This document shows positions 1 to 64,000 of a DNA stretch of 64,000 nt, one piece after another (the stretch's first letter is position 1; every line of letters begins with the position of its first letter). The translations under genes were made by a program, and so were the position numbers. The stretch covers positions 146,957 to 210,956 of the forward strand of contig JAIOPO010000005.1 of the NCBI GenBank assembly GCA_021413905.1, in the 5' to 3' direction. This DNA comes from Candidatus Nomurabacteria bacterium. Lineage in GTDB: Bacteria > Patescibacteriota > Minisyncoccia > Phycocordibacterales > UBA9973. The notes below the pieces were generated by a model that saw nothing but the letters and a program-made list of their open reading frames with translations, made no database searches and was not told the origin of the DNA.

Positions 1-3000
1 TTTGAAGAAGATAATATACTAAAAGGAGTCACGCTTAAAATATTACTTTGGTTGCCAGCTGAATCTGTAACTAACAATGTACAATTTGAATGAACACCAA
101 CGCTTAATGATTCAAAATTTAAAATATTTAAACCTGAAGTAGCGCTCAAAGTAACAGCACGACAATCTCCTGTACCATAACTAATAGATCCGGCTTCGGA
201 CGAAGTAAAGACGTAAGAAGGTGTTGAATTTATAGATGAAGATATAGCAGAATTTTCTGAAATTACTGGTGCTAAAGTATCAATATTAAAATTCAAAGAA
301 TCAGTAGGATCAAGTGGTTCATTTAAAACAGAATCAGTCCAACCAGTACCTACAGTAATTACATTAGAAGAATCTTCAATATCATCATCTGGAGTAAAAA
401 TAGCTGTATATATTTTACTATCTCCTGGGTCAACTACAACAGAAGACAATGTTCCATTTGATACAGAAATATCACCATCATCAAAACCAGAAGGTTCACT
501 TGAAAATGTAAATGTCACATTTGCCACATCTCCTATTTTTAAATCATAATCATTCAAAGAAACAACTAAAGTAGGTCTCACGGTATTATAAGTAACAATA
601 TTGTCTGTTGAAGAGGAAGACATATTCGGATTACCATTAGAATTATGAGCGACATCAGAAGAAATAGATACAATAACAGTTCCGTCGACAGCCATATCAG
701 ACACTGCAATATTGAAATTCATATGATCTCCCGAATCTGTTACGACGACAGTACCAGCATTAGCTGTTCCAGATAATGTGACATCTGTTTCATCGAAATC
801 TAAAACGGTCTGAGAAAATACAGCTGTGAAATTTATAGGAGAAATATCTGTTGGATCTCTTGGGTCAGTTTGCTCAACGGTCACAGTCAAACCAGAAGTA
901 TCAATATCAAAAGTATGACCTGAATCTGAATCCATAACATTACTAGATACATCTTCTGCTCCAGAAATAGTAATTGTTTTAGTTAAAGGACCGATAGAAT
1001 CTGGCACAGTAAAATCATAACAAAATGTTTTTGAATTATGTATCAAATCACAAGCGTACATAGCGGTAGTTGAAACATTACCAACATCAATTCCATTAAT
1101 TTCTATATCTGGAACATTAGAAATATCTTCATTAAAAACAACAAATATAGTATGAGGAGTAGTTGTTAATTTATTAAAAGTTTGACTATCAGAACTAACA
1201 GAAACTATATAAGGTTTTGAATTATCATAAATAAAAGACAAGATGTTAGACTGTGTATTCAAATTATTTGAAGCATCTTCTGCAACACCAGCTGGAACAA
1301 AAACATCTACAGCTCCATCACCAGGGGTAACATCAAAAGTATAAACAGAATCATTAACTGCTTGCAAATTTGAAACAACTCCGTTGGCAACAACAATATC
1401 GTTTAACAAATCATCGAAGCCAGTTACTCCCCCAAGAATAGCACTTGAGAATGTAGCAGTTATGTTAAAAGTACTATCGCTCGTAGGAACAGGCGAAAGC
1501 GAAGATGTGGAAGTTAATATAACAGTAGGATTTACTGAATTGTATGTAATATTAATTGTATTAGAAGTTGTACTATTTAAATTTAATGCTAAATCTTGAG
1601 CTGAATTAGTTTTTATAAAAACAGAAATTGCAGAAGTTGGATTTGATGGAGAAATTTCAAAAGTATAATTTTCATCACTACCAATCAAATTACCAGCCAC
1701 CCCACCTGTTACATCTATATCATTAAGATTAAAACCTGTAACATGTTCACTAAACAAAACACTTACAGAAATCGGAGATATATTAGTTGGATCTGAAAAC
1801 GTTGTATTTATTGAAACTGTAGGCAATGTTGTATCAGTATAAATATCAATAGAACCCACATTATCAGGCAATACATCTACCGAAGAATTACCGGCCAAAT
1901 CAGTACCAGTTATTGTTACATTTTCCGGAACCAAACCTTCAGCTAAAACATCTGAAATTATTGTTCTATTGTAAGTATACACATCACCAGAGAGATGAGT
2001 AGTTGTACCAGAAACAACATCGTTATTTGAACCTTCAGAATCTATAGAAATATAAGGCGCTGAATTAAGTGTTTCATCAGATGTAATTTTAATAATATAA
2101 CTACCTGCTTTTAAATATGAATTATTACTCAAAGGGAAAATCAATCCTGTATCTGATGAATCATAATATTCTATATTAAATTTTGGAAAAGAAGTATCTA
2201 TTGTATAAATTTGTCCTGTGGTAAATGGTAAATTAGAAAGACCACCGCCAGTTAAATCAAAAACAATTGCATTACTATCTGCTTGTAATTGAATAGTTCC
2301 TTCTCCAGAATAACTATCTACAGTAACAGTCCAAGTTGTACCAGAACCACTAACATTTGAAATTTGAGCGCCTGAAACTCCAGTATTATTTAAAACAAAA
2401 TCTGAAATATCGACACCTGTTACCGACTCAGAAAAAGTAACAGTAAAATCAACACTTGAGACATTTGTAGGAGATGTGTTAGCTCTAACAATAGAAGTTA
2501 CATAAGGTAATGATGTATCAAAAGTAACATTTGTTGAAGATACAGTAGCAACAATATTACCAGCAACATCAGTTCCATTAAAATCAAAATCATAAATTGC
2601 ACCATCTACTAAAGACTGAGCGACAGTACAACCATTTCCAGTACCAATACTAAAATGATTATGTGTACCACTATTTAATGCTGTATTTCTAAAAGTACAT
2701 AAATGAGGAGAAGCATTATCTACTGAACCACCTATTCTAGTGATAGCAATAGAACCACTCGCTAAAGATTCACTTAATGTATAAGAAATTGAAGAAGATA
2801 TTGTAACACTACTTATAAATCCATTACTAACTGGATTCACGGAAGAAAAAACAGGAGCGGTATTGTCCAAAGTAAAAGTATCTCCGGAAACAGGTGTTGA
2901 TGTTATCAAATTACCGGCCAAATCAGTACCAGTTGAAAAGGAAACTGTTTCAGTTCCATCACCAGAACCAACACTGTAAACATAATAATAGTGAGTACTA

Positions 3001-6000
3001 TCAACGCGCACCATATTTACAGCCGAAATATTATCAGGACCTGAAAGAACTATTTGCATTGCCGGAGAAGTAGCAATAGGTTTATTAAAAGTAGCTGTAA
3101 TGGTTAAAGAGTCCCCCATTTTAACAATTCTATCTGTGTCAGAATATGTTACAGATGCTGTTGGAGCAACATCATCTGTATTTAATTGCCCAACTAAAAG
3201 ATACGATGTATTACTTGAATGATCTGAAGCGGTAGCACATAAATAATCAGTATGAACTCCTGTTATATAAAAATCACTTCCACTAGTAAATAAATTTCCA
3301 TAAGTATCTGAAACATCACAAATATTATCAGAGCTAAAACCATATTGAACAGTTGCAGTATCTAAATCTGTATCCGAAGCTGTGATATTTATAGTATCAG
3401 AAGAAACCGGACCTGTGTCTGTACCAGAATTAATTGTTAACACTGGAGGTAATGGATCTGAAGGTATATTGTCTACAGTTAAACCACTAGAGTAATTACT
3501 ATTACTATCTACTGTAAATATTTTATAAAAATAATTTACTCCATTAGTTAAACCAGTATCAGTAAAATGATTCAAACTACCTGTATACAAAATATTACTT
3601 GAACCCAAAACTCCTGGAGCAGAATAAGAAGCACCTTCGGTAGGAGCATCAGAAATTGATGATGTTTTTCTTAACACAAGAACATTATTAAAATCAATAT
3701 CAGTTGGATTGGTCCAAGTCAAAGAAATTTGTTGACTCCCTGCTGAAGAATTCAAACTAGAAATATCATCAGTAGAAAGATTGTCGATTGTAATCGTAGC
3801 ACTATTATTACCAAAACCTGAAGGGGTATGACTAGACACAAAAGAACTTACAGTACTAGTTACAACATAATCAGCTCCAGGAATAGCCGGCATATTTAAA
3901 TGAGTTTTTGGCGTAATGCGAATTTTAAAAATGGTCGGAGTTGTAGTTACAGGAATAGGTGTTCCTCCTGAAAAATTTATAACATTAGACAAAGGATCAG
4001 TTGCAACATTAAAATAAGTTGTATTATTGTCATCACTAGTAACCCTGACTTCACTAATGCCGACATACACACCACTTGATAATGTTACAGTTAAAGATGT
4101 AACAGAATCAGTCCCAGTAGTTGTATAAAAAGTAAATTTATCTAAATCAACAACAGAAGAACCTGGTGCAACTGTAACGCTAGATGGATCAGTACTACTA
4201 CCTAATATAGTAGAAACTGAAAATACCCAATTTGGATTATTTCCGCCATCAAAATTAGTACTGTCAGAAGCATCTATATAATTAGTAGAAGAATTGGCAT
4301 TAGATCTGGAAACATTTACATAAGAAACACTTTGACTGCCAGAAACATCTAAATACCAATAAGAAGAATTTGTACTTCTAAAGTAGATTTTTGTTCCAGA
4401 ACCTTGTCCATTCCAATTTACATTATTAAATGTATAAGTTGAACCAGCATTATATTGTACACGCACCGAAGCTGTTGTAATGTTGTAATTATTTGTAGAT
4501 TGTAAATTACTTGAGAAAACAACTGATGGTAAAAAATTTGTTAATTCATTGTCTGTAGCATCAGCTCCTGAACTATTTGTAATTGTTAAATTATAAAAAG
4601 ATGAACTGGAAGCAGAAGTCATATTCCCTGACAATGTTTGTGTTGTATTACCATTCAAATTAACTGTGCCATTTTGTGCATTAAAAATACCATTGTTTAT
4701 ATAATCACCTGAAAGATTTAAAGTATAATTTTGCCCAGAAACAGTGTTCAATGTATTATTTGAATCAATAGTCAAAGTACCTAAAATATTTGTTACTCCA
4801 GATAAAGATTTAATTGGAGTACCAGTATTACGAGACAAACGCAACCCTCCATAAGATGGCAAAGAAGAAATAGTTTGATTTACTCCTGCATTATAAATGA
4901 CAGTTGATAATTTATGTAAGGTTGTATGAATATTTGTGAAATTTGTAGGAAATACAGTAGCAGTTGTATTTGAACCAAGTCTTAAAAAAGCACCAGTACT
5001 CATTATAAATTGTTCTCCACTATTTCCTGTAATTTGAAAACCTCCATCATACAAAGTACCATTCAATATTTTCAAATATCCATTCACAGTAATAGCACCT
5101 GTCATTGTAGCTGTTTGCCCACTATTATCAACAACAAAATGATAATAAGTTGTAGATTTTATATTTTGAGAAACAGAATTACTAGTATATTGAACGATGT
5201 TACCATTAGCTGTCGCTGTTAAAGTTGTGATCGTTGGGACTGTTCCAGTAAATGTCAAAATAGCATCGACTCCTTGAGTGATTGTGCCAATTGTCGGTTG
5301 TGAACCTGAAAAAATAAGCCCATTATTAACACCGGTATCATTATTGGCAATATTTGTAATTGTAAAAGATTGAGAACCTGAAACAGTTTGTTCGTTTGTG
5401 TCAAAAGTATAAAGACCTGTTCCAGCATTAAATGTACCGTTATTCGAAAGACCTCCCCTAAAAGTAAAAGCCGGATTAGCTACATTTGTAGTCCATGTAC
5501 CACCACTGTTAACAGTAACAAGTCCTATAAAAATATTTGTTCCTGTAACAGAATTATCATTAAATGTACCGGAAATAGAAGAAGTACTGTTCACAGTCAA
5601 GGAATTTGTAGCAATTTGCAATAAAGTTCCAGAAGAAATAACGAGATCGTTCAAAGAAATACTTTTTGCATTATTACCAAAAGTTGTAATACCAGAAGAA
5701 ACAGTAAAAGTACCAGTTGAGGTAATATTTGAATTTAAAGTAATTGTAGCAGTACCTAGTGTTGATATATTATTCCATGTTATTTTATTACCACCACCCC
5801 TGTCAGTATCTAGATTAGTAGATGCGCTAATATTTAACGTAGATAAACTAGCATCAACAACACCACCATTTGAATTATTATAAGTTAAAGTTTTAGTAGA
5901 TCCATCAAAATATACGTTTGGGTAAGAAACAGTTCCTATATTTATAGTACCTGTTGGTTTGATAGTTAAATTTTTCTGTAAAATACCAGTACCTGTGTTA

Positions 6001-7478
6001 GACCATGTTCCAGAACCATCCATTATAATATTCGCACTTCCTGTGATATTTCCATTTTGAGAATCTTGTTTTAAACTTCCACCAACAGTAATATCTCTAG
6101 GAGTATCTGTGCTAGGTAAAGTAAAACCTCTTATTATAGATCCTCTTTGTGTACTGTTTATACTTGTAGTTTGAAAAGTCAGATCATGATCTATATCTAA
6201 ATCAGCCAAAATAGACAGAGTGTTAGCATTTAAAATAGTAGTAACATCATACCAACTCATATTTGCAGAAGGTGTATTTAAAGTAGTACCTGAACCAGAC
6301 AAAATTAAATTTGAATTGCTAGTATTGATAGTTCCTGAAGTCCAAGACAAAGTACCTTGACCATAACCAATATCTCCACTTACAGTGATAATGCCACTAG
6401 TATTAAAATTTAAATTGGTTCTAAACAAAGAACCTGTTCCAGACAAAGTACCAGTACCGTCCATAATCAAAGTTTGGCTAGTAGCACCAGTTACAGTAAC
6501 ATCTGAATTAATAGTTAAATCTCCTCCAACATTTATATTGTAAGAACCACTCAAATTAAAAGCGCTCGAATTTGTGTAATTCAACCAAACAAGATTTCCA
6601 GACACAACTAAATTATTAGACAAAGTAAAATTACCACTAACAGTATTTGATATCACAGCATTTGCAACTGTAATATTATTCCAACTAATTCCACTAGTAT
6701 TAAAAGTGACTCCATTTCCAATATCAAGCATCAAAGTAGAACCTGTTGTCGTAACAACAGCACCACTAGTGGCTGAAATTGTTATAGAAGTTGGAGCATC
6801 ATAAACGACTGTTCCGGAAATTGTAGTATTTGCAGAAGAAGAAAAATTTATATTCATTCTAATTCCACAATCTTGTTGAACACTGGTTGAGAAGGTCGGC
6901 AAAGATGCATGTTGCCAAACACCCGTACCAGTAAAAATCAAAGTTCGACCTGTTCCTTTTATTTGAGCAGTACCATTCATTGTAATATTTGAAGTAGTAA
7001 GATCGTTTGTTGAAACAGTAAGAATTCTACCAGAAGAAACATCAATTCCGTAAAAAGTTTTCCCCGCAGAAATCAAAGTAGATGTTCCATTAAAAATCCA
7101 TTTATTTGAATTTGGAGTAAATGTCATTCCTGAAGCGAGAGTAACATTTCCGGTTGTTGTAATAGTAGAATTCAAAGTAAAAGTATTTGTGTAACCGGAA
7201 AAATTTACAACACTAGCAAAAGAAGGTGCATCGACTGTAATTTGACCTGAACCAGAATCTAAATTAACAGTATCACCCACTGTTGGATAAGTACCGGCAT
7301 TCGTAGAACTAGCAGATGAAACCGTTGACCAAGTAGAACTACTAGACCAGTTACCACCCACAGAACGAGCGTAATAAGTTGAAGCCTGAGCGATATTTCC
7401 AGAAAAAATAAAACACAAAAATGCAAAAATAAAAAATGCAAAAAATTTGTAATTTATTTTCCAAAAGCCAAGTCTCAT
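1..7478 (-). CDS. Giant secreted surface protein, partial (more than 2,490 aa; C-terminus lies beyond window start). It has a signal peptide, Thr/Ser/Asn/Gly-rich repeats, bacterial Ig-like domains and at least one fibronectin type III module.
   Basis: ATG at 7476-7478 (minus) gives MRLGFWKINYKFFAFFIFAFLCFIFSGNIAQA, a signal peptide. The frame then stays open all the way to position 1. The ORF track shows no complete minus-strand ORF in 1-7258, which is consistent with one long incomplete frame. An FN3-like motif LTWTNP...NYFYKIF is present, along with repeated 'TFDNTAPV / DTTLPTVS' BIg-like segments. Confidence 0.85.
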   Translation of the reverse strand, partial: MRLGFWKINYKFFAFFIFAFLCFIFSGNIAQASTYYARSVGGNWSSSSTWSTVSSASSTNAGTYPTVGDTVNLDSGSGQITVDAPSFASVVNFSGYTNTFTLNSTITTTGNVTLASGMTFTPNSNKWIFNGTSTLISAGKTFYGIDVSSGRILTVSTNDLTTSNITMNGTAQIKGTGRTLIFTGTGVWQHASLPTFSTSVQQDCGIRMNINFSSSANTTISGTVVYDAPTSITISATSGAVVTTTGSTLMLDIGNGVTFNTSGISWNNITVANAVISNTVSGNFTLSNNLVVSGNLVWLNYTNSSAFNLSGSYNINVGGDLTINSDVTVTGATSQTLIMDGTGTLSGTGSLFRTNLNFNTSGIITVSGDIGYGQGTLSWTSGTINTSNSNLILSGSGTTLNTPSANMSWYDVTTILNANTLSILADLDIDHDLTFQTTSINSTQRGSIIRGFTLPSTDTPRDITVGGSLKQDSQNGNITGSANIIMDGSGTWSNTGTGILQKNLTIKPTGTINIGTVSYPNVYFDGSTKTLTYNNSNGGVVDASLSTLNISASTNLDTDRGGGNKITWNNISTLGTATITLNSNITSTGTFTVSSGITTFGNNAKSISLNDLVISSGTLLQIATNSLTVNSTSSISGTFNDNSVTGTNIFIGLVTVNSGGTWTTNVANPAFTFRGGLSNNGTFNAGTGLYTFDTNEQTVSGSQSFTITNIANNDTGVNNGLIFSGSQPTIGTITQGVDAILTFTGTVPTITTLTATANGNIVQYTSNSVSQNIKSTTYYHFVVDNSGQTATMTGAITVNGYLKILNGTLYDGGFQITGNSGEQFIMSTGAFLRLGSNTTATVFPTNFTNIHTTLHKLSTVIYNAGVNQTISSLPSYGGLRLSRNTGTPIKSLSGVTNILGTLTIDSNNTLNTVSGQNYTLNLSGDYINNGIFNAQNGTVNLNGNTTQTLSGNMTSASSSSFYNLTITNSSGADATDNELTNFLPSVVFSSNLQSTNNYNITTASVRVQYNAGSTYTFNNVNWNGQGSGTKIYFRSTNSSYWYLDVSGSQSVSYVNVSRSNANSSTNYIDASDSTNFDGGNNPNWVFSVSTILGSSTDPSSVTVAPGSSVVDLDKFTFYTTTGTDSVTSLTVTLSSGVYVGISEVRVTSDDNNTTYFNVATDPLSNVINFSGGTPIPVTTTPTIFKIRITPKTHLNMPAIPGADYVVTSTVSSFVSSHTPSGFGNNSATITIDNLSTDDISSLNSSAGSQQISLTWTNPTDIDFNNVLVLRKTSSISDAPTEGASYSAPGVLGSSNILYTGSLNHFTDTGLTNGVNYFYKIFTVDSNSNYSSGLTVDNIPSDPLPPVLTINSGTDTGPVSSDTINITASDTDLDTATVQYGFSSDNICDVSDTYGNLFTSGSDFYITGVHTDYLCATASDHSSNTSYLLVGQLNTDDVAPTASVTYSDTDRIVKMGDSLTITATFNKPIATSPAMQIVLSGPDNISAVNMVRVDSTHYYYVYSVGSGDGTETVSFSTGTDLAGNLITSTPVSGDTFTLDNTAPVFSSVNPVSNGFISSVTISSSISYTLSESLASGSIAITRIGGSVDNASPHLCTFRNTALNSGTHNHFSIGTGNGCTVAQSLVDGAIYDFDFNGTDVAGNIVATVSSTNVTFDTSLPYVTSIVRANTSPTNVSSVDFTVTFSESVTGVDISDFVLNNTGVSGAQISNVSGSGTTWTVTVDSYSGEGTIQLQADSNAIVFDLTGGGLSNLPFTTGQIYTIDTSFPKFNIEYYDSSDTGLIFPLSNNSYLKAGSYIIKITSDETLNSAPYISIDSEGSNNDVVSGTTTHLSGDVYTYNRTIISDVLAEGLVPENVTITGTDLAGNSSVDVLPDNVGSIDIYTDTTLPTVSINTTFSDPTNISPISVSVLFSEHVTGFNLNDIDVTGGVAGNLIGSDENYTFEISPSNPTSAISVFIKTNSAQDLALNLNSTTSNTINITYNSVNPTVILTSTSSLSPVPTSDSTFNITATFSSAILGGVTGFDDLLNDIVVANGVVSNLQAVNDSVYTFDVTPGDGAVDVFVPAGVAEDASNNLNTQSNILSFIYDNSKPYIVSVSSDSQTFNKLTTTPHTIFVVFNEDISNVPDIEINGIDVGNVSTTAMYACDLIHNSKTFCYDFTVPDSIGPLTKTITISGAEDVSSNVMDSDSGHTFDIDTSGLTVTVEQTDPRDPTDISPINFTAVFSQTVLDFDETDVTLSGTANAGTVVVTDSGDHMNFNIAVSDMAVDGTVIVSISSDVAHNSNGNPNMSSSSTDNIVTYNTVRPTLVVSLNDYDLKIGDVANVTFTFSSEPSGFDDGDISVSNGTLSSVVVDPGDSKIYTAIFTPDDDIEDSSNVITVGTGWTDSVLNEPLDPTDSLNFNIDTLAPVISENSAISSSINSTPSYVFTSSEAGSISYGTGDCRAVTLSATSGLNILNFESLSVGVHSNCTLLVTDSAGNQSNILSVTPFSILSSS

Positions 7479-7859
7479 ATACATATAATAATAACATTTA
7501 GATAAAAAAATTGAATAAAAAAATACAAAAATTAATGTGTATAACTAAAAAAGTTTTTTTAAAAGAAAATTAATTGAATTAAAAAAAATTATAAACAAAA
7601 ATCCTGTAAAACAAAAAAAATGGCACACATCTCAAACAAAAGACAGAAAACAAAGGAAAACCACAAACAAACAATAAACCGAAGATTAAACAATACCACC
7701 TAATATTTTCTATTTTTTACCTTGCAGGTCTTCAAAGAATATAAATTAAAAAAATATTAAATAAAAAATCGCAAGGATAATAATTTAAAAACTTATATTT
7801 TAAAAGATTCGCAAGGACTGTCCTTGCGAATATACATGTTATATTGATATAATATAAGA

Positions 7860-8489
7860 ATGAAAAGAAGGGATAAATTTATCACAGGTAAATATTATTG
7901 GATCTATAATTCTGGATTAAACAAACAACCAATATTCAATACTGACTCAGACTATCACAGATTTATGATCTTATTGTATTTAGTAAACTCTAAAAACAAG
8001 TCTTTTCGACTTGATGATTTAATCAATAAACAAAAAAAGAGTACTGAAGAAATTTTTACAATAGACAAAGGAGATAAGCTTGTGTCAATAGGTGCTTGGT
8101 GTGTTATGCCAAATTATTTTAATCTATTTATTAAACAAGAAACAGATGGAGGGATATCAAAATTCATGAAAAAACTTTGCACAGGATATTCAATGTATTT
8201 TAATATAAAAGAAAAAAGAAAAGGTCCCCTCTTTGACGGACTATTTAAATCAAAAATGTTAGATGAAAAAAATGCAGAAGAGATGAAAAAATTATTTGCT
8301 TACATTCATTTAAATTTACTTGATATGAAATTTTCAGATTGGGAAAATGAAATAAAAAAATCATCGAATGAGATGGTGAAATTTATCGAGTCATATCCCT
8401 ACTCCAGTTATTTAGATTATGATGACAAAAATAGACCTGAGAAAAAAATCATATCACCAGAGAATTTTCCAAACTATTTAAACAATTAA
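7860..8489 (+). CDS. IS200/RAYT-like Y1 (HUH) transposase homolog with a degenerate HUH motif; possibly inactive or domesticated.
   Basis: WCVMPNYFNLFIKQ aligns to the family motif (A)YCLMPNHxHLL(I), but both His residues are replaced (H->Y and H->N). The C-terminal AYIHLN region retains a Tyr, where the family normally has YIHNNP. The overall order FxDxDY...MPN...GPLFDGxFKS fits PF01797-like proteins. Confidence 0.6.
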   Translation: MKRRDKFITGKYYWIYNSGLNKQPIFNTDSDYHRFMILLYLVNSKNKSFRLDDLINKQKKSTEEIFTIDKGDKLVSIGAWCVMPNYFNLFIKQETDGGISKFMKKLCTGYSMYFNIKEKRKGPLFDGLFKSKMLDEKNAEEMKKLFAYIHLNLLDMKFSDWENEIKKSSNEMVKFIESYPYSSYLDYDDKNRPEKKIISPENFPNYLNN

Positions 8490-8545
8490 AAAATTGTTTT
8501 TTAATAAAAAACAATTTATAATTAAAAAAAGAACATTGTAAAAAA

Positions 8546-9048
8546 ATGGAAAAGTTTAATGAATTCTTCTTGATTCCTGTCAGACCAGAGAATCTTGAAA
8601 AGGCTATACAAATAGCTCGAGAAATATTCCCCTACGAAAATTCTAATGACGGAGAATTTCTTCCGGAAAAAGAATACAAAATGTCTCTAAAGGATTTTAA
8701 AAAATTCTTTAATTTGTTTTTAGTTGAATATGAAAATCAGATTATTGGTATAACTGGTTTTTATCGCAACTACCGAAGACTGAGACAAACCAAAGAATTG
8801 TGGCTTTAGCTACTTTGGAATCAGAAGACAATTCAGAAACAAAGGTCTCGGTAAAAAGGTTCTGCTTATTACATTGGAAACAATTAAAAAATTGTACGGA
8901 AAAAAAATTTGTACAATTAAATTGTATACAACAAACAGAAAAGCGGAAACAAAATCCCACAGACTTTATCGGAGTGTCGGATTTAAAAAATACGCACACC
9001 GAAACACAAAACCTTTTCACACTTATTATTTTAAATTAAAAGTGTGAT
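8546..9048 (+). pseudogene. GNAT family N-acetyltransferase disrupted by a +1 frameshift near 8806.
   Basis: Frame 1 reads ...IIGITGFYRNYRRLRQTKELWL and then stops at 8807-8809. The next frame continues as SYFGIRRQFRNKGLGKKVLLITLE...SHRLYRSVGFKKYA up to the TGA at 9046-9048. That continuation carries the classic GNAT acetyl-CoA motif (R/Q)xxGxG. One extra T in 'cttt ag' breaks the frame. Confidence 0.6.
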
Positions 9049-9057
9049 CATAAAAAA

Positions 9058-9085
9058 AATCCGGACAAAATCCGGATTTTTATTT
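9058..9085. terminator. Bidirectional intrinsic terminator with hairpin tccgga-caaaa-tccgga, an A-run upstream and a T-run downstream.
   Basis: aaaaaaaaTCCGGAcaaaaTCCGGAttttTattt. It serves the plus-strand GNAT gene and the minus-strand tRNA cluster. Confidence 0.6.
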
Positions 9086-9161
9086 TGGGGTGCCCATCGG
9101 GAGTTGAACCCGAATTGAGAGTTCCACAAACTCTAGTGTTAACCATTACACCATGGGCACC
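9086..9161 (-). tRNA. tRNA-His (anticodon GTG) with an extra 5' G(-1) and an encoded CCA.
   Basis: The minus-strand read is gGTGCCCATGGTGTAATGGTtAACACTAGAGTTTGTGGAACTCTCAATTCGGGTTCAACTCCCGATGGGCACcCCA. It folds as a cloverleaf with anticodon loop TTGTGGA and a G-1 typical of tRNA-His. Confidence 0.85.
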
Positions 9162-9264
9162 ATGTGACCTTTCCTTAAAAGGTATTCTTATTTATAACAA
9201 TTTTTTATTCATTAGTCCAGTAAATTTTAAACACTAAAAATAATGAAATTATTGGTATTAATTG

Positions 9265-9348
9265 TGCGCAGGGGGAGATTTGAACTCCCACAAGATTACT
9301 CCTGCTACCACCTCAAGGTAGTGCGTCTACCAATTTCGCCACCTGCGC
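9265..9348 (-). tRNA. tRNA-Leu (anticodon GAG) with a long variable arm.
   Basis: The minus-strand read is GCGCAGGTGGCGAAATTGGTAGACGCACTACCTTGAGGTGGTAGCAGGAGTAATCTTGTGGGAGTTCAAATCTCCCCCTGCGCA. The anticodon loop is TTGAGGT, and the variable arm is of the Leu type. Confidence 0.85.
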
Positions 9349-9378
9349 ATTTACTGAGTCTAGCATATTTCCAAAAAA

Positions 9379-9410
9379 ATAAAACCCCGTTAGGGGTTTT
9401 ATTTTTTTTA
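9379..9410. terminator. Bidirectional intrinsic terminator with hairpin AAAACCCC-gtta-GGGGTTTT flanked by A and T runs; it terminates rplS.
   Basis: aaaaaaataAAACCCCgttaGGGGTTTTattttttttatt, immediately 3' of the rplS stop on the minus strand. Confidence 0.7.
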
Positions 9411-9857
9411 TTATTCAGATTTTGTTTCTTCTATTTCAGCTTCGACTTCTTCTTGAGAACGATTATTTGCTACTGAACGAAGTTTACGGCGAACGTCTTT
9501 GACTGCTTTAGTTCTGACGTAGTAGAGTTTTGATCTGCGAGCACGAGCCTTTTTTGTAACTTCTATCTTTTCAACCATTGGAGAAAACAGAGGGAAAATT
9601 CTTTCTACGCCCACACCACTTGCTACTCTGCGTACTGTAAATGTAGCCCCTATTTCTGTACCATGCTTACGAGCAAGTACTATACCTTCAAAAGCCTGAA
9701 GACGAAACTTTGGAGCTTCACCTTTTTTAGCGCCCTTTTTTTCTTCTAATATTTTAGTCCATACACGAACAGTATCACCTGCTCCGAAATCAAGCTTCTT
9801 GCGAGCTTCAATATCTACCGGACTGAATTTTATTGCACTAATATTACTTTTAACCAT
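9411..9857 (-). CDS. rplS: 50S ribosomal protein L19.
   Basis: The 148-aa product contains GDTVRVW...FEGIVLARKHG...TFTVRR..GVGVERIFPLFSP..IEV...RRSKLYY, which is the canonical L19 pattern. Confidence 0.9.
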   Translation of the reverse strand: MVKSNISAIKFSPVDIEARKKLDFGAGDTVRVWTKILEEKKGAKKGEAPKFRLQAFEGIVLARKHGTEIGATFTVRRVASGVGVERIFPLFSPMVEKIEVTKKARARRSKLYYVRTKAVKDVRRKLRSVANNRSQEEVEAEIEETKSE

Positions 9858-9902
9858 GATTTGAATACTTTATCATAAAAGGTTTTAAAAGGCAAATTGA
9901 AA

Positions 9903-10622
9903 TTATTTTAAAAACTTTTTAAATTCTTTAGGTAAAGTAGACTCTATTTTTAGAGTTTCACCCTTTGGATTTTTGATTTCTATAGAAAGAGAATGCAAAG
10001 CAAGACGATCAATATCTTTCGGGCAAATTCCTTTTGAATTGTATAATCCATCACAAACCACAGGATGACTTATTGATTTTAAATGAACTCTAATTTGATG
10101 TGTCCTACCTGTTTTTGGATGAACTTCCAAAAAAGTAAAATCTTTAAATCTTTTTAAGACTTTAAATTCAGTGATAGCTTCACGCAATTCCCCACGCGCA
10201 CCTCTACCAGCCAGACGTTTCCTGAAATCATTAGGACTGCGACCGATAGGTTTATCAATTATAAATTTATCTTTATTTATTTTTCCTTGAGCCAAAGCGT
10301 AATAAACTTTCTTCACTTCCCTGTTTTGAAATTGCTCTTTTATAAATTCATAAGATTTTTGATTTTTCGCCAAAATTAAAACTCCCGATGTGTCTTTATC
10401 CAATCTATGCACTATACCCGGTCTTTTTATTTCAACGCCATTATACATTGCCGGCTCACCGACATTTTTCATCTTGGGATAATTCTTTAAAACCCAATCA
10501 GTGACAAATTTTTCCTTTTTATTATCGGAATTTGTCCTGAGCATAGCCGAAGGATGCACAGAAATACCAGACGGCTTGTCTATCGCTAAAATATCTTTGT
10601 CTTCGTATAAAATCTTGATCAT
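9903..10622 (-). CDS. RluA-family 23S rRNA/tRNA pseudouridine synthase.
   Basis: The catalytic motif HRLDKDTSGVLILAK is present, the size is 239 aa, and the gene is co-oriented with rplS. Confidence 0.85.
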   Translation of the reverse strand: MIKILYEDKDILAIDKPSGISVHPSAMLRTNSDNKKEKFVTDWVLKNYPKMKNVGEPAMYNGVEIKRPGIVHRLDKDTSGVLILAKNQKSYEFIKEQFQNREVKKVYYALAQGKINKDKFIIDKPIGRSPNDFRKRLAGRGARGELREAITEFKVLKRFKDFTFLEVHPKTGRTHQIRVHLKSISHPVVCDGLYNSKGICPKDIDRLALHSLSIEIKNPKGETLKIESTLPKEFKKFLK

Positions 10623-10769
10623 ATTGAAATCTTATTCGAAATGTTATAGAATTACAAGTGCTTAATGTTTTATGAAATTTTTTAAATAAATAATGAGCAT
10701 TTAGCTGTTTTGGTAGGTATCAAAAAAACTAACCAAGTATATATTGAAAACATAATATAAAACACATTT

Positions 10770-10845
10770 GCGCGGTTAGCTCAGTTGGTAGAGCAACCCG
10801 TTTACACCGGGAAGGTCGCAGGTTCGAGTCCTGCACCGCGCACCA
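10770..10845 (+). tRNA. tRNA-Val (anticodon TAC), CCA encoded.
   Basis: GCGCGGTTAGCTCAGTTGGTAGAGCAACCCGTTTACACCGGGAAGGTCGCAGGTTCGAGTCCTGCACCGCGCACCA; the anticodon loop is TTTACAC. Confidence 0.85.
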
Positions 10846-10866
10846 CCCAGCCTAAAGCAGGGCCAT

Positions 10867-10941
10867 GCCTTCGTAGTTCAATGGATAGAACAGAGCTCTT
10901 CTAAGGCTTTGATGTAGGTTCGATTCCTACCGAAGGCACCA
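10867..10941 (+). tRNA. tRNA-Arg (anticodon TCT), CCA encoded.
   Basis: GCCTTCGTAGTTCAATGGATAGAACAGAGCTCTTCTAAGGCTTTGATGTAGGTTCGATTCCTACCGAAGGCACCA; the anticodon loop is CTTCTAA. Confidence 0.8.
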
Positions 10942-10977
10942 TCAGTTAGTGCAAATTGTCCAAAATGTAACACGGAA

Positions 10978-11256
10978 GTGACACAGAGAATAGAAACAGG
11001 ATATTCATGGAAATGTAATTGCGATGTTGAACTTACCGCAGATGTCCTTGATCATGCAGACAAAGACACCGAACTGTTTCTATTCTCTGGTGATGGCGAT
11101 TTTGAATTCTTGATTGAAAAAATAATTGCCAAAGGTGCAAAAGTGACTATTGTCTCAAGTGCAAAGTTGGTGCCAAAAGGACCAAGATATTCTACTTCTC
11201 GATTATCAACAAAGCTTCGTAAACTTACTCAAGCAAGTGGCAGTTTTTGGAAATAG
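10978..11256 (+). CDS. C-terminal fragment of a NYN/LabA-like domain protein preceded by a short zinc-ribbon; it lacks the N-terminal catalytic half and is a probable gene remnant.
   Basis: FLFSGDGDFEFLIEKIIAKGAKVTIVS matches the second half of the NYN fold. The frame is open upstream into tRNA-Arg (…CPKCNTEV…WKCNC) and has no ATG; the only start candidate is GTG at 10978. The N-terminal Asp-containing region is absent. Confidence 0.4.
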   Translation: MTQRIETGYSWKCNCDVELTADVLDHADKDTELFLFSGDGDFEFLIEKIIAKGAKVTIVSSAKLVPKGPRYSTSRLSTKLRKLTQASGSFWK

Positions 11257-11300
11257 ATAACCTCAAATTTCAAATCAAAAAAGAGGCCTAAAAAAGGAAA

Positions 11301-11324
11301 AAGCCGCGAAGCGCGACTTTTTCT
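11301..11324. terminator. Bidirectional intrinsic terminator (GC hairpin plus T-runs) between convergent genes.
   Basis: aaaaGCCGCGaaGCGCGACtttttc; the complement gives gtcgcgc-ttc-gcggc followed by tttt. Confidence 0.5.
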
Positions 11325-11372
11325 AAGGACAGTATTAGTATAGCAATATGATATTTTTTACTGTAAAAACTT

Positions 11373-12779
11373 CTACCTATGATTAATTGAAATTGAACGA
11401 TTCGTATTCTGAATTTCTTTTAACAACCTATCAAGCATATATTTTGTATTGTGTTCAAAATCTTTATCCGTACTTACAGGAATATCAATATTAATTTCTT
11501 TACCTTGGTTCAGATAGTTTACCTTTTTGTTTTTTAAATCAAAAGATACCACTACATCACTTATGCTTTCTTTACTAAGAGACGCATATGCTTTACTTAT
11601 ATTATCTTCCGTAAGAATTTCAGAAAATGCATTTAAATTCTCATCGGATTTCCTTCCTATAAATTTTTCATTCTTGAAAAAAATTGAAAACAGTATATTT
11701 TTATATTTATCACTATGTGATGAGCCGTAAAGTATCTCTATTTCATCTTTTGGAACACTTGGATTTGAAGTAACTTCCCTTACTTGCATAAGTGTCGGAT
11801 GAGAGTACGACATAGTCATTATAAAATCGGTAATGTCTTTCTTTGCAAGATTAATGTTTTCCTTTGTCTCTTCTTTGTTTAAAGTATGATTCTCAACTTT
11901 AGTTAAATCATCGTGTCCCATTAATTGATTTTCTAAAAATTGTTCTTCTAGTTTAATTTTTAATTTCGCAAGAACCTCTTTACTGATGTGCCTATTTTCA
12001 CCAAGTTCATTAACCCAATCAATACTTAAGTCACTGTCAAAAAAGCTATCAAGATATTTGAAGTCTATTTCTTCAATTGGTTTTGTTATCTCTTCTAATA
12101 ACTTATTTTCGGTAGAATTTTTATCCAGATATTCCTTATTTTCAACAAAATTCTGCATTCTATCATCAAGTTGTGTGTCTTCTTTGGATACTTCTTTTTT
12201 ACCAAGAGTAATTGCTTCTCTCCAAAATTTAGATCTCATTTTACCCAAAGTAAGAACATCTATATCTAAATCTATACTTTTCTCAAAATCATAATGATAT
12301 ATAGAGTTACCAGAATTTATTACGCTAGATACATCAACTCCCATGCTCTCCAGTATTGCCATTGCTTTTAAATTATTTAAGGTAACTTGGTAACTCCCAG
12401 TACGATAACTTTCATTTATTGGAACAAGTGATTCCAGATATTTCATATCTTTAAGAAGTCGAAATACGCAATCTTTCAATTCTTGCTTTTTACTTTCATT
12501 AAAATCAGTCGTTTCAATTCTATTTAAATAAATATTTGCTTCGTTATGTATAGTTTCAAGAGCTGAATTTAATTGACCTTCTTTTAAATTTTGCTCAAAA
12601 ATTGAATAGGCAGGATTTAAAAAATTTCGCTGTATAGCATGAGCTTCTTGATACTCCTTCGTTTCTTTTTCTATTTCTAAATTCTCGACTGCTCTCTGAG
12701 GGTTCTCTTTTCGAGTTTTCTTCAAATCTTTCGCAAGATTGTCACGATATTCCGATGAATTAAAATTTGGTTTTTCCAT
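11373..12779 (-). CDS. Hypothetical acidic protein, 468 aa, no recognisable domain.
   Basis: Long ORF with a Lys/Glu-rich low-complexity composition. It is preceded by a copy of the structured leader RNA (12812-12975). Confidence 0.55.
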   Translation of the reverse strand: MEKPNFNSSEYRDNLAKDLKKTRKENPQRAVENLEIEKETKEYQEAHAIQRNFLNPAYSIFEQNLKEGQLNSALETIHNEANIYLNRIETTDFNESKKQELKDCVFRLLKDMKYLESLVPINESYRTGSYQVTLNNLKAMAILESMGVDVSSVINSGNSIYHYDFEKSIDLDIDVLTLGKMRSKFWREAITLGKKEVSKEDTQLDDRMQNFVENKEYLDKNSTENKLLEEITKPIEEIDFKYLDSFFDSDLSIDWVNELGENRHISKEVLAKLKIKLEEQFLENQLMGHDDLTKVENHTLNKEETKENINLAKKDITDFIMTMSYSHPTLMQVREVTSNPSVPKDEIEILYGSSHSDKYKNILFSIFFKNEKFIGRKSDENLNAFSEILTEDNISKAYASLSKESISDVVVSFDLKNKKVNYLNQGKEINIDIPVSTDKDFEHNTKYMLDRLLKEIQNTNRSISINHR

Positions 12780-12811
12780 AAACTTTGTTGGGTTTTATTA
12801 TGGTGCTGGGA

Positions 12812-12975
12812 AGACAAAAAGCTCCTAGCCAGCGATAGTCCGAAGACTACCCGTAACCGTTTCCAGCTACGACCCAACAAAGGTGAACTCTGACTAGGAG
12901 TTCTTTACCTTTGTTGGGATTCATGTGACCATACCATTTTGACTATAAAAAACTACAGATAAAATGGGTTAGGTC
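12812..12975 (-). ncRNA. Copy 4, diverged, of a novel structured leader RNA motif (see findings); it ends in an intrinsic terminator immediately upstream of the 11373-12779 gene.
   Basis: The minus-strand read is GACCUAACCC...GGUAUGGUC...[cccaacaaaggt...AAAGAACUCCUAGUCAGAGUU...acctttgttggg] UCGUAGCUG-GAAA-CGGUUAC [tagtc-UUCG-gacta] ...GCUGGCUAGGAGCuuuuu. It is co-linear with copies at 27789, 39286 and 58546 and shows compensatory stem changes. Confidence 0.55.
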
Positions 12976-13140
12976 TTATTATTAAATTGACTCTTTAAGA
13001 GTAGCATTTTTGACTAAAAAATGCTATCAACTTTTTGTTTTAAATTTCTAGCTCGCCCCGCCAAAAAATCCGAAAGAGAGTCCGCATTTGCATTAGCGGT
13101 CCCCGCACTTTCCATTCTTGGAAAAGCTCTGTGCTTCGCA

Positions 13141-13172
13141 CAGAGGCGCTTCAGCGCGCGGGGAACGCTAGT
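13141..13172 (-). terminator. Intrinsic terminator of the minus-strand operon ending at 13226 (hairpin with GAAG loop plus T-run).
   Basis: The minus-strand read is CCTCTGTGC-gaag-CACAGAGcttttcc, located 55 nt downstream of the pilM-like stop. Confidence 0.5.
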
Positions 13173-13225
13173 GATTACGATTTTGAAAATAGGTTCTGAT
13201 ATGGTTTAATAAACACACCTTAAAT

Positions 13226-13852
13226 TTATTTACTCAATGCCAGACCGACGGCTTTGGCATAACCCAAAGAATCTATAAATGACATCTCGGGTATGTGTCC
13301 ATGTGGTAAATTAAAATTAGTCCAAATATTTGCAAGCTCTACCTTTTGACGAATACCGACAGATAAATATTCTGCAATATTAGGAACCTTCGCCCCATCT
13401 CCGCATAAAATTATTTTTTTAATTTTCGGTCTTTCTGTATTATCAGCATATTTATTTGTATGCCAATAAATAAATTGCCTCTGAACTTCATCTCTAAATT
13501 TAGAAAGCCATTCTATTCCTTGTACTATTTCAGATTCCCCAATATCTAAAGTAATACTCGATACAGATTTACCATTTACAACAAAATGCATATAGGTACG
13601 AACCTTATTAATTTCTATTATTAAATAATTTTCATCATCTACTTTATTTATTAAAACATTAGCCAAGACTTGACCTTCTTGATTTATTGAAACAGGATAA
13701 TTTCCTTTTTTCTTTATATTTTCCGGAAGCACTCCGCATCCGAAACGACCAATTTTTATTGATTTTCCATTTTTTAAAACTTCAACAAATTTAACAAGTT
13801 CACCTGAATCATCAATACCAAAAAAAGATTTAGAAAAAATATTCTTTAACAT
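13226..13852 (-). CDS. PilM-like actin-fold pilus assembly protein, short form of 208 aa.
   Basis: The N-terminus FGIDDSGELVKFVEVLKNGKSIKIGRFGCGVLPE and the C-terminus IILCGDGAKVPNIAEYLS...ANIW resemble the ends of PilM. The middle domains appear to be missing. Confidence 0.4.
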   Translation of the reverse strand: MLKNIFSKSFFGIDDSGELVKFVEVLKNGKSIKIGRFGCGVLPENIKKKGNYPVSINQEGQVLANVLINKVDDENYLIIEINKVRTYMHFVVNGKSVSSITLDIGESEIVQGIEWLSKFRDEVQRQFIYWHTNKYADNTERPKIKKIILCGDGAKVPNIAEYLSVGIRQKVELANIWTNFNLPHGHIPEMSFIDSLGYAKAVGLALSK

Positions 13853-13855
13853 TCT

Positions 13856-13912
13856 ATTATTATATCCTGTAGTGAAAATTTTACAAAGTTATGCTACGGG
13901 ATTATACATTAT
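13856..13912 (-). repeat. Intergenic imperfect inverted repeat, copy 1 of 2: a 9-bp stem, ATCCCGTAG ... CTACAGGAT, that contains the downstream gene's Shine-Dalgarno sequence.
   Basis: ttatatcctgtagtgaaaattttacaaagttatgctacgggattatac. A near-identical copy lies at 14836-14893. On the mRNA strand the 3' arm ...ACAGGAuauaauaa precedes the ATG. Confidence 0.5.
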
Positions 13913-14498
13913 TCTTTTTAAAGAATGCCAAAAATACTGGAACAAAAGAAAATAAAATGATAAAAAATACAATTGGTAAAATAAAATGATCTATATTCTT
14001 AATACGAGAACTTAAAAAATAACCTGTAAAAACCATCAACAATGTCCAGAGAAATCCTCCGACGATATTATAAAAAAAGAAATCTTTAAATTTCATTTTT
14101 CCTACTCCTGCCAAAATAGGTGTAAATGTACGAACAATTGGTATAAATCTTGCTAAACTAACTGCTTTCTTTCCGTATTTTTCATAAAATTCTGATGTCT
14201 TTTGAATATTTTTTTTATTAAAGAAAAAAGAATTAGGTTTTGAAAAAATCTTTGGACCTATGTAATATCCGAAATAATACCCTACATAATCCCCCGACAC
14301 AGCACATAAAAAAGCACCAATAAAAAGAATATAAATATTAAAATATCCCGCTCCCGCCAAAATACCTGCAGTAAAAAGCAAAGAATCCCCTGGTAAAAAG
14401 AAACCGAAAAACAATCCGGATTCAGCAAAAATAAAAAGAAAAATTCCTAAAATTCCTATAGTTTCTATTAAAGTTTTTATATCAAAAAAATGCATCAA
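13902..14498 (-). CDS. DedA/VTT-family membrane protein.
   Basis: FAESGLFFGFFLPGDSLLFTAGILAG motif, multi-pass membrane protein of 198 aa. Confidence 0.85.
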   Translation of the reverse strand: MMHFFDIKTLIETIGILGIFLFIFAESGLFFGFFLPGDSLLFTAGILAGAGYFNIYILFIGAFLCAVSGDYVGYYFGYYIGPKIFSKPNSFFFNKKNIQKTSEFYEKYGKKAVSLARFIPIVRTFTPILAGVGKMKFKDFFFYNIVGGFLWTLLMVFTGYFLSSRIKNIDHFILPIVFFIILFSFVPVFLAFFKKNNV

Positions 14499-14501
14499 AA
14501 A

Positions 14502-14831
14502 TTATTTTGCTTTAGTTCCCGCAGGAATATCATTATTAGGTAAAAGCAAAGAAAACTTACCATCTTCGGTAGACACTGCTAATATCATCCCATTACTTTC
14601 AAAACCTTTTATCATTCTCGGCTCTAAATTTGTAACAAACATACATTTCTTACCCACCAGCATAGCAAGATCTGGAAAATACATAGAAATACCAGAAACA
14701 ATTTGTCTTGGATTTTCTTCTCCTAAATTCACAGACAATTTTAACAATTTATCTGTATCAGGTATCTTTTCGGCAGACAAAATCTCCCCTACTGCCATCT
14801 CTACTTTTTTAAAATCTTCAAATGAAATCAT
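14502..14831 (-). CDS. csaA: tRNA-binding domain protein (CsaA / EMAP-like).
   Basis: A 109-aa product with ...GEILSAEK...LKLSVNLGEE..RQIVSG....GKK..FVTNLEPR...G.ESNGMIL, a tRNA_bind-fold pattern. Confidence 0.75.
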   Translation of the reverse strand: MISFEDFKKVEMAVGEILSAEKIPDTDKLLKLSVNLGEENPRQIVSGISMYFPDLAMLVGKKCMFVTNLEPRMIKGFESNGMILAVSTEDGKFSLLLPNNDIPAGTKAK

Positions 14832-14835
14832 ATTT

Positions 14836-14893
14836 TTATTATATCCTGTAGTGAAACTTTTATAAAGTTCTACTACGGGATTATATCATTACT
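14836..14893 (-). repeat. Intergenic imperfect inverted repeat, copy 2 of 2, between the ruvX stop and the csaA start.
   Basis: ttattatatcctgtagtgaaacttttataaagttctactacgggattatatc; about 85 percent identical to copy 1. Confidence 0.5.
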
Positions 14894-15341
14894 TTTTTAA
14901 ATTTCTCTTATCTAAATATCTCTGCAATATAAGTGCCGCGGCGGACGCATCTATGCGTCCAGACTTTATTTGTTTTACTTTACTATGTGATTGAGATTGA
15001 TTGAAATCTTTTTTCTGATCTTTTGAATTTCGTGCAGTAACAGATGTCAAAAATTCTTTTTGTTTATGTATTGGTAAATTAAATTTCTCTGTAAGTTCTA
15101 AAATAAAAACATCAATACGAGCAGACAAAGCATTTAATTTTCCGGAAAAATCCACCGACTCTCCGACCACAATTTCTGTAATATTTTCTTTTTTAATTAT
15201 CTCTCCTATTTTTTTATATGTATTTTGATCATTCAAAACTATCTCTTTCGGAAATGCTAAAGTGCCATTTTCATCAGAAATAGCCAAACCTATTCTTTTT
15301 GTCCCATAATCTATACCTAAAAATCGGCCTAATAAATTCAT
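14889..15341 (-). CDS. ruvX: Holliday junction resolvase-like protein RuvX/YqgF.
   Basis: The N-terminal LGIDYGTKRIGLAISD motif is diagnostic of YqgF. Confidence 0.9.
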   Translation of the reverse strand: MNLLGRFLGIDYGTKRIGLAISDENGTLAFPKEIVLNDQNTYKKIGEIIKKENITEIVVGESVDFSGKLNALSARIDVFILELTEKFNLPIHKQKEFLTSVTARNSKDQKKDFNQSQSHSKVKQIKSGRIDASAAALILQRYLDKRNLKK

Positions 15342-15386
15342 ACTGAAATACTAGCATAAAAATAACTTTTCTGATATTATCTAAAT

Positions 15387-15614
15387 ATGAGCTTTAAAAC
15401 AGGAACAAGTTTGATAATAATATTGCTTGCAATATGGAGTCTTTTATGGAAATGTTATTCAACATGGACAGCATCAAAAAAAGATGATAAAAGATGGTTT
15501 ATCATATTAATAATATTAAATACTTTTGGTATTTTAGATATGATTTATGTTTTTGGTGTAGCAAATAAAAAATGGTCTGATGTTAAAAATACATTCAAAA
15601 ATTTTTTGAAATAA
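15387..15614 (+). CDS. Small 2-TM membrane protein, possibly a PLD-nuclease N-terminal (PLDc_N)-like domain.
   Basis: 75 aa with two hydrophobic helices; W..ILIILNTFGILDMIYVFG resembles the PLDc_N motif. Confidence 0.35.
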   Translation: MSFKTGTSLIIILLAIWSLLWKCYSTWTASKKDDKRWFIILIILNTFGILDMIYVFGVANKKWSDVKNTFKNFLK

Positions 15615-15703
15615 AGCAATATAATTAAATCAAAAATATTTTTGGAGGCGTCGCATTGCGCCTCTACGGCGCATCTGCCGAGGAGGCAGAAGTGGATAAT
15701 AAT

Positions 15704-15964
15704 ATGTACTACTTTTATGTATTAAGATTTCATAAAAATAAAAAACTATATTATGGTTTTACAAATGATTTAAAGCGCAGAATAAAAGAACATAGAGCTG
15801 GAAATTCTGATTTTAGTTCTAAAAATGGAATATTTGACTTAATCTTCTATGAAGCTTATATTAGTAAAGAGGATGCTAGAGAAGCAGAAAAATATTTCAA
15901 AACAGGACATGGAAGAGAGGTTTTGAAAAATAAATTGAAAAATTATTTTGGAGGCGTCGCATAG
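15704..15964 (+). CDS. GIY-YIG nuclease superfamily protein (YhbQ/URI-like, about 86 aa); its 3' end overlaps the 5' end of tRNA-Ser.
   Basis: MYYFYVLRF...KLYYGFTNDLKRRIKEHRAG is a GIY-YIG core. The ATG at 15704 is preferred over the upstream TTG at 15656. The stop codon TAG lies inside GGAGGCGTCGCATAG, which is the start of the tRNA. Confidence 0.75.
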   Translation: MYYFYVLRFHKNKKLYYGFTNDLKRRIKEHRAGNSDFSSKNGIFDLIFYEAYISKEDAREAEKYFKTGHGREVLKNKLKNYFGGVA

Positions 15965-16036
15965 TGGTTTAGTGCACCTGTCTTGAAAACAGGAGTACCG
16001 CAAGGTACCGTGAGTTCGAATCTCACCGCCTCCGCC
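15950..16036 (+). tRNA. tRNA-Ser (anticodon TGA) with a long variable arm.
   Basis: GGAGGCGTCGCATAGTGGTTTAGTGCACCTGTCTTGAAAACAGGAGTACCGCAAGGTACCGTGAGTTCGAATCTCACCGCCTCCGCC; the anticodon loop is CTTGAAA. Confidence 0.85.
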
Positions 16037-16112
16037 TTGACAACCTGTTAGTTTCGTGTCCCGACTGCCTGAGGTGGCAGTGCGACCCGAGTGCTACCAT
16101 GGTTGTAACAAA

Positions 16113-16146
16113 AACGGAGCATAATGTGCTCCGTTTTTGTTTTTTC
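16113..16146 (+). terminator. Intrinsic terminator downstream of tRNA-Ser.
   Basis: aACGGAGCAtaatgTGCTCCGTtttttgttttttc. Confidence 0.65.
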
Positions 16147-16199
16147 TTCTATAATTTCTCCGAAAAAATTGAATTTGGTACGTATGCTAGAATTAGCAT

Positions 16200-19100
16200 G
16201 TGGATCAATATATACAGCCCATCACAAAGGTATTCACCTCTTTTGAAGAGGCTAAGAACGATGTCGACCAAAATGGTCACTCGTCTCTTTTCATTGATGA
16301 CCGCAAGATACTCAGCCTTACTGACCTCGCCCAAGGAAACCGTAATTTAATCGTTGGCGAGCCGGGCGTTGGAAAGACCGAGCTTCTGAAGAAATTTAAG
16401 GCGCACCATGACACCCTTGGCGACAAGACATGCTTGGTTAATCTTCGCATCGGAAGTCCGATTGAACAGATTGATTCCTTTTTAAAAGAAACGACAACAG
16501 CAAAAAAGGTTCTCATTCTCGACGCACTCGACGAGGTTCGCTCGTCTATTTTCCCGAATGTGCTTCAAAAAATAGAGACTGTATCAAAAGAGAATCCTGA
16601 TCTGATCATTTATCTGTCTTCTCGCTGGATATTCGTAAGCAAATACGCCAACAGCTTTCCGGACTTTCGATTCATCAGAATTCTGCCGTTCTCGACATGG
16701 CAGGTGAAAAAATATCTCATGCATGCCGGACACACTGAGGCTGATGTCGATGCGCTCCTTGCGCGGATCATGCATTTCAATCACGGAAAGCTTTTGGTTC
16801 AAATTCCTCGGTATCTATTTTTCCTAGTTGCCTTTATAAAAGACAAGACCATCGCAAACGTTTCTCAGATATCGAGAAACGAGCTGTTTGAATACTTCAT
16901 TTACTCCAAGCTCGACATTGAGGACAAAAATCTTAACACCGACACGAAGGCGGTCATCAAGCGCATACTGGAAAAACTCGCACTGACAATGGAAATATAT
17001 CAGGCGAACACCATTACGAAAGATGAGCTTATGACATTCTTCGACGATATCGAGTCAGATCTCAAACTGACCGTGCTTTCACATATTACGCTTGAAGTCT
17101 TTTATGCGAAGACTATTCTTCAGGAAAGTACACAGGATCTCAACAGTGTTGAATTTGAAAACGCCGAATTCCAAGAATATCTCGCGGCAAAGGAAATTAC
17201 ACGCTTCTCCGAACCGCACCGTGTCGCTTTCGACTTCGCCGTCGAGGAAAATATCGATGAGATACTTCCGTCATGGTTCAATACGCTCACGTTTCTCGTC
17301 GATATGATTCCCGACATACTCGAACAGCTCTTGGAATTCTCAGGTCTGAGAAGCGGAACATTCAAGATTGCCGATGAAGGATTTTTAAATTTTCTCGGCA
17401 GAGTGAATCCAACAAGCATCTCGTCTGAATTTCGAAGCCGTATATTCATGGACGTAATCAACTATCACGAAAAGACCTTGCAATGGATTCCGGGGCAACT
17501 GACCCATTCGCTTCCGGGCTTCTTCAGTATTGCTCTTGAGGCAGATCTCAAGCGTCTTGCGGAAAGTGCAGAAAAAGAAACTGGCACAAATTATTTCGTG
17601 AAGCTCGGGAATATTGCGTATACGGTTGCGTACTTGTTTGATGCAAAAGTCGCACTCGACAAACCGTACTGGCGCGAAAAACTAATCTCCTACACAAAAG
17701 ACAAAAATGAAAACGGTGTATTGCAACGCCATGCGCTTTTGGCTCTCGAAAAGCTTGGCGACCCAACCGTCATCGACGAGCTACCGAATCTATTACTCGG
17801 GAATGACGAGCTGGTCGCGCGCGAATTTGTATCTGCCTGCATCGCGCTCGATCCAGACCACCCGAAGAGTGTTATCTATGCGATGCAATTGATAAAAGAT
17901 GGTGAGCTGTCCGGTCGGTATGGACTGTTTGAAATGAAAAAGAAATCATCCATCGTTGCCTTTTTCAAGGAATACATAAAAGATGACAAGTTCAGAAAGG
18001 AATTCCTCGATGATGTCCCTATCCTAGGTGAGCAGGATGTCGCGCTCGTCAAAAACATTGAAGCGATTCTCGATGATGAAATTGCGGAACTGTGTAAGGA
18101 GGTTATTGCAAAATCAATCGAAAGCTACCTCCACCAGTCAATCGACCAGTCTGCGTTCGTGAACGGATTGTTTCAATTGCTCAAGAAAAGGGACTCGGGA
18201 TTCATATCAGAAATAGTCAGACGTTTACACAAGGACGATGAGAAAAAACATACCCTGTACTTCGCCCAAGAAACATTTGCGCGAATACTTGGAAAAGACG
18301 ACATCGTTCCATTCCTCGGTGTCATGATTGAGCTTGGTCAACAGAAGATGGCGATGGATACGATGGTTAGAATTAAATATTCCAAGCGCGATGCCTGCGA
18401 AGAAATGTTCGAGTTTGGAAGAAGCAAGTTGCCGACGGAATATGCTGAGTGGGAGGCGGCTATTCAGCGGGGCACACCTCCGGCGGATACTTCACGGACG
18501 GATAAAATGCTCAAGGAATTCAGATTGTACCTACAACCCAAAAAGGGAGAATTTACGATGGGTGTTTTTCATCATTATATCCACGCCGCTGACACACTCG
18601 ATCCGCTCCTAACGAAAAAGGATAAAGACCGACTGATCGAATTGATTACCGGCAGTGTCTTGAACCAAAATCCGACAGCGCATGGCTTCACTATTCAATC
18701 AGAACATCCAGATGGCGGCACTCAACGATACACTACGAGCCAAGTCGTCCAGATGTTTGGTGATGCTCTCCGCGCCGCTCAGCGACTTGGTGTCGATATC
18801 ACTCCGTACCGAAAAAATATCGCGCTCTATATTCCATTCGCATACAGCGAAGAACTTAAAACTATTTTCGAGCTGATTAAAGACTTCAAGCCGGACGAGC
18901 TTGATCCGGTCATTGCGATATATCAGGAGAAAAAAGATGACCTCTGGCGACACCAACCAGAAAGCTTTGCGAATCTCGCACAACAGTATCATCTAGTTGC
19001 GGCAGTTCCCGTACTCCGCGATTTTGTGAAAGAGTCTCGCTTCCGTATCTACAATAGATGCGAGATGTTGAGGATTATTGATTCTCTTGCACCCGATGCC

Positions 19101-20282
19101 GGTTTTCTCAAGGAGATATTCGATCTTTACATCAACAGCGAAAACGAAAAAGAGATTGCGTATATTGCAAACGGTCTTTTGATTACTTCCCACGCCAACG
19201 CCGACGCTATTAACTGGCGACTCGAGGAAATAAAGAAACGCCCATTTGCTTCAAGTCTTCGACCTTACGGAGTAGTCCATAATGTTGGAGTAGAAGAAAA
19301 CGAGTTGCGTCACGATAAGCCGTTTGCCAAGCCACTCTCCGAACTCAAATATTCGGGATTTGAAGAAAAATATCTCGAACTGCTTGATAGCGCGATTGAG
19401 GTCTGGTCTCGTGGGAAGCAGTTTCAGGAGTACGCACAATATATGTGGGAAATCGTGCATTCCTATTTTGAAAATCTCAAAGAGGATCGAGACTACAGAC
19501 CGCTCAGAATGCTCGAAGAAAAAATTGCTACGCTCAAAAATAAAGAAGGGGCAAACTGGCTCGCTTCAAGCATGGTTCGCTTGCGCCGTTCGTATTTGGC
19601 GTATCTTGGAAAGCCGAAGAATTTCTCTGAGGCAATTCGTAACTACAACAAGGCACGAACATTTGAGGAAAAGAAAATCCGCAATTCTGCCGATTTGTTC
19701 CATCACTTACAAGACGTAATCAGTACCGAAATAAAACAATGGGTTGTTGACGATGGAGCATACAATATCATCGTCTCGAAAAAGAAGTACGCAAAAGAAA
19801 ATAAGGAATATGAAAAGCTTGTGCAAATGACAATCGGATCTGAAATCAGTAACGCATGCAGAGGACGCGGTTTTAGAATTGATCTGGCTCGCGAACAGCA
19901 GAAGCTCGATGGGAAGAAAACAGATTTCATTGTCCGTTACGGCTTCGTGGGTCCTATCGTACTCGAAGTGAAGCTCGGCTCCAGTTCGGATTTAAAAATG
20001 AAAAATCCTGAGAATTCAAAATCCTACGAGAGTATGGGAAATTACATGAAGGGATACGGTGCTTCACACGGTATTTTCCTGATCATGGATGACACTGGCG
20101 CAAAGCACATTATGAGAGCAAAGGAAGTGTTCAACCGTATCCCGAGCGTATCAGCAATGGTTCTCGACTGCTTCACTCCGGCGACAAAAAACCAAGCTCG
20201 AAAAACATCGACAACCAAGAAAAAATTAACAAAGAAAAAGTCTGTTGAAAAAACCAAAAAGGCTACTGCGAAAAAATCATAA
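16200..20282 (+). CDS. STAND/NACHT-type P-loop NTPase of 1360 aa with a central HEAT-repeat region, a C-terminal PD-(D/E)xK nuclease-like domain and a Lys-rich tail. Candidate antiviral NLR-like defense protein.
   Basis: Walker A LIVGEPGVGKTELLKKF and Walker B KKVLILDALDEV are present, followed by LIIYLSSR. HEAT/PBS-lyase-like repeats are seen at LQRHALLALEKLGDPTVIDELPNLLLGNDELVAREFVSA. The C-terminus ...KKTDFIVRYGFVGPIVLEVKLGSS gives a D...ExK arrangement, and the tail is KKKLTKKKSVEKTKKATAKKS. The start is GTG at 16200, directly after an in-frame TAG. Confidence 0.75.
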   Translation: MDQYIQPITKVFTSFEEAKNDVDQNGHSSLFIDDRKILSLTDLAQGNRNLIVGEPGVGKTELLKKFKAHHDTLGDKTCLVNLRIGSPIEQIDSFLKETTTAKKVLILDALDEVRSSIFPNVLQKIETVSKENPDLIIYLSSRWIFVSKYANSFPDFRFIRILPFSTWQVKKYLMHAGHTEADVDALLARIMHFNHGKLLVQIPRYLFFLVAFIKDKTIANVSQISRNELFEYFIYSKLDIEDKNLNTDTKAVIKRILEKLALTMEIYQANTITKDELMTFFDDIESDLKLTVLSHITLEVFYAKTILQESTQDLNSVEFENAEFQEYLAAKEITRFSEPHRVAFDFAVEENIDEILPSWFNTLTFLVDMIPDILEQLLEFSGLRSGTFKIADEGFLNFLGRVNPTSISSEFRSRIFMDVINYHEKTLQWIPGQLTHSLPGFFSIALEADLKRLAESAEKETGTNYFVKLGNIAYTVAYLFDAKVALDKPYWREKLISYTKDKNENGVLQRHALLALEKLGDPTVIDELPNLLLGNDELVAREFVSACIALDPDHPKSVIYAMQLIKDGELSGRYGLFEMKKKSSIVAFFKEYIKDDKFRKEFLDDVPILGEQDVALVKNIEAILDDEIAELCKEVIAKSIESYLHQSIDQSAFVNGLFQLLKKRDSGFISEIVRRLHKDDEKKHTLYFAQETFARILGKDDIVPFLGVMIELGQQKMAMDTMVRIKYSKRDACEEMFEFGRSKLPTEYAEWEAAIQRGTPPADTSRTDKMLKEFRLYLQPKKGEFTMGVFHHYIHAADTLDPLLTKKDKDRLIELITGSVLNQNPTAHGFTIQSEHPDGGTQRYTTSQVVQMFGDALRAAQRLGVDITPYRKNIALYIPFAYSEELKTIFELIKDFKPDELDPVIAIYQEKKDDLWRHQPESFANLAQQYHLVAAVPVLRDFVKESRFRIYNRCEMLRIIDSLAPDAGFLKEIFDLYINSENEKEIAYIANGLLITSHANADAINWRLEEIKKRPFASSLRPYGVVHNVGVEENELRHDKPFAKPLSELKYSGFEEKYLELLDSAIEVWSRGKQFQEYAQYMWEIVHSYFENLKEDRDYRPLRMLEEKIATLKNKEGANWLASSMVRLRRSYLAYLGKPKNFSEAIRNYNKARTFEEKKIRNSADLFHHLQDVISTEIKQWVVDDGAYNIIVSKKKYAKENKEYEKLVQMTIGSEISNACRGRGFRIDLAREQQKLDGKKTDFIVRYGFVGPIVLEVKLGSSSDLKMKNPENSKSYESMGNYMKGYGASHGIFLIMDDTGAKHIMRAKEVFNRIPSVSAMVLDCFTPATKNQARKTSTTKKKLTKKKSVEKTKKATAKKS

Positions 20283-20648
20283 TTCGATTTCATTCTTGAA
20301 CGTGTCGAGCGCCATCTCGAACGCATCGAGTCGCGTGCCGGTGCATAGCCCTCCGCACAAGCTGTCTTCGCCATCTGCCATGGCTTTTTCGCTCTCATAT
20401 ATTTCGTACATATATCCCTCGTTCATCTCGCTCCACTCGATTGAAATATACAGTGGCTTTTCGGCCGTGCTGTGTTTTTTACACCACAGACTGTCATCCG
20501 TCGCTCGCTCGGGACAGATGCGACAAAACTCCCAGTCTTTCCGATCCTCCACGTTCACTTTCTCCCAACATCCGTCGCACAGTCCGTTCTCGAACGGCTC
20601 GCTCATCGAGTTCGACGGACATCCTTTCTGTTTGCAAAAATATGCCAT
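20277..20648 (-). CDS. Small Cys-rich, multi-CxxC zinc-binding protein of 123 aa.
   Basis: Five Cys pairs: FCKQKGC, LCDGCW, FCRICP, WCKKH and LCGGLC. It lies between the NACHT gene and the serine recombinase. Confidence 0.5.
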   Translation of the reverse strand: MAYFCKQKGCPSNSMSEPFENGLCDGCWEKVNVEDRKDWEFCRICPERATDDSLWCKKHSTAEKPLYISIEWSEMNEGYMYEIYESEKAMADGEDSLCGGLCTGTRLDAFEMALDTFKNEIEL

Positions 20649-20649
20649 G

Positions 20650-21993
20650 TTATTTTTCTTCGTTTTCTTTTAGTAAAGTAATTTTCTTGTTGTTCAGTAC
20701 CAATCTCGTCCGCAGGTGACCCATCAGCTCGCGCTTCTCAAGCGGCGTACCCTCGCGGAGGACGTACTTCGCGTACTCTCTTGTATTCACATCGTCCTCG
20801 TTGATTGAATACTTCGGTGTACCTTTGGTCGCCAGTCGTTGTAGCCGGTTGAATCGTTTGATTTCTTCCTCCAGTTTCATTCGCATTCCCAGTTCATTGA
20901 TGCTCACTTGATCAATTACCTTGAACAGTTCCTCGATCAATTCTTCCTCGCGGATGTATTTGTTCTTGCAGTTGCGATCTCTTGCCTTCGAGCAGGAGTA
21001 GTAGACATACTTGGCCGTCGTCGTGTCTTTTAGCTCCTTGTACTTCTCCTGCGCCGTGATACCCGAGCCACATAGTCCGCAGGTAAACAATTTCGTGAAT
21101 GCGAATTCTCGATTTTCTCGCACAATCTTGTCTCGTTTCAGTTGCTCTTGTGCTTTCTCGTACAGTTCTTTCGTTATGATCGGCTCATGCTTCCCGTCGT
21201 ACCAATTGCCGGAGTCTCGGGGATACTCGAATGGTCCGTAGTAAATCGGCATGTTGAATATTCGGTACACTCCGCTCAGTGTCAGCGGCCGATTTCCTCT
21301 GGTGTGGAAATTCAGATCGAATCTGAGCCAGTTGTACACCTTTCGTCCGCTCCACCCCTCGTATGCCACTTTCTCGAACATTTTCCGGACGATCGGGGCG
21401 CGGTCGGGGTCGATTGCGATCTGGCATTTCCGGTCGAGCAGTTTCTGGTTCAGATACCCAAGCGGTGCCATGCCCGGCCAGAGTCCCATCTCAACCCTCG
21501 TTCGCAGTCCGCGCTTCACGTTAATGCCTCGGTTGTCGTTTTCGAGCTTCGCTTGCGAGCCGAGAATCATGAGCAGGAATTTCTCGTTCGGGTTGTTTCC
21601 GAACGTCTGCCCGAAGGTGCGTATCTGGTGCAATTTTCCCGCGTCCATGAGGTCGACAATTTTCCCGAGGTCACCCGCGTTTCTACTAATTCGATCCGGT
21701 GCCCATGTCAGGATGCCGTTGAACTTTCCGGCTCGCAGTTCGTCGATGATCTCGTTGAACACTGGCCGCTGACCCGTCTCTTTCGCGCTGTGACTCTCAC
21801 GCTTCATGGTCACAATCTCCAACCCCTCGCGCTCGGCCAGTTGGAGCATCTCCTTGATCTGGCTGTCGATGCTGAGCACCTGCCTCTCTTCCGACTCTGT
21901 CGATTTTCTCGCGTAGAGGCAGTATTTCATCTTGATCGGGATGACTACTTTGGCCGTCGTCCCTAATGGCGCTTGCGTTTGTGTATGGTTCAT
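20650..21993 (-). CDS. Large serine recombinase, integrase type, copy R1.
   Basis: YARKSTESEERQVLSIDSQ is the resolvase catalytic-Ser region. A recombinase domain follows, then the CGLCGSG...CSKARDRNC zinc ribbon and a C-terminal coiled-coil. The probable start is the M of MNHTQ... at about 21993, although the ORF is open to 22080. It is paralogous to 37815-39134 and 53409-54737. Confidence 0.85.
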   Translation of the reverse strand: MNHTQTQAPLGTTAKVVIPIKMKYCLYARKSTESEERQVLSIDSQIKEMLQLAEREGLEIVTMKRESHSAKETGQRPVFNEIIDELRAGKFNGILTWAPDRISRNAGDLGKIVDLMDAGKLHQIRTFGQTFGNNPNEKFLLMILGSQAKLENDNRGINVKRGLRTRVEMGLWPGMAPLGYLNQKLLDRKCQIAIDPDRAPIVRKMFEKVAYEGWSGRKVYNWLRFDLNFHTRGNRPLTLSGVYRIFNMPIYYGPFEYPRDSGNWYDGKHEPIITKELYEKAQEQLKRDKIVRENREFAFTKLFTCGLCGSGITAQEKYKELKDTTTAKYVYYSCSKARDRNCKNKYIREEELIEELFKVIDQVSINELGMRMKLEEEIKRFNRLQRLATKGTPKYSINEDDVNTREYAKYVLREGTPLEKRELMGHLRTRLVLNNKKITLLKENEEK

Positions 21994-22049
21994 ACATCTA
22001 CAGGAATGACGCAATACCGCTATGGAGTCCAGAGCGTCCCGAGTGGTAG

Positions 22050-22060
22050 GTGTTGGTAAC
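22050..22060. promoter_or_regulatory. Recombinase-associated conserved core GTGTTGGTAAC; putative attachment-site core at the R1 site.
   Basis: The same 11-mer recurs at 27696, 39189, 54793 and as GCTGTTGGTAAC at 58454. The left arm ...GATGACGCAA..AGAGCGTCCC is shared with the R3 site. Confidence 0.45.
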
Positions 22061-22083
22061 TTTTTTCTTGATATACTCACTAT

Positions 22084-22497
22084 ATGTCATACAAAGAACG
22101 AGCGCAGAGTTGGTACAAGCGTGCGATAATGGAAACCGATGAGTTCCTAAAATTCGTCCTACTCTTCATTGCAGTAGAAGCATTGCTTGAAGGGCAAAAA
22201 ATATATGCACTGAAAACCAAACCTAGATTATTAGAGACAATCGACCCGAAAGACATATCGATTCTTCGAGAGGCCTTAGATGCAAGACCACACCAAAATA
22301 TGGACGCGGATGGAGACCAAACATGGAACGGTAGATTGGAAAGTGATACGGACTGGATTGGAATTATTCTATTCTTAGCCCGAGCGAGAAATAATCTTTT
22401 TCATGGCGATAAGGCGTACGACGAGGAACGCGATATCTTTATTGTTACATACGGGAATAAAATGATTGAACCGATCGTAAAAAATTTACTTTCATAA
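22084..22497 (+). CDS. HEPN-like domain protein; putative RNase toxin or Abi component.
   Basis: The C-terminal R-x4-6-H motif ARARNNLFHG sits on a predicted all-helical 137-aa protein. Confidence 0.4.
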   Translation: MSYKERAQSWYKRAIMETDEFLKFVLLFIAVEALLEGQKIYALKTKPRLLETIDPKDISILREALDARPHQNMDADGDQTWNGRLESDTDWIGIILFLARARNNLFHGDKAYDEERDIFIVTYGNKMIEPIVKNLLS

Positions 22498-22821
22498 AAT
22501 ATCAAAAGGATTAAACTCTCGAATTTCTTTTTCAAGTCGATCCATTTCTTTCAGCATCCGCATCATGATTTTAATCGACCGCTTTTTCTTCTGTTCACCA
22601 TGTAGCCCAAGCAAATACTCGGCATCTTCATCGGGGATGAATGACGCGAGCGATATATATGAGGCGCACAAAAGTTGAATGCGCTCCTTGATGGCGCGTT
22701 TCAAATTCCGTTTCGATTCCGGCAAATCCGAAATTTTGTTGAACGCGTATCTTGGCTCGGATTCGTTATTATCGTATTTAAAATGTTGGCTGGCCTTAAT
22801 GACCTCTTCGATGTCGTCCAC
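22492..22821 (-). CDS. Hypothetical protein of 109 aa.
   Basis: ORF only; it is adjacent to the HEPN gene and overlaps it. Confidence 0.35.
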   Translation of the reverse strand: MDDIEEVIKASQHFKYDNNESEPRYAFNKISDLPESKRNLKRAIKERIQLLCASYISLASFIPDEDAEYLLGLHGEQKKKRSIKIMMRMLKEMDRLEKEIREFNPFDIL

Positions 22822-22879
22822 ACCCCATTGGATGACACAGACGGCACAGAATACCTAAGCCTGTCGGAGTTAGTAACTA

Positions 22880-23473
22880 TTACTCGCAAATTCCAGAAGA
22901 TACTTGCAAAGTTCCGCTATCAGAAAAAATACACATCGGGAGTTTCGTCGTATGGTCGTAGACGGTGATACCGCTTGGCTGACCTGTTGATCCGACCGTC
23001 AATTGCCCCATGCTCGCAGTTCCAAATCCTGCGGTGCCGGAAACAGACAAATCGGTATTGATGGTTAGAGAATTTACCGTCCCCGTATCAGTCCTAAAAT
23101 CACTAGCGGAAAGACTGCTCGCGCTGAAGTAGGTTGACGACCCATCAGTCGCGGCTGGAATATAGATAGACTGCAATCCTTGCTTGTCTGGATCATACGT
23201 TAGATTGTTTGAAAATCTGAGAAGTGCGGAGAGTTTATCTTTCGAAATCGTTTGCTCGATCAGCTTATTAAAAACACCTGTGGCGAGATTTGAAATGGAA
23301 TCGTCGGTATAAACTTTCGGGGGAACAATCTTAACTGGAGTCACCTTGCTCTTTATCGGAGCGACCACCTGTTTTGTCGCACTGCCTGTGACGGCGAATG
23401 CCGTGTGTATTTCCGTTGCTGAAAATACAGTGATTAATAAAATGGTAATTGATAGTAATAAAGTTTTACGCAT
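22880..23473 (-). CDS. Secreted hypothetical protein with a signal peptide.
   Basis: MRKTLLLSITILLITVFSATEIHTAFA signal peptide, followed by a Ser/Thr-rich mature part. Confidence 0.55.
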   Translation of the reverse strand: MRKTLLLSITILLITVFSATEIHTAFAVTGSATKQVVAPIKSKVTPVKIVPPKVYTDDSISNLATGVFNKLIEQTISKDKLSALLRFSNNLTYDPDKQGLQSIYIPAATDGSSTYFSASSLSASDFRTDTGTVNSLTINTDLSVSGTAGFGTASMGQLTVGSTGQPSGITVYDHTTKLPMCIFSDSGTLQVSSGICE

Positions 23474-23631
23474 CGCTTAATTTAATTGCAAATAGTTTGC
23501 ATTAGTAATAATGATCCGAGTGTAATCCACAGATAATAGTAAGTCAAGTAGTTGCAAACAATTTGCATTTGTATTATTATAGCCTTGCTGTTGTCATTTC
23601 ACTTATAAGCTATTAATAACTAATAAAAGTC

Positions 23632-24558
23632 ATGAATAAAAAATATGCAATCGGGCTTGTTCTCGGAATAGCGTTCATTGGGATTCTTACTTTGGTAATA
23701 AAAGATGGAAAACATGCCCCATCGGCATCGGTCGGTAAAATACAGGTTTCCACGAGCTTCTATCCTCTCTACTACTTCGCAAGCCGTATTGGTGGCGATA
23801 AAGCAGTCGTGACAAACATCACGCCCGCCGGAGCAGAGCCGCACGACTATGAGCCGACCCCGGGTGCTATCGCGGGAATTGAGAATAGCAAACTTCTCGT
23901 ACTCCAAGGTACTGGTCTTGAGGCATGGGGTGCTGATGTAAAAAAGAATATCGACCCGAACAAAACAACCGTCATCACTGTCGGACAAGACTTGATGACT
24001 CAGAACGTGGTTGAAGATGGAAATACTGTCATTGATCCGCATACATGGCTCGCACCGACGCTTGCCGAGAAAATGGCTGACAAGATTCTTGCTGGATATG
24101 TTTCTGTCGATCCTGCGAATGAAGCGTACTACCAAGAGAATGAGGCACAACTCAAAGCCGAGCTTGCTAGTCTTGATTCTGAATACAAACAAGGACTTGC
24201 AAGCTGTGCATCGAAAGACATTGTTACCTCGCACGCCGCCTTCGGATATCTCGCTACCGTCTATGGTCTCAATCAAGTTCCAATTTCAGGTGTTTCGCCC
24301 GATGCCGAGCCATCACCCAAACAGCTCGCCGATGTTGCCGATTTTGTAAAAAAGAACGGCGTGAAGTATATTTTCTTCGAGAGCTTGGTTTCTCCAAAGC
24401 TGTCCGAGACAATCGCTCGCGAAACAGGTGCACAAACGATGGTGCTTGATCCCATTGAGGGCATCACCCCCGAAGACCTCGCGAAAGGTATAGACTATAT
24501 GAGCGTCATGCGAAGCAATCTGCATAATCTTGAAACAGTACTCGAATGCAAAGCGTAA
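23632..24558 (+). CDS. znuA: Metal (Zn/Mn) ABC transporter substrate-binding protein, ZnuA/TroA family.
   Basis: Signal or anchor sequence, FYPLYYFASRIGGDKAVVTNITPAGAEPHDYEPTP, and the TroA-like fold pattern. Confidence 0.8.
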   Translation: MNKKYAIGLVLGIAFIGILTLVIKDGKHAPSASVGKIQVSTSFYPLYYFASRIGGDKAVVTNITPAGAEPHDYEPTPGAIAGIENSKLLVLQGTGLEAWGADVKKNIDPNKTTVITVGQDLMTQNVVEDGNTVIDPHTWLAPTLAEKMADKILAGYVSVDPANEAYYQENEAQLKAELASLDSEYKQGLASCASKDIVTSHAAFGYLATVYGLNQVPISGVSPDAEPSPKQLADVADFVKKNGVKYIFFESLVSPKLSETIARETGAQTMVLDPIEGITPEDLAKGIDYMSVMRSNLHNLETVLECKA

Positions 24559-25319
24559 ACCATTCAAAAAACATAGTTGAAGTTAAAAACGTATCATTTT
24601 CATATGGGTCTGAACTCGTGCTTGAAAACATCAGCTTCGATGTCCACGAAGGTGATTATCTCGGTATAGTGGGTCCTAATGGTGCGGGCAAGACGACACT
24701 CTTGAAAATCATGCTTGGGCTTTTGAAACCCGCGAGCGGTTCAATCAGCTTGTTCGGTACGTCACTATCGGATTTCAAGGACTGGCGAAAGATCGGCTAT
24801 GTTCCGCAAAAAGCAACTAATTTTGATTCCGGTTTTCCGGTGAGTGTGTACGATGTCGTCCTGATGGGATGTTACAACTACAAAGGTCTGTGTTGTCGTA
24901 TCAATACGGGAGACTGTTCCATTGTGGAACGCGTACTAAAGCAGGTTGGCATGTGGGAGTATAGAGATCGTCTGATTGGCGATCTATCCGGTGGACAGCA
25001 ACAGCGCGTGTTCATTGCCCGCGCTCTTGCGACCGAACCGAAAATAATCTTTCTTGATGAACCAACTACCGGAGTAGACAAGAAAATGCACGACGAATTC
25101 TATGACTTGTTGCGTACACTCAACCGTGATGCGGGATTGACGCTTGTGCTTATCTCTCACGATATCGAAAAGATTACCGAAGAAGCCATGCACATCGCCT
25201 GCATTGATCGAACACTTGTCTGTCATACAAGCCCCGAAGAATTTTTGAAGGAAAGCGAATCAAAAAATATGTTTGGTGAAAAAGTTAAAATCGTTAGTCC
25301 GCATCATCACGCCCATTAA
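24546..25319 (+). CDS. znuC: Metal ABC transporter ATP-binding protein.
   Basis: Walker A GPNGAGKTT, the LSGGQQQR signature and Walker B IIFLDEPT. Confidence 0.85.
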   Translation: MQSVNHSKNIVEVKNVSFSYGSELVLENISFDVHEGDYLGIVGPNGAGKTTLLKIMLGLLKPASGSISLFGTSLSDFKDWRKIGYVPQKATNFDSGFPVSVYDVVLMGCYNYKGLCCRINTGDCSIVERVLKQVGMWEYRDRLIGDLSGGQQQRVFIARALATEPKIIFLDEPTTGVDKKMHDEFYDLLRTLNRDAGLTLVLISHDIEKITEEAMHIACIDRTLVCHTSPEEFLKESESKNMFGEKVKIVSPHHHAH

Positions 25320-25323
25320 ATAT

Positions 25324-26118
25324 ATGAATCTTTTTCAGTACACTTTTATTCTTCACGGACTCTCGGCGGGAATCATCGTTGCGGTCATCGCGCCGATGGT
25401 AGGTATTTTTCTTGTGCTTAAACGGTATTCGCTCATTGCCGACACGCTTGCACACGTTTCGCTCGCAGGAATTGCTATTGGTTTACTTGCAGGCATTAAT
25501 CCGGTCTTTACCGCGCTCGGTGCGACCGTGCTTGGTTCGCTCGGTGTAGAACGCCTCCGAATGTCGAAGAATGTCTACGGCGAATCAGCATTGGCGCTCT
25601 TTCTCTCAGGTTCGCTTGCGCTCGCAATTGTGTTGATCTCACTTGCTCGCGGATTCAATACCAACCTCTTCAATTATCTCTTCGGAAGTATTGTGACTGT
25701 CACAATCGGCGATGTGTACACAATCCTTTGCTTGGCGTTTGTCGTGATTGCAATCCTTGCGTTTTTTTACAGAGAAATAATATATGTCACTTTCGATGAG
25801 GATGCGGCGCAGGTTTCGGGTGTTAACACACGACGAATAAACACTATTCTCATTGTTCTCGCGGCACTTGTTGTGTCGCTCTCCATCCCAATTGTCGGAG
25901 TGCTTCTCATTGGAGCATTGATTGTCATCCCTGTCGTTTCCGCGCTTCAGCTCAGAAAGAACTTCATGAAAACAATTCTGTACGCGGAGATAATTTCCAT
26001 CTTCTCTGTCATTATCGGTATCATCGCCTCGTTCTATTTGAACATTTCCGCCGGAGGCGCGATTGTACTTCTCATGCTCGCAATTTTCTTTGGTATCTAT
26101 ATACTTAAAAAGAGATGA
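25324..26118 (+). CDS. znuB: Metal ABC transporter permease.
   Basis: Polytopic membrane protein immediately downstream. The ORF is open from 25273, but the MNLFQY start at 25324 avoids overlap with znuC. Confidence 0.8.
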   Translation: MNLFQYTFILHGLSAGIIVAVIAPMVGIFLVLKRYSLIADTLAHVSLAGIAIGLLAGINPVFTALGATVLGSLGVERLRMSKNVYGESALALFLSGSLALAIVLISLARGFNTNLFNYLFGSIVTVTIGDVYTILCLAFVVIAILAFFYREIIYVTFDEDAAQVSGVNTRRINTILIVLAALVVSLSIPIVGVLLIGALIVIPVVSALQLRKNFMKTILYAEIISIFSVIIGIIASFYLNISAGGAIVLLMLAIFFGIYILKKR

Positions 26119-26540
26119 AAGCAAAACAAGACTTCAACCAAATACTTCGTACTGCCGGACTAAAATGTACACCGCCTCGCTTGGCAGTGCTCGCTTTTCT
26201 CGCGAGTGGCGGACACTATATTAGTGCACAGGAAATTCATGAAAAATTGGGTAAGAAAAAAGGACTTGACCTTGTAACCGTCTACAGAACGCTCGCTTCA
26301 TTTGAGAAGGCGGGCATCATTAAGCGTGTCGATGTACGCAAGGATGCGATATACTATGAATACAATGAAGGACATCACCACCACATCATTTGCACGAAAT
26401 GCGACAAAGTCGCTGAATTCAGTAATACCGGCGACGAAGCACTTATTGAGAAAGCTCTCAAGCAAGTCAAAGGTTTCAGCTCTATCTCGCACCACTCATT
26501 CGACCTCTTCGGGCTTTGCGACACCTGTGCGAAGAAATAA
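26115..26540 (+). CDS. zur: Fur-family metalloregulator, probable Zur.
   Basis: Winged helix plus the HHHHIICTKCDKVAEF ... CDTC metal sites; its stop overlaps the znuB frame. Confidence 0.8.
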   Translation: MKAKQDFNQILRTAGLKCTPPRLAVLAFLASGGHYISAQEIHEKLGKKKGLDLVTVYRTLASFEKAGIIKRVDVRKDAIYYEYNEGHHHHIICTKCDKVAEFSNTGDEALIEKALKQVKGFSSISHHSFDLFGLCDTCAKK

Positions 26541-27696
26541 GTTAGCGGTTACTCTCGCAGTTTTTGGTCTGCTTGTTTTTTGCGCGAGCGCGATTCCTCA
26601 CAATGCTCACGCTCAGGAACTTATGCAAGATAAGATAACGGTAGTTAGAGCGCGTGTTGATTCCGTTGTTACAAAAGTTCCCGAGGATGTGAAAGGGCTT
26701 GATGTCGCATCTCCCGATCAAACGGTGACGGCTACAATACTTGAGGGCGATCAAGCAGGGCAACAAACCACTTTTGATAATGACTACGTCCAACTGAAAA
26801 GTGGCGATACGTTTTTCCTCAATATCACTGTTCGTGCCGAAGACCAGAGTGTTTATTACAATGTCGAAGATCCTGACAGACTGCCGATACTTGGAATCTT
26901 TGCACTAATTTTTGTTCTCCTTGTGATTCTCATTGGTGGCAAGCAAGGTGTGCGCGGACTTGTCACACTGCTCGGCAGTTTCGTCCTTATTCTCTATGTT
27001 CTCGTTCCGGGCATCCTTCACGGCTATTCTCCGATTCTGATCGCCATCGGAGTATCTTCACTCATTATTATCATCGGTTCATATGTTACGCATGGATTCA
27101 ACAAGACGACATCGTGTGCAGTAGCTGGTATGATTGCCACCGTCATCGTGACAGGAATTCTTGCATACATTGCTGTACACGCAGGACGATTCACTGGATA
27201 CGGCACGGAGGAAGCCACATATCTCAGTATGAATGCGCGCGGGCATATAGACATGCTCGGACTTTTACTCGGAGGAATCATGATCGGGCTTCTCGGCGTA
27301 CTCTATGATGTCGCTATCAGCCAAGCAATAACTGTCGAGGAACTGCATCATATTGCTCCGCATATTGGGAAAGGCGTTATTTTCAAACGCTCCATGCGTG
27401 TCGGGCGCGAACATATTGGTGCACTCGTGAACACTCTTGCAATCGCATATGTCGGTGCCTCACTTCCGCTCTTACTTTTGTTCGCTACACCGCCAGTCGA
27501 TGTCATGCTCACGGTGAATCGAGAAATCTTTGCCGCAGAAATTATCCGTATTCTCATCGGTAGTATTGGACTTGTGCTTGCTGTGCCAATCGTGACGGCT
27601 CTTGCCGTAATGGTTTTGGTTAAAGTAAAAAAAGTTGATGACTCGACAAAAAGGGAGGAGTATAAGGCACTTGAGCATTATTCGCATCATCACTAG
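26527..27696 (+). CDS. YibE/F-like polytopic membrane protein with an N-terminal signal peptide.
   Basis: GTG start giving RRNKLAVTLAVFGLLVFCASAIPHNAHA, followed by more than 8 TM helices. The longer ORF that begins at 26302 overlaps zur and was rejected. Confidence 0.6.
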   Translation: MRRNKLAVTLAVFGLLVFCASAIPHNAHAQELMQDKITVVRARVDSVVTKVPEDVKGLDVASPDQTVTATILEGDQAGQQTTFDNDYVQLKSGDTFFLNITVRAEDQSVYYNVEDPDRLPILGIFALIFVLLVILIGGKQGVRGLVTLLGSFVLILYVLVPGILHGYSPILIAIGVSSLIIIIGSYVTHGFNKTTSCAVAGMIATVIVTGILAYIAVHAGRFTGYGTEEATYLSMNARGHIDMLGLLLGGIMIGLLGVLYDVAISQAITVEELHHIAPHIGKGVIFKRSMRVGREHIGALVNTLAIAYVGASLPLLLLFATPPVDVMLTVNREIFAAEIIRILIGSIGLVLAVPIVTALAVMVLVKVKKVDDSTKREEYKALEHYSHHH

Positions 27697-27706
27697 TGTT
27701 GGTAAC
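27696..27706. promoter_or_regulatory. GTGTTGGTAAC core (putative att core) overlapping the TAG stop codon of the YibE/F gene; followed by the right arm CTCGCTACACAATAA.
   Basis: cactaGTGTTGGTAACctcgctacacaataatc; the right arm is similar to those at 39200 and 58466. Confidence 0.45.
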
Positions 27707-27762
27707 CTCGCTACACAATAATCCCGATCCGAGCTAAGATGGTCGAACCTCGAAAAATGAGG

Positions 27763-27768
27763 TATAAT
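27763..27768 (+). promoter_or_regulatory. -10 box TATAAT driving leader RNA copy 1.
   Basis: gaggTATAATttg lies 20 nt upstream of the GACC 5' motif. A -10 box is positioned equivalently before copies 2 and 3. Confidence 0.5.
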
Positions 27769-27788
27769 TTGTTCACAAATTAATAGGT

Positions 27789-27943
27789 GACCTAACCCCG
27801 AAAGGCCTTGTGGCTTCTCGGATATGGTCAAAAAACCGCTACAGTATAAAAGACTCCTCGTCAGAGTCACTGTAGCGGTCGTATCCGGAAACGGGTATGG
27901 GTTTAGCCGAAAGGCTGAATCGCGATGGCGAGGAGTCTTTTAT
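27789..27943 (+). ncRNA. Structured leader RNA copy 1 of the novel motif: promoter-proximal, covarying helices, GAAA tetraloop hairpins and a terminal intrinsic terminator.
   Basis: GACCUAACCCC[ccga..ucgg]GGAUAUGGUC AAAAAA [ccgctacagt AUAAAAGACUCCUCGUCAGAGUC actgtagcgg] UCGUAUCCG-GAAA-CGGGUAUGG [agcc-GAAA-ggct] ..GGCGAGGAGUCuuuu. The 3' segment CGAGGAGUC is complementary to GACUCCUCG in the apical loop. Confidence 0.6.
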
Positions 27944-27988
27944 CAACGAGACTCTTGGTTCATTCGTAAAACAAAACCGCTACAGTGT

Positions 27989-28459
27989 ATGAATGACCTC
28001 AACAAGTTTTTTGCCACCACAAGTGGCAAGTGTGCGTTCGCAATCATTTTTTTAATAATCGGTTTCTTCGGCGGTATGCAGTACAAGGCATACCAGATCA
28101 AGAGCGTCATCACTGATTCGCTCATGCCTGCGATTACGAGCAGTTTGGATGACGCGAGAACGAAAGCGAGCGACGCGAAAATCCGTGCAATCGTTTCGTC
28201 CGCTCGGGCACAAGGCGAACTGTATTACTCGTCTGGCGGCAACGATACAACCTACAAGGGAGTTTGTTCTGATTCTGAATTTACGCATTTGATTGATGGC
28301 GCGAATAGCACGCCGACCTGTAACGAAGCCAGAGACGGTTCCGCATGGGCAGTCGCCATTCCAATGAGCGACTCATCAACCTATGCTTGTTCTGATTCCA
28401 CTGGCGCATCCATCGTCATTAATTATCCGCTCGGTTCCGCTAGTTCTTGCACGAAGTAG
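27989..28459 (+). CDS. Pilin-like or pseudopilin-like small secreted protein with an atypical N-terminus.
   Basis: Hydrophobic N-terminal helix AFAIIFLIIGFFGG, then ...SSARAQGELYYSSGGN, which resembles the N-terminal helix of Gram-positive/CPR type IV pilins. The C-terminal Cys pairs fit, but the canonical G-FTLIE prepilin site is missing. The in-frame upstream extension from 27824 overlaps the RNA and was rejected. Confidence 0.4.
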   Translation: MNDLNKFFATTSGKCAFAIIFLIIGFFGGMQYKAYQIKSVITDSLMPAITSSLDDARTKASDAKIRAIVSSARAQGELYYSSGGNDTTYKGVCSDSEFTHLIDGANSTPTCNEARDGSAWAVAIPMSDSSTYACSDSTGASIVINYPLGSASSCTK

Positions 28460-28462
28460 TAT

Positions 28463-29167
28463 ATGAAAGACATCCAACAATTTCTTTCAACTATGACGGG
28501 TAAGGTTATTGCAATCGTTCTTGTCCTTGGAGTTGGTCTGTTCATCGGATCGCGCGGGGCGACGCACAAAAACGAGCCTGTCACGGAAACACAGACACAA
28601 GTTGCGGTCGCCGATTCGACCCCGACCGCTCCTGTCGCCGTAGCCGAGACCGCGCCGATTCAGAAAACGACTGCCACTCCGAAAAAATCCGCTCCAGTCG
28701 CGCCCACTCCCGCACCAGTCATCACTCAGCCTGATCCAAAACCGGCACCATCAAAATTGCCAACGCGCATCGACGGCCTCGCAAGCATCAACCCGCTCGC
28801 CGCGCTTCAAGAAAATTGGGATACAGATATCGAGAAGGACGGTCCTGTCATAGATATCTCGTACCTCGATAGCAACGGCGACATGATTTCAAACGATGCC
28901 ACCGCCAAGATGCCCATCTCGGCGGATGTGAAGCTCTACGCCGGAAGCGATCCGCTTTCCAAGAAAACAAAACTTGTTTACTCCGGTCATTTTGATTCCA
29001 ACCAGATCGTCTACAATTTTTCTCCGAAGATTCGCATTCCCGAAGAACAAATAAACATCGATCCGAATACCGATTATGATATCGGACTTGCCACTGTCAC
29101 CATCCACACTCCCGAGCAAGGCGACTTCTCGGCAACTGATTCATTCGTAGTTCTCTACGAGAAGTAA
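28463..29167 (+). CDS. Membrane-anchored secreted protein with a Pro/Thr/Ala-rich linker.
   Basis: N-terminal TM helix, then a low-complexity linker of TPTAPVAVAETAPIQKTTATPKKSAPVAPTPAPV. Confidence 0.5.
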   Translation: MKDIQQFLSTMTGKVIAIVLVLGVGLFIGSRGATHKNEPVTETQTQVAVADSTPTAPVAVAETAPIQKTTATPKKSAPVAPTPAPVITQPDPKPAPSKLPTRIDGLASINPLAALQENWDTDIEKDGPVIDISYLDSNGDMISNDATAKMPISADVKLYAGSDPLSKKTKLVYSGHFDSNQIVYNFSPKIRIPEEQINIDPNTDYDIGLATVTIHTPEQGDFSATDSFVVLYEK

Positions 29168-29170
29168 TAT

Positions 29171-29473
29171 ATGGTCTACGCAATTCTAATTTTCGCTCTC
29201 TACTTTCTTCCGTCCATAAACGCGTACTGGAAAAAGAAACGTAATAAAAGTGCAGTGCTGACGCTCAACTTCTTTCTCGGTTGGACTGTCATCGGGTGGA
29301 TCGTTGCGCTCATTTGGTCGTCCACCAATGACGCTCCGGCGACTGTTGTCATCGAAAAGAATACGCCAGTTAAAAGTACTTCAAACGAATTGGTCGAACT
29401 TCACGCGCTCAAAGAAAAAGGTGTCATTACGCACGAGGAGTTCGAGGCTGGTAAAAAGAAAATTCTAGGGTAA
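29171..29473 (+). CDS. SHOCT-domain membrane protein.
   Basis: N-terminal TM helices plus the C-terminal LKEKGVITHEEFEAGKKKILG SHOCT motif. Confidence 0.65.
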   Translation: MVYAILIFALYFLPSINAYWKKKRNKSAVLTLNFFLGWTVIGWIVALIWSSTNDAPATVVIEKNTPVKSTSNELVELHALKEKGVITHEEFEAGKKKILG

Positions 29474-29507
29474 TATCAAGAATATCTAAAGAAAAAGTAA
29501 AGAAAAT

Positions 29508-30191
29508 ATGAAGACCAAAATCGTAGCAATCTCAATACTCATACTGTCCATATTCGGAGCAACTCCTGCACTGGCTACTTTTGGTATTCAAACTAAGACG
29601 AGCCACTGTGTTGCTGGAGCGACTCCCGACACCGCTTGTTCACCGGGTGCGGTTCTCACTACCGATGCAAATATCGTTTGCGTTTCCGGCTACACAAAGA
29701 AAGTCAGAGACGTTACGACTGCAACCAAGAAAAAGGTGTTCAAGGAATACGGACTCGCATGGAGTACTCGCTCGAATTATGAAGTCGATCACATCATCTC
29801 GCTTGAACTCGGCGGTTCAAATGACATTTCAAATCTCTTTCCAGAGTCGTACACTATATCGAACGGCGCACGCGTGAAAGACACTCTCGAAAACTATCTC
29901 CATTCCCAAGTCTGCTCTGGTGCGATCTCACTCACCGGCGCTCAAAAAGCAATCTCCGGCGATTGGACTGTTGCATACCAAAATTGGAAGAACCCGAAGT
30001 CTGCCGCGAAAACAGTGCAGACAAAATCGACCCAGACGACTATGCCATCCACCGATCCTGCCGTAAAGAAAAGTACCTCCGGTATCTGTCATGCAAGAGG
30101 TACGCGCTACTATGCTTCAACGACTCACTTCACATCCTACACCACCGTCCAAGCTTGCCTAGACAGCAGAGGACGGCTACCATTGAACTAG
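29508..30191 (+). CDS. Secreted HNH endonuclease-domain protein.
   Basis: Signal peptide MKTKIVAISILILSIFGATPALA; the HNH motif is YEVDHIISLELGGSNDISNLFPE. Confidence 0.55.
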   Translation: MKTKIVAISILILSIFGATPALATFGIQTKTSHCVAGATPDTACSPGAVLTTDANIVCVSGYTKKVRDVTTATKKKVFKEYGLAWSTRSNYEVDHIISLELGGSNDISNLFPESYTISNGARVKDTLENYLHSQVCSGAISLTGAQKAISGDWTVAYQNWKNPKSAAKTVQTKSTQTTMPSTDPAVKKSTSGICHARGTRYYASTTHFTSYTTVQACLDSRGRLPLN

Positions 30192-30193
30192 AC

Positions 30194-30739
30194 ATGTCCA
30201 CTTTCACTATCCCATTTCCTGAATACGACATCGCAGAAATTCTACAAAAAGAATTCTCGAAGAAAGAGAATTTTTCCGTTGCCATTCCACTGTCCCGTCA
30301 GCAGAAATTCTACGATCTGCTTCTTGTAAACGGAGCGACAAAGAAATCCGTCACCATCCAAGTCAAAAGCTCACGCACCTACCTCGGCTCTCCAAAGAAC
30401 GAGTACCAGTATTACTCATGGCTCAATTATTTCGATATCAAAGACAATTACAGCGACTTCTACTTCGTCTACATGACGTATCCTCAGCTCGACAAGGACT
30501 TCACGCCCCGCGCGAAGTGGGAGCGCATGATCCTCGTATTCAACCAGAAAGAAATGGTTGAACTGCTCAGTAACGTAAAAACCAAAGCCGGAAAGCAGGA
30601 ACGCTTTTTCTCTTTCGGATTGAACGTGACCGACGGCAAGATTTATGGAGCACGCGGATTCGGACATCTCGACAAGAAGGAATTCTCAAAAAATCTGCTC
30701 GCGAACAAAATCGGAGAAATTCGAAAGAAGCTCAGCTAG
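30194..30739 (+). CDS. Hypothetical protein of 181 aa.
   Basis: ORF starting at the ATG right after the upstream stop. The longer ORF in the track, starting at 29963, overlaps the previous gene. Confidence 0.4.
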   Translation: MSTFTIPFPEYDIAEILQKEFSKKENFSVAIPLSRQQKFYDLLLVNGATKKSVTIQVKSSRTYLGSPKNEYQYYSWLNYFDIKDNYSDFYFVYMTYPQLDKDFTPRAKWERMILVFNQKEMVELLSNVKTKAGKQERFFSFGLNVTDGKIYGARGFGHLDKKEFSKNLLANKIGEIRKKLS

Positions 30740-32194
30740 TTAACCAAACAACAACCCCGGCTTCTTGCCGTATTTTTCAATAATCTGAATCATGGAGATG
30801 GAGAAAGCGTCCACGAGGTCGTCATGGTTCTCCTTGCCGAAGCCGACAAGTTCGTCAATGAGTTCACCGCAACCCTCATTGTAAAAGAAAACCTGCTTTT
30901 TCTTGATCGGCACCGCCGCGATTCGCAGACGCGACGCCTTGTCGGTGACACTCGGCACGCCAATGATGTCGTGGCTCTCCTGCATAAGCTGGACGATGGC
31001 TTCTTGCATGCCGTTGTTTTCCATGAATACTTTGACGGGTACTTTGTTTACCTGCTCCGCGGCAATGGAGTTTTTTAGATGTTCGAGAAGTTCCTTTACT
31101 CCGACTTTCGTATGGAACGGATATGGCTGAACGTACACGCGGAGGTTGTCGCCTCGGTTGTAAACATAGAGAACAACAAAGGCCGGAAAGTCAGCACTCT
31201 CTTTTTGCGAGATGGCGAGGTCTACGCCGATACAGATGCGATCCGGCTTTCCTTTTGGAAGCTCATCGTAGTACTGGATGTCATCAAGCGTTACAATCTG
31301 TTCCTCGCTCGCGACAATCTTCAGCATGTACTCACGCAACCATGCGATTTCATCCATCGTCTTTTCATGCTCGGCTTCAATCGACTCCGGCGTTGGATAT
31401 TTACTCGGCCATAACGGAACGCCTTTCGCATCGACGATTGGGTATTCGCGAAAAACAGGGTTCATACTTTTCAGTTCGCCCCGCTCAATTTTCTTTTCGA
31501 GCCGTCTGAGCACGGAGTCCTCGTGAAGCAAGTTACCGACGGCTATAATACGAGTCTTTTTCGTACCGGCAGGTATTACGTCTCCTGTCAGCCAGTTGAA
31601 CGTCTTGTTACGACCCTCTCTCGTTCGCACCGAATCCAAGTCCTCGATGTCGTCAAGGATGATGAGGTCGGGGCGGTGTTGGTTGTGCCTTGCACCGCGA
31701 ATACTTTGTTCGGTCGAACAGATCATGATCTTCACATTCAGTTTCTTTATGATTATCGCCGTCGCGTTGCCGAGACTGTTCCGCTCTTCCTCAAATGGTC
31801 CTAAGTCTTTTTTCAGAAGCTCGTTGTGCAAAAGTTGCTCCTTTATATTCGACAAGTGTTGTCGGGCTTTCTGCTCGGTCTGACCGCACAAGACAATGAA
31901 CTTTTTCTGCTGTACGCCGAGTATCGACCACAGAACATATGCCGTCGAGACGAGCGTGGATTTTGCCGAGCCACGGAACGCAACAATGACGGCAAGCTTG
32001 ATCTTGTCGTCTTCAAGAATACGGAACATCTCCTCGTGAAAAGGCGCAGTCTCATACTCCATGTATTGAGACATGTATATCGGGAAGAAGAACTCGAAGC
32101 TGTTGCGGACGACTTCCTTGCGGAAGCGTTGATCCTTGAGTATCTTGCCGAAGATGTCGTCCGAGCTATTCTCTTTTTTGCGTTTTTTTGACAT
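30740..32194 (-). CDS. Phage terminase large subunit-like protein (TerL), module A.
   Basis: Walker A AFRGSAKST and Walker B LIILDDIE. The C-terminal RNaseH-like nuclease Asp residues are present at ICIGVDLAISQ and HDDLVDAF. It is paralogous to 40449-42047. Confidence 0.65.
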   Translation of the reverse strand: MSKKRKKENSSDDIFGKILKDQRFRKEVVRNSFEFFFPIYMSQYMEYETAPFHEEMFRILEDDKIKLAVIVAFRGSAKSTLVSTAYVLWSILGVQQKKFIVLCGQTEQKARQHLSNIKEQLLHNELLKKDLGPFEEERNSLGNATAIIIKKLNVKIMICSTEQSIRGARHNQHRPDLIILDDIEDLDSVRTREGRNKTFNWLTGDVIPAGTKKTRIIAVGNLLHEDSVLRRLEKKIERGELKSMNPVFREYPIVDAKGVPLWPSKYPTPESIEAEHEKTMDEIAWLREYMLKIVASEEQIVTLDDIQYYDELPKGKPDRICIGVDLAISQKESADFPAFVVLYVYNRGDNLRVYVQPYPFHTKVGVKELLEHLKNSIAAEQVNKVPVKVFMENNGMQEAIVQLMQESHDIIGVPSVTDKASRLRIAAVPIKKKQVFFYNEGCGELIDELVGFGKENHDDLVDAFSISMIQIIEKYGKKPGLLFG

Positions 32195-32591
32195 GGTTTC
32201 TAATCGACGAGAGCTTCAACGCCGCCTTTATTTGCTTCCGTTCCTCCTTAGTGAGTGCTTCTTCCTCCGCAAGTCCTTTCACTTCGAGCGTGTCGCCGTA
32301 GCGATCGCTGTGCGTCTTCAGATACAAAGCAATAGCCTTAAACTCCTTGTCGCCGATGAGCGAGAAGAGCTGGGTTTCCGCGATGTCGCACATGAAATTG
32401 CGGCCTTCTTCAAGCGCGGCATCCATCGCTTTCTCGAAGGACTTCTTCTCCTTGACCCATCGGTAAATGGTCGCGCGGGAGAGCTTCACCTTTTGGCACG
32501 CCTGCTCTATCACCGGCGTGCGTTTCAGTTGCTCGATGAACGCCTCCTTGAGCGCATCCTGCCGAGCTTTAATTGAATCTTTCCTACTCAT
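32166..32591 (-). CDS. Small HTH protein, putative terminase small subunit, module A.
   Basis: HTH KLSRATIYRWVKE; it overlaps the TerL start and is paralogous to 42028-42423. Confidence 0.45.
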   Translation of the reverse strand: MSRKDSIKARQDALKEAFIEQLKRTPVIEQACQKVKLSRATIYRWVKEKKSFEKAMDAALEEGRNFMCDIAETQLFSLIGDKEFKAIALYLKTHSDRYGDTLEVKGLAEEEALTKEERKQIKAALKLSSIRNHVKKTQKRE

Positions 32592-33348
32592 ATATTTTTT
32601 CGACTTTTAGCTTGGTAAGTTTTTCCCATCGGTCGATGATGGTCTGGCAGTACTCGGTGTCCATCTCGACTCCGATACAGATGCGCTTCGTCTGCTCGCA
32701 GGCAAGGAGCGTCGTGCCACTTCCGAGGAAGCCATCGAACACGACATCGCCGATGCGCGTGCTGTTGAGTACGAGTTGGCGTATTAATCCAATTGGCTTC
32801 GTCGATGGATGCCAAGGACTGCGGTTCGGTCGCGGATGCACGATGACGCTCTTGTCTTTCGATTTGAGAAATTCGTGCGTGCCGTACCATCCGTAGGCGA
32901 TCAGTTCGTGTTGCGGTGCGTAGTCCATGCGACCGATGACGGCATGCGTTTTGACCCAGATGAGCAGTTGCGTGAACTTCATTCCGGCGGCAAGCATGCC
33001 GTTACGAAGCGCGAATATCATCTTGTCGCAGTTGAAGATGTAGAAGGCGTTCTTGCGTTCGAGATGCGGTCGAATTGCTTCGATCCAGTCACGAGAGAAT
33101 GCCTCATATTCGGCATCACTCTGCAAATGATCATTCGCGATTGTCTTGTCTTTGAGCAAAGGCTTGAGAGCTTTCTTACTTTCAGTCAGATTCACACCGT
33201 ATGGCGGATCTGTAATCACTGCCTTGATCTTCCTGTTAGCGACGAGTCTCGCGACCATGTCCTTGTTTCGGGAGTCCGCACAGAGAAGTAAGTGATTTCC
33301 GAGGCGAAAGGTATCGCCGTATTTAATTGAGTTTTGTGATTGGGTCAT
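32584..33348 (-). CDS. DNA methyltransferase (N6-adenine / N4-cytosine, beta class).
   Basis: Motif IV VITDPPYG precedes motif I DGFLGSGTT. It is paralogous to 62235-62984. Confidence 0.85.
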   Translation of the reverse strand: MTQSQNSIKYGDTFRLGNHLLLCADSRNKDMVARLVANRKIKAVITDPPYGVNLTESKKALKPLLKDKTIANDHLQSDAEYEAFSRDWIEAIRPHLERKNAFYIFNCDKMIFALRNGMLAAGMKFTQLLIWVKTHAVIGRMDYAPQHELIAYGWYGTHEFLKSKDKSVIVHPRPNRSPWHPSTKPIGLIRQLVLNSTRIGDVVFDGFLGSGTTLLACEQTKRICIGVEMDTEYCQTIIDRWEKLTKLKVEKIYE

Positions 33349-34648
33349 TGGATATTTTCTTAAATCTGTTAATGATTACTTGGCAGAACACGGGATCCCA
33401 CTCGCAGACGTACGCCGTGCGATTGAGCTGTTCGCATGCCGACAGCATGCTTCCCGAACCGGCCGTCATGTCGAGAACGATGTCGCCGGGCTTTGTACAC
33501 CTACGCAAAATTTTCTCGTGAATTGAGGGCGATTTTTGGGTCGGGTGTTCCATCTCACTTCCGGCCATACGCTTGACCATCCAGATATTGAGCAAGTCGA
33601 GGATGTCTTCGATGAGACGGTTGCCGGTACTGACTTCTTTGTTCTGAACCTCGTTGTAGTTCTTGACCTTGTCCGAGAGGTATGGACGACCCATCGTGCC
33701 GTAGACGACGAATTCTGTTACTTTGTTGAAAGCGTTTTTAGGCGTGGGCGAGGCGTTGTCCTTAATCCAAATACAGAGACGCTTCGAGTCAATCTTCAAT
33801 TCCTTGAACACTGTCTGAAAGAGCCAGACGTAGCGTTCGTCGCACCACCATGCCTGATGGCAGTCCGGCTTTGAGACGGCGAGCGCGTTCTGCATGATGA
33901 CCTGCACGAATGCGCGGTACGCATCGTCCGTCATATTGTCTTTGGTTTTGCCGCCATACCCACCGTTCTTTTTGCCGACACCTTTGTCGTAACTGAGATC
34001 AATGTTGTAAGGTAAATCCGTATCGACGAGGTCTGCTCTCGCGTCTCCCATTAATATCTTTGCCGTCTCGGGGAGCGTTGCATCCCCACAGATTAATTTG
34101 TGGCGACCGAGTTGGAATATATCGCCCATCTGTATCTCCGTCTCTTTCGCTTTCTCGACTTCATCCTCCTCGTTGAAGTTTTCGTTTGCTTCGACTTCGA
34201 GGTTGTCGTCGAAGATGTTACTCAAATCCATTGAGTCGAATCCGGCATTCAAGAGTTCGCCGAGATCGAAGTCTCGGGCGAGAGCCTCCCAGTCCCAAGA
34301 AGCCCCCGACCTATTTGACGTAAGTAGGTAGTCTTTGAACTCTGCCTCTGTTAATTTACGATTCGGTACGCGCACTTCAATTTCTTCCTCGCCTCTGCCA
34401 AGCAGGGAGAGCGCGAGGACGCGCTGATTACCGGCGACGAGCGTGCCGTCCGTGTTGATACATGGCAGTTCTGCGACGTTGAATTTTTTGAGACTGCGCT
34501 TGAGTCCTTCGAGTTGAACGGAGGAAAGCGTACGCGGATTTTTTGAATATGGTACGAGCGAATCCACTTTTCGCTTTTCTGTGTGCCATTCTAATTTTTG
34601 TTGAGACATAGGCTGTTTACTTTTGTTTCTTATTAATAAAGAAGACAA
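33323..34648 (-). CDS. ParB-like nuclease N-terminal domain fused to a DNA methyltransferase.
   Basis: ParB/Srx-like VPYSKNPRTLS...GNQRVLAL. The MTase motifs are TDLPYN and LDMTAGSGSM. It is paralogous to 42410-43690 and 62971-63999. Confidence 0.8.
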   Translation of the reverse strand: MSSLLIRNKSKQPMSQQKLEWHTEKRKVDSLVPYSKNPRTLSSVQLEGLKRSLKKFNVAELPCINTDGTLVAGNQRVLALSLLGRGEEEIEVRVPNRKLTEAEFKDYLLTSNRSGASWDWEALARDFDLGELLNAGFDSMDLSNIFDDNLEVEANENFNEEDEVEKAKETEIQMGDIFQLGRHKLICGDATLPETAKILMGDARADLVDTDLPYNIDLSYDKGVGKKNGGYGGKTKDNMTDDAYRAFVQVIMQNALAVSKPDCHQAWWCDERYVWLFQTVFKELKIDSKRLCIWIKDNASPTPKNAFNKVTEFVVYGTMGRPYLSDKVKNYNEVQNKEVSTGNRLIEDILDLLNIWMVKRMAGSEMEHPTQKSPSIHEKILRRCTKPGDIVLDMTAGSGSMLSACEQLNRTAYVCEWDPVFCQVIINRFKKISNDPITKLN

Positions 34649-34786
34649 AATAAAAGCCGCATTTCTCGATAGAAAGACTTAACGTACCAACTCTTAAGTT
34701 GACGCGCTTAGGCTTTTATTCGAGTTATGCGGTTTACGTTCTAGACGTACACGGCCTAACTGGTTGTCTTTGTGCCAATCAATTCT

Positions 34787-35248
34787 CTAGGAGAACTGAG
34801 CGGCTATGAATTCTTGCACAAGATTCGGATACTTTTCGAGAACTTCGGAGAATTCCATTTCTTGAATAGTCTTGCCGAATTTCTCGCGCTCCGCGTCGTC
34901 CAGTATTCCCGTGAGGGAAGGGACTTCGTCGAAGCTTACTTCTTTCGGAAGGAAATCCGGATTGTTCCTGACTTCGTTCCCAATATATTTTTCGACTTTG
35001 GCTTTGGCGACAAGGTCGCCGGTTTCTCCATCAAAAAATGGTTTCTCTAATTCAATGAACATTGCACTCTGCGGTTTGGACAGCGAGAACTTTTTCTCTG
35101 AGAGATTTACCATGGGGTGTCGACTGCACTCCGCAACACTACCTCTTTTAATTTGGAGAGAAACTTTTTTCGCATCCATATTCCAATTATATGCGGCTCC
35201 GTGACATACGCAATCCCCGGGTGATCGAAACGACACGGTTAGAAACAT
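34787..35248 (-). CDS. Hypothetical protein of 153 aa.
   Basis: ORF only. Confidence 0.35.
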   Translation of the reverse strand: MFLTVSFRSPGDCVCHGAAYNWNMDAKKVSLQIKRGSVAECSRHPMVNLSEKKFSLSKPQSAMFIELEKPFFDGETGDLVAKAKVEKYIGNEVRNNPDFLPKEVSFDEVPSLTGILDDAEREKFGKTIQEMEFSEVLEKYPNLVQEFIAAQFS

Positions 35249-35309
35249 TTGACAATACTTAGTGAAAAAGTAAAGTGTAAGATTTTTCCGACTCTAATTT
35301 TCAGAAAAA

Positions 35310-35990
35310 ATGCTAAAATATTTCTACATGCAATTCGACACAAGTCACTTACTCATCGGAATTTTGAAAGGAATGTGGGCGTTCAAAAAACTCTGGCTAC
35401 TCGCCGGAGGCGTTTTTCTCCTCGCGCTCGCGTTGCAAGTGGTGACCGATTTGCTCAACCGCAAAAGTAGAATTCGCTGGTTCTTCAGCAAGAAAAAGAT
35501 TTTAGATTTACAGCGACTCACTCCATCCGAGTTTGAATCGTACACAGCCGAGTTGTTTCGCTCCCTCGGTTACAAGACGCGAGTCGTCGGCGGTGTCGGT
35601 GACGGGGGCATAGATGTTGAAGCCGAGAAGGACGGAGTTGTCCACTACATCCAGTGCAAGAAGTTCATCACACGCCAAGTGCCGGTCGGTGCAGTACGAG
35701 ACTTCTACGGCGCAATTGCCGACAAGTTAAACGGAGGGAAGGGTTACTTCATTACCACAAACATCTTTACTCTGGATGCCGAGAAATTCGCCGAGGGTAA
35801 GCCGATTGAACTCGTCGACAGATTCAAGCTCATGGACTACCTGCGTCTCGCCAAGGTCGATGCGCCTGTCGGCACCACCAGTTCTGTCTGTCCGAAGTGC
35901 GGCGGACGGCTCGTTGAGCGATCCGGCAAATTCGGTCGTTTCCTTGGCTGTTGCAATTACCCGAAATGCTCTTATACTGTAAAGGCGTAG
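35310..35990 (+). CDS. Membrane-anchored Mrr-like restriction endonuclease catalytic domain with a C-terminal topoisomerase-type zinc ribbon.
   Basis: N-terminal TM LWLLAGGVFLLALALQVV. The Mrr_cat-like segment is GGVGDGGIDVEAEKDGVVHYIQCKKF. The C-terminal zinc ribbon is CPKCGGRLVERSGKFGRFLGCCNYPKC. Confidence 0.6.
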   Translation: MLKYFYMQFDTSHLLIGILKGMWAFKKLWLLAGGVFLLALALQVVTDLLNRKSRIRWFFSKKKILDLQRLTPSEFESYTAELFRSLGYKTRVVGGVGDGGIDVEAEKDGVVHYIQCKKFITRQVPVGAVRDFYGAIADKLNGGKGYFITTNIFTLDAEKFAEGKPIELVDRFKLMDYLRLAKVDAPVGTTSSVCPKCGGRLVERSGKFGRFLGCCNYPKCSYTVKA

Positions 35991-36277
35991 AGGGAGGGTT
36001 TGCATTTTAGAAAACACTTTTGAAATCCGTCAAGACCGTTTTCACCCTCTAAAATTTGTAAATGAGACAGTGCTGAAAACCGCGTTTTTGTGTCTCATCT
36101 GTAACATTCACAAATATGAGACCGCGACCCACAAAGCTAATTTTAACGGGTGCGAGTATCCGAAACAACCCTTGTGGGGGTTGGGAGTCTGGGTACCGTA
36201 CCCACGTACACCGCCATTGACAGGTAGCACGAGATGCACACAAAAAGCACCTACTAGGTGCTTTTTGTGTTTAATAA

Positions 36278-37381
36278 ATGTATGATGATTTCATGGCAAA
36301 ATGTATCTATTGTCTTAAAGATGAAACTAAAACTACTTTCCAATCACGAGAGCATGTTTTGCCTGAGTTTTTAGGACTATATGATCCTCAAACGCCAGTT
36401 TTGAGAGACTGTGTTTGCGATTTATGTAACTCAATTTTTTCTAAATTGGAAACAAAATTTAGAGAGGATACCTTTGAAGGTATCCTAGGTCAAAGGTTAA
36501 ATTTTCAAAACCAAAACAGTATTACCGTTAGGAATAAAAATTTCAAGATCACACCCTTAAGTAAATTCCGGAATCAACTTTTTATGAGAACTTTTTTCTT
36601 ATTAAAAATAGAAAATGAAAAACTTGTTCCCGACTTAAGAGGTCACGTAACTTTAAAAATGAAAAATGGTGGATATAGAGTTTTTCTCTTGGAATCACTA
36701 TCAACACTTAAAAAAGAGTCTTCAAAATTTAATAAAATCAAGAAAGACATCACAAAATTAAGTAAAGAAGATATTTGGATTTTTGTTTCTAAGAAAGAAG
36801 CGTCAATCGAGCAAGTAAAAGATATTCTAAAAAACTATGGTGTAACATATAATGAAAAAGAAAGAGGTTCAGGAGATGATATCTCTGAAACTGTTGAAAT
36901 TGCGGAAAATTATGATGGTACAGTGGATAAGGACATTGTACGAGTAATTGCAAAAATTTGCTTCAATTACCTTTGTTATTGTGCAAGAGAAGACAATCAA
37001 CCTAACATATTATTTCATGAAAACTTTGACTCAATTCGTAGATTTATTTATAAAGGAGAAGGAAGACCACAAAGTTTTTTCAGTATTGATGAGAATCGTA
37101 TTCTTGGAGAAGAAAGTGGTAGTAATAAAAATTACCTAGGACATAGTATCTGTTTTGGTGAGGAGAATGGAAAACTATATTTTCGGATAACATTGTTTGG
37201 TTTTCAGCCCTATAAATTATTTTTAGGTGATATTCCACCAGAACTCAAACATCAATTATTTGGTTGTGCTCATATATTTGATCCATTAGGAAAGAAGATT
37301 CACAACATTGCTCAAAACAGACAACCTATAGCGCTAGATGCTTTAATGCTTTCGTTTGGACTTTTAAAACGTTTTCGTTAG
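36278..37381 (+). CDS. Hypothetical protein of 367 aa with an N-terminal Cys-rich HNH-like segment.
   Basis: CIYCLKDETKTTFQSREHVLPEFLG...CDLCN. Confidence 0.4.
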   Translation: MYDDFMAKCIYCLKDETKTTFQSREHVLPEFLGLYDPQTPVLRDCVCDLCNSIFSKLETKFREDTFEGILGQRLNFQNQNSITVRNKNFKITPLSKFRNQLFMRTFFLLKIENEKLVPDLRGHVTLKMKNGGYRVFLLESLSTLKKESSKFNKIKKDITKLSKEDIWIFVSKKEASIEQVKDILKNYGVTYNEKERGSGDDISETVEIAENYDGTVDKDIVRVIAKICFNYLCYCAREDNQPNILFHENFDSIRRFIYKGEGRPQSFFSIDENRILGEESGSNKNYLGHSICFGEENGKLYFRITLFGFQPYKLFLGDIPPELKHQLFGCAHIFDPLGKKIHNIAQNRQPIALDALMLSFGLLKRFR

Positions 37382-37390
37382 AACTAAAAA

Positions 37391-37822
37391 ATGAATAAGA
37401 AAAACGTATACAAAGATAAGGACGGACGGGATATATTTCAAGTTAATACGATTTTTAATGTGCGTATTGAAAAAACATATTTACATCCCGAATATGATTT
37501 AACTGCTGACACAAATGAAATGACTGACACGGGACTTATGATTGTCTTCAAGCTTGAATCAAAAAACACCACTCTTCCATCATTTGTAGGACGATGGGAT
37601 CATAAACAAGGAGTACTCGATATAGATATATTCAAAGTTAGTAGAAAGATTGTAACCGACTTTCGTGCTGGTAAAAACAACTATGGTGGACATCACCCTT
37701 TACTAATTTCAGAAAGTCCTCGTTTGTTTGCAATAGATATAAATATACCTAAGGGGAAAATAATAGAAGGCGCAATGACTTTTAATATTGGTCACGGACA
37801 TGCTCCTATATTATTTAACTAG
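37391..37822 (+). CDS. Hypothetical protein of 143 aa.
   Basis: ORF only. Confidence 0.35.
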   Translation: MNKKNVYKDKDGRDIFQVNTIFNVRIEKTYLHPEYDLTADTNEMTDTGLMIVFKLESKNTTLPSFVGRWDHKQGVLDIDIFKVSRKIVTDFRAGKNNYGGHHPLLISESPRLFAIDINIPKGKIIEGAMTFNIGHGHAPILFN

Positions 37823-39134
37823 TAAGACTAAGCTTCTTATTCGCCAAACATATCTTACTCTTCAAGCAACCCAACAACTCTCTTTTTTCAATATCAGATC
37901 CTTCTTTTAAAATAAATTTTGCGTATCCTTGTATATCTACATTTGAAACATTAATTTTTTCTTTGGTTCCTAGTAGGAATCTTTGAAATTTAGTAAATCT
38001 TTCGATATCGTTTTTTATCTTTTCTTTGACTTCAAACTCATTGATCGAAATGTCTTCGAGCAGTAATTCAAATTGTTTGATTAACTCTTTCTCTTCAGTA
38101 TAGCCACATTTACAATGTTCGCCTTTGGCTTTAGTACATCCGTAATAAACATAACGATGCACATTTCCATTTTGTTGCTTTTTAAACTTTTCGTCAGCTG
38201 TAATTCCTGATCCGCAAAGCCCACAAGTCATCATTTTTGTAAAAGCGAATTCTTTGTTTTCAACTCTTAACACATTACTTTTTATTTGCTCTTGAACTAA
38301 ATCAAACAATTCTTTTGTAATTAACGGTTCATGTTTTCCTGTATACCAATTACCTGATTTTTTTGGATATTCAAAAACTCCGTAATAGAAAGGATTATCC
38401 AGTATCTTGTAGAGATTACCTAAACTTAAATGTTTTTTACCTACAGCTGTTCTGAAATTTAAATCAAATCTTAGCCAATTGTATATTTTTCTCCCACTAC
38501 ATTTTTCATATGCAACTTTTTCAAACATCTTTTTAATAGTTGACGCTCTTTCAGGATCAATTAACACCTCGCATTTTCTATCTGTCATTTTTTGATTTAA
38601 ATAACCAGTAGGAGCTACTCCAGGTCTTAGCCCCATTTCGGCTCTCGTTCGTAATCCTCTTTTTACATTTACACTTTTATTATCGTTTTCTAGTTTTGCT
38701 TGCGAACACAAAATCATTAAAAGAAATTTTTCATTTGGTGAATTCTTAAAATGTTGCCCATAAGTTCTAATTTCTAAAAGAAATTGCTGATCCATTAAAT
38801 CTACAATACTTCCTAAGTCACCAGCATTTCTACTTAATCTGTCGGGTGCCCAAGTTAGAATTCCATTAAACCTACCATGTCGCACATCTTCTAATATTTC
38901 TTTATATACAGGTCTTTGTCCTGACTCTTTGGCTGAATGTGATTCTCTTCTGATTTCAACAACATCGAGACCTTCTTTTTCAGCTAAACTAAGCATTTCT
39001 TTAACTTGCGAATCAATAGATAAAACTTGACGTTCTTCTGATTCAGTCGATTTTCTAGCATACAGTACGTATTTAATTTTTTGTATTGGTGCAAGAATTT
39101 CTTTTCCAATACGTGCTGACATATATGTTTCCAT
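37815..39134 (-). CDS. Large serine recombinase, integrase type, copy R2.
   Basis: IKYVLYARKSTESEERQVLSIDSQ, the CGLCGSG...C zinc ribbon, and roughly 65-70 percent identity by eye to R1 and R3. Confidence 0.85.
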   Translation of the reverse strand: METYMSARIGKEILAPIQKIKYVLYARKSTESEERQVLSIDSQVKEMLSLAEKEGLDVVEIRRESHSAKESGQRPVYKEILEDVRHGRFNGILTWAPDRLSRNAGDLGSIVDLMDQQFLLEIRTYGQHFKNSPNEKFLLMILCSQAKLENDNKSVNVKRGLRTRAEMGLRPGVAPTGYLNQKMTDRKCEVLIDPERASTIKKMFEKVAYEKCSGRKIYNWLRFDLNFRTAVGKKHLSLGNLYKILDNPFYYGVFEYPKKSGNWYTGKHEPLITKELFDLVQEQIKSNVLRVENKEFAFTKMMTCGLCGSGITADEKFKKQQNGNVHRYVYYGCTKAKGEHCKCGYTEEKELIKQFELLLEDISINEFEVKEKIKNDIERFTKFQRFLLGTKEKINVSNVDIQGYAKFILKEGSDIEKRELLGCLKSKICLANKKLSLTS

Positions 39135-39188
39135 ACATATATTAATGACAGAAAAAGAGCCTTTTGCTAAGGATTAATCATTGGCAAC

Positions 39189-39199
39189 GTGTTGGTAAC
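39189..39199. promoter_or_regulatory. GTGTTGGTAAC core 55 nt upstream of R2, flanked on the right by the arm TTCGCTTAACAAAAATA and leader RNA copy 2.
   Basis: ggcaacGTGTTGGTAACttcgcttaacaaaaatag. Confidence 0.45.
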
Positions 39200-39285
39200 T
39201 TCGCTTAACAAAAATAGTTATATGCGATAGGATTGATGGATTAATACAGACATATGCTGTATTATGTATATATAATTTAATAACC

Positions 39286-39432
39286 GACCTAACCCCTAAA
39301 AGCCTTTGGTTTATAGGATATGGTCAAAATCCTTCCCAGTAAAAAACTCCTCGTCAGAGTTACCTGGGAAGGTCGTATCTGGAAACAGATACGGATCACC
39401 GAAAGGTGGTCGCTGACGGGGAGCTTTTTGTT
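39286..39432 (+). ncRNA. Structured leader RNA copy 2 of the novel motif.
   Basis: GACCUAACCCC[ccua..uagg]GGAUAUGGUC AAAA [ccttcccagt AAAAAACUCCUCGUCAGAGUU acctgggaagg] UCGUAUCUG-GAAA-CAGAUACGG [cacc-GAAA-ggtg] GCUGACGGGGAGCuuuuu. A -10 box TATAAT is at 39271. Confidence 0.6.
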
Positions 39433-39461
39433 TCTCGTCAAATTAAAACCTTCCCAGTTTT

Positions 39462-40427
39462 ATGAAAAATAAAATATGTTTTCTCTCGTTTTTGTTTTTA
39501 GGATTATTAATGCTGTTTTCGACAGCAAGTGCTGATGTTTCATTTAATAAGAATTTATCTTATGGAATGAAGAACAATCCTGATGTTGCAAGATTACAAA
39601 CTTTTTTACAACAGCAAGGATATTATAATGGTCCTGTTTCAGGAAATTACTTTACTCTTACTCAACAAGCGGTAAGAAGTTTTCAGGTAAAAAATAATAT
39701 AAGTCCAGCAAGTGGATATTTTGGGACAATGACTAGAGGTGTAGTTAATTCTATTACTGCAAAAAGTGACTCGGTAAGTTCAATACTTCCTAGTGGATGC
39801 ACTTCAACTTCAATATATAGCATAACAACAGGAGAATCTTGTGTTTCCTTGAATTCGTTATCAGATGCTGCTAAAAAAGCTAAAGAGATTGTTGAAAAAA
39901 CACATCCTGTAGGCGAAACAACAGAACAAGCAAAAGCTAAACTTAACCAGATGTTCAATGATGCTAATAACCAAAGCACCACAGCTCCAATAGATTATGG
40001 TACTTTTTCAAGAGTACAGTTAAGTCAGTATGCTAATAATCCATCAGTATACAAAAGTCAGAAAATAGAAGTTGTTGGAAGTGTTGTATCGTTTCTCCCA
40101 AAGGGTGGTAGTGGTGGAACAACTAATTATATAAACCTTCTAGATCCCATATCTAATGTTCAAGTAATGGCTGAAGTTAAAAGTTCTATTGATTACACTA
40201 TATTGGTTAATAAAGTAAAATCGGGAGATACTTTCAGAGCATACGGAATTGGAACTGCAAGTGGCAACTTTACTAATAAGTATGGATCCACGGTGGTTAT
40301 TTCTGTGTTTCAACTTTTAGCTGCTGATAGTTGTGATTTTGGTTCTTCTGTAACTAATCTTACTTCTGATTCTAGTCCATATGGATGGACATGTAGTGGT
40401 ACAATGCAACATGTGATACCACAATAA
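39462..40427 (+). CDS. Secreted protein with an N-terminal peptidoglycan-binding (PG_binding_1-like) domain.
   Basis: Signal peptide, then VARLQTFLQQQGYYNGPVSGNYFTLTQQAVRSFQ. Confidence 0.65.
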   Translation: MKNKICFLSFLFLGLLMLFSTASADVSFNKNLSYGMKNNPDVARLQTFLQQQGYYNGPVSGNYFTLTQQAVRSFQVKNNISPASGYFGTMTRGVVNSITAKSDSVSSILPSGCTSTSIYSITTGESCVSLNSLSDAAKKAKEIVEKTHPVGETTEQAKAKLNQMFNDANNQSTTAPIDYGTFSRVQLSQYANNPSVYKSQKIEVVGSVVSFLPKGGSGGTTNYINLLDPISNVQVMAEVKSSIDYTILVNKVKSGDTFRAYGIGTASGNFTNKYGSTVVISVFQLLAADSCDFGSSVTNLTSDSSPYGWTCSGTMQHVIPQ

Positions 40428-40448
40428 AGCTATTAAGTAATAAATATG

Positions 40449-42047
40449 CTATCTTTTTCTCATCATCCTCATAAAATTCCGACGTTCATATTCACTTTCT
40501 AACATTAGAGCTACATCTACTTTCTTTTCTTCCTCTTTTCTCACTTCAGGATCCTGTATATCAGAAGCTTTAGGTATTGGTATGGAAGAAGGTATAACCA
40601 AACGATTCGGGTCTCTTTCTGCATCCATAACTGTATGCATTAGCATTGATAAAGCATCCAAGAGATCGTCATATTTTTCATAACCAAATCCATATATTTG
40701 GTTTTCTAATATAGGTATACCTTCTTTTGGAAATAATACTTTTCCTTCCAAAAAATAATTTGTAGTAGCCCTTAATCGTTCAGCCTTATCTTTTGAACCT
40801 GGATTATAAGGAATAACATCTATCCCTTTATCTTTGGCTTGTTGATGTATATAACCTTGCGCGCCAACTTTTTCAACAACCACCTTAGGTGTTAAATTAA
40901 CTGATTTGAAATAATTAACTTCATTTTCAATAAACTTAATTATCTGAGGAAATTCTATTCTTTTATTGAATATCTTAGGTCTGATATAGATTTTTATTTT
41001 ATCCTGATATCCAAAAACATCAGCATAAACTCCAGCAGTAAAATCATTTTTATTACTAGTACCCGTCGCAGGATCAATAGACATAATGGTAAAACGATAA
41101 TCGTTAGCATAATCTAGCGCCGGAATTTTGTCATATCTTTTAATTAATTCATTCCTAATAATCTGCGACTCCTCATTAATTGGATTCAACATAAACTCTC
41201 TTTGCCATGCATTTTCATCATTCATGACCTTAGTTCTTTTTTCCTGATCAATCAATTCTTGAGAATGAAACTTCTCTTTCCATAAAGGAATACCTTTATC
41301 ACCAAAGAAAGGAAATCTTACTGCTTTACCAAATATTTTATTATCCGCAATATCATTGCAAACCCTTATCAACACAGAATCTTGATGAAGTGGCGTACCA
41401 ACTAAAACCATTCTGGCATTTTGATCTCCTGCGGGCAAAACATCTCGCGTTAACCACCGATACATATTATCTCTTTTTTCTTGACTGTCGACTGTTTTAT
41501 CAGTTTCAATATCGTCTAAGATAAATAGTTGTGGTCGGTACTGATTGTATTTAGTACCGCGAATACTTTGTTCTGTTGATCCAATGCCAATTTTTGCTTC
41601 ATACTGAGGCAATATTAATGCTTCTGCGCCCCATTGTCCTTGTATTTCTTTAAAGGGTCCCATATCAGCTTTTAATCTAGAATTATTTTCAAGTTGAAAT
41701 TTAATATCCTGTAATTTTTCTCTAGCCTGTGAATTCGTTCCACCTAAAATCATTACATATTTTTTATTTTGACAACCTAAAATAGACCATATGACATAGC
41801 TCATAGTAATAATTGTTGTTTTTCCACTTCCACGGAATGCCATTATGACTAAATTAGTAAAATTGCTTTCGGTTAGATGAATTATTGATCTATGGAAATC
41901 AGCTGTCGGGTGTGATATGTATTCACTGAAGTAATAATGAAAAAACCAAAAATGACTTTTCTTTACTAATTCTAATCTAAATGCTCTATCATTGATCATT
42001 CTATCAATGATCTTTTTGTATTCCTTTTTAGTTATTTTCTTTTTCAT
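40449..42047 (-). CDS. Phage terminase large subunit-like protein (TerL), module B.
   Basis: Walker A AFRGSGKTT, Walker B LFILDDIE, and nuclease Asp residues at MSIDPATG and YDDLLDAL. Confidence 0.65.
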   Translation of the reverse strand: MKKKITKKEYKKIIDRMINDRAFRLELVKKSHFWFFHYYFSEYISHPTADFHRSIIHLTESNFTNLVIMAFRGSGKTTIITMSYVIWSILGCQNKKYVMILGGTNSQAREKLQDIKFQLENNSRLKADMGPFKEIQGQWGAEALILPQYEAKIGIGSTEQSIRGTKYNQYRPQLFILDDIETDKTVDSQEKRDNMYRWLTRDVLPAGDQNARMVLVGTPLHQDSVLIRVCNDIADNKIFGKAVRFPFFGDKGIPLWKEKFHSQELIDQEKRTKVMNDENAWQREFMLNPINEESQIIRNELIKRYDKIPALDYANDYRFTIMSIDPATGTSNKNDFTAGVYADVFGYQDKIKIYIRPKIFNKRIEFPQIIKFIENEVNYFKSVNLTPKVVVEKVGAQGYIHQQAKDKGIDVIPYNPGSKDKAERLRATTNYFLEGKVLFPKEGIPILENQIYGFGYEKYDDLLDALSMLMHTVMDAERDPNRLVIPSSIPIPKASDIQDPEVRKEEEKKVDVALMLESEYERRNFMRMMRKR

Positions 42048-42423
42048 TTTGAGGTAAAGCTAATAGTAATGCTTGTCGAACAAGTTTTTCTTGTTCGACA
42101 TTAAGTACAGGACTTTCATTTATTATTTTTCCGCTAACTTCGACACGTTCACGAAATTTAGGATTTCTATGTTTTAACCAAAATGAAATCGCTGACCAAT
42201 TCTTTTCACGAATAAGAACAAGTAATTGATTCTCACTCATGTCATTAACCAAGTCTTCACCTTCTTGCAAAGCTATTTCCATTTCCTTTCTAAAAACCTC
42301 ATCTTCTTTCCGCCAGCGATATACTGTATTTCTTGAAAGTCCGATCTGCTCACAAGAAACCTGAATTATTGGAATTTTTTTAAGTTTTTCCAAAAACTCG
42401 TCTTTCTTCCTAGTTTTTTTCAT
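42028..42423 (-). CDS. Small HTH protein, putative terminase small subunit, module B.
   Basis: HTH GLSRNTVYRWRKE. Confidence 0.45.
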   Translation of the reverse strand: MKKTRKKDEFLEKLKKIPIIQVSCEQIGLSRNTVYRWRKEDEVFRKEMEIALQEGEDLVNDMSENQLLVLIREKNWSAISFWLKHRNPKFRERVEVSGKIINESPVLNVEQEKLVRQALLLALPQNEKENN

Positions 42424-43690
42424 AGAATTTTTTTATTATCTTAGCTTTTCGACCAGTCAATTTTTCATATCTCCGTATTGCAAGGTCACAAAAAATTGGC
42501 TCAATTTCAAGTGAGTATACTTTGCGCCCCAATTGTTCGGCGCAGATCATCGTACTTGCAGATCCGGAGAAAGCATCAAAGATAATATCACCTGGCTTTG
42601 TGCAGCGCATAATAAACTTATGGTGCAATTCAGGATTCTTGCTCGTCGGGTGCTCCATTTGATTCGATGGAAGTCTTTTGGTCGCCCAAAGATTCGATAT
42701 GTCTTCAAGGAGTTGGTTGCCCGTGCCTAAATCTTTGTTTTGAATCTCATTTAGATTTTTCTGTAAGTCAGACAAATACGGTGAGCCTTTTGTGCCGTAA
42801 ACACAAAACTCTGTGCATTTATTAAATGCAACAGTAGGGGTCGGAGAAGAATTATTTTTTACCCAAACATTTAATCTTCTATTTTTAATCCCGAGTTCCA
42901 TATACAGAGTTTGGAAAACCCAAACCCATGCTTCGTCTGACCAAAATGCTACATGGATATCTTCGATTGAAACAGCGAGAGAAGACTGTAGTACTTTTCG
43001 GATAAACTCAACATATTCTTTAGGTGGTTGATTGTCGTCAAAAGAACCGCCGTAGTTGCTTTTATTGCCAACTCCTTTGTCATATGAAAGCCCGATATTA
43101 AAAGGTGGATCATTGTATATAGCTGTCGCCCTGTGTTCGCCGAATAATTTTTGCACAGCATGTATATCCGTAGAACTGGCGCAGAGCAATTTGTGATCTC
43201 CCATAACTATGAGATCACCCTTTTGCACGACAGGCTTCTTTATCTTTTTTAATTCTTTCGATACATCAAACTTGTCGTCTTTTGTATCCCTGTCTTCGTC
43301 CCAAGACTTTGCCAATTCTATTTGGTCAAATCCAATATCAGTCAGCAAATCTATTTCAAACGATTTTAACTTCTCAACTTGCCACTCCCCGTCATTTATA
43401 TTGGATTCTAAACCTATTTTTATTCTTTCTTCTTTTGTAAGTTTCCGATTTGGAACAAGTATATTAACTTCCTTAATACCAAGTTTCGTAAGAGCAGTTT
43501 TTCTTTGATTACCTGAAAGAATTGTATTGTCTGTGTCTATTACAATTGAAGCGTGAAATCCTCTTTGGTTAATTCTTTCCGTTAACTTTTCCAAGTCTTC
43601 CTTGCTAATTTTACGCGGATTTTCTTTCCACGTTAATAAATCTTTTACTTTTCTAACTTCTGCGCTCCAAAATAATTTGGATTTATTCAT
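42410..43690 (-). CDS. ParB-like domain fused to a DNA methyltransferase, module B.
   Basis: NDPPFN motif IV and FDAFSGSAST motif I; the N-terminus is ParB-like. Confidence 0.8.
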   Translation of the reverse strand: MNKSKLFWSAEVRKVKDLLTWKENPRKISKEDLEKLTERINQRGFHASIVIDTDNTILSGNQRKTALTKLGIKEVNILVPNRKLTKEERIKIGLESNINDGEWQVEKLKSFEIDLLTDIGFDQIELAKSWDEDRDTKDDKFDVSKELKKIKKPVVQKGDLIVMGDHKLLCASSTDIHAVQKLFGEHRATAIYNDPPFNIGLSYDKGVGNKSNYGGSFDDNQPPKEYVEFIRKVLQSSLAVSIEDIHVAFWSDEAWVWVFQTLYMELGIKNRRLNVWVKNNSSPTPTVAFNKCTEFCVYGTKGSPYLSDLQKNLNEIQNKDLGTGNQLLEDISNLWATKRLPSNQMEHPTSKNPELHHKFIMRCTKPGDIIFDAFSGSASTMICAEQLGRKVYSLEIEPIFCDLAIRRYEKLTGRKAKIIKKFYEKN

Positions 43691-44118
43691 AATGCTTAAA
43701 TAATTAAACTTTTAATACAAGAAAAACCAAGATTACTCTCAGCTCTAACTTTTAAAAGATAAACTTCAAAAAGCTAGAGCTCAACGGCTAAATAATTGTT
43801 GATCTCCACCTTTTTAGAGTTCATCCGATGTGAGCTTGTAGGGATTACTCCCTAGTCTCCAACACACACCAGCACTTACCTAAATAAATGGGGTATTAAA
43901 TTTTTCTTGAGGTTAAAAGAATTTCGACTAAAAAATTATTTTAACCCATATACATTATACTAGCTTTTTTATTTTTTTATCTTTTTTTGAATTAACAAAA
44001 AATCCTTTGTTTACAAGGGTTATATATTAGCAAAGTCCTTAAAAAATATTATGCAATATAATTTTACGTCTTGTAATGGGTAAATTGAGTTATTAACTTG
44101 CGCTAAACATATAATGCT

Positions 44119-44754
44119 GTGTATACTAGTTATACTATGATAAATAACCTGAGTGATAAAGACAAGAGAGCCTTTGCCCTTATCCGCAACAAGGTTATAC
44201 ATTATGGTAAAAGTCCTACCCTTCGTCAGATCAATGAAGTTACGGGTGGAAAGTCCCCACGCTCTGCAAGCCTTGTAATTGATAGACTTGTATTGTCTGG
44301 TCTTATAAAAAAGAATGGAAGAGATATGATGCTTGCAAATACTTACCAAGAAAGCTCTGTAAGTACAATAGATGTACCATTGGTTGGATCTGTTTCGTGT
44401 GGAGTACCAGTTTTTGCAGAAGAAAATATACAAACCTATATTCCTGTTTCAGTAAAACTTGCGAAAAAAGGTTCAGAGTATTTTTTTCTCCGAGCATTTG
44501 GTGATTCAATGAATGAGGCAGGAATAAATAGCGGTGATTTACTTCTTATAAGACAACAAGACACGGCAGAGAGTGGAGATAAGGTTGTTGCGCTCATTAA
44601 TGATGAAGCAACGGTAAAGATTTTTGAAAAGACTCGTGATGCTATTATTCTACGACCAAAATCAAATAATAAAATTCACAAGCCTATTATATTAACAACT
44701 AACTGCATGATCCAAGGAGTAGTCGTTGCGGTGCTTCCAGAGGATCTGTGCTAA
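44119..44754 (+). CDS. LexA/CI-like repressor (wHTH plus S24 peptidase). The preferred start is the ATG at 44137.
   Basis: DNA-binding N-terminus TLRQINEVTGGKSPRSASLVIDRLVLSGLI. The S24 Ser-Lys dyad appears at AFGDSMNEAGI and ATVKIF. A palindrome GTATACTAGTTATAC overlaps the start. Confidence 0.75.
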   Translation: MYTSYTMINNLSDKDKRAFALIRNKVIHYGKSPTLRQINEVTGGKSPRSASLVIDRLVLSGLIKKNGRDMMLANTYQESSVSTIDVPLVGSVSCGVPVFAEENIQTYIPVSVKLAKKGSEYFFLRAFGDSMNEAGINSGDLLLIRQQDTAESGDKVVALINDEATVKIFEKTRDAIILRPKSNNKIHKPIILTTNCMIQGVVVAVLPEDLC

Positions 44755-44969
44755 AAAATATGGCAAAATCAGTAGTAGTAACAAATGAATCAGAGTCTGG
44801 AAGAAATCAGAATTTTCATGACAACAAATCAGGAAAAGATATGACACGAGCTGGGTTCGTAAAAGAAATTGAACAAGGTAATTACGATGATTATCATGTA
44901 CGTATGGTCAACGGTGTAAAAACACCCGTGTCGAACCCTGACGGTAAAGAAGGTAACAATTTGGATTAA
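44748..44969 (+). CDS. Small hypothetical protein of about 70 aa.
   Basis: Short ORF whose start overlaps the repressor's stop; YHVRMVNGVKTPVSNPDGKEGNNLD. Confidence 0.3.
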   Translation: MLKNMAKSVVVTNESESGRNQNFHDNKSGKDMTRAGFVKEIEQGNYDDYHVRMVNGVKTPVSNPDGKEGNNLD

Positions 44970-44974
44970 ATTTT

Positions 44975-45793
44975 ATGGCAGATATTGATTCATACATAGA
45001 AGACCTTAAGAAAAAATCGGAAGAAAGATTTGAGCAATTTAAAATTGTAGACATCAGTAGCATTAAAGAAATATCGAACGATGCCTATCTAGAGAAACCA
45101 ACATGGCTTGGTGGTGATAAAAAGTTTGTATGTTTATTTATTGATCTTGATAAGTCATCCAAGATATCATTCAAAAAACATCCAAAGACGATGGCTAAAA
45201 TATATGATTATTTTACACAGAACATTGTTGATATATTAAATCACCCGACATTCGGAGCCGATTATATTGATATCAAAGGAGACGGAGCATTCGGTATTTT
45301 TGAAGGCGATAAGGCTTCTTACAAAGCACTATACTGTGCTATTACTTTTAAAACCCTATTCGAGCAATCGATTCGAGATAAGTTTAGCGACGAAGAAGAT
45401 CAATTGAGTTGTAAATTTGGAATACATAAAGACAAACTCCTTGTGAGAAAAATAGGAAAGCGAGGACATGGTAATTACAACGAAGTTTGGGCAGGTAGAT
45501 TAGTTAATAACGCTGCGAAGCTAGCAAACCAGGCAAAAGACATCCCTCAAGATATTGCTTATCCTCTCTCACTCCCTATTCTTATATCTGAACAAGTTCA
45601 TAGCGACTTTGAGAAAAATAAAGAGTTCGGATTTTATCACTGCTGTACTGGTAATGGTCAACCTCTGCCAAATCAAATAGAAATGTTCAAAGAGGTCAAT
45701 GATTTTTCTGATGAGACATTGGGTGATAAGTTTTATTACACAAGAGTGATTTGGTGTAAAAATTGCGCTGATAATTACATTAACCTTATCTAG
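44975..45793 (+). CDS. Class III nucleotidyl cyclase-like protein (adenylate/guanylate/pyrimidine cyclase fold), cyclase 1.
   Basis: The metal-binding Asp motifs FIDLDKSSKI and IKGDGAFGIF match the F.DI.GFT and KTIGDAYM patterns of class III cyclases. Confidence 0.55.
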   Translation: MADIDSYIEDLKKKSEERFEQFKIVDISSIKEISNDAYLEKPTWLGGDKKFVCLFIDLDKSSKISFKKHPKTMAKIYDYFTQNIVDILNHPTFGADYIDIKGDGAFGIFEGDKASYKALYCAITFKTLFEQSIRDKFSDEEDQLSCKFGIHKDKLLVRKIGKRGHGNYNEVWAGRLVNNAAKLANQAKDIPQDIAYPLSLPILISEQVHSDFEKNKEFGFYHCCTGNGQPLPNQIEMFKEVNDFSDETLGDKFYYTRVIWCKNCADNYINLI

Positions 45794-45795
45794 AT

Positions 45796-46269
45796 ATGGA
45801 AAACCTAAAATACACCTTCGGACAAGTAAATGATTGGATTAAAACGGCGGATCAAAAAGCCATGATCTTAGGGTCATTTAATATCGCTGGTTTTATATAT
45901 CAACTTGTGAATCTCGACAAATTGGTGTGTGGAAGTATTTATACACTAATATTGTCTATAGTATCAATCGCCGCCACGTTGGTTACTCTATATTTCTGGC
46001 TTAGGATTATCTATCCAAAACTTGATAATAAACACAAGAAGTCCAAAATTTACTTTCAACATATCGCAAACGCCTACGAAAATGATATCGCTTCAGGGAT
46101 AGATGATTTACAAAAGATAGATGATGAGGAATATAAAAAAGATTTGGCTAGCCAGATTGTAATAAATTCAATCATTGCAAAGAAGAAATATGCTTCTATT
46201 CAAAAATTTATTTGGGCTTTTGGAGTTCAGTTAGTCACTCTACTTTTACTGCTAATTAGCCTGATCTAA
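45796..46269 (+). CDS. Small 3-TM membrane protein, SLATT/PycTM-like putative pore-forming effector.
   Basis: 157 aa with two adjacent N-terminal TM helices and a C-terminal TM helix; no nucleotide-binding domain is evident. Confidence 0.45.
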   Translation: MENLKYTFGQVNDWIKTADQKAMILGSFNIAGFIYQLVNLDKLVCGSIYTLILSIVSIAATLVTLYFWLRIIYPKLDNKHKKSKIYFQHIANAYENDIASGIDDLQKIDDEEYKKDLASQIVINSIIAKKKYASIQKFIWAFGVQLVTLLLLLISLI

Positions 46270-46270
46270 G

Positions 46271-47062
46271 ATGTCTGAATTTAAAGACAGTCTTATAAGA
46301 GATACTGACTATTTTTTTGATGGCGATTATGAAATCGTACAAGGTAGAATGATTCCTAGTGTAGATGAAGTAGCCTTTGGTAGGTTTGGGAAGGAAGTTG
46401 AATTAGCCATGCTATTTATTGACGTCAAAGAATCCACAAAAATAGTAGACGCTTTTCGCCTGAAAACTGCGGCTCGTATGTATCAGTCATTTTTAAGAGG
46501 AGTAACTTTGATTGCCCTCAAAAATGGTGGTGAAGTAAGAAGCTTTAATGGTGATGGTGTATTAGTTACCTTTCATGGTGATTCAAAGTGCGACAATGCG
46601 GTTCGGTCTGCATTGCAAATGATGGATTTTGCCAATACAGTCTTGAAACCAAAATTAAGAAGTTATTTCGTTAATAACAAACAAGCACAAAACCTTATTT
46701 TTGATTGTGGTATTGGGATAGATATCGGTAATGTATTTGTAGTGAGAGGTGGTGCTAAGGGTGATGATAATAATGATCTAGTATGGGTCGGCAATCCAAC
46801 AAATTATGCAGTTAAACTTTCAGCGCAATCAAAAGTACAAACACTAGGCAGTCTTGCTACAGCTCCTGTTACAACAGTTTACAATATACATATCACAAAT
46901 CGAGTTTATGTAAACCTCAAACCTGAACTTAAAACAGTAAAAGGTTCTGGCGTTTTTGCTTTCAATATTTGGAACAGACAGCCATCAGCATTGGGAGGTC
47001 TCTTGCCTGGTTCTTTGGCTACAACGACAATTTATCGAACAAATAAAACTTTACCTTTTTAA
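46271..47062 (+). CDS. Class III nucleotidyl cyclase-like protein, cyclase 2.
   Basis: LFIDVKESTKI and FNGDGVLVTFHG motifs. Confidence 0.55.
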   Translation: MSEFKDSLIRDTDYFFDGDYEIVQGRMIPSVDEVAFGRFGKEVELAMLFIDVKESTKIVDAFRLKTAARMYQSFLRGVTLIALKNGGEVRSFNGDGVLVTFHGDSKCDNAVRSALQMMDFANTVLKPKLRSYFVNNKQAQNLIFDCGIGIDIGNVFVVRGGAKGDDNNDLVWVGNPTNYAVKLSAQSKVQTLGSLATAPVTTVYNIHITNRVYVNLKPELKTVKGSGVFAFNIWNRQPSALGGLLPGSLATTTIYRTNKTLPF

Positions 47063-47110
47063 AATTTTTATTTCCTGTGAAAATTAGTACACTTTTGATA
47101 CAATAAACAA

Positions 47111-47614
47111 ATGATCAATTTAATTATCCTTGTATTTTTGATAGCAGTTGTTTTTATCTTTCTTAAAAAATATTTTCCAGACATATTTAATGAAAAAGAT
47201 AAGCCAAGCAAATCTCCGTATAATTACAAGAAAAAAGATTTTTTAATGAGTCGAGCAGAACATGAGTTTTTTGATATTCTTGTTGATATAGTAGGTAATC
47301 AATATTATGTATTTCCACAAATACACCTATCAACTATTTTAGACAATAAGGTTGTAGGACAAAATTGGAGAGGTGCCTTTCGTCACATAGATGAAAAATC
47401 AGTTGATTTTGTTATTTGTGATAAAGCATATATCAAACCAATTCTTGCCATTGAATTAGATGACAAAACACACGAAAGAGAAGATAGAAAAGGACGAGAT
47501 GGAGAAGTAGAGCGTATTCTTAAGGAATCAGGACTATCTCTTTTAAGATTTGGGAATAATGGGAGTTTTAATAAGGAAGAAATAAAAAGATCTATTTCAG
47601 AAAAAATAAAGTAA
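47111..47614 (+). CDS. Membrane-anchored DUF2726-like PD-(D/E)xK nuclease-fold protein.
   Basis: N-terminal TM; ...YVFPQIHL...VDFVICDK...LAIELDDKTHE gives a D...E.D arrangement. Confidence 0.55.
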   Translation: MINLIILVFLIAVVFIFLKKYFPDIFNEKDKPSKSPYNYKKKDFLMSRAEHEFFDILVDIVGNQYYVFPQIHLSTILDNKVVGQNWRGAFRHIDEKSVDFVICDKAYIKPILAIELDDKTHEREDRKGRDGEVERILKESGLSLLRFGNNGSFNKEEIKRSISEKIK

Positions 47615-47629
47615 TAGAAATCTATAGCA

Positions 47630-48610
47630 ATGCCGGACATAAAGAAAAACTTAATGTTGCTAACTGGTGCAGGGTTCACACGAAATTTTGGTGGGTTTTT
47701 AGCACGTGAGATGTGGTCAAAAATATTTAATAATCCAATTGTACAAGCAAGCGCAGAAGCACGAGGATTACTTTTGAATGATTTTGACTTTGAGTCTGTC
47801 TACTCGGCTAAAATGAGCCATGGAGAAGAAACAATAAAGATTATAAGAGAGGCTGTCGAAATGGCATATAAGGATCTTGATGATACAGTAAAAAATTGGG
47901 TTTTTAATCATGGCAATCCAACGGCACTTAATACATACGGGTTAGGTGAGCTTCTTAGTTTTATATCAAGTAGAGGTTCAGATAAAGGATGGTTCTTTAC
48001 CCTCAATCAAGATTTATTTATGGAACGAAAACATAATTACAGATCACCAGGAGCAATGTTTAGTCAGCCTTTTATTGAAGGAGATAATGGTAAAATTGGA
48101 ATTATAACTTTACCCAATGAAAACGGTGTAGAAAAAGTTAAAAATACTTTAAATAATGCAAGTTATATAAAACTACATGGATCATATGGCTGGATTTCAT
48201 CACACGGTGGCAATCAGATGGTAATTGGTAAAAACAAAGTAAATGATATTGATCAAGAACCATTATTAAAATGGTATTTTGAGATTTTTCAAAATCTAAT
48301 TAAAGAAGGTAATAAAAAATTATTAATCATTGGCTATGGGTTTGCCGATAATCATATAAACGACATTCTGCTTAACGGAATACAGGAGCATGGTCTTAGT
48401 TTGTATATAATAAGCACAACTGATCCAGAAACATTTAAAAATAGACTTGAGGGAAAACCGTCACATTTAGGCAGTTGGGAGGTTTCTAAATATTCAAAAA
48501 TATGGGATGGTGTTAAAGGATATTTTCCTTATTCATTAAGAGATATATACCCTCCAGACCAAAGTATTACTACCATATCACTAGAAATTAAAAAGGCTTT
48601 GGAAAGTTAA
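47630..48610 (+). CDS. SIR2_2-family (SIR2-like) protein; putative NADase effector.
   Basis: LLTGAGFTRNFGG, FFTLNQDLFMER, KLHGSYGW and LLIIGYGFADNHI motifs. Confidence 0.55.
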   Translation: MPDIKKNLMLLTGAGFTRNFGGFLAREMWSKIFNNPIVQASAEARGLLLNDFDFESVYSAKMSHGEETIKIIREAVEMAYKDLDDTVKNWVFNHGNPTALNTYGLGELLSFISSRGSDKGWFFTLNQDLFMERKHNYRSPGAMFSQPFIEGDNGKIGIITLPNENGVEKVKNTLNNASYIKLHGSYGWISSHGGNQMVIGKNKVNDIDQEPLLKWYFEIFQNLIKEGNKKLLIIGYGFADNHINDILLNGIQEHGLSLYIISTTDPETFKNRLEGKPSHLGSWEVSKYSKIWDGVKGYFPYSLRDIYPPDQSITTISLEIKKALES

Positions 48611-48673
48611 GTTACAGCTAACTGTAACATTTAAAGTCCAACTTGTGTCACTTTTGTAACTTTTTGAGATGCT

Positions 48674-48763
48674 CGAGACGCGTCGTTATGGTATGATAAA
48701 AAAAGTCTCAAAAGCCTTACAGGTCTTGTTTGCGAAAGGTTCTAACACGAGACCGCCCGCATT
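48674..48763 (+). pseudogene. Degenerate tRNA-Ser-like sequence (pseudo-tRNA) followed by a copy of the tRNA-Ser trailer block.
   Basis: It aligns end to end with tRNA-Ser 15950-16036 (GACGCGTCG.., ..GTCTCAAAAG.., ..ACAGG.., ..GGTTCTAACAC.., ..CCGCCCGCA), but the acceptor ends do not pair. Confidence 0.4.
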
Positions 48764-48832
48764 GACAACCTGTTAGTTTTGATGACCCATTTAGTTATGT
48801 ACTAAGTGCGACCCACAAACCTACATGTTGCA

Positions 48833-48866
48833 GAAAAAAGAACGACAATTGCCGTTCTTTTTTCTT
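48833..48866. terminator. Bidirectional intrinsic terminator.
   Basis: aaaaaAGAACGacaattgCCGTTCTtttttc. Confidence 0.55.
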
Positions 48867-49254
48867 AACTGAAATCTATTTCAAAATTATACATTCCCAT
48901 ACCACAAGTTCCCCTGAGTGGCTCACCAGCTTTAGGTATGCCGATATCAATTATTTCTTCTGCTGATTGAGAGAGAATTTTTTGATAATTAATTGATTTA
49001 ATAACCAAAGAAGCTGAACAGTCGTATGTACCGCTTGTTTTTACAATTAATTTTGTAGGAATACCTGCTTTAGCATTACTTAGTTGTGGAGAATACCCAC
49101 CCTTAGCATCAATTGTTATGTATTGTATCCCGTCTTTTATCTCGGTATTTTGAATTATTTTACTAGAGTCTTTTGTTGTTGATCCACCTGTTAAAACAAT
49201 ACCTATGGCAACAATAAGACCTAGTGTAATGATTATTGAAACTGTTTTGTTCAT
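48865..49254 (-). CDS. Membrane-anchored cupredoxin-like small protein.
   Basis: N-terminal TM and a C-terminal ...TCGMGMYNFEIDF cupredoxin-like end. Confidence 0.4.
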   Translation of the reverse strand: MNKTVSIIITLGLIVAIGIVLTGGSTTKDSSKIIQNTEIKDGIQYITIDAKGGYSPQLSNAKAGIPTKLIVKTSGTYDCSASLVIKSINYQKILSQSAEEIIDIGIPKAGEPLRGTCGMGMYNFEIDFS

Positions 49255-49272
49255 AAAGTAATTATATCAAAA

Positions 49273-50280
49273 TTAAATATTAAATAATGGATTTATAACA
49301 CCAAGACCTGCCAGCCCTGCGAGTAAAGCAAATATACCAAGACCTACAACAACAACTCCCGCAGATTTAAAGAATAAGGGTGCATGTTTACCATGCGCAA
49401 AAGATGCCGATCCAAAAGATAGAATTGAAAGCACTGGTAATGTTCCAAGAGCAAATGTAAACATAATCAATAATCCAGACATAAAAGATCCACTTGAAAT
49501 AGCTGCTACTTGCATAGCCTGTGTAAATCCACATGGTAAGAAGAATGTGGCAAATCCTATAATAAGAGGAGTTAAAGTTTTATGTTCAACCTTTCTAAAG
49601 AAATTAAAAACACCTGAAGGTAAGGTAACATTACTCTTTTTAAAAACTCCTACTAAATTTAAGCCAAGTAGTAGCATAACGATTGAAGCCACAATACCTA
49701 GTATTGCTGAGAATGTGAAACTTATACCAATAGCATTACCTATAAGTCCTAAAACTCCACCCAAAAGAGCAAAGCTGACTAATCTACCAGTATGAAAAAG
49801 TATGAAAGTTTTAGTATCGCTTATATTATCTTCAGAGATTTTCGCAGAAAGAGATAATACTAGACCACCGACAATCGCAAGACAACTTGAAACAGATGCA
49901 ATAAGACCAACGATAAAACTTGTCATTGGAGTAGTCTTACCTCCAATACCTAAATTGAGAATTCCTGATTTTTGTAATATGAAAAATAAGACAAGAAAAA
50001 CTAAACCAATAGGTATAGCTTTCCAAATAACATCATCTTCTTTATTTTTATTAAGTTTTTTTTCAACCGACAAAGAGTATCCATTGGGTTTAATTTTATC
50101 TGCAAGAATGGTTGCGATTTCGTCTATGTTCTGTTCAGTATTCATTTCAACATCTACGGTCTCATTTTTTAGATTTACATTTGATTTAACAACAAAAGAC
50201 TGCTCATTCAAAATATCTTCTATCAAGATTTTACATGATGCGCAGTGTGTTCCAGTTACATAAAATTTGTAATTTTTCAT
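49273..50280 (-). CDS. Heavy-metal-associated (HMA) domain fused to a DsbD/CcdA-like polytopic membrane region.
   Basis: N-terminal GTHCASCKILIE HMA motif; the remainder has 6-8 TM helices. Confidence 0.55.
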   Translation of the reverse strand: MKNYKFYVTGTHCASCKILIEDILNEQSFVVKSNVNLKNETVDVEMNTEQNIDEIATILADKIKPNGYSLSVEKKLNKNKEDDVIWKAIPIGLVFLVLFFILQKSGILNLGIGGKTTPMTSFIVGLIASVSSCLAIVGGLVLSLSAKISEDNISDTKTFILFHTGRLVSFALLGGVLGLIGNAIGISFTFSAILGIVASIVMLLLGLNLVGVFKKSNVTLPSGVFNFFRKVEHKTLTPLIIGFATFFLPCGFTQAMQVAAISSGSFMSGLLIMFTFALGTLPVLSILSFGSASFAHGKHAPLFFKSAGVVVVGLGIFALLAGLAGLGVINPLFNI

Positions 50281-50303
50281 TGTTTTATAAGTTAATATTT
50301 ATT

Positions 50304-50774
50304 TTAATCATAATTGAGCACTATCTTGTCTCCATCTTTCATATAATAATTCCCAAAATCCAATTTATCTACACCATTTACTGTCATCCTTATATTTGAA
50401 CCGAAAGAGTTTATATCCTTATTCCAAATTTTGAAAAACTCACTGAGTTTAGTATCTCTACCTCGAACTACTGATGAAAACTCCAAATGGATAACTCCTA
50501 ACTGTGAATCTTCGTCGTGAGTGTGAATTGGATTATGAACCGCACCAAGTCCAATATTTGCGGGGATTTCTACTTTTTCTCCTTTTATATATATAGAAAG
50601 CTCAGGATGCCAGTGAATTCCGTTTCGAGAAATTATTTCTGATTCATAAGGATTTTCCACACTACTAGATGAGGGTTTGTCTGAATATACGAAATAAACA
50701 AAAACCCCAATGACTAAAATGGCTAGTATCCATATCCAGATATTTTTATTATTTTTCTTGTGCTTATTTTTCAT
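50304..50774 (-). CDS. Membrane-anchored His-rich hypothetical protein.
   Basis: TM anchor, then HWHPE...HNPIHTHDED, which are possible metal ligands. Confidence 0.4.
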   Translation of the reverse strand: MKNKHKKNNKNIWIWILAILVIGVFVYFVYSDKPSSSSVENPYESEIISRNGIHWHPELSIYIKGEKVEIPANIGLGAVHNPIHTHDEDSQLGVIHLEFSSVVRGRDTKLSEFFKIWNKDINSFGSNIRMTVNGVDKLDFGNYYMKDGDKIVLNYD

Positions 50775-50776
50775 AA

Positions 50777-53095
50777 TTATAATCTCTTACTTTTAATTCT
50801 CAGTGAGTTCGACACAACTGACACTGATGACATCGCCATCGCAAATCCTGCAAATACTGGATTAAGCAACCAGCCAAAAATTGGGTAAAAAACTCCAGCC
50901 GCAAGAGGGATTCCTACAATATTGTAAATGAATGCCCAAAAAAGGTTTTGTTTAATTCCTCGCATTGTTATTTTTGATAACCTTATTGCTTTTACAATTT
51001 TTGAAATATCTCCACCCAGGAGTGTAATTCCTGCTGACTCAATGGCAACATCAGTACCTGTACCCATGGCGATACCGACATCGGCTTGAGCTAGTGCAGG
51101 AGCGTCATTTACTCCATCACCCGCCATAGCAACAACATGTCCTTGGGATTGAAGTTCTTGTATTTTTAATAACTTATCTTGAGGTAAAACATGAGCAACA
51201 ACTTCATCGACTCCAACAAGAGATGCGATGTGTTTCGCCGCTTTTTCATCATCGCCTGTAAGCATCACTACTTTAATTCCAAGTTTATGAAGAGCATTAA
51301 TAGCTTCTTTTGATTCAGGTTTTATTTCATCTGCAACCATTACAAAACCAAGAACTTTTTCTTTTGTAGATATAATGACAGGAGTTTTTCCTTGGGATGT
51401 AAACTCTTCTAGCAATGTTTGATCAAAAGAAAGATTTAAATCTTTAATAAGCTTTATATTACCAACAAAATATTCAACCTGCTTAACAGACCCTTTTAGA
51501 CCTTTTCCTTGAATTCCTTCAAAGTTTGAAACTTCTTGTATGGGGATATTCTTCTCTTTTGCATAGTTCACAATTGCGTGTGCGATTGGATGTTCAGATT
51601 TTTTCTCTAGTGTTGCAAGTATTCCTATCAAATCTTCATTACTCATATCTGAGCTATTTTGGATATCAACAAGTGTCGGTTTCCCAATTGTTATCGTTCC
51701 TGTTTTATCCATCATGACAGTATCAACTTTGTGTAATTTCTCTAGCGTAGCCGCATCTTTAATCAGTATTCCTTCCTTTGCTCCTTTACCAACCCCTACA
51801 ATGATTGCAGTCGGGGTAGCAAGTCCAAGTGCACATGGGCATGCAATAACTAATATCCCGACAAAGGATACAAGTCCAAATGAAAGAGCTTGTGAAAATC
51901 CAAGTGAGCCAGTTCCAAACGCCAACCATACCCCCAAAGTCACAAAAGCTAAGATAAGAACTATCGGTACAAAAACGCTTGAAATCTTATCAGCTAATGC
52001 CTGAATAGGGGCTTTACTCCCTTGGGCTTCTTCAACCATGTGTATAATTTGAGCCAGCAATGTTTCTGATCCAACTTTTGTGGCTTTAAAAACAAACGAT
52101 CCACTTGTATTAATTGTTCCTGCGACCACACTATCTCCAATCTTTTTCTGTACTGGCATTGGCTCTCCTGTTACCATTGATTCATCAACAAAAGATGATC
52201 CCTCAGTAATGACTCCGTCTACTGGAATCTTTGTTCCTGGTTTAACAATAATTAAGTCTCCATGCTTAACCTCATTTATAGAAATCTCTACTTCCTTACC
52301 TTCACGCACAACCAAGGCTGTTTTTGCTTGAAGATTTAAAAGTTTTTCTATCGCATCTCCTGTTTTAATTTTTGAACGAGCTTCTAAATATTTACCAAGA
52401 GCGATAAAAGTAATCACTACAATGGTCACATCGTAGTAAGTATGATCTACATTTATAAAAGGTCTGAGTACTTCTTCAAATGCACTGACAGCAAAACTAT
52501 ATAAAAAAGCGGCAACAGTACCGATACCGATAAGTGTATCCATATTAGCTTTGCCATATCTTAAGAAACGATAAAACCCCAGAAGATATGGTTTCCCTAC
52601 AACAAATAGAGTATAGGTCGCAAAAATAGGTAATAGATGGTGAAAAAATTCTTTGAGTGTATAGCTCATCATAGGGACAATACTGTACTGAGCAAGAATA
52701 TCCCAAGTCATGACGAAAACACTAAAGATGGCTAGTGGAATAGCTGACATGACTTTAGATTTCATATCCTTTATCTCTTCAATCTTTTCCTTTTTTGACT
52801 GATTTAATCCTAAATGTTCAGCATGTTCGTTTTCACTCATACCCATAGAACTCGCAGGCATGCTTTCCGTACTATGATCCATAGGTGCTATCAAAGAATA
52901 CCCAAGCGGTTCCAATTTCTTATTAAAAGATTCAGCGTTAGTTTTTGAACTATCAAAAACAATCTTTGCGTTCTCGGTACCATTGTTTACTGAAATATCT
53001 TCCACTCCATCGATTTTTTTTACTGTTCTTTCAATAATACTTGCACACGAAGCACAATGCATACCTTTAATTTTGTATATCTTTGGAGTATTCAT
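50777..53095 (-). CDS. copA: Copper-translocating P1B-type ATPase.
   Basis: HMA motif [12 protein letters not shown]; transmembrane CPC motif; DKTGTIT phosphorylation site; [10 protein letters not shown]. Confidence 0.9.
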
Positions 53096-53098
53096 AAA

Positions 53099-53362
53099 TT
53101 ATTTTCGCTTAAGCTGATAAACTTTTAAAATTTCCTTAGTAGCAACATCGACTTTGCCACTTTTAATTTGACCAACAACACAATGACCAAGGTGGCTCTC
53201 AAGGAGAATATCCTCAATACTTGAAAGACCTTGTTTTACAGCAGAGGTCTGGGTAATGACATCGATACAGTACTTTTCCTCTTCAATCATTTTTTGGATA
53301 CCTCGAACTTGTCCTTCTATTTTTTTGAGCCTTGTTATGAGTTTTTGTTTATCTTTATGCAT
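53099..53362 (-). CDS. csoR: CsoR/RcnR-family copper-sensing repressor. Revised start at MHKDKQ.
   Basis: ...RLKKIEGQVRGIQKMIEEEKYCIDVITQTSAV...HLGHC. The track ORF extends to 53404 but would include the operator palindrome. Confidence 0.8.
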   Translation of the reverse strand: MHKDKQKLITRLKKIEGQVRGIQKMIEEEKYCIDVITQTSAVKQGLSSIEDILLESHLGHCVVGQIKSGKVDVATKEILKVYQLKRK

Positions 53363-53400
53363 AATGCTATTATACCCCCTAGGGGGTATAATAGCAAGTT
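53363..53400 (-). promoter_or_regulatory. csoR-copA promoter with the perfect 20-bp palindrome TATACCCCCTAGGGGGTATA, a CsoR-type operator, lying between a -35 TTGCTA and a -10 TATAAT.
   Basis: The minus-strand read is TTGCTAttaTACCCCCTAGGGGGTATAATagcattATG. The spacer is 17 nt, and the operator matches the ATACCC...GGGTAT CsoR-box style. Confidence 0.55.
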
Positions 53401-53408
53401 TCAAAATG

Positions 53409-54737
53409 TCAGTCTACTAGAGTAATCTTCTTCTCTTTCAGTATCAATCTACTCCTCAAATGTCCCATTAATTCACGCTTCTCAAGTGGTGTACCTTCTC
53501 TCAGCACATACTTGGCATACTCTCTTGTGTTCACATCATCTTCATTGATGTTGTATTTCGGAGTGCCTTTAGTTGCCAACCTCTGCAGTCTGTTAAATCG
53601 CTTGATCTCTTCTTCAAGTTTGATTCGCATACCCAGTTCGTTGATGCTTACCTTATCGATTACTTTGAACAGCTCCTCGATCAATTCTTCTTCTCGTATA
53701 TATTTATTTTTACAATTCCTATCTCTCGCCTTGGAACATGAGTAGTACACATACTTGGCAGTCGTGCCATCTTTGAGTTCCTTATACTTCTCCTGTGCCG
53801 TTATTCCTGACTCGCACATTCCGCAGGTAAATAATTTGGTAAATGCAAACTCTCGATTTTCTCTCACAATCCTATCTCGCTTCAGTTGCTCCTGTGCTTT
53901 TTCAAATAGCTCTTGAGTAATGATCGGCGTATGGCTTCCTTGGTACCAGTTATCGCTATTTCGTGGATACTCGAATGGTCCATAGTAGATCGGCATATTG
54001 AAGATACGATAAACCCCTGAGAGTGTCAGGGGCTTATTTCCTCGGGTATAGAAATTTAGATCAAATCTGAGCCAGTTGTATACTTTTCTTCCACTCCATT
54101 TTTCGTATACCACTTTCTCAAACATTTTCTTGATAATCGGCGCTCGTTCTGGATCAATCACTATTTGGCACTTTCTGTCCATTAGTTTTTGATTCAGGTA
54201 TCCAAGCGGTGCCATTCCAGGCCATAACCCCATCTCCACTCTCGTTCGCAATCCTCGCTTCACATTGATACCTCGATTGTCATTTTCAAGTTTTGCTTGG
54301 CTTCCTAATATCATCAGGAGGAACTTCTCATTTGGATTATTTCCGAATGTCTGCCCAAAAGTTCGTATCATATGCAGTTTTCCTGAATCCATCAGGTCTA
54401 CGATTTTTCCCAAGTCTCCTGCGTTTCTTGAAATTCTATCTGGTGCCCAAGTCAGTATTGCATTGAACTTCTCTTGTTTGAGTTCCTCGATAATTTCATT
54501 GAAGACTGGTCGTTGTCCTGTCTCCTTTGCACTATGGCTCTCACGCTTCATGGTGACCACTTCAAGCCCCTCGCGGTCTGCCAGTTGGAGCATCTCGCTG
54601 ATTTGGCTATCTATGGAAAGCACTTGTCGTTCCTCAGATTCTGTTGATTTTCTTGCGTATAAGCAGTATTTAATCTTCTTTGGTTCAACCTCTGGTTTCT
54701 TTACGCCTTGCTCTTGGTTTGGGTTTTCTATCTTCAC
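53409..54737 (-). CDS. Large serine recombinase, integrase type, copy R3; its stop is 4 nt from the csoR ORF.
   Basis: KYCLYARKSTESEERQVLSIDSQISEMLQLADREGLEVV. It is near-identical to R1 over long stretches and has a zinc ribbon CGMCESG...C. Confidence 0.85.
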   Translation of the reverse strand: MKIENPNQEQGVKKPEVEPKKIKYCLYARKSTESEERQVLSIDSQISEMLQLADREGLEVVTMKRESHSAKETGQRPVFNEIIEELKQEKFNAILTWAPDRISRNAGDLGKIVDLMDSGKLHMIRTFGQTFGNNPNEKFLLMILGSQAKLENDNRGINVKRGLRTRVEMGLWPGMAPLGYLNQKLMDRKCQIVIDPERAPIIKKMFEKVVYEKWSGRKVYNWLRFDLNFYTRGNKPLTLSGVYRIFNMPIYYGPFEYPRNSDNWYQGSHTPIITQELFEKAQEQLKRDRIVRENREFAFTKLFTCGMCESGITAQEKYKELKDGTTAKYVYYSCSKARDRNCKNKYIREEELIEELFKVIDKVSINELGMRIKLEEEIKRFNRLQRLATKGTPKYNINEDDVNTREYAKYVLREGTPLEKRELMGHLRSRLILKEKKITLVD

Positions 54738-54792
54738 AACTACATTGATGACGCAAATCGTCCTAGGAGTCTAGAGCGTCCCACCGCCATAG

Positions 54793-54803
54793 TGTTGGTA
54801 ACT
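54793..54803. promoter_or_regulatory. GTGTTGGTAAC core upstream of R3; the left arm is shared with the R1 site.
   Basis: tgaTGACGCAAatcgtcctaggagtctAGAGCGTCCCaccgccataGTGTTGGTAACtaaaacgcc. Confidence 0.45.
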
Positions 54804-54880
54804 AAAACGCCTTTATTTAAAGGTCGATTTTTGGTAAAATGCATTTACTGGCATAAGAAACTTATGCCCAATATTAAAGT

Positions 54881-57400
54881 ATGAAAATTTTTATTCGCAA
54901 TAATCTATATCGCTCAAAAAAATTTTGGCTCACAAAAAAATGGTTTGAAGAAAAACCAATTTTTAGCTTTTGGGCAAAAATCTTTAAACTCGACTTTAAT
55001 ATAAATAAGGGTAAATATTCGGCACGCTTATTGTGGCCTTCAATTTTTCCCTTCATTCGGACCCTTATCTATTCTGTTTTTATAATCGCAATTTTTGAAA
55101 CGTACAGTTACTTTTTTCCAGTAGACCAAAAGATATTTAGCGATCAAGTTACCGATACACTACTTTCGGCAATTGCCAGTGTTTCCGGTGTATTCCTTGG
55201 TCTTTATTTTACAGCTGTTTCCGGTATTGCTAGTAATTTTTTATTGCGTGCCACTCAAAACATAAGGCGTTACTTCCTCTCAACTCCAATTGGAGAACAA
55301 TACGTTAAAACCGTAGCCCTTACAGGCATCATAAGTATTTTTTACCTCTTGGCAAAATCGTTTGGACACCCAATACATCCAGTTGGCTTAGTATTTCTTT
55401 GTATTGGTGGAGCCTATATCATAATCAGATTTTGGAGTGTTGGATCAAATGTTTTCTATTCATTGGAACCAACTGTTGCCCTGCCTTCAATCGGTAAAAA
55501 CATTGCAGACCTATTGAGGGGGGTTACGCCACCGGGTTTTAAATGGGATAAACCAGCAATACAAAATCATCAAAGACGCCTAGTGTCAGATAATTTAGAG
55601 CTTGCTAAAGACCTTATTAATTTTGGAATTAAAGAGATAAAGCTTTCAAATGAACAATTGCATATTGCTCTTCGTTATTTAGGTGGTTTGCTTTTTTTGT
55701 ATCCTCAATACAAGAAGAAGATACCGACTAATAGCTTTTGGTTCAAAACAAAAAATCAGTACGATAGTTGGACCTTGGCGGATTCAACACAAATCGCTCT
55801 TGCCTTAAACACTGGCACAAGTTTGCAACCCAAGACAATCAAAGATTTTACTTGGTTTGAAGAAGAAACTTTGGATATGAGTGTAAATATTTTTGAGTTT
55901 TACGCCAAAGAGAAAAATGTTGCCTCTGTATTCCAAGGACTAGAACTTTTTGTAGAAATCGCTGAAGTTTATGCGAATGATTTTGATGAGGAAGGACTAA
56001 AGCTTCTTTTACAGAAAACAGAAAAGGTTGCAGGATTGATTGACCTAGAAAAAGTAGCAGATCCAAAAAATGTTCGGTATAAAGAACAAATGGCTTTTAT
56101 TGATACTCAAGGTCGGTTAGCGATAGGAGCGGTGCTTGGATTGGCTAGGTATCTTGATACTGCTTCTGCGGAAAGCTTATCCACGACTATTTCAAATATT
56201 AAATGGTATTCAAATAGAGACATTTATCTTACTGGGTTACCTTTGTCGGTTCTATCGCGTCTGGAATCCACTGCAAGTGATTTAAAGGCTGAAATGCTAA
56301 TTGAGGGTAAGCAACTTTCCCCTGAGTGGTATATACGCACTCTTTGCGTTCAGAAATACTTATTCGCACTCTTAGGTTATTTCAAATATCTAAAGACTCT
56401 TCATTCAACTTACTTTGAACCAAAGCTTGGGAAATTACTTGCCGAGGATCAATTAGGTCTTGCTGTTCAATTGGTGCAACGCTGGATCGAGTTTACTCAC
56501 AAATATAATCGGCTCGTTGGATTGATTGCAAAACATATTGAAGATTGCGTACCTTATCACCAAGTCAAAGATCTTTCTTGGATAGAGTTTAGTGCGGACG
56601 AAGAGTATAAAACCGCAAGGGACCGCGAAAAAGAAGTAACTGATAAAATGATTAGATTATTGCCTCGATTAATGACAATGCCTACCGAAAGCGATATGCC
56701 AGACTACTTTGGGCAAGCTCTTACGCAAGGCGTTCAGGCCTGTTATGAGGCGTGTGAGGAGAACGACCCAGTTAGATTGAAAGCAATATTCCCGGTTGTT
56801 TTTATAGCTTCACTTTCGGCTTTTGATATGACCCGAGTGAGAGTTCAAAACTGGTCCGAAGAACAAAGCAAAATAATCTATTCAACAGAACCTCTTATAA
56901 ATCTCTACGAACTAAGTGGATTTGCTAAATTGTATTCAGAGCTCTACCAAAACACGGAGCTTTGGAATGTTGTGCAAACACCGTGGGACACTTATTTGGG
57001 TGGTATCGATGCAGTACAAGAAATTACACGCATAGCGGCCATTACTAACTATCGATGTGGACTTTTCATGATCATGCCACAAGCAACCTTACGAACAAAC
57101 TGGCAAATGCGATTTAGTAATAAAATGAGAGAACAAGGTTTAGCTGTTTTCCCCGACAGTAGAAGTTATGACTATGTAAATGGCCGAGAAGATCCTGCGC
57201 ATGCGAGCGCGGTTATTCGTGTAGTTACTCGATCAGGTGGTTTGAGTTTATCTACAGGTCAGACTGTATTTTTCGTAACATATTTATCCCAACACCCGGG
57301 GGCAACAGGAATTGATCTACCAGACCAACGCGACATGAGAGAACAAATACAACGAGAAGAAGAAAGATCTAATGAGGAAGAAAACAACGACTATGAATAA
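54881..57400 (+). CDS. Large polytopic-membrane-anchored protein of 839 aa, unknown function.
   Basis: About 6 N-terminal TM helices, then a cytoplasmic region of roughly 600 aa with no recognisable motif and an acidic C-terminal tail. Confidence 0.55.
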   Translation: MKIFIRNNLYRSKKFWLTKKWFEEKPIFSFWAKIFKLDFNINKGKYSARLLWPSIFPFIRTLIYSVFIIAIFETYSYFFPVDQKIFSDQVTDTLLSAIASVSGVFLGLYFTAVSGIASNFLLRATQNIRRYFLSTPIGEQYVKTVALTGIISIFYLLAKSFGHPIHPVGLVFLCIGGAYIIIRFWSVGSNVFYSLEPTVALPSIGKNIADLLRGVTPPGFKWDKPAIQNHQRRLVSDNLELAKDLINFGIKEIKLSNEQLHIALRYLGGLLFLYPQYKKKIPTNSFWFKTKNQYDSWTLADSTQIALALNTGTSLQPKTIKDFTWFEEETLDMSVNIFEFYAKEKNVASVFQGLELFVEIAEVYANDFDEEGLKLLLQKTEKVAGLIDLEKVADPKNVRYKEQMAFIDTQGRLAIGAVLGLARYLDTASAESLSTTISNIKWYSNRDIYLTGLPLSVLSRLESTASDLKAEMLIEGKQLSPEWYIRTLCVQKYLFALLGYFKYLKTLHSTYFEPKLGKLLAEDQLGLAVQLVQRWIEFTHKYNRLVGLIAKHIEDCVPYHQVKDLSWIEFSADEEYKTARDREKEVTDKMIRLLPRLMTMPTESDMPDYFGQALTQGVQACYEACEENDPVRLKAIFPVVFIASLSAFDMTRVRVQNWSEEQSKIIYSTEPLINLYELSGFAKLYSELYQNTELWNVVQTPWDTYLGGIDAVQEITRIAAITNYRCGLFMIMPQATLRTNWQMRFSNKMREQGLAVFPDSRSYDYVNGREDPAHASAVIRVVTRSGGLSLSTGQTVFFVTYLSQHPGATGIDLPDQRDMREQIQREEERSNEEENNDYE

Positions 57401-58439
57401 ATACTTTAAAAAAATTAAAGAGGCAGTGTTGGTCTACTTAAAAGATCCTCTTTTATTGCGAAAGTGGGATCAACCAGATTATTACCGATATAGAGGACGT
57501 GGTGATGATAATAATCAGTTGTCATTCAGGAGTTCACGAAACAGACGTCATGGGTATCATTATCACGGTACGTCTTCAATGTTTATTGAAGATATGTTTA
57601 GCGGAATAATGCCGTTTATGATTTATAGCGGCGTTAGAGAAAAGTATCCTGCAAAAATTGAACCAGCCGCACCCGACAAAGAAGCAATAATTGCTCAAGG
57701 TCTTTCTGGTCGCAGACATCGAACAGCATTAGGTGAAGGTCTTTGTGATTTTATTCGTGATACAGCACATGTGCTTTTTCAAGACGGCGTAGCAATATAC
57801 GAAATTATTTATAAAAAGAACGAAGCTGGAGAAACCGAAAGCTATAGCTTTGAATTAATGGACCATTATGGTCTATATAGATTTTTTGGCAATTACTATC
57901 AATTTGTTTCTTGGGCTGATGCAAAGGCTTCACATACCAAAGTTCAAATAATCAAAATACCGAAAGAAAAAGTATTACGCATCGAGTTCCCAAAAGAACT
58001 CGGTGGGCAAAAACGTATCAATAAAATATTAAAACGATCATGGGAACTCGGACAAGAGATTATTCCTAAATTTCAAATGGACGCAATGGAAAAACAAGAA
58101 AACATTGGCTTTGATTCAAAGATATATACGGAAGCAAAGTATTTAGAAATTGCGACTCTTACAAAAGACTTGGGATGGAACCAGCGTCAGTTATCAACCA
58201 ACCATATTACGGAATATTATGCCCTTCTACGTCTTCTTAGGCAAAAGAAAGTAGAAGCTACTGTTCGAGAAATGATTTTTACCAAACTTAATGAAGCCTT
58301 AAATGGATCAGTTTTAAACTTTGGTGCTCAAGTTTCAATGGATAATCTTTTTACCGCTTCTGATATTGATGTACGTGTCAAAAAACTTAAAGAAGGTAAC
58401 ACAACTTTTATTGATTTGTTCACCGATACAAGTTTTTAA
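57393..58439 (+). CDS. Hypothetical protein of about 348 aa, translationally coupled to the upstream gene.
   Basis: The ATG sits inside the TATGAATAA overlap with the stop of the 54881 gene. The product is Arg/His-rich near its N-terminus. Confidence 0.5.
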   Translation: MNKYFKKIKEAVLVYLKDPLLLRKWDQPDYYRYRGRGDDNNQLSFRSSRNRRHGYHYHGTSSMFIEDMFSGIMPFMIYSGVREKYPAKIEPAAPDKEAIIAQGLSGRRHRTALGEGLCDFIRDTAHVLFQDGVAIYEIIYKKNEAGETESYSFELMDHYGLYRFFGNYYQFVSWADAKASHTKVQIIKIPKEKVLRIEFPKELGGQKRINKILKRSWELGQEIIPKFQMDAMEKQENIGFDSKIYTEAKYLEIATLTKDLGWNQRQLSTNHITEYYALLRLLRQKKVEATVREMIFTKLNEALNGSVLNFGAQVSMDNLFTASDIDVRVKKLKEGNTTFIDLFTDTSF

Positions 58440-58453
58440 GATTTGAAATCTAG

Positions 58454-58465
58454 CTGTTGGTAACT
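58454..58465. promoter_or_regulatory. GCTGTTGGTAAC core variant with right arm TCTACTACACAATAAAC, upstream of leader RNA copy 3; no recombinase is adjacent.
   Basis: atctaGCTGTTGGTAACtctactacacaataaactcg; the right arm is homologous to those at 27707 and 39200. Confidence 0.4.
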
Positions 58466-58545
58466 CTACTACACAATAAACTCGATATAAGCTAAAGTAC
58501 AAAAATACCTGTGAAAATGGTATAATTCGTTTACAACTGAATAAG

Positions 58546-58688
58546 AGACCTAACCCCTCAGGGATTTTCTTGAGGATATGGTCGAAAGCCCTATCAAGCA
58601 TAAAGAACCCGTCATGGGGTCGCTTGATAGGCCGTATTGGGAAACTGGTACGAGAGGTTTCGACCTCTACCCGTGGCGGGCTTTTTGT
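58546..58688 (+). ncRNA. Structured leader RNA copy 3 of the novel motif.
   Basis: GACCUAACCCC[ccuca..ugagg]GGAUAUGGUC GAAA [gccctatcaagc AUAAAGAACCCGUCAUGGGGUC gcttgatagggc] CGUAUUGG-GAAA-CUGGUACGA [gaggt-UUCG-acctc] uACCCGUGGCGGGcuuuuu. An extended -10 box TGgTATAAT is at 58517-58525. Confidence 0.6.
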
Positions 58689-58732
58689 GTAAAAGCTCGA
58701 TACGGAATTATTAACTAAGTCCTATCAAGCAA

Positions 58733-59350
58733 ATGAATAATGAAAATACAGAGCCTGTTAAATCAGTCTCAGGTAGCTTAATAATCCTTTGGCTTCTAGG
58801 TGTATCCGTAGCTATTATGGGTATCGCTGGAGGATCTATCACGGTTATATTAGCTGGGATAATTTTATTACCAATCACTAATACTCTCATCAAGAAGTAT
58901 CTCAAGATAAATCTATCGAGTATGGCTCGGGTCGTAATCGCCGTACTGCTCATTGTCGTAGGTTCTATCGCTTCAAGTTCTCTAGATGAAGCACGCGAGA
59001 AAGTTAGTGAAAATTCTTCAATTGACACAGTTTCTCAAGAAGAAGTTTACAGTGAGATTGCCTCATTTAGTGGCAAGGGCAACCAAGATACAGGATCGTT
59101 TTCTGTTACAGGTAAAAAAGTAAGAATAACAGCAACTACATGTTGTGGTAGCAGTTCATCGGGTACTTATTCAGGAGTGAGCCTCAAAAAAGAAAATGAC
59201 GGTTACACTGGCCCAGGTTTGTCTATTTCTACAGAGGGGTCTGAGAAGGGTCAAGGACAAACGACTTACCGCAATCTTACACCTGGTCAGTATTACATCC
59301 AGGTCATTACTGGAGTTAACTGGGAGGTTAAGGTTGAGCAAGTAAACTAG
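58733..59350 (+). CDS. Membrane protein with 3-4 TM helices and a Ser/Gly/Thr-rich extracellular C-terminal domain.
   Basis: ILWLLGVSVAIMGIAGGSITVILAGIILLPI..., then ...TTCCGSSSSGTYSG. Confidence 0.5.
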   Translation: MNNENTEPVKSVSGSLIILWLLGVSVAIMGIAGGSITVILAGIILLPITNTLIKKYLKINLSSMARVVIAVLLIVVGSIASSSLDEAREKVSENSSIDTVSQEEVYSEIASFSGKGNQDTGSFSVTGKKVRITATTCCGSSSSGTYSGVSLKKENDGYTGPGLSISTEGSEKGQGQTTYRNLTPGQYYIQVITGVNWEVKVEQVN

Positions 59351-59352
59351 CT

Positions 59353-60150
59353 ATGAAACTTCAATTACCAAGTTTCGTCAGTAGGTATTTCAATAGAAAG
59401 GATGGTCTCAAGAAATATCAGGAATCGATCAGTTCGTTCCTCTCTGATAGTGAATTATCTGTTGAAGAAAATGACAAATTAGTCGAGATCCAAAAAGAGT
59501 TTGGTTTATCAGTAGATGATGTGGGTAGTATTCATAAAAAATCAGTCGCTTCCGTATTTACCAGTATTGGTTCCGACAAGCGAATTACCGATGACGAAAA
59601 GAATGCCCTCGAGAAGTTACTTAACCATTTCAATCTAACGAAGAGTGATATCTCTTTCAATCAAGACAGTTTTAACAAGTACTATACGCTCGCACTTGTG
59701 GATAAGGGCGTATTGCCGACGATAGACAATGCTCAAGCTGAAGTAAATATTGTCTTCAAAGAGGGAGAGACTCTCCATTGGGCGGTCGCGGCAAGTATGA
59801 TGAAGCGTAAACGAGTAACTACTCGCGTCAATTATGGAGGATTTACTGGTTCAATAAAAATTATGAAAGGTGTGCGTTATCGTGTTGGTTCAATTGGGGT
59901 ACAGAGTGTATCAAAGGAGATATTAGACAATGAAGATTCTGGTATATTTTATGTGACCAATCAAAGAATTGGATATATAGGTTATCGTAAACAATTTTCA
60001 TTCCCATTTAAGAAGATTGGTTCACTCGAATTACGTTCTGATGGCCTCCACATCTTTAAGGATGGGAAAGAAGCACCGTACATTCTTGAACTGCGTGATT
60101 ACGAAGTGGCGCTAGCAATGATTTCTTCGATTCTTAACAAAGTTGAGTAG
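59353..60150 (+). CDS. Hypothetical protein of 265 aa.
   Basis: ORF; translationally close to the upstream gene. Confidence 0.45.
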   Translation: MKLQLPSFVSRYFNRKDGLKKYQESISSFLSDSELSVEENDKLVEIQKEFGLSVDDVGSIHKKSVASVFTSIGSDKRITDDEKNALEKLLNHFNLTKSDISFNQDSFNKYYTLALVDKGVLPTIDNAQAEVNIVFKEGETLHWAVAASMMKRKRVTTRVNYGGFTGSIKIMKGVRYRVGSIGVQSVSKEILDNEDSGIFYVTNQRIGYIGYRKQFSFPFKKIGSLELRSDGLHIFKDGKEAPYILELRDYEVALAMISSILNKVE

Positions 60151-60156
60151 TGGAGT

Positions 60157-61656
60157 TTATATTCCTAACTTTTTAAACTCATCAGAATACTTTTGTGCAA
60201 TATCAGCTATTTTTTCTACTTTGATTGTATTCAGATCGAAAACAAAGCATTCGTCATTGATATCAAGGATATACTTCAATGATTCTTCAGTGTAAAGATG
60301 TTCTGTCGCCACATCTATGAGTCTTGCAAGGCTCAGGTTCATCAAATCGACTTCTTCTTCGTACAGGTTAACAAATTCTGTATACCTCTCGCTCATGTCT
60401 ACGTCGAACAATGTCGAGGTGTTTTGGGTTAGTTTTTTAAACTGACAAAGTGTCTGATGATTCATAATCGGTGTTGCATTTTTTTCAATAAAAAGAAACA
60501 TGCTTGATATCGGGAATAGAATCTCGATCTGCTTTTTGTATTCCGATATGAAGTCAGTATCTTCACTGCAAGTATATAAACTTTCTCCAGTTACCACTTC
60601 AATTTTTCTAGTCATTTCTAAAAAGTCTTTTTCAACTGTTTTCTTATTCAACTTTTTTGAATCAAAAAGTTCCTCAAAATACTGTTTTGACTTTTGTAGT
60701 TCTTCATACCAAGCCATGAATAATTCCTTATGGTTCTTTTTCGTATTTCCGTTCCATGTATCAAAACGCTCACTCACATAAATTGGTGAGTAGTCATTAA
60801 TAAACAACCCGTCACCTAGCCACTCAAATAGTGTATCCTTAACAAGTTTTTCAATGGATATGTGTCTGCTTTTTGCATATTCTTCAACGAGAGTCAGAAT
60901 GCCATCTTCGGTATCAATATCCTTTTTACAAGACGCAACGCATCTGTCAGTCACTATTTTTCTGAACAAGTCCTTGATTGGAAGTTCTGCGAAGAATGCA
61001 TGAGGAAGAAAGCCGTCCTTTTCAGCCGTACTCTTTTTGATTTTCTTGGCACCCTCGTAATACATTCGGGAATATATGCGATCAACAATCAGGTTCTTAT
61101 CATCACTACTCAATGACCCATCTTTATATCGTTCATACAGGAAGACCTGATCATTCATATACTTTTCACAACCAGTAATTTCTGCATCCAAGAGAAGAAA
61201 GTCATCGCGTATTTCCTTTGAGAGGTTATAAAAAGTGAAAAGGTGCAATAAGTTCTCATATCGCAAGTATGTATTTCGTATGAGAAAGCGTATGCTTTCA
61301 TCGGTAGTAATATCTTTTGTGAACACCCGCTCGGATATATGCTTGAGTCTTTTTGCATAAGAAAGAAAATGATCAAGCATTCTCTGGTTTCGAAGGAGTG
61401 ACAGTTCAGAGCGATACAGGAACATCTGCGTATCCATCTTCATCGTATCTTCAAGCTGAACAATATTTATGTACTTGTTGTATTCACTTGCTTCTGGTCT
61501 GTTCGGATTCCATCCTTTAGTTAGAGCATATATATCAGACTCGGACAGACCATCTTTTCCTGTTTTTTCTCGGTGAATATCATTATGAACAAGTGCTTTC
61601 ACTCGTTCAAATGGAGTTATGTTTGATCTTCTTAAAATATTGGTGAGACTTTTCAT
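60157..61656 (-). CDS. Hypothetical protein of 499 aa with no P-loop; it occupies the position held by TerL in modules A and B.
   Basis: Long ORF; no Walker motifs seen. Confidence 0.5.
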   Translation of the reverse strand: MKSLTNILRRSNITPFERVKALVHNDIHREKTGKDGLSESDIYALTKGWNPNRPEASEYNKYINIVQLEDTMKMDTQMFLYRSELSLLRNQRMLDHFLSYAKRLKHISERVFTKDITTDESIRFLIRNTYLRYENLLHLFTFYNLSKEIRDDFLLLDAEITGCEKYMNDQVFLYERYKDGSLSSDDKNLIVDRIYSRMYYEGAKKIKKSTAEKDGFLPHAFFAELPIKDLFRKIVTDRCVASCKKDIDTEDGILTLVEEYAKSRHISIEKLVKDTLFEWLGDGLFINDYSPIYVSERFDTWNGNTKKNHKELFMAWYEELQKSKQYFEELFDSKKLNKKTVEKDFLEMTRKIEVVTGESLYTCSEDTDFISEYKKQIEILFPISSMFLFIEKNATPIMNHQTLCQFKKLTQNTSTLFDVDMSERYTEFVNLYEEEVDLMNLSLARLIDVATEHLYTEESLKYILDINDECFVFDLNTIKVEKIADIAQKYSDEFKKLGI

Positions 61657-61657
61657 A

Positions 61658-61855
61658 TTATTTTCTCCTTCTTAGTGATTCTTCTAAAAACTCAACACGC
61701 TCCTTCAATTCCGTGTTGACGATGTTTTTGGAAAGTGTAGAGGCAAGCTTGGCGATCATAGATGCTTGCTTGAGTGACATTTCTTTATTTAGTACCTTTC
61801 GTATGGTATCTGAAAGAATGTTATTTATTTCTTCTAGATTAATTGGTTTAGTCAT
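61658..61855 (-). CDS. Small hypothetical protein of 65 aa.
   Basis: Short helical ORF packed between neighbouring genes. Confidence 0.3.
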   Translation of the reverse strand: MTKPINLEEINNILSDTIRKVLNKEMSLKQASMIAKLASTLSKNIVNTELKERVEFLEESLRRRK

Positions 61856-61856
61856 A

Positions 61857-62231
61857 CTAGTTATTTTCTACGATTTCAAACCAAGCTCTCACTTCATGAG
61901 CCTTTCCACTTTTAATAATGTTTTTGTAGAGTGCAAAGATAACATTTGGGGTTAACTTTCTTGCCCAAGAATTTATATCCTGAACTAATCCATCTTTCTC
62001 GAGTCTTTTGTTCCAGTCAGTCAATGTACCAGTATTGACTCCATACTTTTTTGAAAAATCTATCTGTGTTTTTATAGCAAGTAGCTCGAATGCTGATTCT
62101 TCTTCAATACCAAACTTCTCAAGTGCTACCCTCGGTTGTCCTTTTAGGAATGAAGGAAGAGACTTCCAAAGAGCATACCTTTCGTATGTTTGTTTCTTGT
62201 ATGGATCTTTAGAAAAGTCTTCTTCTTGCAT
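61857..62231 (-). CDS. Small HTH protein, possible terminase small subunit analog, module C.
   Basis: Possible HTH KKYGVNTGTLTDWNKRL; it sits immediately downstream of the methyltransferase pair, as TerS does in modules A and B. Confidence 0.35.
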   Translation of the reverse strand: MQEEDFSKDPYKKQTYERYALWKSLPSFLKGQPRVALEKFGIEEESAFELLAIKTQIDFSKKYGVNTGTLTDWNKRLEKDGLVQDINSWARKLTPNVIFALYKNIIKSGKAHEVRAWFEIVENN

Positions 62232-62234
62232 AAG

Positions 62235-62984
62235 TTAAACTTTTACCGCTTTCATTCCCGTGAGTTTTTCGAGTCTTGCGACAGATATCTTTACATACGA
62301 TTCATCAAGCTCGATACCTATACACTTTCGACCTAGGTGCTGGCATGCAATCGCTGTTGATCCGCTACCAAGAAATGGATCGTAAATAATATCTCCGATC
62401 TTAGTTGAGTCAGGAATGATTCTTCTCAGTAACCCAATAGGTTTTTGAGTAGGGTGAAGTTTTGACTTACTTGGTCTAGGATAATAAATTACATTCTTTG
62501 ATTTAGATCTTTCTGTTTTATGTTTTCCAAACCAGCCATAGGCAATCAATTCGTATTGAGATAGGTAGTCCTTGCGACTCATGACGGGCTGATTTTTGAG
62601 CCAAATAATCATTTGGCTGTAATAGAAACCTGCTTGTTTCATTCCAGAACGTAGACTTGGGAACATAGGGTCTGCGTTGAAGATATAGACCACATTGTGC
62701 TCTTCAAGATACGGAATAGTAATACCGAGATATTTCTTGGTAAAGTTTTCATATTCTTCTTCGCTTTGCAGATGATCGCCTGCAATTATTTTTTCATCTT
62801 TAACTCCAAGTTTTGCAAATCCTTTTTTATTCTCGACATACGCGACTCCATAAGGTGGGTCGCAGAGAATTGCTCGTATCTTGTTTTTACCAATCACTTT
62901 CTTAACAAATTCTCTGTCAGTAGAGTCACCGCATCCAATGAAATGATTTCCAACCTGAAAAATATCTCCTTTATTTACTTTCAT
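62235..62984 (-). CDS. DNA methyltransferase (N6A/N4C, beta class), module C.
   Basis: Motif IV ILCDPPYG followed by motif I DPFLGSGST. Confidence 0.85.
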   Translation of the reverse strand: MKVNKGDIFQVGNHFIGCGDSTDREFVKKVIGKNKIRAILCDPPYGVAYVENKKGFAKLGVKDEKIIAGDHLQSEEEYENFTKKYLGITIPYLEEHNVVYIFNADPMFPSLRSGMKQAGFYYSQMIIWLKNQPVMSRKDYLSQYELIAYGWFGKHKTERSKSKNVIYYPRPSKSKLHPTQKPIGLLRRIIPDSTKIGDIIYDPFLGSGSTAIACQHLGRKCIGIELDESYVKISVARLEKLTGMKAVKV

Positions 62985-63999
62985 ATATTTTCTTCGCCTT
63001 AAGGTTTGTAAATTTTTCCCATCGGTCGATCACGATAGTTGCAAAAATTGGATCTTTCTCAACCCCTCGCCAGACACGATTTAATTCTTCACATGCAATC
63101 AAATCAGATCCACTCCCAGCAAACCCACTGAAGACAATATGGAGAGGTGCACTGCAACGCTTGAATGGCTTCTCATTTAAAGCCACAGGCTTCTGCGTAG
63201 GGTGAAGATAGCTTTGCGTGTTATCTCTTTTGACTAACCAAAGATCAATCATGTCTTGTAGTTCATCTAGCACTTGATTTCCAGTGGTTACTTCTTGATT
63301 GAGAATCTCGTTGGCATTTCTGAAATTTGGATTGAGATATGGCTTTCCAACTGTGCCATAGGTACATGGTTCATATAATCTGTTCCAGGCAATTTTAGGA
63401 GTGCAGTTCTGATTGGATTTTATCCAGAGACACACTCTTCTTTTCTTGATTCCGTGCTTGTCATAGAGAGACTGCGTCAATCCTATGCTGTTTGGGTCTG
63501 ACCAATAAAAGAAATGTGAATCTGGCTTGGAGAACTTTTTAGCTGTTTCAACGCTCTTGTCGAGAAATTCATAGTATTCTTTTTCACTTTTATTATCCTT
63601 ATATTCTCCGCCATACTTTCCGCCATATTCCCATGAAATATTAAACGGTGGATCGCAGAAAATGATGTCCGCCAGTTCATCTTTCATCAGCTCTTTTACT
63701 TGGTTTTCATCAGTAGAATCTCCAACCAAAAGCCGATGCTTTCCGAGTTCGTAAATCTCCCCAAGCTTCACTTTTGCAACAGGTGTGTCTTTGATGGCTT
63801 TACCAAGATCAAAGTCATCTTCTGTCATATCAACGTCGTCAAATAAGTTCTGAAGTTCTTCATCCCCAAATCCGACATCAAGAAGTAATCTCATATCAAA
63901 ATCTTTCAAGAGTTCTTCATTCCACGACCCAGTATTCTTGTTAAGTCTCAAGTTGAGTTCCTTCTCTTCTTCGAGTGTTAGTTCTCGTGAAGGAACCAT
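62971..63999 (-). CDS. DNA methyltransferase with a ParB-like N-terminal region, module C; probably 5'-partial, with the ParB part beyond the window end.
   Basis: DPPFN motif IV and FSGFAGSGSD motif I. The N-terminus aligns with residues around 95 onward of the 33323-34648 protein, and the frame reaches the window edge. Confidence 0.75.
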   Translation of the reverse strand: MVPSRELTLEEEKELNLRLNKNTGSWNEELLKDFDMRLLLDVGFGDEELQNLFDDVDMTEDDFDLGKAIKDTPVAKVKLGEIYELGKHRLLVGDSTDENQVKELMKDELADIIFCDPPFNISWEYGGKYGGEYKDNKSEKEYYEFLDKSVETAKKFSKPDSHFFYWSDPNSIGLTQSLYDKHGIKKRRVCLWIKSNQNCTPKIAWNRLYEPCTYGTVGKPYLNPNFRNANEILNQEVTTGNQVLDELQDMIDLWLVKRDNTQSYLHPTQKPVALNEKPFKRCSAPLHIVFSGFAGSGSDLIACEELNRVWRGVEKDPIFATIVIDRWEKFTNLKAKKIYESK

Positions 64000-64000
64000 G

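Follow-up and report, generated by a model that had tools for sequence, protein, structure and literature searches.

In the 64,000-nucleotide stretch of DNA that we analyzed (the window), the minus strand at 12834-12975 carries what is almost certainly a true LOOT RNA, located directly upstream of an ORF of 468 amino acids. The motif is already known (Rfam RF03000; PMC5737381; PMC7657543) and this copy is a new member of it. What is new is a long-range helix within the RNA (helix H), a three-way matched pairing that involves the start site of the downstream gene, and the island context of the family, all of which are absent from the Rfam model and from the literature that we found. Whether this LOOT copy acts in cis as a conformational switch, being the structured 5' leader of the 468-aa ORF, is in our judgment evenly poised, although no other reading is better supported.

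The identification is carried by the covariance model. With cmscan the minus-strand copy scores 76.7 bits against the Rfam gathering score of 46.4, has an E-value of 1e-12 for the window, and covers all of the 121 model positions, from 12975 down to 12834. A gathering-threshold Rfam scan of the whole window matched only LOOT and tRNAs and found exactly four LOOT copies, among which the minus-strand copy has the second-highest score (Table 1). The minus strand of 12800-12985 folds at -72.3 kcal/mol (z = -8.3), and 0 of 200 shuffles fold as well. In RNAalifold the four window copies share 47 pairs, of which 16 show a compensatory change, and in the cmscan alignments the P2, P3 (GAAA loop) and P4 (UUCG loop) of the minus-strand copy are unlike those of the other three in sequence, with the pairing kept. 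The hallmarks of the family are present as well: the CCUAA/AUGG internal loop of P1, which reads GACCUAACC...GGUAUGGUC here and lies in columns that are invariant in 57 sequences, and a long P2, the GAAA-looped P3 and a P4 hairpin at the end, each kept by compensatory changes. The original prediction had described a diverged fourth copy of a single structured RNA in which P2, P3 and P4 were all changed yet compensatory, and the full-length model match with its intact helices bears this description out. It had also considered and then dropped the idea of an RNase P RNA. This was the right decision, as an E-value scan of 12500-13400 returned, besides LOOT, only one chance microRNA match and no RNase P match at E <= 1, and on this basis RNase P, a tRNA-like element or another known RNA were rejected.

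The LOOT motif comes from a survey of 224 motifs published in 2017 (PMC5737381). In the main text of that survey LOOT occurs only as the name of an author. A 2020 paper (PMC7657543) mentions only an unusual cross-covariation of LOOT, and our literature search found no functional study of the motif. To collect relatives we used one strict sequence pattern that singles out the four copies (chance matches expected in the window: 0), and this single pattern biases the sample towards close relatives. It matched 60 loci among 185,579 species genomes, of which about 55 are true LOOTs, nearly all of them in Patescibacteria MAGs.

Table 1. Positions of the parts of the minus-strand LOOT copy, of the four LOOT matches and core junctions in the window, and of the recurrent gene families near LOOT loci
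Feature	Position	Strand	Remarks
LOOT RNA as in RF03000 (P1, P2, P3, P4)	12834..12975	-	cmscan 76.7 bits, model positions 1-121; fold z = -8.3
P1	12927..12975	-	outer stem GACC/GGUC; internal loop CCUAAC...UAUGG; outer stem and loop bases invariant in 57 sequences
X, basal P2 5' strand (CCCAACAAAGG)	12908..12918	-	pairs with X' in cmscan alignment and MFE fold
Helix H 5' strand (GGUAAAGAACUCCUAGUCA)	12891..12909	-	covers the A-rich internal loop of P2, its apical 5' strand and its loop; partner 12831-12813
X', basal P2 3' strand (CCUUUGUUGGG)	12873..12883	-	complement of both X and X2 at start codon
P3 hairpin	12852..12871	-	GAAA loop in invariant context GGAAAC; 100% paired in 57 sequences, 3 pairs changed on both sides
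P4 hairpin	12834..12851	-	UUCG loop; cmscan alignment and MFE fold
Helix H 3' strand, tail UGGCUAGGAG + CUUUUUGUC ("U-tract")	12813..12831	-	outside Rfam model; chosen by RNAalifold on four copies
P5, alternative local hairpin (GCUGG...CCAGC) sharing part of tail	12805..12833	-	in MFE folds
X2, exact second copy of P2 5' strand (CCCAACAAAG)	12783..12792	-	3 nt before ATG
468-aa ORF downstream	11373..12779	-	ORFan, no Pfam domain, NCBI tag K8Q94_03140
Retained upstream module	12998..13026	-	inverted repeat TAGCATTTTT/AAAAATGCTA and extended -10-like TGcTACTCT
LOOT match	58547-58668	+	82.1 bits, model positions 1-121
LOOT match	39286-39411	+	75.8 bits, model positions 1-121
LOOT match	27789-27921	+	75.2 bits, model positions 1-121
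Junction recombinase / core / LOOT	39189		as would be expected for an attP-like site
Junction recombinase / core / other	22050, 54792		as would be expected for attR-like sites
Junction other / core / LOOT	27696, 58454		as would be expected for attL-like sites
Large serine recombinase	19 loci		upstream, divergent
Terminase-large-like protein	12 loci		downstream, opposite strand, after one to three variable ORFs
Small HTH / terminase-small-like protein	24 loci		downstream, opposite strand, after one to three variable ORFs
ParB_N + DNA methylase	25 loci		downstream, opposite strand, after one to three variable ORFs

Helix H is formed when the 3' tail and the "U-tract" pair with the A-rich internal loop and the apex of P2, and it has no counterpart in the 121-position Rfam model. 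The lower bound of 12812 that was first proposed for the element fits this well, as the conserved tail GCUGGCUAGGAGCUUUUUGUC extends past the model to near 12813. In a MAFFT alignment of 57 instances plus 72 nt, the 19 positions of helix H are 92.8% paired and 14 of the pairs are changed on both sides; 0 of 500 shuffles did as well, and controls in which the strands were slid are 48-55% paired. The 10-bp core, which joins the P2 apical 5' strand and loop to the tail after P4, is about 100% paired, and in the 11-position PK helix (the ten core pairs and a weak 77/171 position) 8 positions are changed on both sides. Examples of matched strands are AUAGAAAA with UUUUCUGU, AUAUAGAA with CUUUAUG, and AAUAAGAGACUCC with GGAGUCUCUUAUU. 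The minus-strand copy has 18 of the 19 positions paired. G.U pairs are abundant (UG:46, UG:53, GU:23), which makes the structure specific to the LOOT strand and thus argues for an RNA rather than a DNA element. The view that the motif is a genuine RNA and not merely part of an att region therefore stands in its first half, since the pairing is strand specific and rich in G.U; the second half fares less well, because across the family LOOT is mostly borne on islands (38 of 59 loci).

Part of helix H competes with the stem that Rfam draws at the apex of P2. Three apical bases of the helix H 5' strand, CUC, can instead pair locally, and the apex base (column 79), its local partner and its tail partner covary three ways, with 33 sequences showing (C,G,G) and 23 showing (U,A,A). 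This three-way covariation indicates that the apical P2 stem and helix H compete for one strand. Here the basal P2 pairs were taken from the Rfam alignment, as the MAFFT alignment is out of register there, and the choice of the P2 apex between its two partners was judged by column-wise counts, as duplex-energy windows are too generous to discriminate. RNAalifold on the four window copies prefers helix H over P2. Between a full helix H (18-19 bp) and a full basal P2 (11 bp) there is no linker, and for steric reasons the two would not be able to coexist. A plain intrinsic terminator at the U-run was considered and rejected: the terminator scan finds no local GC-rich hairpin with a U-run at the tail, and the U's, which follow the long-range helix, are themselves paired within helix H, with covariation, to the A-rich P2 loop. 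The local P5 hairpin was likewise dropped as a feature of the family (median -11.3 kcal/mol against -9.0 in controls). In the minus-strand copy P1 has a long copy-specific inner hairpin (12967-12934), and among the relatives the P4 loop is GAAA or another small variable loop. As a separate observation, the P1 internal loop CCUAAC...UAUGG (12968-12973 / 12929-12933) and the P3 GAAA loop (12860-12863) on the minus strand may form a tertiary contact, judging from their sequences.

The second set of pairings links the RNA to the start of the gene. The 468-aa ORF is on the same strand as the minus-strand motif, and 55 nt separate the end of the motif from its ATG (12779), which agrees with the leader position that had been proposed for it. 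Within this leader CCCAACAAAG occurs as X at 12918-12909 and again as X2 at 12792-12783, with its complement X' at 12882-12873, and it is found nowhere else in the window. The other three window copies are matched in the same manner through X, X' and X2, each with its own sequence, so the X sequence is different in each of the four. About 60% of the loci have an exact 8-16-nt copy of the P2 5' strand 60-92 nt past the P3 loop; this site ends -1 to +5 nt from an ATG, and the ORF opened there is 88-468 aa long. A same-strand ORF of at least 60 aa follows LOOT in 58 of 59 related loci, and in the loci with X2 the ATG is usually 34-64 nt beyond the tail. Pairing of X' with the ATG-adjacent site comes to -15 to -17 kcal/mol in RNAduplex. 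When the start region is defined from the ORF alone, 57% of 58 loci show a pairing of X' with it at dG <= -14 kcal/mol, compared to 2.2% of 2502 cross-locus pairs, and there are twenty distinct X' sequences, each of which matches its own start region. One X (CCCGCTAGAG) stands before unrelated proteins in eleven loci, which argues that X2 is a part of the RNA module rather than of the gene. Approximately one third of the LOOT loci have no X2, some of them with a strong hairpin after the tail, and thus the start-site pairing cannot be the only function of the family.

The pairings at the start site are mutually exclusive for X, X' and X2, as they are for the apical stem and helix H. It counts against a switch of the kind proposed below that X' is enclosed in an 11-bp helix and that P2 is retained, with X2 unpaired, when the whole leader is folded to its MFE; in the minus-strand copy only, this fold also pairs J1/2 (CAUGAAU) with GUUUAUG across the start codon. 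X2 was considered as a replacement for a Shine-Dalgarno sequence and rejected as nothing special in this respect, as SD-like motifs are rare throughout the window (before only 3 of 49 ORFs). Many ORFs of the window have TATAAT 6-8 nt before the ATG, a picture that suggests widespread leaderless translation, and a separate promoter just before X2 is conceivable. Two smaller observations concern the other copies. For the ORF after the copy at 27789 the most likely start is the ATG at 27989, which directly follows the X2 site (both within 27976-27991) and gives 156 aa; the start that was assigned mechanically, at 27824, is inside the LOOT RNA of that copy. The P2 5' strand of the copy at 58547 (CCTATCAAGC) occurs once antisense in the 468-aa ORF, at 11427-11436 (+), probably by chance (about 0.1 expected).

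In the cis-acting switch that we favor, the leader RNA would be about 165 nt long, reaching beyond the Rfam model, and would hold two sets of competing pairings. In the first of these the P2 apex would either fold locally or build helix H, for which it and the A-rich loop pair with the tail and U-run. In the second X' would pair either with X or with the identical X2, which ends 3 nt before the start codon. With P2 formed the start region would be free, and formation of helix H would open P2, release X' and allow the start region to be covered. Transcription could also terminate behind the RNA, at the U's next to the GC-rich part of H. The alignments show the pairings with their covariation; which of the two states is ON, what signal controls the switch and where the transcript begins and ends are inferences. 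As the downstream genes are unrelated, a condition of the host or of the island, or else a protein or RNA factor, is a more likely signal than a metabolite linked to the gene. The unrelated functions downstream, unlike those of classical riboswitch regulons, also count against a cis switch, as do the failure to find a consensus promoter or simple terminator around this copy and the absence of LOOT upstream of the nearest homologue of the 468-aa ORF (see below). The high diversity of X and the four differing copies in one genome would be explained more easily by a specificity determinant that acts in trans than by pure cis control. A more specific proposal, which is possible although we lean somewhat against it, is that LOOT is a "programmable" riboregulator of the integrative islands of ultra-small (CPR) bacteria, in which a conserved folded core holds a variable 10-14-nt helix strand that would always match the start of the cargo gene and be released according to the competing long-range helix with the U-run, the strand possibly being an address that would guard against cross-regulation between co-resident islands.

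The strongest competitor of the cis-acting leader, one that we regard as unlikely but worth weighing, is a discrete sRNA that ends at the U-run and acts antisense on X2 both in cis and in trans, as a specificity or immunity determinant like the c4 RNA of phages P1/P7. The start-site data are what it would expect: in this copy the X2 site to which X' is complementary stops 3 nt short of the ATG, most loci show such a match between X' and the start region in many sequence versions, and no two of the four copies in the genome have X in common, as would be needed if co-resident elements avoid cross-talk. LOOT is mostly on integrative, phage-related islands with repressor genes, Rfam gives the type of LOOT as sRNA gene, and an RNA of roughly 165 nt could be terminated by the U's behind the GC-rich core of helix H. 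However, X' is within an 11-bp stem and not in an exposed loop, the U-run is paired in helix H and the terminator scan reports nothing there, and one MAG has two LOOT copies that share the same X (L013 and L061). C4 regulates Ant, as an antisense regulator (PMC8201110, citing Citron & Schuster 1990), whereas the genes that LOOT would regulate are unrelated cargo with no conserved antirepressor. The Rfam scan of the window, in which LOOT and tRNAs were the only matches, likewise gave no sign of homology to C4.

The setting of the family bears on the remaining alternatives. When the ORFs within 5 kb of 59 LOOT instances were clustered, four recurrent families emerged (Table 1); at least one of these is present at 38 of the 59 loci and none at 21, the minus-strand copy included. 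LOOT thus usually sits at the att-proximal end of islands that are integrated by large serine recombinases, where it is followed by diverse cargo. In the window the sequence GTGTTGGTAAC, with one mismatch allowed, occurs only at 22050, 27696, 39189, 54792 and 58454. Each of the three recombinase genes (20650-22080, 37815-39134 and 53409-54737 (-)) has a core about 55 nt to its right, and the three plus-strand LOOT copies are 85-95 nt from a core. The three types of junction found at these cores fit tandem islands that integrated at the core, each of which starts with core, LOOT and cargo and ends with a recombinase. The cargo of island B (39189-54792), at 44119-53404, includes a LexA/CI-like repressor, a Pycsar cyclase with a PycTM effector, a second cyclase-like gene, DUF2726, a SIR2-like gene, a cupredoxin, DsbD_2+HMA, a CopA-type copper ATPase and a CsoR repressor. 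No capsid or tail genes are recognisable in island B, and searches of IMG/VR gave no match to the LOOT pattern and none to the terminase-like protein, so we label these elements integrative, phage-related islands and not prophages.

The proteins encoded downstream of LOOT do not form a functionally coherent set. They include DUF4352, bPH, DUF4145, PG_binding_1 and trypsin-like (Trypsin_2) proteins, a methyltransferase, many small membrane or secreted proteins and many ORFans, and are mutually unrelated. This is a difficulty for a classical small-molecule riboswitch, in which LOOT would be the aptamer for a metabolite or signalling nucleotide and would act through variable platforms (X2 pairing or termination). 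Such a riboswitch would account for the compact conserved fold with its invariant GAAA loop, receptor-like internal loop and long-range helix, for the 5' UTR position, and for alternative pairings that resemble an anti-start / anti-anti-start platform and vary between loci. The downstream genes, though, share no pathway, their common denominator is a position on mobile islands, and no ligand can be inferred. We consider this reading improbable, and it ranks, with the relic and DNA-level readings below, as less likely than both the cis leader and the c4-like sRNA.

The minus-strand copy itself was described from the start as lying outside the recombinase context, and this is confirmed. No GTGTTGGTAAC core is found near it within one mismatch, as had been stated, the only matches lying at the positions given above, and there are no recombinase, terminase or island genes nearby. 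Its neighbors are host-like, with PilM-like and VTT-domain genes upstream and, on the downstream side, tRNAs and genes for an NYN protein and a pseudouridine synthase. A database protein identical to the 468-aa ORF, annotated as hypothetical, comes from a Candidatus Nomurabacteria MAG. The 468-aa protein has three database matches, one of which is itself, and the only usable homologue is in L062 (P0002, 78% identity), where a GC-rich upstream element is shared and LOOT is absent from the 179 nt available upstream. The suggestion that orthologous genes in related genomes might carry the motif thus found no support in the only clear non-identical homologue. This speaks against an ancestral link between LOOT and the 468-aa gene, and LOOT was accordingly gained or lost recently at this gene. 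The window uses the standard genetic code. Its first 16 kb have 31% GC, the part between 16 and 36 kb about 47%, and the remainder 33-39%. The jump from 31% to about 47% (15950-16200) comes right after a tRNA-Ser (15950-16036) and is followed by a 1360-aa ORF with no PHROG match; it may mark the boundary of a further island. At the left end of the window an ORF of more than 2514 aa (1-7544, minus strand) runs off the edge.

Upstream of LOOT the first 100 nt are conserved across genomes, as seen in an alignment of the upstream regions of 59 loci. The order is (G/C)TGTTGGTAAC, then CTACACAA or CTTCGCAA, then CTAAGCTAGG, the inverted repeat, an extended -10 (TGnTAnnnT), TTTACAAnTTAATAGGAGA and GACCUAACC, and the GTGTTGGTAAC core is part of this widespread conserved module. 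The minus-strand copy keeps the inverted repeat (13026-13017 and 13011-13002), the TGcTACTCT (13006-12998, overlapping the repeat) and the CAATTTAATA box. Further upstream, before GAGCTAGAAAT, it has a GC-rich element in place of the core, and the CTACACAA box is missing. From its sequence the extended -10-like TGcTACTCT may be the LOOT promoter; a simple sigma-70 scan around this copy gave no consensus promoter, and no simple hairpin terminator was found. The inverted repeat that lies just before the extended -10 and overlaps it in L002-L061 and the window copies varies between loci and stays self-complementary, as would be the case for an operator of element-specific repressors or a transcribed hairpin. 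The GC-rich element (13060-13175, minus strand) has a closing stem and three hairpins with 3-4-nt loops (UGAA, GAA, AGAA) in a cloverleaf-like arrangement, followed by GGAUUUUUUGG; it has no Rfam match, its fold has z = -2.8, and it is partly conserved upstream of the LOOT-less L062 homologue.

With the promoter-proximal module kept and the core missing, this copy has the look of a single or relic arm of an island, or else of a module that was transplanted. It could be a decaying remnant of integration or excision that has no role for the 468-aa gene. The truncated upstream module without core and CTACACAA box, the weak -10 element, the lack of island genes nearby and the L062 homologue without LOOT all fit such a remnant. 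The state of the RNA does not: every helix is intact despite heavy divergence, the score is the second highest of the four, helix H keeps 18 of 19 positions paired, and X, X' and X2 match exactly over 10 nt, three segments that a decaying relic would not keep matched. A decaying relic seems to us a poor prospect. A DNA-level signal, either part of the recombinase attachment site or a hairpin in single-stranded DNA, is very hard to credit, since for all that three copies lie close to the GTGTTGGTAAC core that marks the junctions of recombinase and LOOT arms, the minus-strand copy has no core, 21 of 59 loci have none of the four island gene families within 5 kb, and the many G.U pairs would be A.C mismatches on the other strand.

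The fourth LOOT copy alone is an ordinary finding. LOOT is one of many orphan structured RNAs, and helix H, the start-site pairing and the competing helices give it an anatomy that can be tested. Its setting is a variable "cargo slot" beside the attachment site of recombinase-driven Patescibacteria islands that carry defence and surface genes. Should the switch model be right, it would join the few cases in which gene regulation is understood in the mostly uncultivated CPR bacteria, and it would offer a compact RNA part with a freely changeable target-matching strand. If the programmable riboregulator were true, it would be an RNA-based specificity or immunity system without a homologue among the characterised ones.

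Comparison with known systems helps to place these features. The minus-strand copy agrees with LOOT RF03000 in its P1-P4 architecture, the CCUAA...AUGG loop and the P3 GAAA loop. The Rfam model ends at P4, whereas this copy and its relatives run about 20-25 nt further and form helix H with the interior of P2, and the model has no start-site copy of the P2 5' strand, which is present after most relatives. The P1 loop and the invariant P3 GAAA loop resemble the GAAA tetraloop / 11-nt receptor of group I introns and RNase P. The canonical receptor is CCUAAG...UAUGG and the LOOT loop is CCUAAC...UAUGG, so that one position differs (C for G), with CAUGG in some relatives, and a contact of this kind is a prediction from the sequences. 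Among mobile elements, c4 of P1/P7 (immI operon) and the CI RNA of P4 are small RNAs that lie upstream of their target in the same orientation and are complementary to its ribosome-binding region, and the complementary sequences differ between related elements. LOOT is like them in being a small RNA of mobile elements that lies upstream in the same orientation and holds the complement of the next gene's start region. It differs from them in having no sequence or structural homology, in that its antisense segment is base-paired, and in that its targets are diverse cargo and not an antirepressor. Translational riboswitch platforms of the anti-SD / anti-anti-SD type sequester a Shine-Dalgarno sequence and regulate related genes, while in LOOT the sequestered segment is not a Shine-Dalgarno, varies freely between loci and precedes unrelated genes. 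What the minus-strand LOOT copy would share with these platforms is the use of three matched segments (one strand of a helix within the folded domain, the partner of that strand, and the place beside the start codon where ribosomes load), in which formation of the structured domain frees the start region.

Follow-up and report, generated by a model that had tools for sequence, protein, structure and literature searches.

The locus analysed here raises the question of how a gene for a small GIY-YIG protein came to lie between two copies of the 5' end of a tRNA-Ser gene, with its last codons inside the tRNA itself. It is located in a stretch of 64,000 nucleotides (the window) of a contig of a Candidatus Nomurabacteria bacterium (JAIOPO010000005.1). 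First-pass annotation of the window had reported a 17-nt repeat, the second copy of which coincides with the start of tRNA-Ser, and this repeat proved to be exact: TTTTGGAGGCGTCGCAT occurs on the + strand at 15640-15656 and 15946-15962, as a direct repeat with these two occurrences only. In 100 dinucleotide-preserving shuffles, not one match was obtained. The repeat is composed of 4 leader nt followed by nt 1-13 of tRNA-Ser and, when extended upstream, reaches 34 nt with 85% identity (15623-15656 vs 15929-15962); the additional 21 nt upstream match at 16 of 21 positions in a fixed register (P ~1e-4 to 1.6e-3 vs host sequence). The 289 bp between the two copies hold two hairpins and the GIY-YIG open reading frame (ORF) and nothing else, in agreement with the earlier statement that this segment encodes only the GIY-YIG protein. 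The features of the locus and of a neighbouring genomic island were as follows.

15623-15643, + strand: diverged copy of the last ~7 codons of the ORF (AATTAAATCAAAAATATTTTT vs AATAAATTGAAAAATTATTTT; 16/21 match)
15644-15656, + strand: 'left X', displaced upstream copy of tRNA-Ser nt 1-13 (GGAGGCGTCGCAT), identical to 15950-15962
15657-15673, no strand assigned: hairpin H1, TGCGCC-TCTAC-GGCGCA, conserved in 32 copies and absent at empty sites
15674-15690, no strand assigned: hairpin H2, TCTGCC-GAGGA-GGCAGA, with compensatory changes and approximately the reverse complement of H1
15691-15695, + strand: 'left Y', AGTGG, a copy of tRNA nt 14-18; this pentamer tracks the resident tRNA
15704-15964, + strand: GIY-YIG ORF of 86 aa, ATG at 15704 and TAG at 15962-15964 (Pfam PF01541 and homologues)
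15657-15962, + strand: 306-bp segment missing from empty sites (comparison with 24 empty loci, L049-L072, and the syntenic occupied loci L004, L007 and L010)
15950-16036, + strand: tRNA-Ser(UGA), intact and uninterrupted (ARAGORN; Rfam tRNA, 61.7 bits)
16082-16088 and 36124-36130: GCGACCC junctions of the neighbouring island (L054 shows the empty attB)

The ORF, the hairpins and the repeat were all absent from 24 of 24 metagenomic loci that carry the same tRNA-Ser(UGA) (L049-L072); a repeat without an insert, which would have spoken against an insertion, was found in none of them. With five occupied loci as opposed to these 24 empty ones, the tRNA-Ser(UGA) site is polymorphic. At syntenic empty sites the native flank upstream is followed directly by GGAGGCGTCGCAT|AGTGG, and in the occupied locus L007 by GGAGGCGTCGCAT|H1. 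Comparison with the 24 relatives thereby established a 306-bp insertion, consistent with the first-pass proposal that the nuclease gene had arrived through insertion or duplication at the 5' end of the tRNA. The insert contains, in order, the two GC-rich hairpins H1 and H2, AGTGG, a spacer and the ORF, and closes with a replacement for tRNA nt 1-13 that is joined to the ORF in frame. It entered between tRNA nt 13 and 14, in the D-loop region, with a precise junction, leaving the original tRNA 5' fragment stranded upstream and an intact tRNA re-created directly downstream. The upstream copy had originally been interpreted as a tRNA with a deleted middle, an interpretation that had to be abandoned: its CGCCTC motif is the 5' half of the H1 of the element, which also occurs at tRNA-Pro and tRNA-Gln, and the upstream tRNA fragment resumes after the hairpins, since AGTGG corresponds to tRNA nt 14-18. 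What lies upstream is therefore a truncated tRNA copy (first ~18 nt) that the hairpins split between nt 13 and 14.

The first 13 nt of tRNA-Ser(UGA) belong to the downstream repeat copy and overlap the end of the ORF. As noted at first pass, the TAG stop lies within the first 15 nt of the tRNA: it occupies tRNA nt 13-15, and tRNA nt 1-15 supply the last four codons (GGVA) together with the stop. Homologues placed the start codon at ATG 15704 (86 aa) and not at TTG 15656, as in the public annotation. Residues 1-71 matched Pfam PF01541 with 53.2 bits (cut-off 22.6; E 3.7e-14). More than 200 homologues were found at 70-86% identity, mostly of 86 aa, and the tRNA-Ser-encoded C-terminal tetrapeptide, G-x-[VFLI]-[AG], was present in 100 of the 120 top homologues. 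In the UPF0213/YhbQ family as a whole, ~1,000 clusters (50% identity) match the profile at E <= 1e-10. An AF2 model (pLDDT 84.6) showed a beta-beta-alpha-alpha-beta-alpha-alpha fold with residues 83-86 disordered, that is, an 82-residue fold followed by four disordered, tRNA-encoded residues, with no DNA-binding or auxiliary domain. A profile search against PDB sequences retrieved 1zg2 (E 5.6e-8) and 1ywl (E 1.8e-6), and Foldseek ranked 1zg2 first, followed by Slx1 (7cq2, 4xlg, 7cq4), ahead of 1ln0 and 1yd6. By profile and predicted fold, the protein is a minimal UPF0213/Slx1-like nuclease that consists of the domain only and is not I-TevI- or UvrC-like.

Residues Y3, F4, Y5, Y16, G18, R25, R26, H30, Y49 and E50, which we take to belong to the GIY-YIG catalytic core (Tyr strands, Arg and metal-binding Glu), were invariant in 31 sequences. 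Since these residues are invariant, the gene evolves under purifying selection (median pN/pS 0.23) and the predicted fold is confident, the evidence indicates that the protein is functional. Synonymous divergence (dS) was saturated in all comparisons of copies. A protein tree, based on 82 residues only, was weakly resolved, and copies at different anticodons were interleaved in it.

Directly upstream of left X, the diverged ORF-end copy at 15623-15643 is probably what remains of an earlier copy of the element, or a scar. Clearer remnants of ORF ends were found elsewhere, in L080 as a perfect 28-nt repeat that includes 15 nt of the ORF end and in L012 with 19/21 matches, and an ORF-end-like sequence, TTGAAAAATAAAT, is located immediately upstream of the tRNA in the syntenic empty sites L055 and L057. 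The traces of an older copy just upstream of the window copy suggest cycles of gain, decay and re-insertion.

GIY-YIG homologues elsewhere proved to be flanked by tRNA fragments likewise, as the first-pass annotation had proposed to check. About 40 of 48 genome loci from Patescibacteria shared a common plan: tRNA 5' fragment, H1, H2, the next ~5 tRNA nt, spacer, GIY-YIG ORF and intact tRNA. Resident tRNAs were tRNA-Ser (GGA, UGA, GCU and one ARAGORN 'act'), tRNA-Pro and tRNA-Gln, while more distant members occupied tRNA-Leu and included a 3'-side variant. Insertions were positioned in the D-loop or at the anticodon; L018 element B provides an anticodon case of the common plan, and L081 a D-loop case in a bacterial-type tRNA-Ser(GCU). 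Although tRNA 5' sequences differ between genomes, the upstream fragment was identical to nt 1-13 of the genome's own tRNA in 25 of 33 related loci. The pentamer after H2 likewise tracked the resident tRNA (AGT.. vs AGC..), with 7-9 matching nt in L008, L021 and L026 and with GACAC or GACAT in Gln/Pro loci and AAAAC in L018 element B. By eye, no target motif was shared by all insertion points (Ser 13|14, Ser 12|13, Pro/Gln ~21|22, Ser 36|37 and the TPM gene end, where off-target copies sit at the GRW* end of TPM-like genes without downstream duplication). On the sequence record, the family of such inserts is widespread in ultra-small Patescibacteria; literature searches yielded no description of a connection between small GIY-YIG genes and tRNA genes, in bacteria or CPR.

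Several loci showed signs of decay and rearrangement. The ORF was pseudogenised in L026, L033, L036, L037, L044 and L047; tandem or nested copies and remnants occurred in L018, L023, L012, L080 and L082; and hairpin inserts without an ORF were found in tRNA or tRNA-like sequence in L044 and L035. The upstream tRNA fragment was deleted or decayed next to an intact ORF in L014, L016, L020 and the P0019 population. In one MAG, the copies at two tRNA-Ser genes were each other's closest relatives. Flanking tRNA copies were in places mosaic or foreign, the downstream copy being foreign in L018 and the upstream copy in L003 and L038. Recent mobility was sought as one identical protein in several contexts and gained no support from P0019, whose protein occurred on 24 contigs in a single (upstream) genomic context. 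Phage origin was rejected, as a scan of viral contigs gave a single weak match of 31% identity.

The hairpins showed strong covariation. Across H1 and H2, 99.3% of cells were paired, with 13 compensatory cells and 0 one-sided changes, and none of 288 cells held a G:U pair, despite switches between C:G and U:A; H2, with its CG<->TA compensatory changes, had neither G:T nor A:C pairs. All changes in the H1 stem were Watson-Crick compensatory, and its loop followed TC-NN-C with variable NN. Hairpin sequences were ~91% identical across copies while synonymous sites were saturated; as judged from these comparisons, the hairpins are under selection. They are present at the left end of the element only, expand locally in some loci and occur inverted as a module in L029 relative to L024 and in L081 relative to L018 element B. 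H1 was also found beside tRNA-Pro and tRNA-Gln, whose acceptor stems differ. Neither hairpin has a T-run or was called by terminator prediction. The + strand RNA folds well, at -28 kcal/mol (z = -3.5), and an Rfam scan of 15550-16250 at E <= 10 returned the tRNA and noise only, with no intron or ribozyme match. The alternative hairpin proposed at first pass, GGAGGCGtcgcattgCGCCTC, formed by the acceptor 5' strand and CGCCTC, is present and able to fold in the window, but relatives do not conserve this pairing (79% paired, no compensatory change and one pair broken in 16/24), and H1/H2 were preferred. An H-like hairpin in the tmRNA of L011 occupies the tmRNA's own T-arm position and was rejected as an insertion.

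We consider it probable (roughly 0.6) that the insert is a small, tRNA-gene-specific selfish element that resides in the 5' part of tRNA-Ser(UGA), regenerates its target and probably rides on tRNA transcription. Insertion polymorphism, recurrent architecture, overlap with the tRNA, signatures of selfish elements, a functional protein and selected hairpins are all consistent with this reading. For the mechanism of mobility and the role of the hairpins, we infer the following scheme. The ORF, probably without a promoter of its own, would be read from a transcript that also yields the tRNA, and RNase P, in processing the 5' end of the tRNA, would trim the mRNA immediately behind codon 82, where the folded domain ends. 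The element may spread or persist in the manner of a free-standing homing endonuclease gene, through a nuclease break and recombination repair, with tRNA sequence on both sides providing homology. The hairpins would act as a cis element at the DNA level, most likely as substrate or landmark for a nuclease of the structure-specific type. The transcription model is made less certain by a promoter-like site within the ORF (15834-15862), which could feed the tRNA; since this site lies on the conserved FDLIFYEAY codons, its conservation is inseparable from constraint on the protein. Against the selfish-element reading stands the protein itself, with 86 aa and no DNA-binding domain, unlike characterised homing endonucleases. 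Moreover, a target confined to the tRNA would be restored along with the regenerated tRNA, and 13-22 nt of homology on the left side is little for recombination of the RecA type. The TPM-gene copies without downstream duplication and the age of all sampled copies relative to each other, as seen from saturated dS, also count against the main reading.

An alternative that we regard as unlikely, while giving it real weight, is that of a domesticated or resident host gene, which entered tRNA-Ser loci in the distant past, is now immobile and is kept for a host task of the nuclease (e.g. repair or RNA metabolism), with co-expression of the tRNA as a convenience and the repeat as a fossil. Strong purifying selection, saturated dS between copies, approximately one copy per genome and the stable context across the 24 contigs of one population would all fit such a gene. 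The occupied UGA-site copies in L004, L007 and L010 are syntenic, and UGA-site copies in the clade of the window could have been vertically inherited. Bacterial Slx1-like proteins are generally seen as vertically inherited and the UPF0213/Slx1-like family is described as repair-related; a role in RNA is hinted at by one fusion with a tRNA G18 methylase (PMC1564403). However, presence of the gene is patchy, with all 24 close relatives that share the tRNA being empty, and the element varies both in the tRNA that it occupies and in its position there. Pseudogenes, remnants of tandem copies and hairpins left without an ORF also argue against a resident gene, and an upstream fragment that matches the resident tRNA exactly in most loci, next to diverged neutral spacers, points to turnover and not to one ancient event.

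A more specific, and rather doubtful, version of the selfish-element reading concerns the sequences around the hairpins. X (nt 1-13) and Y (nt 14-18) might constitute a DNA 'address', and the insert a homology-addressed, re-targetable insertion system with an 86-aa nuclease. The X-hairpins-Y segment would pair with an uninterrupted tRNA gene, so that the hairpins are extruded as a branched structure at X|Y, where an Slx1-like structure-specific nuclease would cut; the target would be chosen by short flanking homology and DNA shape instead of by protein-DNA sequence reading. Such a system would have no need for a DNA-binding domain. It would also explain the presence of related proteins at the D-loop, at the anticodon, in Ser, Pro, Gln and Leu genes and at the D-loop-like GRW* gene end, the tracking of the resident tRNA by X and Y, the tolerance of the hairpins to inversion but not to wobble pairs, and their role as duplication hot spots.

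Somewhat less probable again is a device that acts at the RNA level, in which the upstream tRNA fragment and the hairpins function in the transcript, either as a 5' stabiliser or processing signal of the nuclease mRNA or as an alternative partner of the tRNA 3' acceptor strand that regulates tRNA/mRNA maturation. This possibility is compatible with the selfish-element reading. The stable folding of the + strand RNA, the covariation of the hairpins and their position directly 5' of an ORF that necessarily shares a transcript region with the tRNA are in accordance with it, as is an upstream fragment that tracks the resident tRNA. In contrast, the module occurs in either orientation relative to the ORF, the absence of G:U pairs from 288 cells despite C:G to U:A switches would be unexpected for RNA, and the upstream fragment has been lost or decayed beside intact ORFs. 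Hairpins moreover persist without any ORF, the acceptor-type pairing is not conserved and no Rfam match was obtained.

The proposed selfish element combines traits of several known systems. The T4 Seg family comprises free-standing phage GIY-YIG homing endonuclease genes, such as SegB in the T4 tRNA gene cluster, whose inheritance is thought to proceed by cutting of the empty allele and copying in together with flanking sequence (PMC2330249). Like the window element, these are stand-alone GIY-YIG genes among or against tRNA genes that are present or absent between relatives. Seg proteins, however, exceed 200 aa and have a DNA-binding domain, whereas the window protein is an 86-aa catalytic core from the Slx1/UPF0213 branch; and Seg genes lie between genes, whereas the window unit lies inside a tRNA gene, with duplication of the 5' end and conserved hairpins. 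The stand-alone Slx1-like UPF0213/YhbQ proteins (1zg2, BH0048; 1ywl, EF2693) belong to the same family by sequence and fold and have the same minimal size; no link of this family to tRNA-gene insertion, flanking tRNA fragments or hairpins emerged from the searches.

Within the same radiation, GIY-YIG-encoding insertions in CPR rRNA genes have been described that belong to neither intron class (group I or group II) and whose removal from the RNA is presumed; the description calls them sparse, places them outside homing and does not mention tRNA genes (PMC11270868). Both sets involve GIY-YIG ORFs in insertions in structural RNA genes, but, as far as the two can be compared by description, the rRNA insertions interrupt the RNA gene, whereas the window tRNA is regenerated by partial duplication. 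Group I introns with homing endonucleases in bacterial tRNAs also place a nuclease gene at a precise tRNA position in a manner neutral to the host. There, neutrality results from RNA splicing; in the window element it results from DNA duplication, with no ribozyme or room for one and with an uninterrupted downstream tRNA. IS200/IS605 and REP/RAYT elements share with the window element conserved DNA hairpins beside a small nuclease gene, changes restricted to Watson-Crick pairs and ORF-less hairpin derivatives. They rely on HUH Y1 transposases, have hairpins at both ends and cause no target duplication, in contrast to the window element, in which a GIY-YIG enzyme is the only ORF, the hairpins are confined to one end and a tRNA segment is duplicated.

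If the selfish-element reading is correct, it represents a new route by which selfish DNA can enter an essential, universally conserved gene and leave it unharmed. The usual route is to splice the insert from the RNA; the window element instead would bring a spare tRNA 5' piece and a reading frame that ends inside the tRNA. It would also provide the first biological context, as a mobile element, for at least part of the large, uncharacterised UPF0213/YhbQ family of minimal GIY-YIG nucleases. For Patescibacteria assemblies, the element accounts for broken contigs and wrongly called start codons at tRNA loci, and the flanking tRNA fragments are markers of tRNA gene turnover. A tiny structure-specific nuclease, a double hairpin and short target-derived flanks together make up a candidate for a compact, possibly re-addressable DNA-targeting system.

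Direct tRNA-segment repeats around an insert are a classic integrase signature, and a 20-kb island with a large serine recombinase adjoins the tRNA-Ser of the window, which raises the possibility that an integrase-driven element, such as this island, has the repeats as its attL and attR. Next to another occupied tRNA-Ser, a comparable recombinase island occurs in some cases and is missing in others. As in tRNA-integrating elements and islands, a replacement piece keeps the window tRNA intact. Such islands usually duplicate the 3' part of the tRNA, encode tyrosine or serine recombinases and are kilobases long, whereas the window insert has no recombinase, measures 306 bp and duplicates the 5' end, with a displaced copy that is split by hairpins. 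Most occupied loci, furthermore, have no such island. This very improbable explanation is effectively refuted by the separate GCGACCC junctions of the island, the first of which lies 46 nt downstream of the tRNA; a repeat of the tRNA 3' end was looked for at the far end of the island and was absent. A chance repeat or a conserved promoter or terminator feature of the tRNA locus, as AT-rich flanks and hairpins superficially like terminator stems might suggest, is already refuted by the failure of the exact 17-mer to appear in shuffles, by ORF-less relatives that lack both repeat and hairpins, and by stems without a T-run that terminator prediction did not flag. A 19-nt match between 15663-15681 and 35704-35722, which could be taken for a second repeat across the island, falls inside an Mrr-type restriction endonuclease ORF and was treated as chance, the true junctions being GCGACCC.

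The 17-nt direct repeat described in the first-pass annotation was recovered: TTTTGGAGGCGTCGCAT occurred at 15640-15656 and 15946-15962, the only two matches in the window, and was absent from 100 of 100 dinucleotide-preserving shuffles. ARAGORN and Rfam identified an intact tRNA-Ser(UGA) at 15950-16036, and the repeat therefore consisted of four leader bases followed by tRNA nt 1-13. When extended upstream, it reached 34 nt at 85% identity, with 16 of the additional 21 nt matching in register (P ~1e-4 to 1.6e-3 versus host sequence). The ORF between the repeats, previously read as a GIY-YIG gene, matched PF01541 (E 3.7e-14), and its TAG (15962-15964) did fall within the tRNA, at nt 13-15. Since ORF homologues were almost all 86 aa long and began with MYYFYVL, ATG 15704, rather than TTG 15656, represents the true start.

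Metagenome contigs were scanned with the anticodon-arm 28-mer of the window tRNA, which yielded 24 loci (L049-L072; L numbers denote loci on genome or metagenome contigs). In all 24, a GIY-YIG ORF, hairpin and repeat were absent upstream of the tRNA. Several of these empty loci were syntenic with the window; some bore the RuvX-side motif 'tactagcataaa...ctgataatatc', and in other syntenic loci the end of a DUF5652 gene was followed by the tRNA within ~25-35 nt. The native flank 'acaagtgaatat..GGAGGCGTCGCAT' was common to the occupied locus L007 and the empty locus L060. After this shared flank, L007 continued into a hairpin (H1), whereas L060 continued with AGTGG, thus locating the insertion at the boundary of tRNA nt 13 and 14. 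The insert of the window spanned 15657-15962 (306 bp) and comprised, in order:

15657-15673, hairpin H1, TGCGCC-TCTAC-GGCGCA
15674-15690, hairpin H2, TCTGCC-GAGGA-GGCAGA
15691-15695, AGTGG, equal to tRNA nt 14-18
between AGTGG and the ORF, spacer of 8 nt
ATG 15704 to TAG 15962-15964, GIY-YIG ORF
3' end of the insert, replacement copy of tRNA nt 1-13, encoding the final four codons of the ORF (GGVA)

Insertion occurred at nt 13|14, the tRNA was regenerated by the 5' segment carried by the element, and this architecture recurred across many loci. The stop codon of the ORF was formed by the end of the tRNA nt 1-13 copy and the following AG. In an AlphaFold model (pLDDT 84.6), the fold ended at residue 82 and residues 83-86 were disordered; the reading frame apparently simply continues into the tRNA until TAG is reached.

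Genome contigs were scanned with a 31-sequence alignment, yielding 48 loci, nearly all from contigs titled as Patescibacteria/CPR MAGs. In ~40 of the 48, the ORF abutted or overlapped the 5' end of a same-strand tRNA. As for the check suggested earlier, whether GIY-YIG homologues elsewhere lie beside tRNA fragments, a 5' fragment of the genome's own tRNA was present upstream of nearly every ORF. Homologues with 65-86% identity were hosted by tRNA-Ser with anticodon GGA (most loci), UGA, GCU or, in one case, an anticodon that ARAGORN reported as 'act', and those with 43-60% identity by tRNA-Pro and tRNA-Gln. The upstream fragment spanned nt 1-13 at Ser loci and ran from nt 1 to ~21 at Pro/Gln loci, and was followed by H1, H2 and the next 3-9 tRNA nt. 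It was identical to the resident tRNA in 25 of 33 loci, despite differences in tRNA 5' ends between genomes, and the pentamer after H2 tracked the resident D-loop (AGT versus AGC; GGCCTA, GGCT). A tRNA-Ser-encoded tail was present in 100 of the 120 top homologues. More distant members followed the plan at other positions. L018 bore, behind its first element, a second and divergent one whose insertion point was the anticodon (linear nt 36|37), and in L081 the insertion point was nt 12|13 of a tRNA-Ser(GCU) of bacterial type. Among distant relatives, L083 (1493-2060) displayed a mirror-image layout, with an intact tRNA-Leu(UAA) upstream of the ORF and a displaced tRNA-Leu 3' part (anticodon loop to 3' end, with a hairpin in its T-loop) downstream, while tRNA-Gln at L082 (1-648) was surrounded by tandem units with expanded 21-nt hairpin arrays. 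When 1.84 billion cluster representatives were searched with a profile, relatives numbered 8,995 at E <= 1e-3 and 1,044 at the stricter E <= 1e-10; at least 15-20 of 148 distant representatives inspected carried tRNA sequence in over-extended termini. Many of the MAG contigs (those of L013, L016, L019, L022, L030, L037 and L038) stopped within ~100-250 nt past the occupied tRNA, which hints that variable or repeated sequence beside these tRNA genes interrupts assembly.

On an alignment of 24 hairpin copies (A3), H1 and H2 were 99.3% paired, and no shuffle matched these covariation values. Double-sided changes were observed in five of 12 pairs (13 cells) and one-sided changes in none. Across 32 copies tallied separately, the loops conformed to TC-NN-C and G-NN-GA, with NN freely variable, and H2 approximated the reverse complement of H1. 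The acceptor-like hairpin proposed earlier, between acceptor nt 2-7 and CGCCTC, did not hold: it was 79% paired with zero compensatory changes, and its folding in the window reflects no more than the coincidence that this tRNA starts with GGAGGCG. The orientation of the hairpin module was opposite in L029 versus L024, and in L081 versus element B of L018. The module was locally duplicated in L006, L017, L027, L031, L035, L038 and L082, and occurred without an ORF inside tRNA or tRNA-like sequence in L044 and L035. Hairpins of this type did not form a genome-wide repeat, the window containing just the H1/H2 pair and one H2-like stem a short way downstream of the tRNA. Hairpin sequences were ~91% conserved while synonymous sites were saturated, and wobble pairs were absent. 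From this conservation, the orientation independence and the absence of wobble pairs, we infer that the hairpins act as a DNA-level cis element.

The H2-like hairpin (ACTGCC-TGAGGT-GGCAGT, 16063-16080) was situated 27 nt past the tRNA, at a position occupied by unrelated sequence in the empty relatives L054, L055 and L072, and may represent an isolated leftover of a 3'-side element. In L011 (1435-1866, minus strand), the T-arm position of a tmRNA held TCCGCC-TCATC-GGCGGA, of the same sequence type as the element hairpins; its interpretation as an insertion was rejected, as the Rfam alignment fits a T-arm instead. The public annotation of the window protein (102 aa, TTG start) runs through the hairpins at 15656-15703, and spurious N-terminal extensions, derived from translated H1H2 (RL.GA.A.EA, APLRRIRRRGG) or tRNA sequence, were frequent in database homologues.

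By sequence, the protein was nearest to the UPF0213 proteins BH0048 (1zg2, E 5.6e-8) and EF2693 (1ywl), which have been described as bacterial stand-alone Slx1-like minimal GIY-YIG domains (Dunin-Horkawicz et al., PMC1564403). Its predicted fold was nearest to 1zg2, followed by Slx1 (including the Slx1-Slx4 5'-flap complex), with I-TevI and UvrC ranking lower. Catalytic-core residues were invariant, median pN/pS was 0.23 and dS was saturated; the 86-aa protein is thus functional and the sampled copies are old.

The ORF was pseudogenised in several copies. L080 contained a perfect 28-nt repeat that included 15 nt of the ORF end and, upstream of it, an ORF-end remnant in a more advanced state of decay; L012 and L023 contained similar relics. 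The 34-nt repeat of the window is probably likewise what is left of a previous copy. Immediately 5' of the tRNA, the syntenic empty loci L055 and L057 bore TTGAAAAATAAAT, which resembles the ORF end and is possibly a scar. In one MAG, the copies at two tRNA-Ser genes were mutually closest (80.7% identity). At L018, the ORF-fused tRNA copy read GGAGAGG, versus GGAAGGG in the resident, and matched the type of tRNA occupied by relatives of this ORF; at L003 and L038, the foreign tRNA copy was the upstream one. Such mosaic flanks would be expected from reciprocal or conversion-type recombination within short tRNA homology. Three copies had a TPM-like gene as host, at the end encoding ...SGRW*; the codons there, AGGTGGTAG, resemble a tRNA D-loop. 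These units of hairpins and GIY-YIG ORF lay at the 3' ends of TPM/YgcG-like genes with Gly-rich tails:

L024, 3930-4270
L025, 770-1080
L029, 3930-4265

In L024 and L025, the TPM-gene stop codon now fell within H1, and no downstream duplication was visible at the three sites. The D-loop-like character of these gene ends points to target recognition at the DNA level. Saturated dS and the occurrence of one protein in a single context across a population count against recent activity. The upstream tRNA fragment was decayed or deleted in L014, L016, L020 and the population of P0019 (one homologue found on 24 contigs), where ORFs were intact, which argues against a strictly necessary role of this fragment.

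Upstream of the ATG, as far as the preceding gene, no convincing promoter was found. The tRNA precursor probably doubles as the transcript of the ORF, and cleavage by RNase P would cut the mRNA after codon 82. The structure is topologically that of single-crossover integration of a circle carrying X-H-Y-spacer-ORF, where X is the displaced copy of tRNA nt 1-13, H is H1 plus H2 and Y is the following ~5 tRNA nt. Spread would proceed by nuclease-stimulated recombination via tRNA identity on both sides, with the hairpins as a putative structural landmark or substrate for the Slx1-type nuclease. The element behaves like a free-standing homing endonuclease gene but lacks the defining DNA-binding domain; topologically, it resembles a tRNA-integrating island but lacks the defining recombinase. 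It is not an intron. In a bolder, less probable reading, target choice would be set by the flanking tRNA-derived segments together with the hairpin structure. In the literature searched, no description of tRNA-embedded small GIY-YIG elements was found, the nearest report concerning GIY-YIG-encoding non-intron insertions in CPR rRNA genes (PMC11270868).

A separate island of ~20 kb (16089-36130; 44-53% GC in a 28-34% GC host) was inserted 46 nt downstream of the tRNA-Ser. Its empty site, AGTGCGACCC|ACAAAGCT, was found in L054, L055 and L072, and its content looks like that of a defence island:

16082-16088 and 36124-36130, junction repeats GCGACCC
16200-20282, 1360-aa protein with weak, sub-threshold AAA/NACHT-type P-loop matches
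20650-22080, minus strand, large serine recombinase
33323-34648, DNA methylase
35310-35990, Mrr-type endonuclease

A similar recombinase island, ~105 nt downstream of another occupied tRNA-Ser, showed presence/absence variation (L074, L076 and L077 versus L075). The LOOT RNA motif (Rfam RF03000, 75-82 bits) occurred four times in the 64 kb, at 12834-12975 (minus), 27789-27921 (plus), 39286-39411 (plus) and 58547-58668 (plus), one copy being within the GC-rich island. From position 1 to ~7545, the minus strand held a single ORF of >2,500 codons that ran off the window start, presumably encoding a giant surface protein of the type usual in these bacteria.

What the first reader, a model, noticed from the sequence alone, without database searches (positions are those of the whole stretch)
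16037..22060. About 6-kb mini-island next to tRNA-Ser carrying a single large NACHT-HEAT-nuclease gene, a Cys-rich small protein and serine recombinase R1
The interval between the tRNA-Ser trailer and terminator (16037-16146) and the R1-associated core (22050) holds only three genes: the 1360-aa STAND protein, a 123-aa multi-CxxC protein and the recombinase. A possible core variant GGTTGTAAC lies at 16101-16109 in the tRNA trailer. A minimal integrative element whose only cargo is a defense-like gene is a compact defense-mobilising unit.
Basis: inference. Interest (0 to 1): 0.6.

Follow-up and report, generated by a model that had tools for sequence, protein, structure and literature searches.

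The report
Recombinase-and-cargo arm of tRNA-Ser island
The 6-kb stretch is real but is only the recombinase end of a 20-kb phage-derived island inserted at a serine tRNA gene in a tiny-genome (Patescibacteria) bacterium, and its large defence-like gene sits in a slot where related islands carry other accessory genes.

Summary
The sequence features are as described. tRNA-Ser(UGA) is followed by a 110-nt trailer with a terminator, a 1360-aa STAND-like gene, a 123-aa Cys-rich gene, a large serine recombinase (R1) and the motif GTGTTGGTAAC at 22050.

Foreign DNA (GC 0.45-0.55 against a 0.30 host) runs from 16037 to about 36216. That 20.2-kb block also carries ZnuABC/Fur/YibEF, a LOOT RNA, terminase subunits, two methylases and an Mrr nuclease. 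Two more paralogous islands, with R2 and R3, follow in tandem.

R1 belongs to a recombinase family abundant in Patescibacteria. About 53 of 58 informative copies lie convergent to a tRNA-Ser, separated by the conserved trailer and a cargo slot of 0-9 kb. The slot holds STAND in one other lineage and Septu-, Gabija-, PARIS-, Shedu-, restriction- or metal-resistance-type genes elsewhere.

Among 54 relatives anchored on the host gene RuvX, most tRNA-Ser sites are empty and only 4 carry this trailer, so the site is polymorphic.

The 6-kb unit is bracketed by a degenerate 31-nt direct repeat, so autonomous movement is not excluded. GC content, assembly-graph breakpoints and tRNA-like junction arms favour the 20-kb island as the inserted unit.

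The parts
15950..16036 (+). tRNA-Ser(UGA), the chromosomal integration target. Its 3' end CCGCC is the probable crossover overlap.
   Evidence: ARAGORN and Rfam. RuvX followed by tRNA-Ser is conserved in 80 metagenome loci. Empty sites end ...CTCCGCA followed by AT-rich host DNA.
16037..16146 (+). Conserved trailer, the left end of the island. It begins TTGACAAC, contains a hairpin and GACCCGAGTG-type motifs, and ends in a terminator at 16107-16141.
   Evidence: Present after the tRNA-Ser in all recombinase-bearing loci and absent from empty sites. A second copy at 48757-48863 has no tRNA (nhmmer E 6e-20). GC rises exactly here.
16078..16109 (+). Left copy of the imperfect direct repeat: a tRNA-3'-like arm GCGACCCGAGTGCTACC plus GGTTGTAAC.
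   Evidence: 16 of 19 identity to 22030-22048, with 2 of 300 shuffles as high. Family-wide, 10 of 38 loci have p<=0.05, and the repeat co-varies in L031.
16200..20282 (+). 1360-aa STAND-like P-loop NTPase (DUF8371 family) with helical repeats and a C-terminal D...ExK domain. It occupies the cargo slot.
   Evidence: A 77%-identical copy sits in the same slot in L005/L155.
20277..20648 (-). 123-aa Cys-rich protein whose start codon is 1 nt from the R1 stop codon (translationally coupled to R1). Function unknown.
   Evidence: ORF coordinates. Homologs. A 78%-identical copy is convergent with a STAND C-terminal fragment on L154. Absent from L005.
20650..21993 (-). Large serine recombinase R1 (447 aa from ATG 21993; the ORF is open to 22080).
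   Evidence: Pfam Resolvase, Recombinase and Zn_ribbon_recom. Best NCBIfam match is CcrB, E 4e-34, below cut-off. 88% identical to R3 and 61% to R2. 455 relatives in GTDB genomes.
22005..22060 (+). Conserved recombinase-upstream site (AATGACGCAA...GGAGTCCAGAGCGTCCCGAGTGGTAG) ending in the exact 11-mer GTGTTGGTAAC (22050-22060). It is a homology breakpoint.
   Evidence: Nucleotide homology to L004, L005 and L006 stops at 22060/61.
22061..27706 (.). Segment X1, bracketed by two exact copies of the 11-mer. It holds p137, p109, p197, ZnuA/C/B, Fur and YibE/F, and has the same high GC as the rest of the block.
   Evidence: p109 recurs next to the recombinase-proximal core in 11 loci.
27789..27921 (+). 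LOOT RNA (RF03000), 93 nt downstream of the 11-mer copy at 27696.
   Evidence: Rfam 75.2 bits against a gathering score of 46.4. The upstream module is conserved.
30740..34648 (-). Island backbone: terminase large subunit (30740-32194), terminase small subunit (32166-32591) and two DNA methylases (32584-33348, 33323-34648).
   Evidence: PHROG phrog_38 E 1e-80 and terminase small-subunit PHROGs. Pfam N6_N4_Mtase. Paralogs are present in islands B and C.
36191..36270 (+). Right end of the 20.2-kb block: a degenerate tRNA-3'-like arm GGGTACCGTACCCACGTACACCGCCA (36191-36216), then TTGACAGG and a short trailer with terminator (36238-36270) that begin island B.
   Evidence: Sequence. GC falls here. 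The same arm class occurs in L029, L043 and L079. Logan contigs break at 36210/36211.
37815..39411 (.). Island B recombinase R2 (37815-39134, -), 11-mer at 39189 and LOOT RNA at 39286-39411.
48733..48863 (+). Junction of islands B and C: a tRNA-3'-like arm (GGTTCTAACACGAGACCGCCCGCA) followed by a full trailer, with no tRNA.
   Evidence: The same arm class occurs in L090 and L023.
53409..58668 (.). Island C recombinase R3 (53409-54737, -), 11-mer at 54792, a segment with 839-aa and 355-aa ORFs, a near-exact 11-mer at 58454 and LOOT RNA at 58547-58668.

Best explanation
Window 16037-22060 is the recombinase-proximal arm of a phage-derived genomic island of about 20.2 kb (16037 to about 36216), integrated at the 3' end of the chromosomal tRNA-Ser(UGA) gene of a low-GC Patescibacteria (Paceibacteria-type) host. 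It is the first of at least three paralogous islands in tandem.

The integrase is a large serine recombinase from a clade specialised on tRNA-Ser genes. In this clade, the island's left end is a conserved trailer of about 110 nt that abuts the tRNA 3' end. A cargo slot of 0-9 kb follows, then the recombinase gene reading back toward the tRNA, then a conserved upstream site ending in GTGTTGGTAAC. The STAND-like gene and the Cys-rich gene are the slot's cargo here.

Inferred mechanism: the recombinase recombines an attP, made of a tRNA-3'-like arm plus the trailer, with the tRNA 3' end. The crossover is probably in the shared CCGCC. The tRNA stays intact, and repeated insertions at the same site stack up. 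Cargo is swapped between related islands, so the slot works as a hotspot for defence and accessory genes.

Shown here: the anatomy, the family-wide linkage, site polymorphism among relatives, and the compositional boundaries. Inferred: the crossover position, recombinase activity, and a defence function for the STAND gene.
For: - GC content is 0.28-0.30 up to 15900, then 0.43-0.57 from 16037 to about 36200, then 0.28-0.32. There is no drop to host level at 22060.
- Logan contigs from SRR15633504 cover window positions up to 15978, then 16007-36240, then 36211-53394. With k=31, the graph branches at 16036|16037 and at 36210|36211. That is exactly what a coexisting island-free junction (...TCCGCC + ATTGACAGG...) with crossover in CCGCC would produce (sequences). 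There is no branch at 22050.
- About 53 of 58 recombinase copies with enough flanking sequence are convergent to a tRNA-Ser, with a gap of 101 nt to 9.3 kb.
- The trailer is conserved in all of those loci. It is absent from empty tRNA-Ser sites of host relatives, where only 4 of 54 carry it.
- The trailer occurs without any tRNA next to R3 and in the 56-kb viral contig L090, preceded by recurring tRNA-like arm classes.
- Islands A, B and C share recombinase, LOOT RNA, terminase large subunit and methylases in the same order.
- Viral contigs carry two recombinase copies about 15-17 kb apart.
- Cargo differs between recombinases that are 95-97% identical: STAND in L005, other genes in L004 and L006.
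- Cargo families across 100 ORFs include PtuA, GajA, AriA, OLD, SduA_C, ResIII, methylases, HMA-ATPases and DsbA.
- The island is 74-85% identical at the nucleotide level to L005/L155, while the host flanks show no detectable nucleotide similarity.
Against: - The only module common to all loci is trailer, cargo, recombinase and core. L004's complete 9.2-kb insertion lacks LOOT, terminase and methylases, and ends in a core-like TTGTTGGTAT rather than a tRNA-like arm.
- Homology between close relatives breaks exactly at the 11-mer.
- The 6-kb unit is itself bracketed by a 31-nt imperfect direct repeat.
- No capsid, portal or tail genes were recognised, so 'phage-derived' rests on the two terminase subunits.
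- The island-free junction is inferred from contig coordinates and was not seen in reads.
- No experiment supports recombinase activity or defence.
Confidence: 0.58

Rival explanations
1. The region is a composite array of the staphylococcal SCC type, built from separately integrated cassettes. The 5.95-kb unit from GGTTGTAAC (16101-16109) to GTTGGTAAC (22052-22060) is an autonomous recombinase cassette. It can excise and integrate on its own, carrying STAND and the Cys-rich gene. X1, the LOOT/terminase block and the other segments are older cassettes without a recombinase.
For: - There is a 31-nt imperfect direct repeat (a tRNA-like arm plus TTG..AAC) at both ends of the unit. Family-wide, 10 of 38 loci are significant, similarity to a locus's own site exceeds similarity to other loci's sites, and the repeat co-varies in L031.
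- The trailer-to-core module is the only universally conserved part, and it is 1.7 kb in the ten loci without cargo.
- Homology to L004, L005 and L006 stops at the 11-mer.
- Segments between 11-mer copies recur in other loci: L016, L018, L020, L021, L035 and L044.
- L004's whole insertion ends in a core-like motif.
- Long cargo slots contain tandem partial trailers in L061, L050 and L026.
- The recombinase's best named relative is CcrB.
Against: - The 6-kb unit, X1 and the LOOT/terminase block all have the same atypical GC, so three independent acquisitions would all need donors of similar GC.
- The source-sample graph has no branch at 22050 or 16101.
- The left repeat copy lies inside the trailer, and the trailer moves as a whole with R3.
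- The repeat is weak or undetectable in 28 of 38 loci.
Confidence: 0.27
2. The block is an old, immobile remnant at a conserved locus. The recombinase persists for another role, such as resolution or inversion, or is decaying. The arrangement next to tRNA-Ser is inherited vertically.
For: - The same arrangement (tRNA-Ser, trailer, cargo, recombinase) and partly the same host synteny occur in several lineages: L004/L194, L005/L155, L006 and L185.
- The att-like repeats are degenerate.
Against: - Most relatives have an empty site.
- There is a strong GC discontinuity.
- Island DNA is far more similar between lineages than the flanking housekeeping DNA is.
- The three recombinase ORFs are intact and highly conserved, with the catalytic YARKS motif.
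- The graph branch points fall at the island ends.
Confidence: 0.08
3. The high-GC block is an assembly chimera. It belongs to another organism in the sample and was joined to this contig through the shared tRNA-Ser sequence.
For: - The tRNA-Ser is a separate branching unitig in the Logan graph on both sides, at 15949 and at 16036.
- The block's GC matches that of the L005/L006-type genomes.
Against: - Two chimeric joins would be needed.
- The right join uses a 30-mer (36211-36240) that spans the island A arm and the island B trailer, and it is present in both adjacent unitigs.
- Tandem islands with the same junction grammar occur on many independent contigs.
Confidence: 0.05

Closest known systems
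SCCmec / SCC composite islands driven by Ccr large serine recombinases (Staphylococcus)
   Same: - A large serine recombinase, with CcrB as the best NCBIfam match.
- Insertion at the 3' end of a conserved housekeeping gene without inactivating it.
- Tandem accretion of units separated by short direct repeats, some units lacking a recombinase.
- Accessory and defence cargo.
   Different: - The target is a tRNA-Ser gene, not rlmH.
- There is a single recombinase, far below the Ccr equivalog cut-offs (118 bits against 900).
- The host is Patescibacteria.
- The units carry terminase genes and a LOOT RNA.
- The junctions contain tRNA-3'-like arms and a conserved 110-nt trailer.
Temperate-phage large serine integrases (phiC31, Bxb1, A118, TP901-1) and their prophages
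   Same: - The same three-domain architecture.
- The integrase gene lies at one end of the integrated element, next to an att site.
- Terminase genes are present in the element, and relatives occur in predicted viral contigs.
   Different: - By established knowledge, those integrases target protein-coding or intergenic sites rather than tRNA 3' ends.
- No structural genes were recognised here.
- No recombination directionality factor was identified.
- The att sites are only inferred.
tRNA-targeting genomic islands and phage satellites with tyrosine integrases, such as P4-like elements with defence hotspots
   Same: - Integration at a tRNA 3' end that preserves the tRNA.
- Displaced or degenerate tRNA-3' copies at the junctions, and tandem arrays.
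- A variable hotspot near the integrase that carries defence systems.
   Different: - The recombinase is a serine enzyme, not a tyrosine enzyme.
- The repeats are short and degenerate, in contrast to the long exact tRNA-derived repeats typical of tyrosine-integrase islands.
NACHT/STAND antiviral ATPases (Avs, bNACHT; NCBIfam EruA and HyoA)
   Same: - An N-terminal P-loop NTPase with weak NACHT, nSTAND3 and EruA similarity.
- A long helical-repeat middle region.
- A C-terminal effector-like domain with weak similarity to the HyoA C-terminus.
- A single large gene, patchily distributed across phyla.
   Different: - No PADLOC family matches.
- All Pfam and NCBIfam scores are far below the cut-offs.
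- There is no solved homolog.
- Its precomputed family is DUF8371, which is uncharacterised.
Integron cassette arrays
   Same: Variable segments lie next to a site-specific recombinase gene and are bracketed by copies of one short conserved site, the 11-mer between the recombinase and LOOT.
   Different: - The recombinase is a serine enzyme.
- The segments are multi-gene units of 2-7 kb with their own promoters.
- No attC-like folded sites are present.
- Only one or two segments occur per locus.

Membership tests
Large serine recombinase (serine integrase) | N-terminal resolvase catalytic domain with a catalytic serine | tested here: met
   Pfam Resolvase E 9e-20, 71.6 bits against a cut-off of 23.3. 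The motif LYARKSTESEE is invariant in R1, R2 and R3.
Large serine recombinase (serine integrase) | Recombinase domain plus a zinc beta-ribbon domain C-terminal to the catalytic domain | tested here: met
   PF07508 at 52.3 bits and PF13408 at 40.2 bits, both above their cut-offs.
Large serine recombinase (serine integrase) | Catalyses attP x attB recombination at a defined 2-bp crossover | not testable with these tools
   Only inferred, from junction anatomy and from contig break coordinates.
Integrated genomic island at a tRNA gene | Lies next to a tRNA 3' end and differs from the host in composition | tested here: met
   GC changes from 0.28 to 0.44 at 16037 and returns to host level at about 36250.
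Integrated genomic island at a tRNA gene | Presence or absence at the same locus varies among relatives | tested here: met
   Of 54 RuvX-anchored tRNA-Ser(tga) loci, 4 have this trailer, about 12 have a different recombinase element, and the rest are empty, with tRNA-Arg(gcg) 0.56-0.63 kb away in six of them.
Integrated genomic island at a tRNA gene | Flanking direct repeats derived from the target | tested here: inconclusive
   Only short, degenerate repeats are seen: CCGCC(N)TTGACA at 16032-16042 and 36211-36222, and recurring tRNA-3'-like arm classes.
   The GC boundaries are at 16037 and about 36216. The Logan contig is continuous across 22050. The trailer upstream of 16101 is element DNA.
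   The 31-nt imperfect repeat is significant in the window, with 2 of 300 shuffles as high, and in 10 of 38 family loci.
NACHT/STAND antiviral NTPase | NACHT or STAND NTPase domain above the family threshold | tested here: not met
   NACHT scores 16.8-21.1 bits against 26.7. nSTAND3 scores 15.7 against 27.2. EruA scores 30.7 against 1000. Walker A GEPGVGKT is present.
NACHT/STAND antiviral NTPase | Membership of a known defence family | tested here: not met
   PADLOC gave no relevant match.
NACHT/STAND antiviral NTPase | C-terminal nuclease effector | tested here: inconclusive
   - D1242, E1256 and K1258 (protein numbering) are invariant in 37 sequences.
- The model has pLDDT 82.
- Foldseek best E is 0.06, to MUS81 and restriction enzymes.
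- The HyoA C-terminus matches at E 3e-7.
- hhalign against the Mrr_cat protein was negative.
Prophage or phage satellite | Packaging genes | tested here: met
   Terminase large subunit matches phrog_38 at E 1e-80, and small-subunit PHROGs match at E 8e-7.
Prophage or phage satellite | Capsid, portal or tail genes | tested here: not met
   No Pfam or PHROG structural hits among the proteins of the 16-36 kb block.
SCC element (Ccr equivalog) | Recombinase reaches the CcrA, CcrB or CcrC equivalog score | tested here: not met
   CcrB scores 118 bits against a cut-off of 900.

The most novel reading that the evidence does not exclude
The large serine recombinase, the 11-bp site GTGTTGGTAAC and the orphan LOOT RNA could form one functional unit that captures DNA segments at the 11-mer. 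That would be an integron-like cassette platform driven by a serine recombinase. LOOT would act as a regulatory or guide-like RNA for the recombinase, or for packaging. It is always divergent from the recombinase, with the 11-mer 93-97 nt upstream. Under this reading the 6-kb recombinase cassette and the X segments would be individually mobile modules.
Probability: 0.12. Interest if true: 0.85.

Novelty: new variant of a known kind. Interest (0 to 1): 0.6.

Why it matters
Patescibacteria (CPR) have tiny genomes, and how they exchange genes is poorly understood. This analysis defines an abundant family of islands (455 recombinase relatives in species-representative genomes). These islands use a large serine recombinase, not the usual tyrosine integrase, to target tRNA-Ser genes. 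They stack in tandem and carry a defined slot filled with defence and metal-resistance genes. I found no description of this family in the searchable literature.

Three things follow:
- It gives a rule for finding accessory and defence genes in CPR genomes: look between a tRNA-Ser trailer and the convergent recombinase.
- It gives candidate att sites for a new set of serine integrases with a universally conserved target.
- It gives the first genomic context for LOOT RNA, an Rfam family for which I found no described function.

For the specific finding, the practical message is a correction. The 6-kb block is one module of a larger island, not a free-standing minimal element.

Tried and rejected
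- The default repeat search over 15.8-37 kb found no long direct repeat linking the junctions. The 31-nt repeat only emerged from targeted local alignment.
- I first considered a model in which each element runs from a core plus LOOT to the recombinase plus core, with LOOT as the element's left end. I dropped it because the tRNA-Ser and host synteny would then lie inside the element, and because minimal loci read tRNA-Ser, recombinase, core, LOOT.
- PADLOC, a PDB sequence search and hhalign against an Mrr_cat protein gave nothing for the STAND protein.
- RNAalifold on 30 trailers predicted no consensus structure, because the MAFFT alignment puts the hairpin arms out of register. The compensatory changes seen by eye therefore remain untested.
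- Literature searches for LOOT function, for CPR serine recombinases at tRNA-Ser, and for EruA/HyoA found nothing relevant.
- The exact product of 36278-37381 is not on record in the contig collection.
- The P0003 context (STAND homolog at 66% identity) has no adjacent recombinase, so STAND is not obligatorily linked to this recombinase.

Full report
**1. Observation**

- tRNA-Ser(tga) lies at 15950-16036.
- It is followed by a GC-rich stretch of about 110 nt ending in a 16-pair terminator hairpin at 16107-16141.
- Between that terminator and 22060 there are three credible genes:
  - A 1360-aa ORF on the plus strand (16200-20282).
  - A 123-aa Cys-rich ORF on the minus strand (20277-20648).
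  - A large serine recombinase, R1, on the minus strand (20650-21993, ORF open to 22080). It has Resolvase, Recombinase and zinc-ribbon domains above Pfam thresholds.
- GTGTTGGTAAC sits at 22050-22060. It occurs four times exactly in the window against 0.02 expected.
- The Cys-rich ORF starts 1 nt after the R1 stop codon. It has a 78%-identical full-length homolog and a widely shared C-terminal domain of about 50 aa, so it is a real gene.
- The 'NACHT-HEAT-nuclease' label is plausible but soft:
  - All NTPase and HEAT matches are below threshold.
  - PADLOC and PDB sequence searches are negative.
  - The nuclease call rests on an invariant D...ExK motif in 37 homologs, a confident alpha/beta model, non-significant fold matches to MUS81 and restriction enzymes, and weak partial matches to the named antiphage NACHT proteins EruA (N-terminus) and HyoA (C-terminus).
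- The protein belongs to a large family conserved over its full length (more than 200 hits, 42-77% identity, DUF8371). The family is scattered over Patescibacteria, Thaumarchaeota and Dormibacteraeota.

**2. The foreign block is 20 kb, not 6 kb**

- GC content is 0.28-0.30 up to the tRNA. It jumps to 0.43-0.57 at 16037 and stays there until about 36200. Then it returns to about 0.30. Nothing changes to host level at 22060.
- The rest of the block encodes:
  - p137, p109 and a 197-aa protein.
  - ZnuA, ZnuC and ZnuB, Fur, and YibE/F.
  - A LOOT RNA.
  - A superinfection-immunity/SHOCT protein and an HNH protein.
  - Terminase large and small subunits.
  - Two DNA methylases.
  - An Mrr-type nuclease.
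- In the Logan assembly of SRR15633504 the block is one 20,234-bp contig equal to window 16007-36240. The left neighbour ends at 15978, and the right neighbour covers 36211-53394.
- With k=31 this places graph branches at 16036|16037 and at 36210|36211.
- The tRNA ends ...TCCGCC|TTGACAAC. The right end of the block reads ...ACCGCCA|TTGACAGG.
- An island-free molecule formed by crossover in the shared CCGCC would read ...TCCGCC-ATTGACAGG. It would create branches at exactly those two positions.
- This is an inference from coordinates, not from reads. It matches to the base on both sides, and there is no branch at 22050.

**3. Three tandem islands**

- The window holds three paralogous recombinases on the same strand: R1, R2 (37815-39134) and R3 (53409-54737). 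R1 and R3 are 88% identical; R1 and R2 are 61% identical.
- Each has the 11-mer 50-90 nt upstream of its start.
- Each has a LOOT RNA further upstream, on the opposite strand.
- A second full trailer copy lies at 48757-48863 (E 6e-20), 4.5 kb downstream of R3. It is preceded not by a tRNA but by a degenerate tRNA-3'-like arm.
- A shortened version (CACCGCCA|TTGACAGG, then a terminator) marks the right end of the high-GC block.
- The three units share recombinase, LOOT, terminase large subunit and methylases in the same order.
- The window therefore reads:
  - tRNA-Ser
  - island A (16037-36216)
  - island B (36217 to about 48756)
  - island C (48757 to beyond 64000)

**4. Family-wide anatomy**

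- A scan of species-representative genomes found 455 relatives of the recombinase. The best 80 (68-95% identity) are almost all Patescibacteria MAGs.
- About 53 of 58 copies with at least 5 kb of downstream sequence are convergent to a tRNA-Ser, of any isoacceptor. The gap ranges from about 101-117 nt (ten loci, no cargo) up to 9.3 kb.
- The trailer follows the tRNA in all of them.
- The three closest relatives of R1 differ in cargo:
  - L005 (96% identity) has a 77%-identical STAND gene in the same slot, but no Cys-rich gene.
  - L004 (97%) and L006 (95%) each have four unrelated ORFs there.
- Over 100 cargo ORFs from 43 loci, the recurrent families fall into two groups:
  - Defence-type families: PtuA, GajA, AriA, OLD, SduA_C, ResIII/DEAD and methyltransferases.
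  - Other accessory functions: HMA P-type ATPases, thioredoxin/DsbA proteins, dehydrogenases and ABC transporters.
- The tRNA-to-recombinase interval is therefore a general accessory-gene slot, and STAND is one of many occupants.
- More distant relatives in viral contigs sit next to other tRNAs: Asp, Gln, Glu, Arg, Asn and Trp. Several viral contigs carry two recombinases about 15-17 kb apart.

**5.

- Anchoring on the host gene RuvX retrieved 80 metagenome loci (75-88% identity).
- RuvX followed by tRNA-Ser(tga) is conserved in them.
- Of 54 readable 3' flanks:
  - Only four carry this trailer, with a 90-97%-identical recombinase wherever the contig is long enough.
  - About twelve carry a different conserved trailer together with a distant serine recombinase (34-46% identity).
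  - The rest are empty. In six of the empty sites, the tRNA is followed by AT-rich DNA, a terminator, a small gene and tRNA-Arg(gcg) only 0.56-0.63 kb away.
- The block is therefore not conserved at this position, the trailer is element DNA, and the left junction is exactly the tRNA 3' end.
- L155 extends L005 into host DNA. That host has uniform GC of about 0.42, and its flank shows no nucleotide similarity to the window's flank. By contrast, STAND is 74% and the recombinase 85% identical at the nucleotide level. This pattern indicates horizontal transfer into the low-GC host.

**6. What supports the mini-island reading**

- The trailer segment 16078-16109 and the recombinase-upstream segment 22030-22060 form an imperfect direct repeat. 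Each consists of an arm, GCG(A/T)CCCGAGTG(C/G)TA, plus TTG..AAC.
- Across the family the similarity is significant in 10 of 38 loci, against about 2 expected by chance. It is higher for a locus's own pair than for other pairs. It co-varies in L031.
- Homology to L004, L005 and L006 stops exactly at the 11-mer.
- Segments bracketed by 11-mer copies lie between the recombinase and LOOT in many loci.
- L004 contains a complete 9.2-kb insertion that lacks LOOT, terminase and methylases. Its right junction with host DNA is a core-like TTGTTGGTAT.
- Long cargo slots contain tandem partial trailers.
- These facts fit an SCC-like composite in which the recombinase cassette is one separately mobile unit. 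I rate this rival at about 0.27.
- Against it stand the uniform GC of the whole 20 kb, the graph topology, and the trailer moving as a whole.

**7. Mechanism**

The anatomy, linkage, polymorphism and boundaries are shown by the evidence above. The mechanism that follows is inferred:

- The recombinase recombines an attP, made of a tRNA-3'-like arm plus the trailer, with the tRNA-Ser 3' end.
- The tRNA stays intact, so later insertions at the same site stack up.
- Cargo between the trailer and the recombinase is exchanged between islands.

No directionality factor was identified. p109, which recurs next to the recombinase-proximal 11-mer, is a candidate. The roles of the 11-mer and of LOOT remain unexplained.

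**8. Novelty**

- Known analogues are tRNA-site genomic islands, prophage defence hotspots and SCC composites.
- What appears undescribed in the searchable literature is a Patescibacteria-wide clade of large serine recombinases dedicated to tRNA 3' ends, with a conserved trailer, a defined cargo slot and a linked LOOT RNA.
- I classify it as a new variant of a known kind.
- The specific claim of a minimal 6-kb defence-mobilising element is only partly supported.

Noticed in passing
window 12834-12975(-), 27789-27921(+), 39286-39411(+), 58547-58668(+): There are four LOOT RNAs (Rfam RF03000, 75-82 bits). Three lie in the islands, each divergent from a serine recombinase. Each of those three has GTGTTGGTAAC (or CTGTTGGTAAC) 93-97 nt upstream with a TATAAT-like box, and is followed 50-100 nt later by an ORF on the same strand. 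LOOT also lies upstream of the recombinase in 33 of 80 genome loci. I found no described function, and the linkage to the recombinase appears to be new.
   Followed up: partly
window 22061-27706 and 54803-58464; also L016, L018, L020, L021, L035, L044: Multi-gene segments sit between the recombinase and LOOT, bracketed by direct copies of the 11-mer. Here they hold ZnuABC, Fur, YibE/F and p109 in one case, and 839-aa and 355-aa ORFs in the other. L035 has two such segments. The arrangement looks like site-specific cassette insertion, but the mechanism is unknown.
   Followed up: partly
window 22492-22821(-); L004:4164-4481, L018:9580-9906 and nine other loci: A small conserved protein, p109, has no family match. 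It recurs immediately upstream of the recombinase on the same strand, and its stop codon overlaps the 11-mer in L004 and L018. It is a candidate accessory or directionality factor.
   Followed up: partly
window 16037-16146 and 48757-48863; trailers in about 56 loci: The 110-nt trailer is more conserved than the tRNA body. By eye, a central hairpin changes by compensatory substitutions, for example CTGCC/GGCAG, TGCTC/GAGCA and TTAGT/ACTAA. RNAalifold on a MAFFT alignment found no consensus structure, so a structure is unproven.
   Followed up: partly
L171, L181, L186, L187, L202, L204, L205, L208, L220, L228, L230 (3' flank of tRNA-Ser(tga)): A second, distant serine recombinase family (34-46% identity to R1) occupies the same tRNA-Ser site in about 12 of 54 relatives of the host. 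It has its own conserved trailer (...AAATGGGGTCGGCGCGAAGCGCCG...ATTCCCCCC...).
   Followed up: no
window 44119-48610 (island B): Island B has a cluster of defence-like genes: a LexA-like S24 peptidase, a cyclase-like protein followed by a PycTM-domain protein (Pycsar-like), DUF2726 and a SIR2_2 protein. Island B's cargo slot (36278-37822) holds an HNH_5 protein that is 42% identical to a cargo gene of L004.
   Followed up: no
window 48865-53404 (island C cargo slot): R3's cargo slot carries a heavy-metal P-type ATPase (HMA/E1-E2), a DsbD_2/HMA protein and small ORFs. The same kind of cargo is found in three other loci of the family.
   Followed up: partly
L022 about 12945-13331; L007 about 12415-12560; L046, L051, L061, L050, L026: Near-intact or partial copies of the tRNA-Ser 3' half, each followed by a further trailer, lie distal to the real tRNA or inside long cargo slots. 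They look like scars of successive insertions at the same site.
   Followed up: partly
window 15656-15964: A GIY-YIG nuclease gene overlaps the 5' end of tRNA-Ser by about 15 nt on the host side. It is absent from the corresponding position in L004 and L155, so it may itself be a small mobile insertion.
   Followed up: no
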